Shown piece after piece: positions 1 through 64,000 of a stretch of DNA of 64,000 bases. Origin of the DNA: Antedon mediterranea (taxonomy: Eukaryota; Animalia; Echinodermata); assembly GCF_964355755.1 (NCBI RefSeq), contig NC_092672.1, forward strand, positions 29,580,437-29,644,436. Reading direction: 5' to 3'. The position numbers and the translations under genes are program-made. The first letter of the stretch is position 1. Every line of letters starts with the position of its first letter. Below the pieces are notes generated by a model. It saw only the letters and a program-made list of their open reading frames with translations. It ran no database searches and was not told where the DNA came from.

Positions 1-385
1 ATAACCTTTAATATTGTTGGATAAATTTCGCGGTCTTAGTGTCATGATTAGTATTTCATATTATGTTTAGCGCTAGATCCTATGGCGACGAACAAAACTT
101 TATGCGACGAATTTAATTCTAACTTTTCTGAATTCGAATTAAACGATCTCTTAGAAATATTAGATTAGATTATTAATAAATGTAATTACAATATTTAATA
201 CAAATTGTTTGTAAATAGTAGTACCCTATGCTTTGAAAAATGTCACCATCGATGCATATCCTTCTATTCCTTGGAGTGTCCAAAGGGAAACGGATATAAT
301 TCAATCCGATAATACGGTATCTGTACTAAAGTTTTCAAATTTAAAAAAAAAACGTCACTTGAATAACAAAATTACATTATTTTAG

Positions 386-3300
386 TGCCAATGTCTGCAG
401 TAGGCAAGAATCTGTTCGACATTCACGTGCAGTCTCCTACTCAGTCTCTCAACAAACTACAAGTTACACGATGTGTGGTTTTTGGGGCTTGTATCGCTGC
501 ACAACATATGGGTAAGTAAATAAAAAAATTAAAAAAAACATTAAGTATGTCTTTAATGAGTGACTATTTTATAGAGTGATTATTTTATATTGACCTGGAA
601 TGAAATAGACCTCTGAAGCTTCTAACATTTCGAGTTGTGTTGTTTTGTGTGTTCACAACTTCAACAAAAAGGCATCGTAAAAGGAAACTCATTCTCAGCA
701 ACCCTAAATATAAAATTATGATTGATGATGATGATGATATGAAATGAATAGCCATTATTTCTGAAATAATTTGGCAGCAGCAATTTTTTTTATTAAATAC
801 AATGGGTGACTCTACTTGACGTACTATAAAAGCAAATCTAAAGCTGAACATTCATTTCTTCAACTGCACAACATTTTTTTTTTAAATAAGACCAAGTAAG
901 CCTATGTTTCTCTATCCTTGAATGTTTTTGGCCCGTTAGCACATCTTTTTGTTCTACTTACAGTATTGCTTAATTCATAGTGTTTTGGCATTTTAGAAAG
1001 AATTAAAACTAAAGTATATTCTTTTAGAACTGCGTTGTTATACTTTTTTTTTAATTGATCAATTCTTTATATAATTGTTGTTATTTTCATTACTGTTGAT
1101 ATTATGTGTAAATACGATTTTCTTTAAGTCGTCGATATACCCGATCATACCGCATCCAGTATTTCAGAGTGTACTCGAGAAACTACTTTTGCTGTAGCGG
1201 TTGGGCTGAAGATGAATTAAGAGGCTGTACAATTTGTGAGTTTATAATTATAATACTTGGTATAATTGTATAAGTGAAATTAATTTGGCTGGCTTTAATC
1301 AAGCATTCTACTACAGTTGTTTTACTCTAACACATGTAACATGTATACAGTATCAGTAACATGTTGAATAGCAATTTTAGTTTATTTTATCTAAATAACG
1401 ATCTTTACTATAGCAATATGCCCACCCCATCACTGTGGTATTAGTTGAACTTGCGTGGATCCTGACACTTGTGAGTGCAACAGTGGATTTCAAGGAACAC
1501 AATGTCGTGTTACGCATAACAATAAACAATTTTACCAATTTCGTTAGTAAGATAAGAACACAGAAATTCATTTTCTATGTAGATTATTGTATATTACCAA
1601 AATTAGTGCTTGTGAAAAAGTGTTGAAACAATTAAATATACACTTTAGTAGTTTAGTTTAGTATAATAAATCAGGAATGAGATAAAAATGAGGTCAAATC
1701 TTGACAAAGAACATTCTAATATTAAGCATCTTTTTATTTTAATACTGCATTAGACTTTTATTACTGTCCACATTCTTGGAAACCAAGAACATATCTGGGT
1801 ATTTTTATATTGTTCATAAATGGATTGACATTGTAAATGTTTTTACATATATGATATTTTAAAGCTCTGTCTACACTGTCAAACTTTATGTGACAAAAAA
1901 ATGTCAAGTCCAAGAAAAAAAATAAAAATTGTTAAACCCCATAATGTTTTAATATTACTTTTTTAAAGATATCAACGAATGTGCGGATAACAACGGTGGG
2001 TGTGAACACCATTGTAGGAACAGAGATGGAAGTTACTATTGTGAATGTAACACGGGATATGTGTTGAAACCAAACGGGCGTGACTGTGAAAGTACGTTGT
2101 AAACTATCATACATCTTAAGTGAATGGAAAATTTGAAAAATGTTTCATTTCCAATCTAAGCTACAAATTACAACTTTAAAATAGACCCTGTCAACAACAT
2201 TTTTTCCCGTGAATTAAAACTGGCAAACTTTTGTTTCCAAACTCGAGCAAATACGAAGTTTTCCAAAGTTTGTAGTGGAAACCAAGAACATATCTGGGTA
2301 TTTTTATATTGTTCATAAATGGATTGACATTGTAAATGTTTTTACATATTATGATATTTTAAAGCTCTGTCTGCACTGTCAAACTTTATGTGACAAAAAA
2401 AAATGTGCCCATACGATGATGTCATATAAAACAGTCACATAGATAGTATCTTTCCACAAATTACCACACCACAATGAGCGATAAACAGCTTTTATACTTG
2501 TTTTTAATCTTACAGAGATTCTCTGTGCTGAAATTCCCTCGCCCCTCAACGGATATATTCTTTCTCCATGCGAGAATCAAGTAGGAAGTGAATGTAGTTT
2601 TGGTTGTGATTCCGGATATTTCCTCGAAGAAAACATTGTTACAGAATGTCTGCTGTCTGGCATTTGGAATAGCAATTTTCCAAAATGTATTGGTAAGTGT
2701 TACAGGCTTTTCTTACTAACCACAGCAGTCTAATAACAAGAATTTCCAATCATTTTTAAATTTAAGATACAGTTTGCTTTTTTCCCGTTCTACTCTTTCT
2801 CTGGTAATAAGACTAAAGTTTAGCCTTTTTTTTATAATTACGCTTGATGCAGAATACTTTCCTCTGATGTCCACTGATCCAAACAATACAAATGCCTATA
2901 CTGTAATCTATAACATTTCATAGGGAGTGGGAGTACGAATACCTCTTTCATGGCTGTGCTATAAGGAAACAATAACAACTATTCTGTGAGTTTGGTGTAA
3001 TAGGTATGCTCTAGCTTTTCATGGTTAAAAACCCTGATTCAAATCCTGCTGAGGGCGGTTCTTTGTTAAATTTTAATAAATATTTTTAATTAGCGTTGTA
3101 CGTTGTGACCTTGCAGTTGACCATCGATTTTGGGTCAAAAACTATTGTGGCCAAGTTTTGCAAGATTCGGATAAAAACAAGCTCTAGACTGTTCACAAAC
3201 AGACAACAAACATACAAGGAGTGTTTCTGTATCTCAGAGGAAATAAAGTGGAGTCTTATTCGGTTTGAAATAGCAATTGTTTTTTTTATAGAACATGCGA

Positions 3301-4113
3301 ACACAATTGCCATCTTATACCGAAGTATCAAAACAAAAAATCACATTTTGACCATGTCTTCATTCATTTCTTTATTTTATTTGAAGATTCCTCTATTACA
3401 CAACTACCTAAAGAGGAGTCACCGAAAGAGGTAAACTTACTACAGTAATAATTTTAGAAGTTTTGTTGGCTGGCAACTGCTGGTCGCTTGTAATAAGCAC
3501 TGTTGCTTTAGAAATTCCTAATAGAAGTACAGGATCAAATTTGTATTATAAAAAGAGTAAGGTAAGTGTTAATTTAATACGTTATCCAAAAGTTAAATAA
3601 TTGTACTGAGCATTTTTATATTTTCGAAGGACAACAGTAATTTGCCCTATCTCGTCGGAGGAGCTTGTGGAGGATGTGTTCTTTTTATCTTGCCATTGAT
3701 ATTCATCATCCGAAGAAAAGCAAAGACGTACAGAGGAGGTAAGTATTTTTTAAAACTAAATAACTGATTCTGACAACATTGCCTATTCGAAAATGTAAAT
3801 ATTGGTTCCCAATTGTAGGCCTACTGAACCCACGCAACACAACGACGTAGGCGCAACGCAAGCTTAATCCAATAATAAAAATCCCAACACTGTAAAAGTA
3901 AAAAAAAAATATTGTTACTAAATACAAGCTTTGTATGTAACCCATGCTTTAAAAAACATTTCTATAGCTAACGAGAAGACATGCGAAGACAATGACCTAT
4001 ATGAAACGGATCATTTGGAAGCTAAGTGTGTAAGGGAAGATACGGAAACTGTAGAAGGCATTGCAAATATTGAATCACTATATGAAATTGTGTATACAAC
4101 TTCAAAAATGTAA
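386..4113 (+). CDS. Type I membrane receptor, 5'-incomplete: EMI domain - (dead EGF exon) - cbEGF - sushi/CCP - stalk - TM - tyrosine-motif tail
   Basis: Phase-compatible AG/GT exons. 386-511 (ANVCSRQE...[14 protein letters not shown]) and 1129-1235 (RRYTRSYR...YFCCSGW...GCTI) form an EMI-like domain. 1969-2091 is a cbEGF ([30 protein letters not shown]). 2516-2692 is a CCP ([10 protein letters not shown]...[11 protein letters not shown]...[14 protein letters not shown]). 3387-3430 is a stalk, 3630-3738 the TM ([21 protein letters not shown] then RRK), and 3968-4113 the tail (DLYETD, SLYEIV) with stop. No signal-peptide exon found upstream within the window. Confidence 0.78.
1414..1509 (+). 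pseudogene. Disabled EGF-like exon of the receptor gene
   Basis: After acceptor TAG (1411-1413) it reads [30 protein letters not shown], a six-Cys EGF with TGA at 1446-1448 where Gly is expected. The expected phase-1 donor at 1510 reads TTACG rather than GT. Confidence 0.75.
1778..2406 (+). repeat. ~125-bp intronic direct duplication (about 1778-1904 and 2277-2406) flanking the cbEGF exon
   Basis: Near-identical ggaaaccaagaacatatctgggtatttttatattgttcataaatgg...ctttatgtgacaaaaaaatgt on both sides of exon 1969-2091. Confidence 0.9.
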
Positions 4114-4286
4114 AAAAAACATTATATTTCACTGTCGTTTCCCTTATAAGCAAAATACTCACTATTGTGTAAGATGAAGTTACTTGACATTGATTTGTTA
4201 TTGAGGTTAAGATTCATTTCATATACAGTTCTGATTCTTTTGCTAAGTTGTGCTGAAAACCACGATCGACACTGTTGACTTCAACC

Positions 4287-4520
4287 TTTTTTAGTCGCGT
4301 GCAACGCGGTTCTACAACTCATGTCGGTCGGTTGGTCGGTATAAACACTAACTTGAGCACGCGACTGCAGCCATGTAGGCGCAACATCTTTGGTATCATT
4401 AATCAAAACAGTATTGATAGTAACAAGGCCATATACATGGCTGCAGTCGCGTGCTCATTTACCAACCGATGGACATAGTGAGCTGTAGTGTCGCGTTGCA
4501 CGCAAACGCGACTAAAAATG
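4287..4520. mobile_element. Two short HINE/DINE-like elements in inverted orientation
   Basis: tttttagtcgcgtg...gtcggtcggttggtcgg...cacgcgactgcagccatgta on +, with a mirror copy ending cgcgactaaaa. Same motifs as 5467-6272. Confidence 0.55.
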
Positions 4521-5202
4521 TCACAGTATTGCAAATTAAATCTCAGTCTGTAAGGAATAAGTAATTGCCTTTTATCAATTCAAGGTACCCCCTGTATTGT
4601 ACTTCCACGTATAATAGGCATAAACAATGATATGCCTACCTGGAAAATAGTGCCGGTATTGTATAGACCTATTTATGTTGTATTTGATGTAAAAAATATA
4701 TTACATAAACCACGTCCTAAATGAGAGGCTACAGTAGTCAATATACCCAGTGTGTTTCCTAAGATTTCATTTTAAATAGTCGGAACGAGAAATAAAATTT
4801 GTATTTAATCTTACGAAATGATCCTATACATGGTTTTACTACCTCACATCACACTACCTACTAATATTCGTTGGACGCATGGCATCCATTTTTCCTGCAC
4901 TATATAATTTCCGCAATTTGTTTAGATCTGTAGAAATAAGGTAACTTCGCTAACTACTCAAAATAATAACACCATACATTCAATAAATCGGTTAACTAAA
5001 ACCTTACATCGATTTCGAAGAAACACGGGACTTTTCAAACAACCACATTCAATGACTGTTTTACTTACTAAAGTTTCGGAAAAGTTAGGGTTTTAGCAAA
5101 GAACTTATAACACAAGAATCTGCTGTTCGTCCGAAGCGCGTAACAATTTCGAAAGGCATTGTGGGATAGAATAGAGCTATGGATGGCGCCATTGTGAGCC
5201 AT

Positions 5203-5369
5203 GGAGTAGGGCGCCCGCATAAAATTAGAAAGTCAAAATCATAGAGGGGATCTGCTAATACTCTAGGGGGTAGAGTAATTGACTGAGGAGTAGGGCGCCC
5301 GCATCAAATTAGAAAGTCAAAATCATAGAGGGGATCTGCTAAATACTCTAGGGGGTAGAGTAATTGACT
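5203..5369 (+). repeat. Tandem duplication, 2 x ~83 bp
   Basis: ggagtagggcgcccgcat...ctagggggtagagtaattgact occurs twice. Confidence 0.9.
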
Positions 5370-5466
5370 TCCTATTTACAGCTCACTATGCCGGTCAGTT
5401 GGTCGGTAGGTCGGTCTGCAAACACTAACTTGAGCATGCGACTGCAGCCATGTATATGGCCTTGCT

Positions 5467-6272
5467 TTTTTAGTCGCGTGGAAGCGACACTATAGTTCAC
5501 TATGTCGGTCGGTTGGTCGGTCTGTCTATCTGTCTGTCTGTCGGTCTGTCGGTCCGGTATCACTATGCGTTTTATCGCTTTCTGACCTTATCTTCATATC
5601 GGTTTAATCTAGCTAGGTCAATTTTTCACAGTATATTCCTTATGGCCAGGAATCAATGTGGTTATGTTTTCACGGTGCGCAATAAAAAATTACGCGGTCT
5701 ACGCACGATTTAACGAAATCACGTTTGTAATCATATCTTCACAACCATGAATCACAATTAAATAAAATTTGGTACTCATAAATTTCAGGGCATAAATCAT
5801 CATATGGAAATACAATTACGTGCGTAGCGCATGTAACGCATGCGTACGCGCGCTTAAAATTTTCAAAATTTATTTTCGATGAAATAAGAGTACGTTTCAG
5901 GCAATTTTAAGCGTTTACAAAATTGCCATGAGTGCGCATATTTTTGCGCGCGCACTACGCGTTAAATGTTATTGCGCACTTTTTTTGCCCGATTTCTGTT
6001 TTCTTGACTTACTTTTCAACTCGAAATTACGTTATACGAGCACGTCAAAAGTGACAGGCTACGCACGTGTAAATTAAAAAAATATAAATGTTTTTAAACA
6101 TTTCAACATTTTTAAACATGTTCAGTAATTTCGGTCAGTATAGTTCACTATGTCGGTCGGTCGGTCTGTCTGTCTGTCGGTCTGTCGGTCTTTCTGTCGG
6201 TCTGTCGGTCTGTCTGTCGGTCCGGTATCACTATGCATTGTAGCACGCGACTTAATGGCTGTTGGCCTTGTT
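5467..6272 (+). mobile_element. Non-autonomous Helentron-associated (HINE/DINE-1-like) element
   Basis: 5' TTTTAGTCGCGTG subterminal repeat with a nearby partial inverted copy (GCGAC), (GTCT/GTCG)n microsatellite blocks, 3' CACGCGACT followed by a short stem (GGCT...GGCC), inserted in a T run. A short relative abuts it at ~5372-5465. Confidence 0.7.
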
Positions 6273-8014
6273 TAGATCAGTTTAGCTCACCTGAATGGAA
6301 ACACGAATTAGGAGTGTATTTATCAATCCCGTCAGTCGCATCCCCAGGATCATCACTGTCCTTCCATACAGACGAGGATGTTGCTGTCTTTTTAAAAGAC
6401 ACGAGTGCTGAAATATGATTTTTTTTTTTTTTTATTGATAAATAAAGGCATCTTTTTTTTCTTCTAAAAACTAACTAATTGTATTTGGGACTTTATAGTC
6501 TATATTATGACGTATACTCGTAGGGTACTATGCCTAGAGACAATAAATTAATTCGAGATAGTTTTTATTTTATTTTATACAAATTAGTACTTTTTAATAC
6601 ATATTTATTAGTATTTAATATATTTTTTTGCAAAAACAAATTGGAATCGAGTTTTTGGTTGACTGAAAATATCAATTTCTTGGGGATGTACGAATGCATA
6701 ATAAGTTGGCCTATCATAGAATTTCAAAATTGTTATTTTAGTACTACCTATTTGAAGAAAAAAACTAGAATCAACTCACCCGCATTAGAATTCAAAAAGT
6801 TGAAAAGGAAACAAAAACAAATAATCAAATACATCGTGAGTTTGTCTCTTGTTAAAACGGATTGACTTGTTACTTGAACATCTACTTCCGAAGGTATGCA
6901 TGTTGGTTACATTCTTTCTGTTAATAAACTGACATTGTAATCCTACTGCGCTTGTATACATATTCAAAAAATGTAGCACAATACAAACGTGTGAATGCAT
7001 GATTTGTGTTAACAAATATAAGAAATAATTTAAATTTGTATTGAACAAAACTTGATCATAAAATATGAATTTTTAATAATTTTAGGCCAAACTATAGATT
7101 ACCGGTAGTAATGAATGAATATTAATTAACTATTTAAATGCATAATTGAAAAAAAACCAGTGACCTTGGAGGAACCACGTTCCAAAAGTGCCCTCAACGT
7201 TTAAGAGAGTTTACTTATAGGAATTAAATGCGCCTGCGTAAACTAAAGAGGCGCTCTGGCGATGAGATTTAGAATCTTCCTTACTTACAGCAGTAGTAAC
7301 TAAATTCAATGAATGGATGCTTCACTAAATAATTGAGTAACTATTCTTGGATTATTGAACTTTGACCTCAGCAACGCATTAAAAAAACAATTGATCTCAT
7401 GGATTGTCGTATACTGTAGTCAAATTAGCTATAAACACGATTTTGTGCCATAACGGATTTCTACAATCCGCATTATTTATAGAATTTTGCTAAAAAAAAG
7501 CTATCATTAGAATTTAAAATATTATTTGAAAAAACAGATGTGGTTGTAAGATTTGTTTAATTATTGAGAAAGCATACAGTTTGATAATGTCAGCCATAAT
7601 GTCTATAATGGTGAATATTTTAGAGATAGAAAAAGATCAATAAAATAGATCGACAATATGCAAATCCTTGTTTATTCTATAAATTTATAATTCGCTATCA
7701 TTTTCATAATTATAGAAAAAAACATACTAGCTTTTTTAGGTTAAAATATACTGTCCGTTTTCCAAAACAACAATAGACATTACACAATGAGTTTTGTTCG
7801 GATTATGAGCTTCTTATTTAAACTAGGTTTAATGTGCAGAAACTGCTTTATTTAATAAAAAAAATAAATGGTATGGGCCAAAAAAATCTTTATAATGTCC
7901 ATTTTTTTCGCGAAGTACACACAAAGCAAAGAAAACAAATTTTAATAACTGCAGAATATTTTTAATTTTTAATCATTCATTGTTTTAATACAACTTTACT
8001 ATAAAGTTCATCTG

Positions 8015-8470
8015 CATGGTCATAAACATTATGACTACAGTATATGGTTGAGCTATTGTTATAAAAAGTACATGGTCATAAACTTGACTACAGTATATGG
8101 TTGAGCTATTGTTATAAAAAGTACATGGTCATAAACTTGACTACAGTATATGGTTGAGCTATTGTTATAAAAACTACATGGTCATAAACTTTATGACTAC
8201 AGTATATGGTTGAGCTATTGTTATAAAAACTACATGGTCATAAACTTTATGACTACAATATATGGTTGAGCTATTGTTATAAAAAGTACATGGTCATACA
8301 CTTTATGACTACAGTATATGGTTGAGCTATTGTTATATAAACTACATGGTCATAAACTTTATGACTACAGTATATTGTTGAGCTACTGTTATACAAACTA
8401 CATGGTCATAAACTTTATGACTACAGTATATGGTTGAGCTATTGTTATATAAACTACATGGTCATAAACT
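8015..8470. repeat. 56-bp minisatellite, ~8 copies (two are 53 bp)
   Basis: Unit acatggtcataaactttatgactacagtatatggttgagctattgttataaaaact. Confidence 0.95.
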
Positions 8471-9471
8471 CAAAGCAAAAATCGCTGTTCATTTCCTTAA
8501 AAAAAAGAGTACGTATTAGTTTTAAAAAGTAAATAATATACATTCATACAAAATATCATGATATATTTATGCTGAGGTGTTTGTTGCATAAAAGCTGGGC
8601 CAATACATTGCGCACCATGCTAATCAGATGCTGTTTGATTGATTTTATCTTATGAATTAATCAGGAGGCATGTTTCTCCAGTGTACTCCACTAGATATCG
8701 TTCATGTTATTTGATAATTTTAGGTTCGCACATAAAATGATCAGTGGAAGCATGCATTGGTGAATGTGACCCAACATAGTTGTGTGGAGTAAATAGTTGA
8801 ACTTTGTTATAGCTGCTGAATCTATACTAAAATCAAAATTCTCTTGTTAACCAAAAAATATATGTGTAGCCTATCAATATTGATAATATTCTCATTACAT
8901 TTAGTTAATATTATATTCTACAACAGAATTCAAAACAGAATAAAGTTTGTCAAAGTTGAAACACAATAGAGCAAGTTCTATCGTGATATTGTGAATCGAA
9001 CAGTCTAGGCGAAAATATCATGTAATTTCTTCAAACATAGTAAAAAATGTAAACCTTTTATACTTAATAAATAAACTAATATGTTATTTTTTGTTTTTTA
9101 CCTAATAAATGCAAACCTAAGCCTACCTACTAATAATATGTAAACAATTTAACTGTATAATAATATGTAAACATTTTTACCTAATTATGTAAACATTTTT
9201 ACCTAATTATGTAAACATTTTTACCTAATTATGTAAACATTTTTTACTCACTAACATGAATATTCTTGTTATAGAAAAGATGAAAATAAAAACATTGTCT
9301 TTGTTTCTTTTTACAACATTTAAAAAATGTTAAATCATTGATTTATTATTTGTTTTATTAGTATTATTTTCTTTTTCTCTTTCTACTTTATTGTATTGAC
9401 TATTTTTATTTCCAGTATTATTCAATTACAACAACAGTTTTACCGGACGTAGTACTTGACGAATTAAATCT

Positions 9472-9578
9472 TGTTTTTTCTTTTTTTTATTTCATTTCAT
9501 TTCAACACAAACATAATACAACATTAATAGATAAGGTAACTATTAAACAAATAAAAAGAAAAACGATAATTTAAACAC
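9472..9578 (-). mobile_element. 107-bp 5'-truncated retroposed insertion with 14-bp TSD
   Basis: gacgaattaaatct duplicated at 9458-9471 and 9579-9592. The minus strand ends in (gaaat)n plus an A-rich tail. Confidence 0.65.
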
Positions 9579-10059
9579 GACGAATTAAATCTGGTTCAGT
9601 ATTTGACAAATTATTACCGTTAAATTCTTCACAGCTTTTAATTTCGTGATTAAAAATAATTCCGAAACAATTTATGTTTCTGCGACATCTCTACTGCGCA
9701 GAAGACCACTGAGTGTGTAGAAAAACGGCTTATAACCGATGGTGGCGCAGTTCCAGTTGGCTTAACGTGAAAAAGGTTTGGTTTCGGGGATTCATAACCT
9801 GTATATTATTTAGAGTTTAAGATTTAAGTTAGAATACGATAGTGACAAATACGATGTCGGGGATAAAATTATATTAACCTGGTATGGTACCTTTATTTAC
9901 GGAAAAAATTGTCCATATAAATAGATTCTCAACAATTTCCGAATTGTGGAATAAAATATCAGCAATTTATATATTTAAAGTCAAAGTAATCGTGCTTAAT
10001 TACTCGGCTTTCTACATTTTGATTGGTCACTGTTAATGATTTCATTCTCGATAAAGCCT

Positions 10060-10360
10060 ATGCGCTTCACATACAAATAAAAGTAATCCATGAAATAAAT
10101 AAAATAAAAAGAGCAATTAAAAACAATGAGAGTGACAGGCCACAAGATATATAAGGATCTCAACTGATTGAAAATGGTTTATCGAGGGTAAAAATACTTG
10201 TTGAAAAGATGAGTTTTTAAAAGCTGTTCAAATAATGGTGGTTGTGTTAGCACAGGTAGACTACTCCAAAGGGTAGCTACCGCCCGCATAAATGAGTGTT
10301 TCCCGTAAAATTGAGTTGATGGTCGATCGGCTATGGTATGAAAAGAGAGAAGCTGATAAC
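10060..10360 (-). mobile_element. L2/CR1-group LINE 3' fragment
   Basis: ORF2 C-terminal signature GKHSFMRAVATLWSSLP...FEQLLKTHLF followed by a T-rich 3' UTR. Confidence 0.65.
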
Positions 10361-10734
10361 GGGAGGATAATTGTGCGTATAGGAAGGAATACATTATAGT
10401 AGAAACAATCTTTTGGGACAACCCTATTGTTATGTTTAAATGTTGTTTGCATTGGCTTTTCCATACAATTTGATGACGCCCTCAATTACAATTTTACTAC
10501 AGAACTTTTACTGTACAGGTATTAAGTTTTCATGGATACGGGCTGCTTGGCGACAGTCTATACGGCTATACGAGGAAAAGCAACTGCTTTATTATTAGAC
10601 CTATTATAGTTAATTTTAACTGCTTTATTATTATTACAGTTAATTGATCTTTTTAAATATTGCAACATATAATACAATGTAACTCAACACGGACGTTACT
10701 TTATTTACATTACAATTTACATACATTTTCTTTG

Positions 10735-12560
10735 TCCTGTTTCTTATACTACTGTATTACCTATTATCCAAAAGACTATGAAGTTTGTTTTTTTTTCTTT
10801 CGATGTTAAGTTAACAATGTCCTGGCAAATTGATACAATTTTAACATGGTTATCAGGGCTTACATCAACATAATTTAACGTGTTGGGTTCAACTGTGGCG
10901 CCAATGCACCATGCTATTAAATTGTAAAAGTGGAATGGAATCACCTCTATCGCTTCATTCAGATTTATATCTTGAGATGTTGCAGGCCTACAACTCATTT
11001 TATTTCATTGTGTACAATTGTACCTGCATTGAAAACAGTTCTAACTTTCTCCAGACTTACATCAAGATGCATCGCTTGAATGGTGTTTTCAGTTCCCATT
11101 GGATCATCAGATATATCACCAGTTCAAAACTCCTCATCAGATGACCTCATAAGATCTAATACATTTACAGTTGAAAGTTCTTCTTCTGTAAATACCATTT
11201 CACCTCGGGTTTTACGATAAGACTTTTGGAAGCACAACTGCGGAAAGTCTTTCTCAATCGTTTTTTAATGTTATCAGCTCTAAAATAGGAATTTATTGGT
11301 GTTAATATTAATTTTCATGGACATCAACATAATAATAAAAATAATATTAACAAACTAGGACAGAATTATTTGAATAAAAGTAGAATGTTCATTAAAACAT
11401 GAGTTTGTTTTTATTATGTTTTATTTAGAGTATGTATTACTTTTGTACATGTACCTGTAATTTATTGTTTCAATACCTTCATGATGTTCAGCAATCTTTA
11501 TAAACAATTGTACCAATTCCGGCATCCTTAACATTTCTTTATTTTGTATGAGGCGCTCCTGAATGACTGTTTGCTTGAAAACTGTATAAGATGTATCATA
11601 CACCGATTTCATTGATTTATTCAATCTAAAAAAGAAAATTAAAATTGCAATATTATAACTAACAAATTAATAGACGCTTACTATATAACTTTACAATAAA
11701 ATATAATGACAAAAAACAAGAAGATCGACGACGTTTCGGAACCATCATGGAACCATTTTCAAGATCAAGTGATCGAATTATACAAAAACAACAAACACCA
11801 ATAGTGGCGTTCACATCGAACTATGGCCAGTTAATTTAACTAGATTATCTATATGATCTCGCCATAATTTGGATGTGAACGCTCAATTATGTCCGGATGA
11901 TGGATTTTTTCTGAACAATTATTGTTGCTTGGATTTAGAAATAAATCCAAGGATAGCCAGTTATTTTATGAGGGTAATCCAATTAACAACCCAGCAGGTG
12001 GCCTTCAGCCTCATTTGCACCAATGAGATTGAAGAATTTTGGAACCCAATTGACCATTATTATGGTCATTTTTATATTTAACATTTGAATTGCAAAGAAT
12101 ATGCTTATTCTTCTTTATTGTGTACCCTATAAAATGTCCTAAAATTAAATGAACTATATCTGACGAGGACAAAGGTATAATAGAAAAGAAGAATAGAGTA
12201 GAAATACAAAAGACAGATCAACCACCCTCGTAACAATCAAAACAAATTGAATTAACTAGACATAATTGTACCAAAGAACGGGATTTGTCAAGGTTAGTCC
12301 AGTTAGTAGAACATTGTTAAATCCACTTCTTCTAGACAAATTAACATCAAAGAAGGCCTACAATGCTAATGGTTGGATACATGCCTTCATCGTTATTACT
12401 ATTTTCACTACTACTACTAGCACTAAGCCTAGATGTCGGCATAGATCTTTTTACAGCAGAAACAATTCGTTTTTTTATCAATAAAACGTCGGTAACATGT
12501 TGGGTGAAACCACTCATTATTCTGCAAATATTACCTTCAAATAGATGACGTGCGTGATGT
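10735..12560 (-). pseudogene. Degenerate, intron-containing Academ-like transposase (N-terminal part)
   Basis: Collinear minus-strand peptides broken by frameshifts and stops: WFHPTCYRRFIDKKRI (~12.5 kb), VIQERLIQNKEMLRMPELVQLF...INYR (11.46-11.62 kb), DNIKKRL/DFPQLCFQKSYRKTRGEMVF (~11.2 kb), IPFHFYNLIAWCIG...KIVSICQDIV..KKQT (10.78-10.95 kb). Resemblance to Academ proteins is from memory. Confidence 0.55.
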
Positions 12561-13009
12561 TTCGGCTAGGACACGACCAAAGATACTATAGCGCCACGAG
12601 TATTGTTTAAACACGATTGTATAGCGACTCTTTAACATCAATATATAGATAGTTCGACGATAACTTTATACTGAAATATTTTATTTTTTTTAAATGTCAA
12701 CTATTTTTAATCGTTTAACAGTAATTCACATTTGCTTATGGTGTATGGTACAAATATTTTTACCAGTGTTTTGACATTGGCCTATTAATAGTATTTTAAC
12801 TTTGGTCTATATAGAGTTTTTGCTATCTGATGTAATTTTCTTTTGTAGTTTTATTGTCTTTTATTATACCAAGCAAAATGAAATTCCATTTTAAGTTGAA
12901 CAATTTCTGGAATCTTGAATAGCTATAGCATGAACAAGTGTTAGTAAATTACAATTGCATGTACGACATAGAATACAACTTGACACCTGTGGATGTGAGC
13001 AATGGTATA

Positions 13010-13530
13010 TTTTATTCATTTTTATTCTTTATATCAAACCAACAGTGTAAAACACCAATAACAGGCTGAAAATAAAAGCTAAACTATAAAATATGAGCCA
13101 ATATAAATATATACAAATGAAAAAGAAAATTTAAATAATTTCATTAATAATACATTTAAATTGAGAAAAATTACAGTTAAAAATATCTAAAGAATTATTT
13201 TTTAATATACAAGAATTGTACAATGACGAGAGTCTACAGAAAATACCATTTTTACAAACATTGACACGAGAAAATTTAACATGAAGAACGGGTTTACTAC
13301 GAAGATTACGAACAGGAACATTAAAATAAAACAACGAAACAAGATCACATTCAAACTTAGAAGTAAGACATTTATACAGGAAGTGCAAGTCCTGTCTTGC
13401 TCTCCTAGATGTCGGGGAAACAATAGGAGGCAGGTTGGCTGCTGGGCCGACAAAGCGCAAGAACTTGTTATGGGTCCGATCAATTCTGGAGGCTTGAGAA
13501 GCAGAGAGTGAATTGTAGATAATTGAACAG
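13010..13530 (-). mobile_element. CR1/Jockey-group LINE 3' fragment inserted after the first unit of the 42-bp satellite
   Basis: CSIIYNS...RIDRTHNKFLRF...RRARQDLHFLYK...FNVPVRNLR...RLSSLYN...DIF, then a 3' UTR with an AATAA-type tail. One satellite unit is stranded at ~12965-13009. Confidence 0.75.
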
Positions 13531-15018
13531 AGAATACAACTCGACACCTGTATGTGAGCAATGGTATGACATAGAATACAACTCGACACCTGTATGTGAA
13601 CAATGGTTTAACATAGAATACAACTCGACACCTGTATGTGAGCAATGGTATGACATAGAATACAACTCGACACCTGTATGTGAGCAATGGTATGACATAA
13701 AATACAACTTGACACCTGTATGTAAACAATGGTATGACATAGAATACAACTCAACACCTGTATGTGAGCAATGGTATAACATAGAATACAACTCGACACC
13801 TGTATGTGAGCAATGGTATAACATAGAATACAACTCGACACCTGTATGTGAGCAATGGTATGACATAGAATACAACTCGACACCTATATGTGAGCAATGG
13901 TATAACATAAAATACAACTCGACACCTGTATGTGAGCAATGGTATAACATAGAATACAACTCGACACCTGTATGTGAGCAATGGTATGACATAGAATACA
14001 ACTCGACACCTATATGTGAGCAATGGTATGACATAGAATACAACTCGACACCTGTATGTGAGCAATGGTATAACATAAAATACAACTCGACACCTGTATA
14101 TGAGCAATGGTATGACATAGAATACAACTCGACACCTGTATGTGAGCAATGGTATGACATAAAATACAACTTGACACCTGTATGTAAACAATGGTATGAC
14201 ATAGAATACAACTCGACCCCTGTATGTGAGCAATGGTATAACATAGAATACAACTCGACACCTGTATGTGAGCAATGGTATAACATAGAATACAACTCGA
14301 CACATGTATGTGAGCAATGGTATAACATAGAATACAACTCGACACCTGTATGTGAGCAATGGTATGACATAAAATACAACTTGACACCTGTATGTGAGCA
14401 ATGGTATAACATAGAACACAACTCGACACCTATATGTGAGCAATGGTATAACATAGAATACAACTCGACACCTGTATGTGAGCAATTGTATGACATAAAT
14501 TACAACTCGACACCTGTATGTGAACAATGGTATGACATAGAATACAACTCGAAACCTGTATGTGAGCAATGGTATGACATAGAATACAACTCGACACCTG
14601 TATGTGAGCAATGGTATAACATAGAATACAACTCGACACCTGTATGTGAGCAATGGTATAACATAAAATACAACTCGACACCTGTATGTGAGCAATGGTA
14701 TAACATAAAATACAACTCGACACCTGTATGTGAGCAATGGTATAACATAAAATACAACTCGAAACCTGTATGTGAGCAATGGTATAACATAGAATACAAC
14801 TCGACACCTGTATGTGAGCAATGGTATAACATAGAATACAACTCGACACCTGTATATGAGCAATGGTATGACATAGAATACAACTCGACACCTGTATGTG
14901 AGCAATGGTATAACATAAAATACAACTCGACACCTGTATATGAGCAATGGTATAACATAAAATACAACTCGACACCTGTATGTGAGCAATGCTATAACAT
15001 AGAATACAACTCGACACC
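13531..15018. repeat. 42-bp minisatellite, ~35 copies
   Basis: Unit catagaatacaactcgacacctgtatgtgagcaatggtatga/taa. It explains the repetitive ORFs seen in several frames. Confidence 0.97.
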
Positions 15019-17387
15019 AATATTTAAACGTACTAAATACAACATTAAAACAATATTATATGATATCCTATCTGGAGGACGAGACAATGAGTGTAATGCA
15101 TTAAAGACAGAATGTAATATGTCTTATTGCATCTTGCTTCAGATAGGCCTACCTATCTTTTTTGAGCGAATGTTAAATAATCGATTACCCTTGAGAATGC
15201 GTCAATAATGTCAGTACCCATTGTAGTACCAGGGAAGAGTTACTGTAGTGGTAGTACACTGTAGGAGATTGTTAATCTAAATATAAATTTACGTAAAGGC
15301 TAAAATCGGTAAATCGCGCGTAATTTCTAGAATGTTTACTCGATGGTATATAAAGTTGGTTTGTACTTTCGGTACTGATTTTAACCACCTGAAGAACCCT
15401 GTTTACTAATTAAATTGAGTTCAATATTAGTTATTGACAATTTAAACGAATTTATTTTTAATGATTTAGGGGTGTTTTCCGATCGTGGTTTACACTGTCT
15501 AATGGATGTCCTTCTTGAACAATAATACAAGGATGCTTCGCATTTTCCTATCTCCTCCTACGATAATTGTTTTTAATGGAAAAACCAGTTGAACAGCTCA
15601 AGTACAGCATCACAAGGTTGAAGACAGTCGATTTTCTTTAAAAAATACTATTTTGATAGATTTAATATACGTTTATACAAATGTATTGATTTGCGATGAA
15701 TGGAATACATTATTTGGTTTAACCATGTAGGTTTAACATAGAGGTATAGGTTTAAAACAAGTAGGTAAATGTATGGGCACTTAAAGAATAAACGTAATGC
15801 CTTAAGATATAGTATTGCAATACTACTATACAATACTGTATACCTATTAACCACTTTTGATCGCCATTCGAATCGCAAATTTCTTACTGTGAGTGTTGAT
15901 ACTGTTATATAATATAAACATACTGTATATACAGATACACTGTATTACTGTGAGTGTGGGAGGCCCTACTGTTAGCTTATAAACACATACGGTAATATAT
16001 ACAAATAAACTATATTACTGAGGCCCTGTTTCTGCTGTATTTACAATATAAATCTGTGCGGAGAGGGGAAGCTAAAATGTCAGGCCAACTAAAAGGTAAT
16101 AAAAGGGACAACCACATTTATAAAGACATTTCTAAAAATATAAAGCAGGAGTACGGAATAGACTTGTCTCCAAAGCAAGTAAACTCTCACAACATCTCTA
16201 TCACTAGGGCTAGGCTGTTAAAAGTGAGGCGTAAAACTTCTTTTATTGCGACTTTTAATTATTGACCAAATAAATGAATGGCAATTTTGGGTAAAAAGGA
16301 TGAATTTTAACACGACCACCCAAGAAACGGGGTACTGAATACGGTATAAAAAATATTTTTATACCGTATTTTGAGCAGTTGCAGCAGAAACAGGCCCTGA
16401 CAGTTACTTCTCAACATTTTTATTAATTGATAAATACAACAAAAATAAACGTCGTAGTGGTGTATCTTCACATGTAGGCTACTTTACTATTTCAAACGAC
16501 TATGACAGTGACAGTTTTAACAAAGTATTAAATCGCAAATGCTTTACTGTATTTAGTGGTATATTATTTATAGGCCTATAAAACATTAACAAATTATTTC
16601 GTTGCTTGCTGAATGGATAAAGAATGTATTTTAAAATGGTTCCTCTTTGTACATTCCCTCAAACTTAATGTTACAAACAGAACACAAATTGGGTTTGTTT
16701 AAAATGAGTCTAAAAATCAAACATTTGGTTTCTCTTTGCATAAATCATCGTGTCAATTTATTCGTTTCTGTAAACGACAATCTATTATAATCCTGTCGTA
16801 CGTACATTTAAAATCGCCAGTTTCTTACGCTGAAATTACTGTGTATTCGAGAGCGTCCATCTGGGCACGACCTCGATGGTACGCTAGCGAAGCGATCTAG
16901 TAGACAACATTTCCGGTAACAGGAAAATATCTTTAAGAACAATAGTTCATTGTTGGAAATATTTACGCCTCAATTCTATAATCTGGATTTATAATATTAT
17001 CCAACGACAATACATACTTTACTTTACAGTTTAATTCCAAATGTAAATGTTGGTAATGGGATGGCTATACTTGTTTGTGTTTATTATTCATACAACTAAA
17101 ATCCGTAGTTGACTTTTAATAGGTTTGACAATGCTATACAATTCATTTCAAAATTCATAATTTTCTCCGATTTTAGCTTGTAATTTGTATTCATTAAACA
17201 ATTCATACATTCACAACTCTTGAAGATGAACAGGCAAAACATATAGTTAGTATCTGTTACTGTACAATATTTGCATTGTTTCCTTTTTAAACCTCACTTC
17301 CTGAACAAGACCATTAAGTTTACAATTATGAACTATTTCTAATAAGGAAGTTCATCTTAAATGTGTTGAATTGGTGCAGGATAGGCA

Positions 17388-17964
17388 TTTGCTGCTACCA
17401 TCTCGTCCAAGTCAGAGGTTATTAGCGGATATTATCCTGTCTCAAGATTGTTCAAGTCAAGTTTTGTTTCATGTATGTTTACAGTTGCTGCTACCATCTC
17501 GTCCAAGTCAGAGATTATTAGTGGATATTATCCTGTCTCAAGATTGTTCAAGTCAAGTTTAGTTCTATGTAAGTTTACAGTTGCTGCTACCATCTCGTCC
17601 AAGTCAGAGGTTATTAGTGGATATTATCCTGTCTCAAGATTGTTCAAGTCAAGTTTTGTTCTTTGTAAGTTTACAGTTGCTGCTACCATCTCGTCCAAGT
17701 CAGAGGTTATTAGTGGATATTATCCTGTCTCAAGATTGTTCAAGTCAAGTTTAGTTCTATGTAAGTTTACAGTTGCTGCTACCATCTCGTCCAAGTCAGA
17801 GGTTATTAGTGGATATTATCCTGTCTCAAGATTGTTCAAGTCAAGTTTAGTTCTATGTAAGTTTACAGTTGCTGTTACCCTCTCGTCCAAGTCAGAGGTT
17901 ATTAGTGGATATTATCCTGTCTCAAGATTGTTCAAGGCAAGTTTAGTTCTATGTAAGTTTACAG
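17388..17964. repeat. 96-bp tandem repeat, 6 copies
   Basis: Unit ttgctgctaccatctcgtccaagtcagaggttattagtggatattatcctgtctcaagattgttcaagtcaag...gtttacag; period 96 (17401 to 17497). Confidence 0.95.
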
Positions 17965-20900
17965 TGTTATTCAAGTTTATAAACGCTACCAAGCTACTTT
18001 AAAATACAATTATTTGGCTTCAATCGTTTTACTTTATAGTGATTTTATGTTCAATTGGTTAATAAATAGAAGGTATGTTATTTCTACATTATATTCCTCT
18101 ATGTTTAGAACGAGATTATTCACACTTTCTAGTTCATTTGGCGTGAGTAGCAACAAATTGACGACAATCATCACCCCTAAGTTGAAACATTGAATCAAAT
18201 ATTAACAAAATATACAATTGTGTTTATTTGCATGGTATCACACAATTTATTGTATTACAACAATTAAATAATTTCAGGGTGGGACAGTACCTAATTATAA
18301 CATTCGTATCAAGCAACCGACCAGGGATTTAGTATTATAGAGGGCGCAACAGCCGTCTCAGACGATCTTGGGCAGTTATGTACATTTGAAACAGGAATTA
18401 TTATAGAACATATATTATAGATTTATTTTTACACCACCGATTGTTTGATTGATGGAGTGGAGTTGTACGTGGCTACCACTCCAAGGGTCCTGGGTTCAAG
18501 TCCTGTCATAATTATGTCAGGATTTTTTTCTAATGACAACTCCACTCCCAAAGACTTGTAAATAAGACGTTATTTATATAGAGCATATGTTTCCTAAACA
18601 GGAAGAAAGTTAAGAAGATGAGATGTTTTATAAAATCAAATTAATATTAATCCCTACCGTTTCTCGACCCTCAGTCACCGAGATTAATTTTTTAGCATTG
18701 GGAGTACATTGAAATAAAGTATGTCAATTAAGGTCCAGGGACCACCATATGGCCTTTCTTAAGTTTTCATCTCTATACCAACTTTCAAGGAAGTGGCCCC
18801 TAAATACGCTCAAATTAAATTAGATAGTAAATGGTATCATTTATAAACATTTATATAAATCCACATCGTATTTTCGATTTGTGTGTCATCATTATCAACT
18901 CTCTTTTACTATCGTTTTCTATTACTTTTATTTTGTTTATGTGCTTGTGGAAGTAACTTTTTTTTTCTAAAAGAAAATAAAAACACTTATTTTAAGTACA
19001 AAGTAGCTTATTCGCCTGTAACAAATGTATTTTGTTTATGTCTTATCCCAGAAAAAATGGGATTTTAGTCTACAGCATATGATTCATGGTTTTGTAGTGC
19101 AATTGAATTAAAATTACAGATAAAACGACAACAACTCAGCTTCGCCATGGCGTTGCACATTGCACTACATATATTGGATGTATTGTGCAAATGGTAAAAT
19201 ACGATCCATAAATTGCGATCCATATATCCCATGAATTAAGTGCGTATGCGTAAACTAAATAGGTGCCCTGACGACTGAGATTTAGACTCTTCCGTTTTGA
19301 AATTTGATTTAATTAGAATTTCGAGTACATCGAACAGACCAATTTTAAAATGTTCTCTGACCAGGAATCAATATCTGTAATTCTTAAATGACCATTCCTG
19401 TGCTAAATTTACTTAAGAACGCCCTAATTAGTGATAATTAGACATTTAATTAGCATTTTGAGTACATCAACGAAATTCACACCACACATACTTTTAAACA
19501 TACTGATTAAGTATTCATTATTCTTAAGTTTAAAATCCGGGGCCAAAGCCACTTAAGAATGGGTCAAAACCGCTTAAGTGTGGGTCAAAGGTCAAAATAA
19601 TCAAAAATCAGATTTAATTCGTATATAAAGTAGCCTACATTGACCAAACCAATTCAATTTTCCAGTGTGTCAATTAGAGTTGTTAATGTGTTGAATCTCT
19701 ATCAGAACGGTTATTGATATTGATAGATCTTGTTGCCACGCCAATCCGTACATGTTTATCAGACGCCATGTCATCTCTTGCTATTTCTTGAAGCAGCATC
19801 TGCATCATTGCTAGTTCAATGAGGTCTACTGAAATAATTGATATGTATGTTCTCCGGATACCGAATGTACATTAATCCATTATCTTTTTCAATCCAGGAC
19901 GGGAGTTCAATTTCAATTTCAATATTGTGAGTTTATTCTGTTTGTAAAAAGTATTTCATTGAATTTATGGTAAAAAAGCATTAATAAATGAAACAGCACT
20001 ATGTTAAAAATTAGGTATAGATAAACAATTATTATTTTTAAGCTGTCGTATCTATATAAATTATGGTTAATTCTGACATATAGGCACAATGGAAAAAACT
20101 TCGGAACCGACAAAAGTGTCTAAAATCGTGTCCCGATACTTTGGTGGGATAGAGACTGAACATTCATCATTAAAAAATAAAAACTTTTGACTAATTTATG
20201 TAAATATGATTAATTACATAAACTAAAGATAATAACATTTATATTGTTAATTTTTATAAAAATGTTTTAGGCATTGAGGTAAATACCTCCATGTTTCAGG
20301 CAACCCCACAAAACCTCGTGTCCCGATCGTACATCTTCATTTGATAACAGGACTTTGTTAATTAAAATATTGTAAAAAGTTAGTTAATCATGATTTAATG
20401 CGATTTTATTATTCAAAATACGTCTCTACATACATTAATTCTAAAACTTTATAATGTTTGTTTGGAAAAAGCTTGTCCCACATTTTTGTGTCATATACCG
20501 TCACATAATTTAAATGTGGCGTCTACAGTTTAATGAACGGCGGGGAAAAATTGATTGTGCGTTGTAAACATGCGAATATATGGAAATAAAACTAGCCGCA
20601 CATTATTTTCAATAAAAGAAAAAAGCAAATAAAATAAGGTTTTAGAAAAATTACAGTTTATTGAATGTCATATCTGAATGAACGGTATTAAACTCATTAA
20701 ATAATTATAATTTCTGTTTTTTGTTTAACTGGAAGTACAATTTGTTCATGGTGTCTAGAAGTATGTACTCCATCTCTGCTGAAAGACATGCCTACGAGGT
20801 GATCCTGGGCTGTCCTATGCTAAATATATCATCTCCGTCCATCACGGTCAGCTGCGTCACATTTGCCAATAGTATAGGGACTTTACAAAACACGACGGGA

Positions 20901-22479
20901 AGCCACAGGACGGTGCTCATGAATAATTTATGCATGAGCCTTAACAAAGTCGGCGGAGCTTAACATGAAATTCCGTCGTCTTAAATTTTTGAGAACGATA
21001 AAGTTGCAATTTTCCGGTTTACGGAGAACGAATAAAAATAATGTACATATAACCTTAAAAATACAGTTCATTCTTCTACTATGTCAATGGTTAGTAATTA
21101 ATATTAGTTTAAACATAATTTTGTAAAACATCAGTGACAGTCATACCACTTTTTGAAAACTATTATTTTATGGAATTAGTAAATGGTTTTTAACGTAAAA
21201 CATCATACTAAGATAAGATAAGATAAATGTATTGAACAAACGCTTTTGTATGGCAAGCCTCAGCTGTCTGAAGTATTCAAAATATTATATTATTATATCA
21301 TTTTTTTATTATATTATATATTGTATTGTAATGAATTATACGTTTTGCATTATATTACTTGGTTTTAGCATTATAATTATATCTATTTCTAATATATTAT
21401 GTGAAAAATGTAACAAATTATTGACTTTTTGTATTATATTATTTGGTTTTAGCATTATATTATGAACATTTAATATTATATTATTAATAAAATACATTAT
21501 ATTATAATATAATTGTATTATATTAAACGCATTTACTTTACTTTATAACATACAACATTATTATATTATACGGATTCGTTAGTTATATTATTATTTTGTA
21601 TGATGTTTATTATACGTCACGGCTTATTTCAGTTCTTCTAACTCTTTCTCTCCCTCCCCCTGTTCACTAGCAATCAGCGGCCGGCAGAATCTGCATTGTG
21701 TGACTGTTGAAGAATAACTACGTACTAGGCCTAGCCTAGGCCTACTAGGGGATCTAGACAAGTGACCAAGGATCACCGGACAGCTACAACTAATACTACA
21801 ATACAATAATACTACTACAATAACTACTACTGCTACTACCTAGGCCTAGCTAGTGAGTAGTAGGTAGCTACTACTAGGCTCTAGGGCGTATGTATGATGT
21901 TAACTACTACGGCCTAGGCTAGGCCTAGAGGCCTACTAGTACTAGGCTAGGCCTAGACTTAAGTTGTAGTAGGCTAGGGCCGGGCCTGCTGCCTTAGGCT
22001 AGGCTACTACTACTACTACTACTACTAGGCAGCCCATGATGGGTACGAGTAAGCCAACATTTTGGATATATGTAAACCAAAATTTGGGTACGAGCGTGTT
22101 GGCATGGCATGGGTACGGGTTGACCTGTATCCTTCTAGCTAATCGTACTATGCCTAGGCCTCAAGTAAGTCTACACTACCCAGTCCGGCTACAATATGGT
22201 CTATTTTGTTTTATAGCTTTATTGATAGCTGGGTTCAAATCTGTGTTGGGACGGCTTTCTCTCATTCTAAAACAGATTTCCTTATAATAAAATAATATAT
22301 GAATTTATTTGTAATATTGTAATGTATACATAATATAAGTAATTGCCATTGCCTTTATTACTATTAATTATGTATTAAACGGTTACCCCTTAATTATACT
22401 ATAGTATAATTTCCTTGTTATATTTTACAATATTTTCATCCTAATTCTACAATTTTGTCTTTCACAGCACAAATTTATC

Positions 22480-23324
22480 GGTTTCGATCCAAGTCGGCCC
22501 TAAACCGTCTCGGCCAAAATCAAGTCGGCCCCAAGTCAAGTCGGCCCCAAGTCAAGTCGGCCTCAAGTCAACTCGGCCTCAAGTCAACTCGGCCTCACGT
22601 CAACTCGGCCAAAAAATAATCGGTCAACTCGGCCCCGTTAAAGTATGGAACGCAAAAAGTGCAAATGAAGGGGATTGATAAAATATATTTCTTCACAATT
22701 TTTTAACTATGAATAATTCTGACTTTTAATGAATATTATTATTTAGACAATAATATATTTAGCAAAAAAAATAGGAATGATTTCACCAACTTTCCTTTAT
22801 TTACGTTTAATAAAATTTCGTAGCTGAGCCTCCCTGCGCGTTTGCCAGCTTTTTCGATATCTACAACTGCTACGTGTTTTCGCTGACCGGGGGATTCCCC
22901 TTTTTTTTAAACGCAAATCAAGCACAAAAACAATGTACGATCATTTTTTCTATGGCCAAATGGTGGAACGTAGGTCTCCGTCTTCGATTTCCTAAAATAC
23001 GGTACCTGCACGTGTTTTTTGTAACACGCGGGTACTTCTATTCATATCGGCAATGAGTTCATTTTTTTATATGATATTATATTCTTTATTTCTTCATTTT
23101 TTTAAAAACGTGGATAGTAAGAATCGTAATAATATTAAGCACTTTTTGCGTTCCATACTTTATTGTGGCCGAGTTGACCGATTAGTTTTTGGCCGAGTTG
23201 ACGTGAGGCCGAGTTGACTTGAGGCCGAGTGACTTGGGACCGAGTTGACTTGGGGCCGACTTGACGTGGGGCTGACTTGACTTTGGCCGAGACGGTTTGG
23301 GGCCGACTTGACCTGCACCCGGTT
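22480..23324. mobile_element. MITE with ~185-bp TIRs built from 15-bp repeats (Mutator/Foldback-like)
   Basis: (caagtcaactcggcc)n arrays in inverted orientation; absent from the other three arms; apparent duplication atttatc at 22473-22479 and 23325-23331. Confidence 0.8.
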
Positions 23325-26300
23325 ATTTATCATACTGAATCATCACACACCAAGTCTCATAAATCTCTACTGTATTTGTCCAAGCTACTCCAGCTACGGT
23401 ACATGGTATTGCCTTGAGGCTAAACTACACGGTATACTGGCACTACCATCATTCCTGGCTCGTCTACCTGTACCACATAAGCACAGTTTCAGTTTCAGTT
23501 TATTTACCATTTCAATTTCTGAACATAAGAGATGAACAACTTATATGGATGGATAACCGTAAGAGCGAAGCTCGTTTACCGGTCACCCATTAGTCCAGTG
23601 ACATTACAGACAACATAAAGACAGGACAAAGGTGCAATACTTAACAAGACATGTGAACACTTGTGTTTGCAACCCCTTGGATAAAATAATATATTTATAT
23701 AATGGAGAAAGTTAGAAATTATAATATTTCTTTTTGATCATACAATGATAATTTTTAAATTACTTCTTAAGAAGTCATACTACTGATTCAATATAGTGAC
23801 TTACACCCTGTGGTCAAGGCTTTCTTTGCTCTTATGCTTATTTCCTCCAACATACAGAGTACATATAGGACTTTTTTTATTCATAACTGTTGAATTGTTT
23901 CCCAATACATAGTACCTATTGGTATTATATCTAAAAATACAAAGGCGGCTAACACAGATAGTTCCATATATACAGTACTCTTTTATAAATAAATTTATCT
24001 CTCCAAACTACTCCCAACTACCTAATCTAATAATAGTACTATTAGCATACTACTATACACTTTGTAGACAAGAAATAAGTTGTATACACTAGAGGACTTA
24101 TGGTAGTACAGTCGATCGCCCTCTCACTGGCCCGGTCAACATAATCTATACCTAGATTATTACAGTAATTAAAGTACATTATTACAGAGTTTTTTTTTTT
24201 TTGCAGAAATCAAAGTTATGTGTATAGAAAGCAGTACTCGTATTAAAAACTAAGCAGGTTGCAGGTCTTGAACGCAAACTGACAGGATATTTTGAATATT
24301 TTTTGTTGTTGAAATGATGGAATCCTAACTTCAATTTCCACGAACTGGAGACGAAGACATATTATGACCCTTTTATTTAAATTTATTTGAATAGACCTCC
24401 ATGTAAACTAATTAAAGGCTACATGATTGTTTTATATTTTAATATGTGATAGTAGAAAATCATTGTGTATAATGAGGACTATGAATCTGATATTTACTTG
24501 CATTCTTATCTTTTTAAAATATTATTTATAATGCCGGTAATGAGTTTAAAATTTAATTATATTGACTATTGTTGATAATCATCATGTCCTTATAAATTCA
24601 TTTATACTTTTTTTGTGTAATATAGTTCATATATTATGTATTAAATAAATTGGTAAGACCCTATACTGTTATTATTTAAGGAAAGTTTATATATACTATT
24701 ATTTTATGCCTACCAATATTAGTATTAATTGTTTATGTAAATATTTTGTCTAATTGCCTTGATTTTTGTATAGGCCAATGGCATCAATGTTTTTCTCAAA
24801 GCAAATTAGCCTAATAATGCCACATTTAGACACATGATTCATTGATTTCTGATATTCTGTACTTGTGTATGCATTACTAAAATAGTAGTTAATATTATTT
24901 CATTTATAATGTATGTATAAACATATATTCATATTTTTTTTAACATTTTTAAATTTAAAAATTATTACAATACCTATCTACCTTTCTGATATTGTTACTA
25001 TTATATAATATTTTTTGAGGCAGCAATAAAAAAAAATAAAAAAATTTATTTGACTTATACTGTACTATGTTAGTTCAGAAGATGAAGTGTGTGTGGGCAG
25101 AAACTAGTGTGTTGGAGGTTGGTGGTGTGAGGTGTATAGTTGTCACTTTAAGACCTAAATTAGATGTTTTCTGAAGAAAAGAAGTAAGCGGATACGCTTT
25201 CAAACAACTCCAAGAAGATTCACACAAAAATAGTTACTTTCCAATAAAATAGTATAACAGTGTATATTACAGTACATTGAATAAACTCGAGCGGAATAAT
25301 AACGCACATAAAAAACATTCATTTTCTTGTCGAAAAGTGCCCTCTCTAGTTTTCTATTAATTTATTAATAATTATTATCAATTAATGAGTAATATAAACA
25401 TATTTTTAACATTTAATGCTGGAAACTGTATCTACTCCTAACAAAGTTTCATATCTCCAAATTTTATCAACGTATTCAAAGCACTTAAATAAATTACATT
25501 TAACATTACAAATTCAGGTTTTGGATATAATACGTAATTTTGCTTAAAAACATATACAAAAAACATCGATAAAAAATACTTTTCGTATTCAAAAACATTT
25601 GATACTTGGTATAAATGTTCAATATAGGTTGCTCCATCCATATTGCAAACAAAAAATAACTATCAAGCCATATCACTGATTTTTTAAATTTACGTTTTTA
25701 CAAAATGTACACTTATGAAAGACCATACAATTCCAACTCATTTTTTTCAAGCTAATAACTATTTTGAAAAAACAACCAACAAAAAACGTTCATGAATGCA
25801 ATTTTTTTCTGTGAATAGAGCAACCTATAGTGAACATTTATACCAAGTATCAAATGTTTTTGAATACGAAAAGTATTTTTTATCGATGTTTTTTGTATAT
25901 GTTTTTAAGCAAAATTCTATCCAAAACCCGAATGTTTATGTTAAATGTGATATTTAATATTGAAGTGCTTTGAATACGTTAATGAAATTTGGAGATATGA
26001 AACTTTGTTAGGAGTAGAACCAGCTTCCAACCATGAATGTTAAAAATATGTTCATATTACTCATTAATTAATAATAATTATTAATAAATTAATAGAAAAC
26101 TAGAGAGGGCACTTTTCGAAAAGAAAATGAATGTTTTTTTATGTGCGTTATTATTCCGCTTGAGTTTATTCAATGTACTGTAATATACACTGTTATACTA
26201 CTTTATTGGAAAGTAATTATTTTTGTGTGAATCTTCTTGGAGTTGTTTGAAAGCGTATGCGCTTACTTCTGTTCTTCAGAAAACATCTAATTTAGGTCTT

Positions 26301-28910
26301 AAAGTGACAACTATACACCTCACACCACCAACCTCCAACACAATAGTTTCTGCCCACACACACTTCATCTCCTGAACTAACATAGTACAGTATAAGTCAA
26401 ATTAATTGTTCTAATTTTTTTTTTATTGCTGCCTCAAAGAATATTATATAATAGTAACAATATCAGAAAGGTAGATAGGTATTGTAATAATTTTTAAATT
26501 TAAAAATGTTTAAAAAAATATGAATATATGTTTATACATACATTATAAATGAAATATATTAACTACTATTTTAGTAATGCATACACAAGTACAGAATATC
26601 AGAAATCAATGAATCATGTGTCTAAATGTGGCATTATTAGGCTAATTTGCTTTGAGAAAAACATTGATGCCATTGGCCTATACAAAATCAAGGCAATTAG
26701 ACAAAATATTTACATAAACAATTAATACTAATATTGGTAGGCATAAAATAATAGTGTATATAAACTTTCCTTAAATAATAACAGTATAGGGCCTTACCAA
26801 TTTATTTAATACATAATATATGAACTATATTACACAAAAAAAGTATAAATTAATTCATAAGGACATGATGATTATCAAAAATAGTCAATATAATTAAATT
26901 TTAAACTCATTACCGGCATTATATATAATATTTTAAAAAGATAAGAATGCAAGTAAATATCAGATTCATAGTCCTCATTATACACAATGATTTCCTACTA
27001 TCACATATTAAAATATAAAACAATCATGTAGCCTTTAATGACTTTACATGGAGGTCTATTCAAATAAATTTAAGTAAAAGGGTCATAATATGTCTTCGTC
27101 TCCAGTTCGTGGAAATTGAAGTTAGGATTCCATCATTTCAACAACAAAAAATATTCAAAATATCCTGCCAGTTTGCGTTCAAGACCTGCAACCTGCTTAG
27201 TTTTTAATACGAGTACTGCTTTCTATACACATAACTTTGATTTCTGCAAAAAAAACAAAACTCTGTAATAATGTACTTTAATTACTGTAATAATCTAGGT
27301 ATAGATTATGTTGACCGGGCCAGTGAGAGGGCGATCGACTGTACTACCATAAGTCCTGTAGGTGTATACAACTTATTTCTTGTCTACAAAGTGTATAGTA
27401 GTATGCTAATAGTACTATTATTAGATTAGGTAGTTGGGAGTAGTTTGGAGAGATACATCTATCTATAAAAGAGTACTGTATATATGGAACTATCTGTGTT
27501 AGCCGCCTTTGTATTTTTAGATATAATACCAATAGGTACTATGTATTGGGAAACAATTCAACAGTTATGAATAAAAAAAGTCCTATGTACTCCTCCTCTG
27601 TATGTTGGAGGAAATAAGCATAAGAGCAAATAAAGCCTTGACCACAGGGTGTAAGTCACTATTTTGAATCAGTAGTATGACTTCTTAAGAAGTAATTTAA
27701 AAATTATCATTGTATGATCAAAAAGAAATATTATAATATCTAACTTTCTCCTTTATATAAATATATTATTTTATCCAAGGGGTTGCAAACACAAGTGTTC
27801 ACATGTCTTGTTAAGTATTGCACCTTTGTCCTGTCTTTATGTTTTCTGTAATGTCACTGCACTAACGGGTGACCGGTAAACGAGCTTTGCTCTTACGGTT
27901 ATCCATCCATATAAGTTGTTCATCTCTTATGTTCAGAAATTGAAATGGTAAATAAACTGAAACTGAAACTGTGCTTATGTGGTACAGGTTGACGAGCCAG
28001 GAATGATGGTAGTGCCAGTATACCGTGTAGTTTAGCCTCAAGACAATACCATGTAGCTGGAGTAGCTTGGACAAATACAGTAGAGATTTATGAGACTTGG
28101 TGTGTGATGATTCAGTATGATAAATTTGTGCTGTGAAAGACAAAATTGTAGAATTAGGAAGAAAATATTGTAAAATATAACAAGGAAATTATACTATAGT
28201 ATAATTAAGGGGTAACCGTATAATACATAATTAATAGTAATAAAGGCAATGGTAATTACTAATTATATTATGTATACATTACAATATTACAAATAAATTC
28301 ATATATTATTTTATTATGATAAGGAAATCTGTTTTAGAATGAGAAAAAGCCGTCCCAACCCAGATTTGAACCCAGCTATCAGTAAAGCTATAAAACAAAA
28401 TAGACCATATTGTAGCCGGACTGGGTAGCGTAGACTTACTTGAGGCCTAGGCATAGTACGATTAGCTAGAAGGATACAGGTCAACCCGTACCCATGCCAT
28501 GCCAACACGCTCGTACCCAAATTTTGGTTTACATATATCCAAAATGTTGGCTTACTCGTACCCATCATGGGCTGCCTAGTAGTAGTAGTAGTAGTAGTAG
28601 CCTAGCCTAAGGCAGCAGGCCCGGCCCTAGGCTACTACAACTTAAGTCTAGGCCTAGCCTAGTACTAGTAGGCCTCTAGGGCCTTAGGCCTAGCCTAGGC
28701 CCTTGTAGTTAACATCATACATAGCCATAGTAGCTACCTATCCCCTACTCACTAGCTAGGCCTAGGTAGTAGCAGTAGTAGTTATTGTAGTAGTATTATT
28801 GTATTGTAGTATTAGTTGTAGCTGTCCGGTGATCCTTGGTCACTTGTCTAGATCCCCTAGTAGGCCTAGGCTAGGCCTAGGCCTAGTACGTAGTTATTCT
28901 TCAACAGTCA

Positions 28911-29719
28911 TGTTATGCGCGATTTGAACGATTTGCGCAATTTGAAATTGCGCAAAAAAATCCTTGCGCAATTTGAAATTGCGCAAAGAATTCTTGCGCA
29001 ATTTAAAATTGCGCAAAGATTTTTTTGCGCAATTTCAAATTGCGCAATCAACTTGCGCAATTTCAAATTGCGCAAGAAAATCTTTGCGCAATTTTAAATT
29101 GCGCTGCACAATTTGTAAATTGCGCAAGATAGTTCTTGCGCAATATGACACCTTTGCGCAATTTGAAAACGAACTGTAAATTTTCCCATACATGGCTAGG
29201 CTAGGCCTAGGCAGAGGAGTTTAAAATTTAGTATTTTATTATATAAATAAGACCATTTCAATGAAGATAATGTTTAATACTCACTTTTTAAGTTTTTAAT
29301 ATTAGTTTAAGCTAGGCCATGTAACCTAGTCAGTATCAGTAGTCCAGACCCTAGCTAGGCTAGAGTAGGCCTAGTATAGCCGGCCGCCCGCGCCGCGCCC
29401 GCCTGGTGGAACACCACCGCTTCGTTTTCCTTCGTCGGTTCTTCGACGGTATGCTAACTTATAACAATATTTGCACTACTAAAATAAGGAAATGTGATAT
29501 TTATCTTTAATTTTGAATCATTCTTAGAAATTAAATACTATAAAAATATGGGTGTGCATGATTTCACAATCTGTCGAAAAACCTTGCGCAATTTGCAGAT
29601 TACTTGCGCAATTTAATACGTTGCTTGCGCAATTTGAAACACATGTTTCAATTCAAATTGCGCAAGGATTTTTTTTGCGCAATTTCAAATTGCGCAAATC
29701 GTTCAAATCGCGCATAACA
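28911..29719. mobile_element. Non-autonomous Ginger-like element (TGT...ACA termini)
   Basis: TIR TGTTATGCGCGATTTGAACGATTTGCGCAA..., many TTGCGCAA subterminal repeats, 4-bp TSD gtca; absent from the other arms at this site. Confidence 0.8.
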
Positions 29720-31240
29720 GTCACACAATTCAGATTCTGCCGGCCGCTGATTGCTAGTGAACAGGGGGAGGGAGAGAAAGAGTTAGAAGAACTGAAATAA
29801 GCCGTGACGTATAATAAACATCATACAAAATAATAATATAACTAACGAATCCGTATAATATAATAATGTTGTATGTTATAAAGTAAAGTAAATGCGTTTA
29901 ATATAATACAATTATATTATAATATAATGTATTTTATTAATAATATAATATTAAATGTTCATAATATAATGCTAAAACCAAAAAATATAATACAAAAAGT
30001 CAATAATTTGTTACATTTTTCACATAATATATTAGAAATAGATATAATATAATGCTAAAACCAAGTAATATAATGCAAAACGTATAATTCATTACAATAC
30101 AATATATAACATAATAAAAAAATGATATAATAATATAATATTTTGAATACTTCAGACAGCTGAGGCTTGCCATAATATAGGTTAAGTATTGTTCGATCTG
30201 TAAGATTACCTTGTTTTTACTAATTTCATTTTACTTGTATAATTCGCTTCTTAGTTAAGACTTAAATGTTATTTTTTGATACTTTTCTTTTTGTTTTTAC
30301 ATTGCCTTGTAAATGAACGCACCGTCTTATAAACGTGTGCCGCTGATACAAAAGTATGGCAAGCCTCAGCTGTCTGAAGTATTCAAAATATTATATTATT
30401 ATATCATTTTTTTATTATATTATATATTGTATTGTAATGAATTATACGTTTTGCATTATATTACTTGGTTTTAGCATTATATTATATCTATTTCTAATAT
30501 ATTATGTGAAAAATGTAACAAATTATTGACTTTTTGTATTATATTATTTGGTTTTAGCATTATATTATGAACATTTAATATTATATTATTAATAAAATAC
30601 ATTATATTATAATATAATTGTATTATATTAAACGCATTTACTTTACTTTATAACATACAACATTATTATATTATACGGATTCGTTAGTTATATTATTATT
30701 TTGTATGATGTTTATTATACGTCACGGCTTATTTCAGTTCTTCTAACTCTTTCTCTCCCTCCCCCTGTTCACTAGCAATCAGCGGCCGGCAGAATCTGAA
30801 TTGTGTGACTGTTGAAGAATAACTACGTACTAGACCTAGCCTAGGATCACCGGACAGCTACAACTAATACTACAATACAATAATACTACTACAATAACTA
30901 CTACTGCTACTACCTAGGCCTAGCTAGAGTGAGTAGTAGGTAGCTACTACTAGGCTCTAGTAGGGCGTATGTATGATGTTAACTACTAGGGCCTAGGCTA
31001 GGCCTAGAGGCCTACTAGTACTAGGCTAGGCCTAGACTTAAGTTGTAGTAGGCTAGGGCCGGGCCTGCTGCCTTAGGCTAGGCTACTACTACTACTTCTA
31101 CTAGGCAGCCCATGATGGGTACGAGTAAGCCAAAATTTTGGATATATGTAAACCAAAATTTGGGTACGAGCGTGTTGGCATGGCATGGGTACTGGTTGAC
31201 CTGTATCCTTCTAGCTAATCGTACTATGCCTAGGGCCTAG

Positions 31241-32070
31241 TGTTATGCGCGATTTGAACGATTTGCGCAATTTGAAATTGCGCAAAAAAATCCTTGCGCA
31301 ATTTGAAATTGCGCAAAGAATTCTTGCGCAATTTTTCTTGCGCAATTTAAAATTGCGGAAGGATTTTTTTGCGCAATTTTAAATTGCACTGCACAATTTG
31401 TAAATTGCGCAAGATAGTTCTTGCGCAATATGACACCTTTGCGCAATTTGAAAACGAACTGTAAATTTTCAAATTGCGCAACAAAATTCTACCAGACAAT
31501 CGGTATTATAATAATTTATTGGAAACTAAATAACTCAAAATAAAACATAATAAATGCGAAGATGTGTGTAATAAATACATAACATTTATTATTACAATTA
31601 AATAATATTATCACTGTAACTTGAAATAAATCAAAATAAATGTAAAAATTAAGTTTTTAATATTAGTTTAAGCTAGGCCATGAAACCTAGTCAGTATCAG
31701 TAGTCCAGACCCTAGCTAGGCTAGAGTAGTATAGCCGGCCGCCCGCGCCGCGCCCGCCTGGTGGAACACCACCGCTTCGTTTTCCTTCGTCGGTTCTTCG
31801 ACGGTATGCTAACTTATAACAATATTTGCACTACTAAAATAAGGAAATGCGATATTTATCTTTAATTTTGAATCATTCTTAGAAATTACTATAAAAATAT
31901 GGGTGTGCATGATTTCACAATCTGTCGAAAAACCTTGCGCAATTTGCAGATTACTTGCGCAATTTAATACGTTGCTTGCGCAATTTGAAACACATGTTTC
32001 AATTCAAATTGCGCAAGGATTTTTTTTGCGCAATTTCAAATTGCGCAAATCGTTCAAATCGCGCATAACA
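31241..32070. mobile_element. Second Ginger-like element of the same family
   Basis: Same TGTTATGCGCG...CGCGCATAACA termini, flanked by cctag on both sides. Its internal segment (~31470-31650) differs from the first copy. Confidence 0.8.
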
Positions 32071-35000
32071 CCTAGGACTCAAGTAAGTCTACGCTACCCA
32101 GTCCGGCTACAATATGGTCTATTTTGTTTTATAGCTTTATTGATAGCTGGGTTCAAATCTGGGTTGGGACGGCTTTTTCTCATTCTAAAATAGATTTCCT
32201 TATCATAATAAAATAATATATGAATTTATTTGTAATATTGTAATGTATACATAATATTTGCCATTGCATTTATTACTATTAATTATGTATTATACGGTTA
32301 CCCCTTAATTATACTATAGTATAATTTCCTTGTTATATTTTACAATATTTTCTTCCTAATTCTACAATTTTGTCTTTCACAGCACAAATTTATCATACTG
32401 AATCATCACACACCAAGTCTCATAAATCTCTACTGTATTTGTCCAAGCTACTCCAGCTACATGGTATTGCCTTGAGGCTAAACTACACGGTATACTGGCA
32501 CTACCATCATTCCTGGCTCGTCAACCTGTACCACATAAGCACAGTTTCAGTTTGAGTTTATTTACCATTTCAATTTTTGAACATAAGAGATGAACAACTT
32601 ATATGGATGGATAACCGTAAGAGCGAAGCTCGTTTACCGGTCACCCGTTAGTACAGTGACATTACAGACAACATAAAGACAGGACAAAGGTGCAATACAT
32701 AACAGGACATGTGAACACTTGTGTTTGCAACCCCTTGGATAAAATAATATATTTATATAAAGGAGAAAGTTAGATATTATAATATTTCTTTTTGATCAAA
32801 CAATGATAATTTTTAAATTACTTCTTAAGAAGTCATACTACTGATTCAAAATAGTGACTTACACCCTGTGGTCAAGGCTTTATTTGCTCTTATGCTTATT
32901 TCCTCCAACATACAGAGTACATAGGACTTTTTTTATTCATAACTGTTGAATTGTTTCCCAATACATAGTACCTATTGGTATTATATCTAAAAATACAAAG
33001 GTGGCTAACACAGATAGTTCCATATATACAGTACTCTTTTATAGATAGATGTATCTCTCCAAACTGCTCCCAACTACCTAATCTAATAATAGTACTATTA
33101 GCATACTACTATACACTTTGTAGACAAGAAATAAGTTGTATACACCTACAGGACTTATGGTAGTACAGTCGATCGCCCTCTCACTGGCCCGGTCAACATA
33201 ATCTATACCTAGATTATTACAGTAATTAAAGTACATTATTACAGAGTTTTTTTTTTGTTGCAGAAATCAAAGTTATGTGTATAGAAAGCAGTACTCGTAT
33301 TAAAAACTAAGCAGGTTGCAGGTCTTGAATGCAAACTGGCAGGATATTTTGAATATTTTTTGTTGTTGAAATGATGGAATCCTAACTTCAATTTCCACGA
33401 ACTGGAGACGAAGACATATTATGACCCTTTTATTTAAATTTATTTGAATAGACCTCCATGTAAAGTCATTAAAGGCTACATGATTGTTTTATATTTTAAT
33501 ATGTGATAGTAGGAAATCATTGTGTATAATGAGGACTATGAATCTGATATTTACTTGCATTCTTATCTTTTTAAAATATTATTTATAATGCCGGTAATGA
33601 GTTTAAAAGTTAATTATATTGACTATTTTTGATAATCATCATGTCCTTATAAATTCATTTATACTTTTTTTTGTGTAATATAGTTCATATATTATGTATT
33701 AAATAAATTGGTAAGGCCCTATACTGTTATTATTTAAGGAAAGTTTATATACACTATTATTTTATGCCTACCAATATTAGTATTAATTGTTTATGTAAAT
33801 ATTTTGTCTAATTCCCTTGATTTTTGTATAGGCCAATGGCATCAATGTTTTTCTCAAAGCAAATTAGCCTAATAATGCCACATTTAGACACATGATTCAT
33901 TGATTTCTGATATTCTGTACTTGTGTATGCATTACTAAAATAGTAGTTAATATATTTCATTTATAATGTATGTATAAACATATATTCATATTTTTTTTTA
34001 ACATTTTTAAATTTAAAAATTATTACAATACCTATCTACCTTTCTGATATTGTTACTATTATATAATATTTTTTGAGGCAGCAATAAAAAAAAATTAAAA
34101 AATTTATTTGACTTATACTGTACTATGTTAGTTCAGGAGATGAAGTGTGTGTGGGCAGAAACTAGTGTGAGGTGTATAGTTGTCACTTTAAGACCTAAAT
34201 TAGATGTTTTCTGAAGAAAAGAAGTAAGCGGATACGCTTTCAAACAACTCCAAGAAGATTCACACCAAAATAATTACTTTCCAATAAAATAGTATAACAG
34301 TGTATATTACAGTACATTGAATAAACTCGAGCGGAATAATAACGCAAATAAAAAACATTCATTTTCTTGTCGAAAAGTGCCCTCTCTAGTTTTCTATTAA
34401 TTTATTAATAATTATTATCAATTAATGAGTAATATAAACATATTTTTAAAATTTAATGCTGGAAACTGTATCTACTCCTAACAAAGTTTCATATCTCCAA
34501 ATTTCATCAACGTATTCAAAGCACTTAAATAAATTACATTTAACATTACAAATTCAGGTTTTGGATATAATTTTGCTTAAAAACATATACAAAAAACATC
34601 GATAAAAAATACTTTTCGTATTCAAAAACATTTGATATTTGGTATAAATGTTCAATATAGGTTGCTCCATCCATATTGCAAACAAAAAATAACTATCAAG
34701 CCATATCACTGATTTTTTAAATTTACGTTTTTACAAAATGTACACTTATGAAAGACCATACAATTCCAACTCATTTTTTACAAGCTAATAACTATTTTGA
34801 AAAAACGACCAACAAAAAACGTTCTTGAATGCAATTTTTTTCTGTGAATAGAGCAACCTATAGTGAACATTTGTACCAAGTATCAAATGTTTTTGAATAC
34901 GAAAAGTATTTTTTATCGATGTTTTTTGTATATGTTTTTAAGCAAAATTCTATCCAAAACCCGAATTTTTATGTTAAATGTGATATTTAATATTGAAGTG

Positions 35001-37999
35001 CTTTGAATACGTTGATGAAATTTGGAGATATGAAACTTTGTTAGGAGTAGAACCAGCTTCCAGCATTGAATTTTAAAAATATGTTCATATTACTCATTAA
35101 TTAATAATAATTATTAATAAATTAATAGAAAACTAGAGAGGGCACTTTTCGAAAAGAAAATGAATATTTTTTTATGTGCGTTATTATTCCGCTCGAGTTT
35201 ATTCAATGTACTGTAATATACACTGTTATACTACTTTATTGGAAAGTAATTATTTTTGTGTGAATCTTCTTGGAGTTGTTTGAAAGCGTATGCGCTTACT
35301 TCTTTTCTTCAGAAAACATCTAATTTAGGTCTTAAAGTGACAACTATACACCTCACACCACCAACCTCCAACACACTAGTTTCTGCCCACACACACTTCA
35401 TCTCCTGAACTAACATAGTACAGTATAACTCAAATTAATTGTTCTAATTTTTTTTTTATTGCTGCCTCAAAGAATATTATATAATAGTAACAATATCAGA
35501 AAGGTAGATAGGTATTGTAATAATTTTTAAATTTAAAAATGTTTAAAAAAATATGAATATATGTTTATACATACATTATAAATGAAATATATTAACTACT
35601 ATTTTAGTAATGCATACACAAGTACAGAATATAAGAAATCAATGAATCATGTGTCTAAATGTGGCATTATTAGGCTAATTTGCTTTGAGAAAAACATTGA
35701 TGCCATTGGCCAATACAAAAAATCAAGGCAATTAGACAAAATATTTACATAAACAATAAATACTAATATTGGTAGGCATAAAATAATAGTGTATATAAAC
35801 TTTCCTTAAATAGTAACAGTATAGGGCCTTACCAATTTACTTAATACATAATATATGAACTATATTACACAAAAGAAATATAAATGAATTTATAAGGACA
35901 TGATGATTATCAAAAATAGTCAATAATTAAATTTTAAACTCATTACCGGCATTATAAATAATAATTTAAAAAGATGAGAATGCAAGTAAATATCAGATTC
36001 ACAGTCCTCATTATACACAATGATTTTCTACTATCACATATTAAAATATAAAACAATCATGTAGCCTTTAATGAGTTTACATGGAGGTCTATTCAAATAA
36101 ATTTAAATAAAAGGGTTCGTGAAAATTGAAGTTAGGATTCCATCATTTCAACAACAAAAATATTCAAAATATCCTGCCAGTTTGCGTTCAAGACCTGCAA
36201 CCTGCTTAGTTTTTAATACGAGTACTGCTTTCTATACACATAACTTTGATTTCTGCAAAAAAAAAAAAAACTCTGTAATAATGTACTTTAATTACTGTAA
36301 TAATCTAGGTATAGATTATGTTGACCGGGCCAGTGAGAGGGCGATCGACTGTACTACCATAAGTCCTCTAGTGTATACAACTTATTTCTTGTCTACAAAG
36401 TGTATAGTAGTATGCTAATAGTACTATTATTAGATTAGGTAGTTGGGAGTAGTTTGGAGAGATACATTTATTTATAAAAGAGTACTGTATATATGGAACT
36501 ATCTGTGTTAGCCGCCTTTGTATTTTTAGATATAATACCCATAGGTACTATGAATTTGGAAACAATTCAACAGTTATGAATAAAAAAAGTCCTATGTACT
36601 CTGCATGTTGGAGGAAATAAGCATAAGAGCAAAGAAAGCGTTGACCACAGGGTGTAAGTCACTATTTTGAATCAGTAGTATGACTTCTTAAGAAGTAATT
36701 TAAAAATTATCATTGTATGATCAAAAAGAAATATTATAATATCTAACTTTCTCCATTATATAAATATATTATTTTATCCAAGGGGTTGCAAACACAAGTG
36801 TTCACATGTCCTGTTATGTATTGCACCTTTGTCCTGTCTTTATGTTGTCTGTAATGTCACTGCACTAACGGGTGACCGGTAAACGAGCTTCGCTCTTACG
36901 GTTATCCATCCATATAAGTTGTTCATCTCTTATGTTCAGAAATTGAAATGGTAAATAAACTCAAACTGAAACTGTGCTTATGTGGTACAGGTTGACGAGC
37001 CAGGAATGATGGTAGTGCCAGTATACCGTGTAGTTTAGCCTCAAGGCAATACCATGTAGCTGGAGTAGCTTGGACAAATACAGTAGAGATTTATGAGACT
37101 TGGTGTGTGATGATTCAGTATGATAAATTTGTGCTGTGAAAGACAAAATTGTAGAATTAGGAAGGAAATATTGTAAAATATAACAAGGAAATTATACTAT
37201 AGTATAATTAAGGGGTAACCGTATAATACATAATTAATAGTAATTACTAATAAAGGCAATGGCAATTACTTTATTATGTATACATTACAATATTACAAAT
37301 AAATTCATATATTATTTTATTATGATAAGGAAATCTATTTTAGAATGAGAAAAAACCGTCCCAACCCAGATTTGAACCCAGCTATCAATAAAGCTATAAA
37401 ACAAAATAGACCATATTGTAGCCGGACTGGGTAGCGTAGACTTACTTGAGTCCTAGGCATAGTACGATTAGCTAGAAGGATACAGGTCAACCCGTACCCA
37501 TGCCATGCCAACACGCTCGTACCCAAATTTTGGTTTACATATATCCAAAATTTTGGCTTACTCGTACCCATCATGGGCTGCCTAGTAGTAGTAGTAGTAG
37601 TAGCCTAACCTAAGGCAGCAGGCCCGGCCCTAGCCTACTACAACTTAAGTCTAGGCCTAGCCTAGTACTAGTAGGCCTCTAGGCCTAGCCTAGGCCCTAG
37701 TAGTTAACATCATACATACGCCCTAGAGCCTAGTAGTAGCTACCTACTACTCACTCTAGCTAGGCCTAGGTAGTAGCAGTAGTAGTTATTGTAGTAGTAT
37801 TATTGTATTGTAGTATTAGTTGTAGCTGTCCGGTGATCCTAGGCTAGGCCTAGTACGTAGTTATTCTTCAACAGTCACACAATTCAGATTCTGCCGGCCG
37901 CTGATTGCTAGTGAACAGGGGGAGGGAGAGAAAGAGTTAGAAGAACTGAAATAAGCCGTGACGTATAATAAACATCATACAAAATAATAATATAACTAA

Positions 38000-40900
38000 T
38001 AGACCAGTCGTATTTGAGGTGTAGGTGTCACTTTTTGCAGAATTTACTTCATGTATTTTTTCTGGGGTAATTTTGGCTGTAGAATACGAATATGAATGTT
38101 GATCGTGACGGGGAGGTGGCGTTTTTGAGATATGAAGGGTCAAAGGTCAAATTAGGTCAAATAAGTCATTTTATGAAGAGGAAATCGTTTAGATATGTTA
38201 AATGCAACAGAAATGTGTTGTCTAGTTGATATAGTCCAAATAAACATCATATCCAAAATTTATCGAAATCGGACACCGGAAAGTGGGTTAATTGGCATAA
38301 ATTCAAAATGGCCGCCATTTACCATTTGAAGTTCCCATATCTCCTCAACGGTTGGTTTTAGACCACCTAAGTGCATTACGAGTAAATATAAATGTGACAT
38401 TAAACTTTCAAACTAGCATATTTAAATTACCATATGACGTAACTATGACGTCATAAGGTAGTTGTGACGTCATATATTATGTTATAACTGCTTAAATGAC
38501 ATTATCCTATGCTAAAAAAAATGTAGAAACCGCAGGAAAACAATTTTCTAACATTTTCCTGTTGAAATGAACATGATACGGTCAGACATCAAAAAGGTTA
38601 ATTAGCATAAATTCAGAATAGCCGCTATATAAATGATTAAACTTTCCAATTAATATTTAAATTACCATATAACGTACCTATGACGTCATAAGTTAGTAAA
38701 GTATGATGTCAAAAGAATGCGCAATTGGCATATTCTAAGAAAAAATATGTTTTAAATCTCATGAAAATAGTAAAACATCCAGGTTAAGATCATCAACTGT
38801 GTATCCGCATGGGCTCTATCCCCTCTTCGGGGAGCCTATCCCATATCTGGGAACACAGGTACTTTTTGTCGAGTCGGGGAATACTGTAAAAATCGTTGGC
38901 GTTCACTTCGTAGCTTTAGCGCCTAGAAAACCGCGACTTTCCATTGACCGCGAGTACGTCAGAGGGCTATTATGCATTCATTATTGCCAGCTATCCAACT
39001 ATTAAACAATAGGTACGCACTTGTCTGGCGGTATCCCTTTGTACGAATCGTTCAACGTTGTGTCCAAACGCGTGATATCATATTCCATCCAGGGACCAAA
39101 ATGTGTCGTAGTATTACTTTCCAGGCGAAGTTTACTGACGGTTACGTTATGTACTGTGTATCGACGTATGCTACAGCAAAAACGAATTATGTTAATCTGA
39201 TACGTTTGTAATGAGTTTAATGTCGTTTAATTCCACCCTTACCTAAAAGCCATCCTAAATCTGGAGGTGCGAAGCAAATTTGGTTAAATGACACCTCTAG
39301 ATGGCCGGAAATGGTATACTCTCGCACATAACATTCATGATAAATAGCACCTCTAATTAGTCGGAAAAGACACTCTCATGCAGCATGCTACCAATGAGCA
39401 AAACGATCGTATTCGTACCTTTTTTGATCATTCACTTGCGTTCAAGTTCAATGTGAACGTACGTTTGTCTAGGGGAATCCCCCAAAAAAGCACTTTGTAT
39501 GAGAAGGCAAATTCAATGCTTATTATAGCTCTACCTACATTTATTTACAGCAACTTGAAGAAATTAAATATTAATCAATCTTCTAATAGTAACCCACACT
39601 CTAATAATAGTAACCCTCCTTTTAATAGTAATAGTGTAACCCAGTCAATAGTCAATCTATAATAATAACCCACTACTCTAATTTAATAAGGAGATAATGC
39701 ATGTTGATCTCGGGTGTGGGGGAGGATTGAGTGTTTTTGAGTTTATAAGTTAGTTAGTTAGTTAGTTCTGTTCAAACAAATGTGTTTATCCGTACTGTTT
39801 TATTATTTTGCTATATATGAGCTGCTGACCGGAATAGTTGGGGTGGGTTACTATTTTCAAGTAATAGTAACCCACTACTCTAATAGTAATCCCCTTCTAG
39901 TAGTAACCCACCCTAAAAAACAATCAAAGAATAATAGAATAACCCAGGGTTACAATTAGAAGATTTACGGTATACTTTATGCATGCTGACTGCCGTGATC
40001 TAAACAATATAGGTACGTACGCTATTGTCTGGCGGTGTCCTTTGTACGAATCGTTCGTGCCCCAGCGTACGATACCCGCATCAATATCATGTTACATCCA
40101 GGGATTTCAGGTGAAAATCGGCAATTCATTTTCAACTCGTAAATTTACAGACACGTATCGCTCGACATACGCACATACAGTGAAGAAGGTATCGAGTTAT
40201 TCACGAACGAATTTACGAATTTTTCAAATTAACCTTTTGTACTGTGTGGGGCACGTATTTGGAGGATTTTCAGAGATGAGGGTGAGGTATTGGGCATGTC
40301 GGGAATGGGGGTTCGCCCGAACCATAAAAACCCCCCTGGCTACGCGCCTGTACATATACATAGAAAATGCAATAGTTGGCATCATCAAAATACAGTATTA
40401 CTATTATGGAATCAAACCACCATACACGCAAATTCCACATTTATCAGTTGGTCTTTGACATTTTAAACCAATTATTATATGATGCTGGCGGTTTATTTTG
40501 TAGAATACATTTGGTATGATATAGCCATGTTTATTGGAATTATGTTGGTTCAGGGACAGAGAAACATTGTTTTATGTGATTTTCTACAGCTAGTTCTTTA
40601 GGGCAACCTTATTTTCTTTTATTGTTTAAAACATGATCTCAGTCAGAAAGGAAATATGTTCATGCTAGATGCAGCTTTCGTAATAAATAATACATTCAAT
40701 ATCGTTGTAGTATTTTCACAATGTTTCCACCTGAACAATGATGTCACCTGTGAGAAATCGTTGGTTGATAGGGTTGCTGGATGTATTGTTATAATCAGCT
40801 GAATATACGGGTAGTAGTACACAGCATTTATTAGATTTATGTATACAAAAATAAATGTTTTAGCTGTAAGACTACACACACGACACCATAATACATCTAC

Positions 40901-41617
40901 ACCTACGCTATTATTATGCCAGCTAGTTACTACAGCAGTACTAGGCCTAGTAGTAGTAGCCTACTCTAGAAGCCTGTCAGTAATAATAATATAAGTTCTA
41001 GGCCCTAGGCCTACATCACCTAAAAATCGGAAGCTAGCGCTGCATGCAAAATAAGCTAGAGATAGATGTTTCATGCATACGGTCACAATACGCTAGGCTA
41101 GTAAAAGCCTACCCACTATTCACTTGAGCGAACTTTATATGCGGTCATCGCGGTTTAAACGTCCTTTGTTTACATACGTCGTACGCTGGAAGGATTCATA
41201 TTCGGGCCTAGGCCTAGACAATATCATTTTTGATCACTGAAAACGCGAAAATGAAAAGTTCTAACTAACTTTATACTACACAGTGTATTACTAAAACAAT
41301 TTCAGCATATAAAACCGATCAGATTTATAAATTATTTTCACATTTACGTGAATAAAATTAACAGCAACGAAGTCTTTTTTAATCCAATTTACTCATAATT
41401 ATGTAGAAAGTGCGCCCTCTATTGTCTAAATTTGTTTTATTTTGATTAATTTCGGCTCTCAAAAATCAAGATTTAAAACGTTTATATCTTTAAAAAGCCC
41501 CCACGTTAGTCCGATCAACAACCAGATTCGTAATCTACGTCAAAAAATGCACTAGAAAAAGTTGGTTTGGAAAATTCTGCAGAAAAGTGACACCTGCCTC
41601 CAGATCCGACTGGTCTA
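38000..41617. mobile_element. 3.6-kb non-autonomous TIR element with 3-bp TAA TSD (Academ-like TAG...CTA termini; PIF/Harbinger not excluded)
   Basis: TAGACCAGTCG...CGACTGGTCTA with ~110-bp imperfect TIRs; TAA at 37997-37999 and 41618-41620; empty site tataactaacgaatcc in the other arms; no transposase ORF. Confidence 0.8.
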
Positions 41618-42342
41618 TAACGAATCCGTATAATATAATAATGTTGTATGTTATAAAGTAAAGTAAATGCGTTTAATATAATACAATTATATTATAATAT
41701 AATGTATTTTATTAATAATATAATATTAAATGTTCATAATATAATGCTAAAACCAAATAATATAATACAAAAAGTCAATAATTTGTTACATTTTTCACAT
41801 AATATATTAGAAATAGATATAATATAATGCTAAAACCAAGTAATATAATGCAAAACGTATAATTCATTACAATACAATATATAATATAATAAAAAAATGA
41901 TATAATAATATAATATTTTGAATACTTCAGACAGCTGAGGCTTGCCATAGTGGGCGGTAAATATTTATATATTATATATTAAGTGTAGTCTTTCTATGTC
42001 TCCATGCAGCAGTTAAGTATTGTTTACAGTGATAGTCTACAATTTCACCGATTCTCTCAAATGGAAATTCTAAATAAAGGTCATCAAGTAAAATATGATG
42101 TTGGTATTCGATTGTACCACTTCTAAAATTCTCCCAGAATGTATCATAACCACAATACAATAAATCCATTTTTAGTAAGTTAAAATGTGTTTCTCTTACA
42201 TTTTTAAGGTTTGAACATTCAAGTAGAAAATGGTCTGTAGTTTCAATTAACTGATTGTTGCATAGCTTGCAAAAACCAGTCTCATTTTCTGACCATGTAT
42301 TTTTTCTACCTTCTAAATCAAGAGAGTTAGACCTCGCTTTAA

Positions 42343-45300
42343 AGGGGGGTTCCGGGTTTAAAATGAATAGTAAAAAATGTAAAATATATTTGTTTGTCTC
42401 TTGAACGGTAAAAGTTTCAATTTATATAAGCGCCCAGTGAAGCAGAACGAAGGCTGTGAAATCAGGCCAGATTACAAGTGCAGCTACGGCAAAATCACAC
42501 TGTGGTTACAAAATAGGAAATTCGTGAAATGGTCCATCTTCCGACGACTCGTTATCATAAACCATATAAATTACTTTTGTAAAATTATACTTATCTGATG
42601 TAATTTTAGTCGGTCTTCCCATTTATAAAGTCAATTTTTTATGAAAATTCATCAAAACAGTGAAAAATTAGATATGTTTGCACTTTACGTTTGCCGATTT
42701 TCGCACCGACTTAGGGAAAAATCAAAATCAATGAAGCGTAACGTATACTGTACATTCCTGCTGAGGATCGAGCGAGACGAAAATACACGTGCTCTCTCTG
42801 CTGCCCATGCCTGGCATCGTCACGTGATAAGCAGATACAACAATACCAAACTGGTCGGGTCGAGTATACCCCGTCTATAATCACAACATGAACGATGTAC
42901 AGTATTTGATTGAAGGTCGACTTGACCTACCGGAATGGTATAGATAATATAGCTCGAATGAGAGAGTTGGAATATTTGTGTAGTGCAGCCTATAGTAAAA
43001 GGCCTGGTAGTATCAATTCGCATAGGGTCTACTACACTAGCTAGCTCAATTTTTAACTGGGCCGGATCGGCTAGGTCTCCTTCCTACTACCTGGTCTACT
43101 TGCTTGATGCATGAGTATCCGCTTTTTTGGAGAGTAAACTAAGCCTATTTTATTTTAGGCCTACTTAGACGATCGGGACACCATACGTGTGCAGAGGTCC
43201 CAACTTGGGAAAGTCCATTCGCAGGAGATTTTGTCGTGAACCACATTCAATTCGTCGGGGCGTCGAAAGTCAACGCGCGGGGAATCGAAAATCAACACGC
43301 GTGTCGTTTACGTCTCCTAATTAACTAAATATGTTACATATACAGTATATACAATATTTACACATAAGTTGGTTTAATTTTTACATAGGTTTATCCATCA
43401 TTATTTTTACATTCTTATTTTTTTTATGGACACATCCTCAGTACAAAGAATTTAAAAAATATATACTGTATTTTAACTAAAATTCAGTATATAAAATAAT
43501 TTAACTTAATTACATAATGTACAATATTTACACGTGATAGTATTGCCCAATAGAATTTACTCATTATTTTTAGGCACAGGCCTAGGCCTAGCATATAGGG
43601 CTTCTACTAGGCCCTAGCTAGCTACCATTTTAAAACCCCAAAACAATCGAAATAAACTATTCCGAATCCGTCTTATGCTACATTACGCGAGTTAACATAT
43701 TATTTCATATGAAAAACATTGAGTTTTATATTGTTTTATCCATACGTAATTACACTGGCATTAAAGATATAACATTAAAATGTAGGCCGTTTATGAGCTA
43801 TTTCGCCGATTTCTTATCGCTGGGAAATTCCCCACCATCGACATCGATCGATCGAGGAGTAGGCCTAGGCTAGAATAGAATAAAAATAGAGGCCTAGCGT
43901 GCATGCCGAAACGGGTGGATTATTGCTATATAAATAACAAGTTTGAACAAAAGAGCTTACGACAATCTTAGGTACAGTTTTATTAAGCGTAGGCCTACTT
44001 GCTTGGCGAATCCATATGCCTTTTAAATCATTTTAACATGTTCGTATTATCGGATCGTACAGTAAAACCACCTCCATGGTAAAACCAAATAAAACACCGC
44101 CTCAACAACCTCGTGCGATGTGCGATCTGTTGTTCTTTGCAGCGGATCAACATATTGGTAGAGTCCATTAATTATGAGGGTGTTAAAAATGTAATAACTA
44201 TTAAAAACGTGTCTCAACCACTGTATAATCAAAGCGTTTATTTAGTTAAAACCTGGATCCTCCCAAAATGGATAATCGCGTATTCCGGTTACCACGTGAT
44301 TGATTCACGGTTGGTTGCACGCTTCTTTTTTTTTCTACGTCCGGCGTGTAGTACCATAGAGATATTATAATATCTCTATGGTAGTACCGTGCATGTTTAT
44401 ATTATTGTTACGGTTTAACAAAGGCAGTGCATACAAATAAAAATACAAGAATAGACCACGGAGACTGCATGAATAGACATTTGTTTCAACATCCTGCCTC
44501 ACTTTTGTATTGACTATTGTTGACCTGGGCTGAGCCTGGGTGTAACCGTAAATCAATTTGGCCAAAAATATGGGGAAATTTGAAAATGCGGTAGAAAACG
44601 TTGAGATAGCGGTAGCGCGGTAGATGGGTACTAAAAGCGGTAGACTACCGCGAGTAGCGGTAGACTTGGGACCCCTGCGTGTGGACGGCGATCGGACCTT
44701 GTTTTGCTTCAATATTTACAGCCGATTTTGTAGAACGTTTTAGGTTTAGATTGTTTAGGAGTTTGGTTGATAGGATGGGTTTTGTTATTTATGGGCCAAT
44801 CGTCTAGTAGTAGGCTAGCTAGGCCCATGGGCCCCATTGTTTTAACGTAGCCATCGTGGCATGGAATCCCTAGTCAGAATGGCTCTCGCCCATATTATTA
44901 GGCTAGGCCTAGAGTAGTATTGTACGTGAAGCCGATAATACGATCTGTACTATAGAGGTATAAAAATACTGTAGTATAATTTATGACTCCGTATCTGTAC
45001 TAAATTTTGTATTTCATTAAAAGTCAAATAAATATATGCTACTACTGTTATTATTACACTTTAGGCCTAGCTTAGAAAATCTACAAAAAATGTATTTCAC
45101 AATGATCGGGTGGTCGTCGTTTGACAGGGGAGAGAGATGTAAATTAGTTGACAAACACAACGTACATGACGTCGCGAGTTTGGAATCCACTGGTGACGTG
45201 ATTTTGTGAATATCTCATGAATATTAATGAGCTTCCCTAAGCTGCTGAAAAACAGACTTTCCATGAATTTACCCTAAAATGTATATGAAATTTAATTTTT

Positions 45301-45409
45301 TTAATTTCTCGTTATTACTTCTTCATTCTGACATGTCTATATTGTTATAATATTTTTTATTTAATAAATAAACGATATTTAAAACCAATTTTAAACCCAG
45401 AATCCCCCT
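42343..45409. mobile_element. Non-autonomous Kolobok-like DNA transposon
   Basis: TTAA TSD (42339-42342, 45410-45413); 22-bp TIR AGGGGGGTTCCGGGTTTAAAAT / ATTTTAAACCCAGAATCCCCCT; RR termini; precise removal restores the host LINE frame. Confidence 0.85.
44355..44380. mobile_element. 26-bp perfect palindrome with 7-bp GTAGTAC TSD, probable P/Galileo-type footprint
   Basis: GTAGTAC-CATAGAGATATTATAATATCTCTATG-GTAGTAC. Confidence 0.7.
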
Positions 45410-45867
45410 TTAAACTTTAAACTAATGGAATCAAAATTCACCATATCAAACATGTATGTCTCTGCTTTAGGTTCATGTTTATATTTCAAATATTCGGAGA
45501 GTGTTGACTTTGTTTTTGCACCTAATAAATGTTAAAACAATCATTTTTCGAGAAAAAAAATACTGCATAGTATCAAAGAATTAATAATTTGAAAATAATT
45601 TTATAATTTCGAACCCGTTATTTTTTCTATCTTTGTATATTCCATAAATGTGACGGATATGACAGTAAAAAGGAACCATGTATTTATAAATACGAATAAA
45701 ATATGAAATAATGATATAATAATGATTGCTCAAAAAATACTTGCTACTCAGAATTACACAATATTTTAGGGGAAAAATATTTAATTTAAATTGTTGATAC
45801 TAAATAATAATCTTTACTTTCATTTAATAATATTTGTTCATTATTTTTTTTATTTTTCTTCAATTAG

Positions 45868-45984
45868 GTTTAATACTAAAATGTACATAATAATGTTATT
45901 GTTATTCGTTTTAGGGTTGTTTGACAGAGGGACAAGTGGTTTAGAAGATACCGGACAGTGTCCATTATATACCTCTTGGAAGAA
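45868..45984 (+). other. Candidate orphan first coding exon with signal peptide
   Basis: Polypyrimidine tract plus TAG acceptor (45867), AAAATG at 45881, MYIIMLLLFVLGLFDRGTSGLEDTGQCPLYTSWK, phase-2 donor GTGAGT at 45985. Confidence 0.5.
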
Positions 45985-46448
45985 GTGAGTGTGCAATTAA
46001 TAAAAATTAAAATTCATTAGTACTACATGTCCTATTTTTTAATATGTTATTTATGTAAGGTTTGTTTCTAATATGGGTGCCCTTTGATATGGGTTCTATT
46101 GTAAAAAAATAACAATTAGGATTCTGGATAAAAAGCACATTTAGGCACATTGTCAAAAGCTATGATAGACATGGATCATTGTTTAGATAATAATGCTTTA
46201 TAATTATTTTTTTTTCACTGGCCTTGGGTCAGAATATGCTAGGACCTGCACTTGTCCTGAAGAGAAAACTAGCAATGTGATCTTAACGGAAACAACAGAG
46301 GTATATGTGTGGGGAAGAATAGTAGTCACCAACTAGCAGAAGGAAGTCGAGAGAAGATCCTTTAGCCTACATTAGAGCCCTCCTTTGCCAATCCACAACA
46401 GGTAATTACTCGCCAATAATCTTACGCATAGCATATTGGAAATAGTTC

Positions 46449-46920
46449 TCCCCACCCTTTACACACCCACCCTTAACACCACTTATTGACTGAGCCTCCC
46501 CACCCTTTACACACCTACCCTTGACACCACTTATTGAGAAGCCTCCCCACCCTTTATACACCTACCCTTGACACCACTTATTGACAAGCCTCCCCACCCT
46601 TTACACACCTACCCTTGACACCACTTATTGACAAGCCTCTCCACCCTTTACACACTCTACCCTTGAAACCACTTACTGACTAGCCTCCCTACCCTACACA
46701 CCTACCCTTGACACTACTTATTGACAAGCCTCCCCTCACCACCTTTACACACCTCTACTCTTGACACCACTTATTGACAAGCCTCCCCATCCTTTACACA
46801 CCTACCCTTGACACCACTTATGGACAAGCCTCCCGGCCACCCTTTACACATGTCTACTCTTGACACCACTTATTGACAAGCCTTCCTACCCTTTACACAC
46901 CTCTACCATTGACACCACTT
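46449..46920. repeat. ~47-bp C-rich minisatellite, ~10 copies
   Basis: Unit cctccccaccctttacacacctacccttgacaccacttattgacaag with small indels. Confidence 0.92.
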
Positions 46921-47954
46921 GACCACATGAAAGTTGACTCAGTTTAGTTAATTTTCATGACTGTGTAGATTACCAAAGCAGATTTTTGTAATGTTTTTGT
47001 TTTGAGTTCGTGTTGTGTCCGTTGGATATTGTGCTCCGCCAACAGAGCAAACATAATTTCTATGTTTTTTTTTATTAAAACAAATGACAATAAATGATAC
47101 TTGACTTGACTTGAACTTGTAGATTGTGTTGGATCAGGCTGCTTCCCAAAATAGATTCTGAATATTTATGATGACGCAATGCGAATTTATAAGATCAAAG
47201 GTCAAAGTCGTTTTTAACAAATGCAATTTTTTAAATATTGATTTTGACAATTGCTCGAAATTGAATGTATAGCAGCATGGTATGATACAAAAACGTAAAG
47301 GTTTTAGTTAGAATAGTTAGTTCCATTTTCTAAGCGAATATAATCCTCTATAAATTTCTCTTAATAACGTATGAACGAAAATTTAAAAGTGCTGGTAGGC
47401 CTATACTGAATGGTCTATCCAGTACGAAAGCCTAAAATAAGTACAGTTACTGTAATTCGTTTGTACAAATTACCAATTCGGAATAGGCTAGGCCACTTAT
47501 TATTTTGTTAGATTGGTAAACGGACGCTGTTGGGATGTTGGGGAGCAGATAGATAGAACCTCCATGGACCCCTAAGTGCCTAATCCACCCTCACCCAAAC
47601 GCGGACCTCCGTCCTCATCAAAGAAAACTCAATTTGACAAATTTCCTTTAAAAAAAAAAAGAGAAAAGACAACAAATTATAGTACAAAAAATGTTTTTTT
47701 TTTTTTACAATTATATTATCACCTATTCGTTACACCATAATTGGTCTATATTTTTTTATAGTCACCAATCATTAGCTAACAATTCAATATAAATATCTAC
47801 AAATTATTGATAATTTTGGTTTTATCTTTAAGTAATTAATTTCAAACTCAATGATGAGGATATGACAATTACGTAATTGGCCATTATGCAATTATTTCTT
47901 AAAATGTCTCAAATGATTCTTGATAATTTGGTTATTCAGATAGAAAGGGCTTAA

Positions 47955-50900
47955 ATGGCAGAGTCTGAAACTAATCCAGAGTTCTCCAAATTGAAGTCTG
48001 ATCTCAGTAGACACTTTGAAGGTGAAAGGTTGCTTTGGCTGAAGTTCATCCTATTTGAGTTCTTACATGTAGGAGACCTTGAGAAGTCTACTGGAAATGA
48101 TTTATTTAATGGTTTAGATGATACTGGTAATATTACACCTAATAATGTTGATCTTTTATTTGAGATTACCAAATTATCTAAATTAAAGAAAGCAGAAGAT
48201 CTTGTACTCCAGTATATTAAAGATAATAATGCTGAAAATACAGAAGAAGAAAAGATATCATCACGTCGACAATTCATGTTTAACAAGTTGCGAAATGTTG
48301 ATCAAGATGCGTTGAAGAGGGTTATTGCTCACTATGATCTGGCAAGGTATAACTACACCAACATTTGGGATGTAACATTCAGATTGGAATCTGGACAACC
48401 TTTACCGAAAGAACCAGACAAGAAAGATGTATTTGATGGTCTTCTTCGACAAATTGTGCATCATACTAATGTACCACACCGCAGTGGAAGTCACAAAGGT
48501 ATGAAACATGTGATATTTAGTATTTGTATTATTACTTTATAAATTATAATCTTCAAACCAAGGAGTGCCCCACCTAACCTAACCGGAGGTGCTGACCGGT
48601 CATGGGCGACTAGTGTGTTTTTTTTGGGGGGGTTTTTTTTGTACATAATTTTTGTTGAATGCTGTCTGGCATGTATGTACCGTATATTTATGCATTTAAA
48701 TGGTTACCAAACTGACAAGCACTCGCTTCTTTTGGTATAGGCCTACTATTTGTTAATAGTTAACTATTAAAACGTATTTTAGCATTGAAATTTGTATTTA
48801 TGTATTTCTATATGAATATTTATTTATATACTCTATTCATTATAGCGTCTGTTAAACAATTCCTTTAAATTTCATTTACAAGGCCAAATCCAGACAAGCG
48901 AAAGCTTTTTATTTGGTCTTTTTGTCAATAAGTTAATAAATCTAATTATTCTTAATTTAGTTTTACATGTTAACAATAAAGAGATATGTGGCCCTCTATG
49001 GAATAGTATACAAATAATGAATGTTTATGAGTGCAATGGTACAAATAATGGCACGAGGTGAATGATGAAAGGTTATATCAACGAGGCAAAGCCGAGTTGA
49101 AATATAACCTTTCATCATTCACCAAGTGCCATTATTTGTACCATTACACGAATACAAAACATTCATTATTTGTTTTATATAACATCTAGACGTTTTTTTT
49201 TCGTCCACAAAAATGTTTCAAAAAGTACTATTTAACGATCGTTGAATAGTGCGTACTATTGCACGCCATGTGACCCACATTCGTCCAATCAAATGACAGG
49301 AATTTATATAGGTGTTATATAATATTGACTAGGGTCCTAACTGATCCTATAGAATCCTATATGATATTTTTACCAGAGATAAGAGACTTGTATTTTATTA
49401 TCACAACGTATTACAAATTAAAATAGTTTAATTCATTCCGATTTCCGCCTATTAAATCCTAACCGATCCGATTTTTTTTAGGGTTAACCTAAAATATTTC
49501 CGTAGAGCTGTATAATTATTAAAACGTATTAAATTCATATTGTTGTAAACTCAAAAGAAACACTGATATAACGTTGTAATTTCACTCTAATTTTTTCCTC
49601 TCTACTCTCATTACAATTTCAACTTGATGTATTTTTTTCTGTACAGATTTTCCTGCAACACCTCAAGATGAAAACCATAGTATGTAAACTTCTTTTAACC
49701 CCTTTATATGGAGCAGGGGTCGTGAAACACATGGCCAGTCTCTGTGGTTCTTTTTGGGCCAGCCTGTGGTCCGAGGGCGCTAGACATTCAGCCAGCCTGT
49801 GGTTCCGAGGGGGCGCTAAGAAACACACGGCCACAGAGCCATATATAGAGAGAGTTACGACTTCGAATGGATTAGAAGCCGTGTTTGTGTCCAACTATTC
49901 CTATGTAGCGTATGGAGTTGAGTCTTTTGTTTTGAAAATGTATAACGTTCAAAAGGCTTTAATTATCGAATTTAATATCAAAACAATCAATTTGTTTAAA
50001 GGTTTTTGTTAAAATAATAAACAAATTATAAAGTTACTGCGAACATGATTTTAAACAACAAAAATAGCAATTTCGGAATGGTTCTGGTTGTGCGCTCCAT
50101 GCACGCTCTACGCGTGCGCGTTTAGTTTGTACAGCGATTCTCTATAGTAATGCATTGTTTTTACATTTTGTTGTTTAAAATCATGTTCGCAGTAACTTTA
50201 TGATTTCGTTATTATCTTAACAAAATCTTTAAACAAATTGATTGTTTTTTTTTATATTAAATTCGATATTTAAAGCCTTGTGAATGTTATACATTTTTTA
50301 AGCAAATGACTCGACTCCATACGCTACATAGGCACAGTTGGACACAAACATGGCCGGCGTGCACACCACGTGACTTTCTAAAATCCGTGAACGACGCAAT
50401 GCCGTAACTCTCTCTATATATGGCTCTGCACGGCCAGCCTTCGGCCCAAGGACGCTAGACATTCGGCCAGCCCGATGGCGCTAGCATGAAACACACGGGT
50501 AGTCTGTGGTCCAAGGGCACTAAACTCTCGGGACCGTACAAACACTACTTCTTCGCATGCAACTAAAGTAAAATGACGTCACGTTAAAGCGTGTCGTCAC
50601 AGAGTCTCATGCATATGCAAAATGAATGTTTTGTCTCTGCTTGCGCATGTGCGCTCATGATTTTACAAAATGTTTTCAGAGTGATGATGATGGTGCGATC
50701 GGTGGTACAGAAAATAAAGTAATTCCGATATTGTTCCTGATAACAAAGAAGCAGATTAAATAATAATAGTTATTTTTTACCAATTTGGCTTAGATAGAAT
50801 CCTAGGCCAGAGAACTCACTATGTACACTAACCCAGCTTACTACTAGCTTATAACAAAGAATATATATCACAAGAATGAGTATTCCGCGATTTTTGCATG

Positions 50901-52834
50901 AGAAATTTGTAACAGAGGGCGGATGTATACATACTAAATAACACTTGATTTAATAGATATTATAGATGTCACATTAAATAGAATTATGATAATATATTTT
51001 GCAATTGTAAACTATTTTATAATACATATTTATTAACAAACTAGTGTACATTCACTTTCACAGACAATTATTTACTAACATGCTAAATTAGTTCACAAAA
51101 AAAGGCCTAACACCAAAAATCAACGAATCGTTACTCAGCACTGCCTATTCTTTACCATTGCCGCGTACTACTTTACGCCCGGTAAATTAAGTATTGTTTT
51201 TATGATATAAATTAGTATAAAATACATGTTATTAATAGGATAAAATGTTAAATTTATTAACATTTATTTGTTTTACCAGAAACAAGTTAAATATAGGAAT
51301 ATTATTAAACTATCCTTCGTGAAAACGCGTAAACACCAACACGCCCGGTCACGCTATCGTAGCGCCCGGTTGATAAAGCGAACTCTTTATACGGCAGTTT
51401 TTACTAAATAAATTGCATAAAATGAACAATTAAATATTCAAACAGCATTTAACATGATGTTGGCATGTAGTTGATAACATTTTTTATCATGAAAATACTA
51501 CTGGTGGTCCAGCCTTTGATTAGTGAAACGGTCACAAAAAGTTGTATACATCCCAGATACATCCTCACTTATGGCGGCGCCCTACCACATGGACCACCCT
51601 AGCTCTAGCTAGGTATGCACTGCGCTGCCGCCACTAAGCCTATTTCAGGTCTCATGTCTTGCAGCATCTAAAAATGCGTACTATAAATACATTATTATTA
51701 TTTTGTATTCGCACAGGAAGTATCTGGGCTTTCCTGTTAAAATTAAATATATTAGGCCTATTTATTATCCTCCGTGAAAAATAATATTTTGTTGTGAATA
51801 TGCCACGCTTACCGAAGGTGGCCTCTCACGGCGGAGGTTCAACTGATTTAGTAGGCATTATTATGAACAACTAGTAAAGTTTTTATATTTATAATTATCT
51901 GGATATAGGCTAGGTCTAGGCCTATGTGCTTTTCCACAGTTTAGGCAAGTGCTGAAGTTGGTTACTAGTTCTCTATTCAAATTTAATTAAAGGGACAGTC
52001 ACAAATATTTTAAACAGATTTCAATACGTAATTACTGTCTATTTGAGTTGTTATTGCATCAACATGTTTAGCCTTGACCTCCTCTACTTCTTCCGGTCAA
52101 AGTTCAATAACATTTTATGCATTTACGCCCTCTACGGCGAATAAGTAACTAGCTTTTACAAACGTTATAAGAGGGCGTAGATGCAAAAAAGCTCGCGGAA
52201 CTAGGGTGGCAAATGGTAAAGTAGGCCAAGGGTCATCAATTTATACCAAAATATGTTGAGAAAATTAAGTAGGTCAAGTGTTATAACGTTCGTAAAGCTA
52301 TTTACGTTTTCAGAAAGGGACAGAACACGTCAATGGCTCTCATCGACCTGACAAATAAAATTATAGACGCTTTCGAAAATCGCCATCTTGCAATCGGCAT
52401 TTTCATAGACCTTTCCAAGGCTTTTGATACTATTGACCACAGTATTCCTCTACACAAATTATCTCACTATGGAATCCGTGGATCAGCAATTAATCTCTTA
52501 AATAGTTACCTCTCCAATCGATCGTGCCCAATGTACCAAATACTCTCACTCCATATCCACTTTTAGTCCTATCACATGCGGCGTCCCTCAAGGATCTCTA
52601 CTTGGCCCCCTCTTATTTATTCTATACATCAATGATATTCACTTCTCTTCAAAGCTCCTAATTTTTTTCCTTTATGCTGACGACACTACAGTACTTTATT
52701 CTAACAAAAATGTCCAATCCTTATTTATTTTATTTTATTTTATTCAGTCAAAACCAACAGTGATAAATACCGCCACTAACAGGTTTGAAACATAAAACAA
52801 TACAACATCAAAAACGGTTAACAATAAAATACAG

Positions 52835-52891
<57 letters not shown>

Positions 52892-55800
52892 CATATATCG
52901 GCATGCCATAAACAATTTCAATTAATCAAACAGGTTATGCAGGCTGTTCAAGAAGTGAACACATAATCGTCCTCTTAAAATAACCAAGTCTATCATTAAA
53001 AAATATCGATATGATTGCTATTTAGATTATTAAATGTATAAGGTAGTCTATGAAAAAGTCCCCTCTTAGTACAGTCGACACGGCTAAAAGGAATATGCAA
53101 TAAATGTCTATTTCGTGTACGACCAGGAACATTTAAACTAAATAGTGAAATTAATGAACAGTCATATTTAGAATTTAAAATATTATATAGAAAAACCATA
53201 TCAGATATCGTTCGACGATTGCTGACAGAATCAATGGAAAAGGCAAAATTAACACAGTTAATTTAATACTTAATCAATACTGTCAACTCCAATTTGATCA
53301 ATTTGTCCCAATATTTTGCAGCTAATAAACTTTCTCTTAATCATAACAAATGTAGCTTCATCCTCTTTGGGACCCCACAACTATTAAAATCTATTGACTT
53401 ATCAGCCAACAAAATTACCATTGACAATTATGATATACCTTGTGTACAATCAGCTAAGTTTTTAGGTGTAGTTATGGACAGCAATCTAACGTGGAAAAAT
53501 GATATTAGGCCTAAAGAAGTAGAGAATAAAACTTCCAAAAGCGTTGGTATCATATCTAGGTTATCCTCATTTGTACCCCTTAATATTCTTCGAACCCTTT
53601 ACTGCTCCCTCATTCTTCCCTATTTGAGATACTGTAACATTGTCTGGGCCAATACTTACGTATCCAACCTCAGTAAACTGCAAATTATACAAAAGAAGGC
53701 TATCAGGATTATATCTGGCGCTCCACCGCGGTCCCATTCTTCCCAATTATTTTCAAAACTTAATCTCCTCAAACTCATTGATATAAACTTAATGCAACAA
53801 GGCAAATTTGTATTCTCCGCCCTGCATTCCACTTCTCCAAATCATTTAAACAATATGTTTATTCCGAATTTTTCTATTCACAATCCCTATACGTTCTAGA
53901 ACGGATATACACATACCTATCCACAATACCAATTATTTTCAAAACAGTATTAGATACTCCGGTCCATCAACGATAAACAGTTTACCACCCCCAGTTACAA
54001 ATGCTGTTTCAATTTTTTTATTTTTCAAAAAATTAAAACAACACAACAACTATTAAAAAGACAACAATCGAATGTCGCAAATTTGATTTATGCTCCGGAA
54101 CATTGATCTACTGTGATTTTTGAGTTTTATTTTCTGATTCTTCAATTTGATTGATCTATTTTTTTAAATTTATTTACTTATTCTTTTTATTTAATTTTTA
54201 TTTATTTATTTATTTTTTGTTTCCTTTTGTGTGCGTTTTTTTGTCTTGTTTGTTTCTCTTAATTTCCACTCTTATTCAATTATCCATTTTATTTACATAG
54301 GCATACCCAGCACATGATTTCCTCATCATGCCTTCCTCAATAGCCAATTTTCTTACTAATTCACATTTCTTTTGTCTATCCAACAATCATCTATTTCATT
54401 TTTAATATACCTTACCATTTCTGTTTATTATTTTGTATTGTTTTGCTATGGAGGAAAATAAATGTCTTTTGAAATGAAATGAAATTTACTTATTCGCCGT
54501 AGAGGGTGTAGATGCAAACAATTCCGCGGAACTAGTGTGGAAAATGTGAAAAGTATGTCAAGGGTCATCGATTCATACCAAAATAGTTTTGAGAAAATTA
54601 AATAGGTCAAGTGTTATAACGTTCGTAAAAAGCCAGTTATTAACTTATTCGGAGAGGCCGTAGATGCAAAACAGTTCGCGGAAGTAGGGTGGCAAATGGT
54701 AAAGTAGGCCAAGGGTTATCAATTCATACCAAAATATTTTGAAAAAATTAAGTAGGTAAGTGTTATAACGTTCGTAAAGCTAGTTACTTCACAGACATTC
54801 ATTATCATTCGGACCGTGCACAATAAAAGTTTGCTTTCAATATTTCAGCTAAAATAAAGTTATGTGAAAAAAGCTGGGGAAAAGTTATGTCTAGCAGCCT
54901 GGGACCACAGGCTTACCGACATGTCAAGCGCCCTCAGACCACAGGTTGGCCTTAAAATGAAACACAGAATGACCCTGTGTTTCATGACCTCTTTAGGTTA
55001 TTTGTACATATTCAGATGACATAGACCTTAAAATTGTGATACTTGTCAGCAAATGCCAGAGAGTTTTTATAATTTTGCAGTTTAGCCTAGGAACACAGGA
55101 ACCTTTTGTTTCGGCTACATTTGGATTTTATAGTTAAGGTTTTACACGTCTTTTTAAAAACAGAAACACTAATAACCTTTCCACTACAATGAATTTAGTT
55201 TCAGCAAAACAAAACTTCCATTCCATGATTTATTTTACTATTGTCTTCGTTCTCAAGGCAAAATCTTAATTTTAATTTCAATATACAGTAAGAAACAGAC
55301 GGGTGTATGTTTATGGCGTAAACACAATTAATGTGTTCCATCATCATTGTTGTCGTCGTCTTCATCATCATTTATTTTGCCATTTGTTGTGTCACCTATT
55401 TTATTTACCTTTCATTTTATCACAGAAAAGATAGAAGTATATCTACTAAGTAAACAAGAGGAATTTCTGAAAAATGCCAAGAAGTTTACACCAGCAACAT
55501 GGAATGAATCATACCAAGTCGATATTTCTGAACTATTCACAGAGTTGGAGCTACTCAGCAAAGAAAATACAAAAACCGAAAAGACTCAGTTAACGACATT
55601 ACAAGATGTGTTAGCTACCATCAAATCCATGCCTGCCTGCAAAGTCCTAATAGATGGTGAAGGTGGTATAGGTAAAACTACACTATTAAGGCACATTGCA
55701 TACAAGGCAGGTACAGATAAATCATTTGATGTGTTTGAAGGTAAAATTGTCTTTCTATTAAAAGTAAGAGATTTAGAGAAAGGGAAGGGAATCTTAGACC

Positions 55801-58800
55801 TTATAGTAGATCAACTCATCATGGAAGAATTTGATTTGGAAACAGATCTTGGAGAAGATTCAAAAGTGATAAAAAAATTCATATTAAAACATAATGATAA
55901 AATTGTGTTGTTGTTAGATGGATTTGATGAATTAAGATTTCAGAATAAAAATTTTATTCGTCTATTCAGACGGGAAACATTAAAGAATAGTGTAGTGATA
56001 ATGACCTCGCGAACAGAAAACATAAGTGCATTCATTAATGAGTGTAATGTACACGTGAGAGTAAAAGGATTCACGCAAAGAAACATTAAAACGTATATTT
56101 ACAAGCATTTTAAGCATTTTGGCAAACCTGACCTGGGAGAATCACTCATTAATGAGCTCTATGAACATCGAAAACATCAAGAAATATGCGATATGTCCAA
56201 AAATCCAATGTTACTTGTCACAATTTGTATAATGTGGGAGGACAACCAAAATCTTCCTCTCAATAAATCTGATCTTTTTAAAGAACTGTTTCGAAGTATT
56301 TTAAATCAGTTCATTAAAAAACAACAACACAATTTTATTTCAACATTTGATGATGCTCCAGAGGAGTATGTAAATGCTATGATTTGTTTAGGAAAATGCA
56401 TGTATCGTAACTTAAAAAGAAATCAACTTTCGATAAACAAGAAAACCCTTACAGGTGAAAAAAATACGATTGATATTGCCCTGAAACTTGGGTTTGTTTA
56501 TGAAGATGCACCAATTTCAAAGTCTAGCTTTGAAGAGAATTATATGCCTCCACACAAATTGATAGTTGAGTCATTGGTGGGATTTTATTTATACAAACTA
56601 TGTGAGAGTGAATCTATGGAAAACCCATTACTTGCGCCATTAGATGAAAATGAATGGAAAGAAATACGAGAAAGTGAGTATTTCAAAATAACAAGAGAAT
56701 TTGCCATTGGGTTCCTTGGAGCTGATGCTGGAACATTCTTAAAGCATTGGATTACAAATGATTTGGCAGCATATCGATCTATTGATAATTACTTAGAATT
56801 GGTGAAACAACACCATATGGATAATGTTGAACAAACATTGCTTAATCACATATCGAATACAAATTTAGAAATAAAAGAACATTTGGAAGATATTTCAAAT
56901 ACATTAAGAATGTCCATTCAGCATGTAAGCAAAGATGAAAACGTTGATAAACATTTTATAAATATTCTGAGGGAATTTCATAAAATATCGTTGCCTAACA
57001 ATTTTCGGAGTTTTTTAAATACAATATCATATGATTCTAAAGGAAAGGTTCTTACACACATTCTATGTATTTTAACGTATGATCAGTGTAACCTTACATT
57101 TGACTTGCATGATTGTAATCTATCAGGTGATGTAATGAATGCTGTGAGTAGAGAGTGTTCTTATAATGGAGTTGAGTTGAGATTACATCACTTCAATATC
57201 AGTGGTAATAATCTTAGTGACATTGATGGTGCATTACTGTGTAATCTATTGAGTATGATGACTTGGCTGGATACACTTGACATGCATGATTGTAATCTAT
57301 CAGGTGATGTAATGAATGCTGTGAGTAGAGAGTGTTCTAATAAAGGAGTTGAGTTGACATTAAATCACTTCAATATCAGTGGTAATAATCTTAGTGACAT
57401 TGATGGTACATTACTGTGTAATCTATTGAGTATGATGACTTTGCTGCGTACACTTGACATGCATGATTGTAATCTATCAGGTGCTGTAATGAATGCTATG
57501 AGTAGAGAGTGTTCTGATAATGGAGTTCAATTGCCATTACATCACTTCAATATCAGTGGTAATAATCTTAGTGACATTGATAGTGCATTACTGTGTAATC
57601 TATTGAGTATGATGACTTGGCTGGATACACTTGACATGCATGATTGTAATCTATCAGGTGATGTAATGAATGTTGTGAGTAGAGAGTGTTCTTATAATGG
57701 AGTTGAGTTGAGTTTAAATCAATTCAATATCTGTGGTAATAATCTTAGTGACATTGATGGTGCATTACTGTGTAATCTATTGCGTATGATGACTGTGCTG
57801 AGTACACTTGACATGCATGATTGTAATCTACCAGGTGATGTATTGAATGCTGTGAGTAGAGAGTGTTTTTATAATGGAGTTGAGTTGAGTTTAAATCACT
57901 TCAATATCTGTGGTAATAATCTTAGTGACATTGATGGTACATCACTGTGTTATCTATTGCGTATGATGACTGTGCTGAGTACACTTGACATGCATGATTG
58001 TAATCTATCAGGTGATGTAATGAATGTTGTGAGTAGAGAGTGTTCTAATAAAGGAGTTGAGTTGAGATTAAATCACTTCGATATCAGTGGTAATAATCTT
58101 AGTGACATTGATGGTGCATTACTGTGTAATCTATTGAGTATGATGACTTGGCTGGATACACTTGACATGCATGATTGTAATCTATCAGGTGATGTAATGA
58201 ATGCTGTGAGTAGAGAGTGTTCTTATAATGGAGTTGAGTTGAGATTAAATCACTTCAATATCAGTGGTAATAATCTTAGTGACATTGATGGTACATCACT
58301 GTGTTATCTATTGCGTATGATGACTATGCTGAGTACACTTGAAATGCATGATTGTAGTCTATCAGGTGATGTAATGAATGCTGTGAGTAGAGAGTGTTCT
58401 TATAATGGAGTTCAGTTGCCATTAGATCGCTTCAATATCAGTGGTAATAATCTTAGTCACATTGATGGTGCATTACTGTATAATCTATTGAGTATGATGA
58501 TTTGGCTGGATAAACTTGACATGCATGATTGTAATCTATCAGGTGATGTAATGACTGCTGTGAGTAGAGAGTGTTCTTATAATGGAGTTGAGTTGACATT
58601 AGATCATTTCAATATCAGTGGTAATAATCTTAGTGACATTGATGGTGCATTACTGTGTAATCTATTGAGTATGATTACTGTGCTGAGCACACTTGACATG
58701 CATGATTGTAATCTATCAGGTGCTGTAATGAATGCTATGAGTAGAGAGTGTTTTTATAATGGATTTGAGTTGAGATTAGATCATTTCAATATCAGTGGTA

Positions 58801-60197
58801 ATAATCTTAGTGACATTGATGGTGCATTACTGTGTAATCTATTGAGTATGATGCCTTTGCTGGATACACTTGACATGCATGATTGTAATCTATCAGGTGA
58901 TGTAATGAATGCTATGAGTAGAGAGTGTTCTTATAATGGAGTTGAGTTGAGATTAGATCACTTCAGTATCAGTGGTAATAATCTTAGTGACATTGATGGT
59001 ATATCACTGTGTTATCTATTGAGTATGATGCCTTTGCATAGAATACTTGACATGCATGATTGTAATCTATCAGGTTCTGTAATGAATGCTATGAGTAGAG
59101 AGTGTTCTAATAAAGGAGTTAAGTTGCAATTATATCACTTCAATATCAGTGGTAATAATCTTAGTGACATTGATGGTATATCACTGTGTTATCTATTGAG
59201 TGTGGTGACTTGGCATAGTACACTTGACATGCATGATTGTAATCTATCAGGTGCTGTAATGAATGCTATGAGTAGAGAGTGTTCTAATAAAGGAGTTAAG
59301 TTGCAATTATATCACTTCAATATCAGTGGTAATAATCTTAGTGACATTGATGGTGCATTACTGTGTAATCTATTGAGTATGATGACTTTGCATAGTACAC
59401 TTGACATGCATGATTGTAATCTATCAGGTGCTGTAATGAATGCTATGAGTAGAGAGTGTTCTAATAAAGGAGTTAAGTTGCAATTACATCACTTCAATAT
59501 CAGTGGTAATAATCTTAGTGACATTGATGGTGCATTACTGTGTAATCTGTTGAATATAATGACTTTGCATAGTACACTTGACATGCATGATTGTAATCTA
59601 TCAGGTGCTGTAATGAATTCTATGAGTAGAGAGTGTTCTGATAATGGAGTTCAGTTGACATTAAAGCACTTCCATATCAGTGGTAATAATCTTAGTGACA
59701 TTGATGGTGCATCACTGTGTTATCTATTGAGTATGATGACTTGGCGTAGTACACTTGACTTGCATGATTGTAATCTATCAGGTACTGTAATGAATGCTAT
59801 GAGTAGAGAGTGTTCTGATAAAGGAGTTAAGTTGCAATTATATCACTTCAATATCAGTGGTAATAATCTTAGTGACATTGAGGGTACATCACTGTACTAT
59901 CTATTGCGTATGATGACTTTGGGGAGTACACTTGACATGTGTGATTGTAATCTATCAGGTGCTATAATGAATGCTATGATTAGAGAGTTTTCTGCTAAAA
60001 GAGTTAAGTTGTATTTACATAATGTCAATATCAGTGGTAATAATCTTAGTGGTATTGATGGTACTTTACTGCGTTCTTTATTAAATATGTTACCTCAACT
60101 AAAGTTGCTTAACATGCATGATTGCTATTTATCAGATGGGGTAATTAGTGAAATAATGAGAGACTGTTCAAATAGAGGAGTACATTTTTTGGCATAA
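47955..60197 (+). CDS. NLR immune receptor: tandem DED-like death folds - NACHT - LRR array (~1782 aa)
   Basis: Exons 47955-48498, 49647-49679 and 55426-60197, both introns phase 1 and AG/GT, total 5349 nt in frame. Walker A GEGGIGKTT, Walker B VLLLDGFDE, sensor IMTSR, NPMLLVTICIMW, winged-helix PHKLIVE. DED-like ITPNNVDLL...AEDLV in exon 1. Confidence 0.9.
48998..49322. mobile_element. Hairpin-type non-autonomous element (Crypton-like)
   Basis: ~75-bp inverted arms (about 49011-49175) centred on GAGGCAAAGCCGAG; no TSD seen. Confidence 0.5.
49834..50428. mobile_element. Palindromic MITE with 8-bp TSD (P or hAT type)
   Basis: CAGAGCCATATATAGAGAGAGTTACG...CGTAACTCTCTCTATATATGGCTCTG; TSD cacggcca at 49826-49833 and 50429-50436. 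Confidence 0.85.
52305..54484 (+). mobile_element. 5'-truncated CR1/L2-group LINE (degenerate RT)
   Basis: IGIFIDLSKAFDTIDH, GVPQGSLLGPLLFILYIND, YADD, KFLGV, YCNIVW; frameshifts; AATAAA plus (gaaat)n tail. Confidence 0.9.
52724..53268 (-). mobile_element. CR1/Jockey-group LINE 3' fragment nested in the previous LINE
   Basis: RRTISDMVFLYNILN...LNVPGRTR...FSRV...LFHRL...DIF, related to 13010-13530 and sharing the 3' UTR motif aaaccaacagtg...aacagg; internal (TA)n; (aataa)n tail. Confidence 0.8.
57102..60194 (+). repeat. Coding tandem array: 17 full plus one half 177-bp (59-aa) LRR doublets
   Basis: Period 177 (57102 to 57279). Each unit holds two LRRs: LxxFNISGNNL and LxTLDMHDCNL. Confidence 0.97.
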
Positions 60198-60209
60198 AGA
60201 CACACAATA

Positions 60210-62425
60210 TAACTGGTGAATATAAACGTTTCCGTAACAAACTTAACACATTGATTAGACAAGTTAAAACTGATCACTTTAACAACACCTTCTCACAGCA
60301 TAAAAATGATATCAAAGCAACTTGGAAAATTATCAATTCTTTATTGAATAAACCTAAGAATAATCCGCCCGACTTACAAATCGAATGTGATGGCGAATTA
60401 TCAAATGATCCAATTAAAATTACAAATTCTTTTAATCAGTTTTTTGGACAGATTGGACCTACCCTTGCAAGTCAAATACCATCACATGCAACAAATTATA
60501 AAGACTACTTACCGAACCCTACTCTCAATTCCCTATTTCTTATCCCTGTTGACGAAAATGAAATACTCAACACCGTCAAATATTTCAAGAATAATAAGGC
60601 TCCAGGTTTTGACGATATTAGTACTAATATAGTTAAGCAAACATGTAGCCTTATCTCTCACCCACTTTGCTATATTTTTAACCTGTCTATGTCTAAAGGA
60701 GTGTTTCCAAACAAATTAAAACCTGCAAAAGTAACCCCCATCTATAAATCTGGAGTCAAGTCTGATGTTAGCAATTATCGTCCCATCTCCATTCTGTCTA
60801 TTTTCTCCAAAATGTTTGAACGCATCATTTATGATCGGACATACAAATTTATTTTAAAACACAATATTCTTTCTGACCATCAATATGGCTTTCGAAAAGG
60901 ATATGATACTTCAATGGCTTTTTTACAACTTACTAATAGTATTGTGGATGCATTTGAAAAAAACCATTTTGCTATTGGAACATTCATTGATCTCTCAAAA
61001 GCTTTTGATACTATCAATCATAACATTCTCTTATCTAAACTTTTCATTTGTGGAATCCGTGGACCTGCACATGATCTACTTAAAAGTTATCTGTCAAATA
61101 GATTTCAATGTACTAAGTATAGCAATGTTACCTCTCATTTTACACCAATATCATGTGGAGTCCCCCAAGGTTCACTGCTTGGCCCACTTTATTTTCTTTA
61201 TATATAAATGACATTTGTTCATCCTCTAAATTATTTTCTTTCTGCCTCTATGCTGACGATACTACCCTCCTTTATACAAATCCAAATATTCAGTCACTTT
61301 TTGCGGTTGTCAACCAGGAACTGACTAAAGTGTGTGAATATTTCCGAGCAAACAAACTTTCCGTTAACGTTAAGAAATGCTGTTCTATTTTGTTTCGAAA
61401 CACTCGCAAACCTGTAAATCTTGATGATAGACATATTAAAATTAATGAACATATTGTTCCACTCGTTGAAAATACAAAATTTCTTGGTGTTACCATTGAT
61501 TCAGGTCTCACTTGGAAGCAACATATGAAAGAAATTGAAAATAAAATATCCAAAAATATTGGTATCATTTTTAGACTCTTCTTTTCTTCCCAAAAACATT
61601 CTTCATACCTTGTATTGTACTCTTATTTTACCATATTAAACTATTGCAATGTAGTTTGGTGCAACACGTATGAGTCCAACACTAGCAGATTATTTATCAA
61701 ACAGAAGAAAGTAGTTCGAATAATATCAGGTTCACCACCACTAGCTCACTCAGATCCCTTATTTCCCCCCCCCCCCTAAACCTTTTAATGTTGAAAGATC
61801 TTAACTATCATCAACAGTGTACTTTTCTCTACTCATCGATTAACTCCCTAAACCCACCTCAATTTACAAATTTATTCCAACCAAACGCATCTTTTCACAA
61901 TTATAGAACTCGAACTATACAGGATATGCATATCCGTCTTCATAAAAAAACTTCATTTCAATATAGCATAAGATTTAGTGGACCTAAACTATGGAATAAA
62001 CTACCTTCAAATATTAAAGTTGCTGTATCTAAGAAAAGCTTTTCATTTAAACTTAAAAGATATATCACATCCAAGTATTAATTTTTATTATATTACATTT
62101 TATGATAATAATTTTAATGATGAGTAACAAGAAGACGAATCAATTCTTAATTTATACCAAAATTGTTTTTTTAGTTATTTTACTTATTTAGTTTAACCCA
62201 TGTTATGTAAATTTTTATATTGTTATTTCTTTATTTTTTTTATTTATTTTTTATTTATTTTTTTTTCTTTTTCCGTGTTGTTTAAATCTAATCTTTGTTT
62301 AGGCATGTCTGTCACAAGCTTTTTGCTTTTTTTGAACATGCCTTCTTCAATCATATTACCTTTCTTTACACCATTTTGTAGACTGTTTTATTTTGAAGAA
62401 AATAAATGTTACTTTGAATTGAATG
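60210..62425 (+). mobile_element. 5'-truncated CR1/L2-group LINE with near-complete, frameshifted RT
   Basis: KAPGFDDI, NYRPISIL, QYGFRKG, FIDLSKAFD, GVPQGSLLGP, YADD, KFLGV, GPKLWNKLP; frameshifts near 61195, 61580 and 61770; T-rich UTR, AATAAA (~62401) and ttgaa tail. Confidence 0.93.
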
Positions 62426-64000
62426 TAAAAATAACATTGAATGTAATCTACTGGGTTAATTGATTATTCCTCTCCTACTCAAACGTTCTGCCATCTCAAT
62501 GTGTGCAAAATGGATTCCACAAACAATTTTTTCTTTTAATAAGAAAAGTGTCACCAAATGGTGTTTTATAAGTAGAGCCTACTGCAAATGTGATTTGATG
62601 ATATTTTGTTTCAATATTGTACAAAGTGTTAGTTAGAAATTAATGAACTGTTTTCAATGCATTATAATCGCATTTACTATTAATTTACTCATTTGCATAG
62701 AGATGGTGATAGTACACAAATAGCATTGAAGTCATCTTGTATTTACTATTGATGTTTACTTGGATTAGAAAACTGACAGTATTAGACTAATAAACCTTAG
62801 TTTAACATTTTTGTTTTGGTTATGTAATGGATTAGAATATTAATCTGAAATACCAGTAGTATTTCTATTGGTCTATAAGTAATGTAAAATGGACTTTCAG
62901 AGTAGTTAAAGTAATAGTATAATGGTATTTGAAATAAATAAACCTTAGTTTGACATATGGTTATGTAATGGATTACAATATCTTAAATACCATTAGTAAA
63001 CTATTGTCTATAAATAATTTACAATGGACCTTCAGAGTAGTAAACTAGTACTGTATTTGTATTTAAAATAAGTGAACCGTCAAAATACTAACCTGACAAT
63101 TATTGACTTCAGTAGTATAGGAGTAAACTATTATTAGTTTGAAAGATCGGTTCCAACTAAGATGCAACGACATATTCAAAGTATTGACGCAATAATTATA
63201 TAAGATTTCGTGTCATAAGTAGCAACCGATGACGTAAGCACGGTACCGTAGACGTTATAACACATTTTCTGCTGCTTTACGTTCATCACGGCAGTTAATC
63301 TAATTTCTCGTAAGAGGTGGGGAGATGGGATGCAAAATTGATAGAGAGTATTTCCTTATCTTACGTCGTTGCGTTGTTTCTAGTGAGAACCAAGCTAAGG
63401 TATATACAGTAGGCCTACATTTTTTATACATTTTATTATTTTGTAATAATGAACTGAGTAGAATTACACCATACTGTAGATAAGTATCCGTTTACATTAT
63501 TTTGAGGATTGTTTTAGTTTCTTCTAGTTCTGAATAAAGAAAATGAAACAAAAGTTTTCTGTTAATTGTATTTATTTCAAAGATTGGTGCACTGACTAAA
63601 TTGATTATGTATTTGTGTTTTGGTATTTTATTAAACATAGTGACTTTTAATGAGAATGGTAATGTCTTCGATCTGGCGACTCCTAATGAAACAGTGTTAT
63701 ACCTGTGGAGTTATTTCGGTTTATCTTATCTAATAATTCATTTTTAAAGATCTGAAATCTTTCTTCGTAGCATGCAAATCATTAAACTGTTTGAGAAGAG
63801 TCTCGTAAAAACTGTAACGGACCGAACTTTTTATATAATTATCTCCAATTTCTGTGCGATTTATGTTTGGTTTACTTTATACGCTGGCGTTCGCATTTTA
63901 ATGCACGTGCGATCAAATATGTAGAAGGAAGATGTACTGGTTCAGAGATGACGTAGTTTATTATAATAAATACTGATGATACCTTGGTTATACATCACTA

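Follow-up and report, generated by a model that had tools for sequence, protein, structure and literature searches.

A predicted NLR gene of the feather star Antedon mediterranea, located in the 64-kb stretch of DNA analysed here (the window), contains an array of leucine-rich repeat (LRR) units that has probably been homogenised by exchange within one exon, with amino-acid variants probably being kept by diversifying selection. Judged from its sequence, the gene is likely a crinoid immune sensor and appears intact in the window. An earlier note had proposed that repeat shuffling diversifies this receptor; its observation was confirmed and its interpretation is partly supported. The features of the gene and its surroundings are as follows.

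47955..48498, + strand: predicted first coding exon, encoding a DED-like death-fold effector region (181 codons, phase-1 donor AG|GTATGA)
52273..53899, + strand: broken LINE-type reverse-transcriptase fragment inside the predicted intron (Pfam RVT_1)
55426..60197, + strand: terminal coding exon of 4,772 nt, with NACHT, helical domains, whole LRR array and stop
55644..56117, + strand: NACHT NTPase domain (Pfam NACHT E=6e-22, above cut-off)
57099..59930, + strand: homogenised core of 16 units of 177 bp (59 aa)
59931..60107, + strand: unit 17, a boundary unit whose halves differ in divergence pattern
60108..60194, + strand: diverged terminal half unit, or cap (pS 0.31, pN 0.27)
60176..62081, + strand: frameshifted LINE-type reverse-transcriptase fragment that begins at the NLR stop codon (Pfam RVT_1 E=6e-21 and 3e-08)

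The predicted protein of 1,771 aa has a DED-like/NACHT/LRR architecture and no internal stop. It is encoded by exon 1 and the terminal exon, for which we infer a splice join that keeps the frame; extra small internal exons are possible. The acceptor of the terminal exon is pyrimidine-rich and in phase 1 (TTTCATTTTATCACAG), and a stop-free ORF (55332-60197) contains all repeat units. Exon 1 matched Pfam DED under the curated cut-off (E=0.0057) and shares 43% identity over 156 aa with the N-terminal part of P0012, an Antedon NLR. An N-terminal DED match was present in 6/6 homologues tested, above the cut-off in one, and a PDB sequence search with exon 1 returned chance matches only. The NACHT domain is intact, with Walker A (GEGGIGKT, at ~55656) and Walker B (LLLDGFDE) motifs. 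A predicted model of NACHT and units 1-10 (pLDDT 87) resembles NLRC4, NOD2 and NLRP structures (E ~1e-25), and the top structural match of the LRR core was ribonuclease inhibitor (Z 23.4, rmsd 8.0, 450 aligned); the full-array model has pLDDT <50 at residues 1-420, and those units were taken from a second model. The NLR identity assigned earlier is supported by the above-cut-off NACHT match and the ribonuclease-inhibitor-type LRRs of the predicted model. The C-terminus is similar to the natural ends of paralogues. Truncation by the downstream LINE was ruled out because paralogues terminate at a similar place; that fragment is a flanking element outside the gene and shares 68% DNA identity over 395 bp with the LINE fragment in the intron.

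The array (57099-60194) consists of 17.5 indel-free 177-bp units in one reading frame, each unit of 59 codons encoding two ribonuclease-inhibitor-type LRRs. TRF detected a period of 177 with 16.8 copies and 0% indels (57095-60071), and in-register alignment gave 17 full 59-codon units from 57099 followed by a diverged half unit; together with the single stop-free ORF, these results bear out the single-exon array of about 17.5 units described previously. The units had also been called near-identical. They are indeed similar, but mean identity is only 91% for DNA (85-98%) and 78% for protein. All 16 core units are distinct, with a minimum of four differences between any two, and invariant stretches are present in each. 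Psim for units 1-16, computed with our own implementation and not T-REKS, was 0.85, above the HIC threshold of >=0.7. Homogeneity is lost in the terminal repeats, i.e., unit 17 and the half unit: the first half of unit 17 differs from the consensus by 15 non-synonymous and 0 synonymous changes, and in its second half pS (0.40) exceeds pN (0.25).

The unit alignment, dN/dS estimate and recombination check suggested earlier were run, and they revealed mosaic units and amino-acid change in excess of the neutral expectation. Among informative site pairs, 202/351 were incompatible, with an Rm of 11. PHI was significant across nine settings (P 0.0002-0.02) and a clonal null with rate hotspots was rejected (P=0.002), in agreement with the proposed recombination among units. 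Adjacent units are more similar (Mantel rho 0.28, P=0.007), and a 143-nt identical tract is shared by units five apart. The Sawyer sum statistic was significant (P=0.017) and the longest-tract statistic was not (P=0.34). The four patchwork motifs recur in the units reported before, namely WLD in units 1, 3, 6 and 8, TSLxYLLR in 5, 7 and 16, KLQL in 12-14 and 16, and ICG in 4-5; in addition, L46S and N49Y co-occur in 6/6 units.

Counted as distinct alleles, units 1-16 carry 61 non-synonymous versus 7 synonymous changes, and at the codon level 60 extra amino acids versus 6 extra synonymous codons. The synonymous share was 7/68 against a prediction of 19-29% from 14 mutation models, with AT-biased models and the spectrum seen in local non-coding arrays among them (P from 0.0003 to 0.042; weakest model P=0.042, models without transition bias P 0.02-0.04), a test that counts few events, the seven synonymous alleles. 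Pairwise pN/pS in units 1-16 was 3.1-4.3, with a bootstrap CI of pN-pS that excludes 0. A codon model of these units gave an omega of 3.44 (LRT against omega=1, P=4.6e-4), as the earlier expectation of amino-acid change beyond neutrality had it; the best grid omega was >=3 in every third of the unit (P 0.015-0.067), the value of about 3 being unit-wide and not from a formal site model. The synonymous deficit is confined to the coding frame: the five other frames look neutral, and two nearby non-coding arrays, used as controls in all six frames, are without it. The silent changes previously listed (58605, 58782, 58686, 59547 and CAA/CAG) were all recovered, and one that had been missed, TAC at codon 48 of unit 16, was added. 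Constraint on synonymous sites as the cause of low dS is weakened by silent divergence in the terminal repeats, where silent sites drift freely (Fisher P=0.007). Deaminase-type hypermutation was ruled out on the mutation spectrum, in which C>T makes up 18/68 and deaminase-type changes do not dominate.

The description of this variation as hotspots holds for shared multi-allelic changes, which are concentrated at codons 11, 16, 22, 23, 26, 28, 30, 45-52 and 55-58, but not for all changes, since 35/59 codons carry a non-synonymous allele. Singletons make up 31/61 non-synonymous alleles, and distinct alleles were not significantly clustered by codon (P=0.19). The absence of stop codons was not significant as a selection test alone (P 0.08-0.23), and new alleles in public contigs, among the matches listed (40/54), were neutral-like, with 3/14 synonymous (P=0.63). 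At codons chosen independently as variable in paralogues, the non-synonymous rate was 3.4 times that of the least variable ones, and the variability profile is common to the array NLR and distant paralogues (Spearman 0.46, P=0.0003).

On the predicted structure, variation lies mainly at the strand edge (centre/edge heterozygosity 0.15/0.74), with the N-terminal side and the first residue of the strand predominating, consistent with the edge-biased variation and mostly fixed concave centre described earlier. Of 15 arrays, the one analysed here varies least at the central concave positions, where LRRs usually bind (ratio 0.20), and in these models the edge bias is particular to the array NLR among the arrays compared. 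In 13/14 paralogous arrays, variation is highest at the exposed concave positions among the surface classes, with core and C-side positions staying fixed; in this comparison, surface classes reflect DSSP and a published scheme, not solvent accessibility, and alignment near indels may be off for units of 57-58 aa. The variable codons of the array NLR also include convex-helix sites (11, 16, 22 and 45-52), and codons 28 and 30 each present five chemically unlike residues in units 1-16.

Among matches to the array NLR, 58/60 were Anneissia or Antedon proteins, and its close relatives all come from crinoids. The array design extends across the family. We compared 20 crinoid arrays of 4-19 units each, 18 of which have a Psim >=0.7. 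Unit number varies among paralogues and reaches at least 49 in Antedon XP_071956244.1. Units form gene-specific clades: across all 20 arrays, 146/178 units are nearest to their own gene, and in a quick tree 8/10 arrays each form one side of a branch. The unselected count is the fairer measure because the 10 arrays of the tree were picked, from the 20, for many or well-clustered units. Paralogue arrays are protein gene models, compared at the protein level only; at this level, the more alike the NACHT domains of two genes are, the more alike are their LRR units (153 gene pairs, rho 0.79), and 10/178 units are at least five points closer to another gene, mostly close paralogues or array ends. 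A screen of thirteen additional proteins for internal repeats covered three Anneissia models, of which P0061 and P0062 carry the array, and a small sample of 10 more distant NACHT proteins, in which a homogenised LRR array was absent.

The array design appears to be one already well studied in fungi and plants. We found no literature description of a crinoid array, leaving aside the supplement of PMC13449251, which may list animal HIC-LRR NLRs, echinoderm ones among them. According to PMC13449251 and PMC4986451, fungal HIC NLRs (Podospora HNWD/het-e/het-d WD40, ANK/TPR) likewise join NACHT to a repeat sensor with Psim >=0.7, vary at a few hypervariable codons under diversifying selection, and undergo concerted evolution attributed to unequal crossing-over. 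In Podospora, alleles have been shown to differ in length, to be under balancing selection and to exchange repeats between genes, and a 2026 survey states that HIC NLRs occur in animals too (PMC13449251). The array NLR shares with them the level of Psim, diversifying selection among repeats, and concerted evolution with within-gene shuffling. It differs in its DED-like effector and animal host, and its repeats are LRRs, whereas fungal NLRs are without LRRs (PMC4986451). The fungal analogy drawn earlier holds as HIC likeness, but the precedent is not fungal alone, as melon Vat is also close. The Vat/PmW CC-NLR cluster has near-perfect multi-LRR units (R65aa repeats) in one exon; its homologues differ in unit number, recombination breakpoints are present, and part of the unit is enriched in non-synonymous change (PMC8012345). 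In contrast to the array NLR, with 17.5 units (a relative has at least 49) and NACHT and array sharing an exon, this plant NLR has 1-7 units of 65 aa, separate exons for the NB domain and LRR2, and known resistance phenotypes (PMC8012345). Tomato Cf-2/Cf-5 (Hcr2) also show DNA-level LRR repetition, intragenic recombination and varying LRR number, but are extracellular receptor-like proteins with 24-aa plant LRRs and no NTPase (PMC7468133). Vertebrate NLRPs share the ribonuclease-inhibitor-type two-LRR module (57 aa), and zebrafish NLR-B30.2 genes share variable LRR number and gene conversion; both differ in that each module has its own exon, and zebrafish LRRs are reportedly not particularly variable, with diversity in B30.2 (PMC2747839; PMC4852459). 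The crinoid NACHT-LRR models (Anneissia japonica LOC117106077 and LOC117109028; Antedon mediterranea XP_071956244.1), known from automatic annotation only, belong to the same family, with units of 57-60 aa, but vary mainly on the concave face as opposed to the strand edge.

Near-identical adjacent repeats are prone to misfolding or domain swapping, and the differences could have been selected for folding or shape (identity-breaking, compensatory pairs, curvature) rather than ligand diversity. Such an origin would fit the L46S/N49Y pairing in all six units, a best omega above 1 in all three unit thirds, and variable codons that lie away from the concave centre and partly on convex helices. We nevertheless regard it as unlikely: 13/14 paralogues vary most on the exposed concave face with core and C-side fixed, and the five unlike residues at codons 28 and 30 exceed what identity-breaking needs. 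Quite improbable, too, is a recent near-neutral, minisatellite-like expansion under relaxed constraint, with the silent shortage reflecting chance or nucleotide-level constraint. The omega LRT, the neutral other-frame and non-coding controls, the free silent sites in the terminal repeats and the profile common with distant paralogues argue against this, despite the few synonymous events, the P of 0.02-0.04 without transition bias, the neutral-like contig alleles (3/14 silent among the matches listed) and the non-significant codon-clustering and no-stop tests.

In the agnathan VLR system, the germline gene is incomplete and donor LRR cassettes flank it. It is extremely unlikely that the array is a substrate for VLR-like rearrangement in coelomocytes that gives each cell its own sensor, although the invariant stretches of each unit would allow templates to be switched at in-frame homology. 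Genomic DNA carries the complete gene, neither an incomplete germline gene nor donor cassettes beside it are present in the 64-kb window, with LRR cassettes found only in the array (barring composition-driven 42-bp satellite matches), the mutation spectrum is not deaminase-dominated, and germline exchange accounts for all observations. Homologous LRRs matched the 42-bp array at 13.5-15 kb in tblastn (19-36% identity), but these matches are a composition artefact, as are the Pfam matches of the 42-bp and 96-bp arrays. We give scarcely any credence to an assembly artefact mixing reads from alleles or paralogues in the array or its unit order. One unit matched 223, 119 and 177 contig pieces at >=90% in public runs X1, X5 and X7, and none of the contigs among the matches listed spans the array; these contigs are short relative to the array, and their summed depth was not taken as copy number. 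Against an artefact, the 16 core units are all distinct, indel-free and in frame, similarity is graded by position and the ends are naturally diverged, comparable arrays are present in two other crinoid genomes, and 26/40 contig variants among the matches listed already occur among the window units.

In the reading we prefer, of intra-exon exchange with diversifying selection, the two-LRR cassettes likely stay similar through recurrent intra-exon unequal crossing-over or gene conversion, selection likely retains amino-acid variants, and recombination would reassort these between cassettes. Exchange would be germline and ongoing, and unit number would change between alleles. The selected surface may consist of codons 26-30 and 55-58, which form the loop leading into each beta-strand together with the first residue of that strand, and of some convex-helix sites, and may bind variable non-self or modified-self ligands; binding would then lead to NACHT oligomerisation and DED-mediated caspase recruitment. 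By analogy, the cassette design likely varies what the sensor detects. More broadly, we lean towards a crinoid repertoire of dozens of single-exon arrays, with 2 to ~50 cassettes, that differs between individuals via the germline; the boldest form, in which arrays also rearrange between the coelomocytes of one animal, is very unlikely.

Echinoderm and other invertebrate NLR families are large, and sensing of fairly invariant patterns is the usual description of animal NLRs (PMC4986451). Crinoid cassette shuffling like that of plants and fungi, with an omega above 1, would be a sign of an arms race with variable ligands. Arrays of 35 to ~100 LRRs, and a variable surface that moves from one paralogue to another, are relevant to LRR structure and repeat-protein design. 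The array NLR is readily testable, given its one exon, one long amplicon and swappable modular cassettes. The shuffling crinoid repertoire outlined above, if real, would let a cytosolic sensor reach adaptive-like diversity with neither introns nor a recombinase.

Tandem Repeats Finder resolved the LRR region of the predicted NLR gene into a 177-bp period (57095-60071; 16.8 copies, zero indels) inside a stop-free frame spanning 55332-60197. Cut in register from 57099, the array divides into 17 units, each 59 codons long, followed by a diverged half unit that precedes the stop:

47955-48498, + strand: predicted upstream exon, DED-like
55426-60197, + strand: predicted exon encoding NACHT and LRRs
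57099-59930, + strand: units 1-16, homogenised core
59931-60107, + strand: unit 17
60108-60194, + strand: terminal half unit

Units 1-16 shared a mean identity of 91% at the DNA level (range 85-98%) and 78% at the protein level. Patchwork motifs and silent changes were recovered in the units and at the positions given for them in an earlier note. Its proposal that variation is nearly restricted to hotspots held in part: the hotspots do vary, but non-synonymous alleles were present at 35 of the 59 codons, and distinct alleles were not significantly clustered by codon (P = 0.19).

The long frame encodes a NACHT domain (Pfam, E = 6e-22) as well as LRRs, and the frame at 47955 gave a weak Pfam DED match (E = 0.0057). 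A predicted splice from the phase-1 donor at 48498 to the phase-1 acceptor at 55426 gives a stop-free product of 1,771 residues. The upstream exon shares 43% identity with the N-terminal region of an Antedon NLR, and a DED match at the N-terminus was present in all six homologues tested, in one of them above the curated cut-off. When NACHT and ten units were modelled together (pLDDT 87), the structure matched NLRC4, NOD2 and NLRP structures, and the LRR model best matched ribonuclease inhibitor (Z = 23.4, rmsd 8.0, 450 aligned). Each unit comprises a pair of strand-helix LRRs; the strands fall near codons 59-2 and 31-33, the helices near 10-22 and 44-52.

Amino-acid change exceeded neutral expectation, as had been proposed. 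Pairwise pN/pS among units 1-16 was 3.1-4.3 across assumed transition biases. Counting distinct alleles once gave 7 synonymous and 61 non-synonymous changes; 14 mutation models predicted a synonymous share of 19-29% (deficit P = 0.0003-0.042). This deficit was confined to the coding frame, was absent in two non-coding arrays of the window, and persisted when units 1 and 16 were omitted (6 versus 56, P = 0.0096), although the test is carried by only seven synonymous events. A codon model returned an omega of 3.44 (P = 4.6e-4 against omega = 1); tree-based estimates can be biased by recombination, whereas the counting tests are tree-free. The terminal repeats served as an internal control: pS was 0.40 in the second half of unit 17 and 0.31 in the last half unit, both at or above pN, so silent sites can drift outside the homogenised zone. 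The rival of neutral expansion draws on alleles found only in public contigs, of which 3 of 14 were silent, as neutrality predicts; one of these three is a possible alignment artefact and another is shared with the terminal half unit. A further rival, likewise less probable than the main reading, is selection for folding or shape, on which the placement of variation bears. Among paralogues with five or more units, classed after a published surface scheme (PMC2747839), exposed concave positions varied more than any other class in 13 of 14. This gene had the lowest centre-to-edge ratio of 15 arrays (0.20), its variation being greatest on the N-terminal side and at the strand's first residue, in agreement with the edge bias noted earlier.

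Recombination among units was likewise borne out. Of 351 informative site pairs, 202 were incompatible, with a minimum of 11 recombination intervals; compatibility was higher for nearby than distant sites (PHI, P = 0.0002-0.02), and adjacent units resembled each other more. Clonal simulation with fitted site-rate hotspots failed to reproduce this pattern (P = 0.002). Sawyer's sum statistic was significant (P = 0.017) and the longest-tract statistic was not (P = 0.34). A single allele is compatible with both gene conversion and unequal crossing-over with within-unit breakpoints. Misassembly and somatic rearrangement are unlikely rivals. Public contigs under two organism labels contained many unit copies, carrying at codons 24-30 and 55-58 both the window's alleles and additional ones, and are uninformative on unit order and number.

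Crinoids (Anneissia japonica and Antedon mediterranea) supplied 58 of the 60 homologues found, the closest NACHT regions being Antedon proteins at 62-64% identity, which makes a feather-star origin of the window most likely. Nineteen other arrays contained 4-19 units of 56-61 residues. The nearest neighbour lay within the same gene for 146 of 178 units, internal repeat similarity (Psim) reached the 0.7 threshold for high internal conservation (HIC) in 18 of 20 arrays, and eight of ten chosen arrays each formed one side of a branch in a quick tree. LRR similarity between genes tracked NACHT similarity (rho = 0.79, 153 pairs), and thus offered no positive indication that paralogues exchange units. 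The Antedon mediterranea NACHT model XP_071956244.1 (3,951 aa), encoded on a 30.6-Mb contig, carries 49 or more two-LRR units, or about 100 LRRs, more than twice the 43 LRRs cited for human NOD4 (PMC2747839). Of its units, 46 share the commonest length, and these comprise 32 distinct sequences. A second crinoid NLR subfamily (P0019, P0034, P0045, P0046 and related models) is built from longer units, of 112-127 residues, and some neighbouring units are 84-93% identical.

The window also contains the following elements:

13526-15018: 42-bp array, 35.5 copies
17389-17965: 96-bp array, 6 copies
23325-28125 and 32071-37457: self-inverted (foldback) segments, about 5 kb each
52273-53899: LINE reverse-transcriptase fragment within the predicted NLR intron
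60176-62081: LINE reverse-transcriptase fragment directly after the NLR stop codon

Association with transposable elements has also been reported for Podospora HIC NLRs. The foldback segments (arm identity about 94%; 96% identical to one another) lie among further nested inverted repeats (21248-41949) and are possibly a foldback transposon or breakage-fusion product; ORFs of at least 85 aa in this region had no Pfam match except a weak zf-RVT at 41975-42421. The 42-bp array is open for 561 codons on the + and 434 on the - strand, and is likely a non-coding minisatellite because substitution was neutral in all six frames. The 96-bp unit contains splice-like motifs (GTAAGT, TTTACAG), was neutral in all frames (10 alleles), and may represent a micro-exon and intron that were duplicated.

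Fungal HIC NLRs follow the same logic with other repeats, namely WD40, ANK and TPR (PMC13449251, PMC4986451), and a 2026 survey places HIC NLRs in animals too (PMC13449251). For LRRs, the nearest precedent is melon Vat (PMC8012345), with the tomato Hcr2 genes as a further example (PMC7468133). Vertebrate NLR LRRs are divided among exons (PMC2747839, PMC4852459), unlike this single-exon array. The consulted sections of an echinoderm genome paper count NLRs and do not mention such arrays (PMC8913654), and searches of mainly open-access literature turned up no account of repeat arrays in crinoid NLRs.

The most likely mechanism is misaligned recombination in the germline, which would homogenise the cassettes and re-sort them while selection retains surface variants. 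NACHT oligomerisation is an established route of NLR activation, and by analogy this protein would signal through it with its DED-like domain. The gene is a real and well-supported instance of a known diversification design, in an animal variant with single-exon LRRs; through the proposed re-sorting and selection, each allele and paralogue would most likely present a different string of LRR faces.
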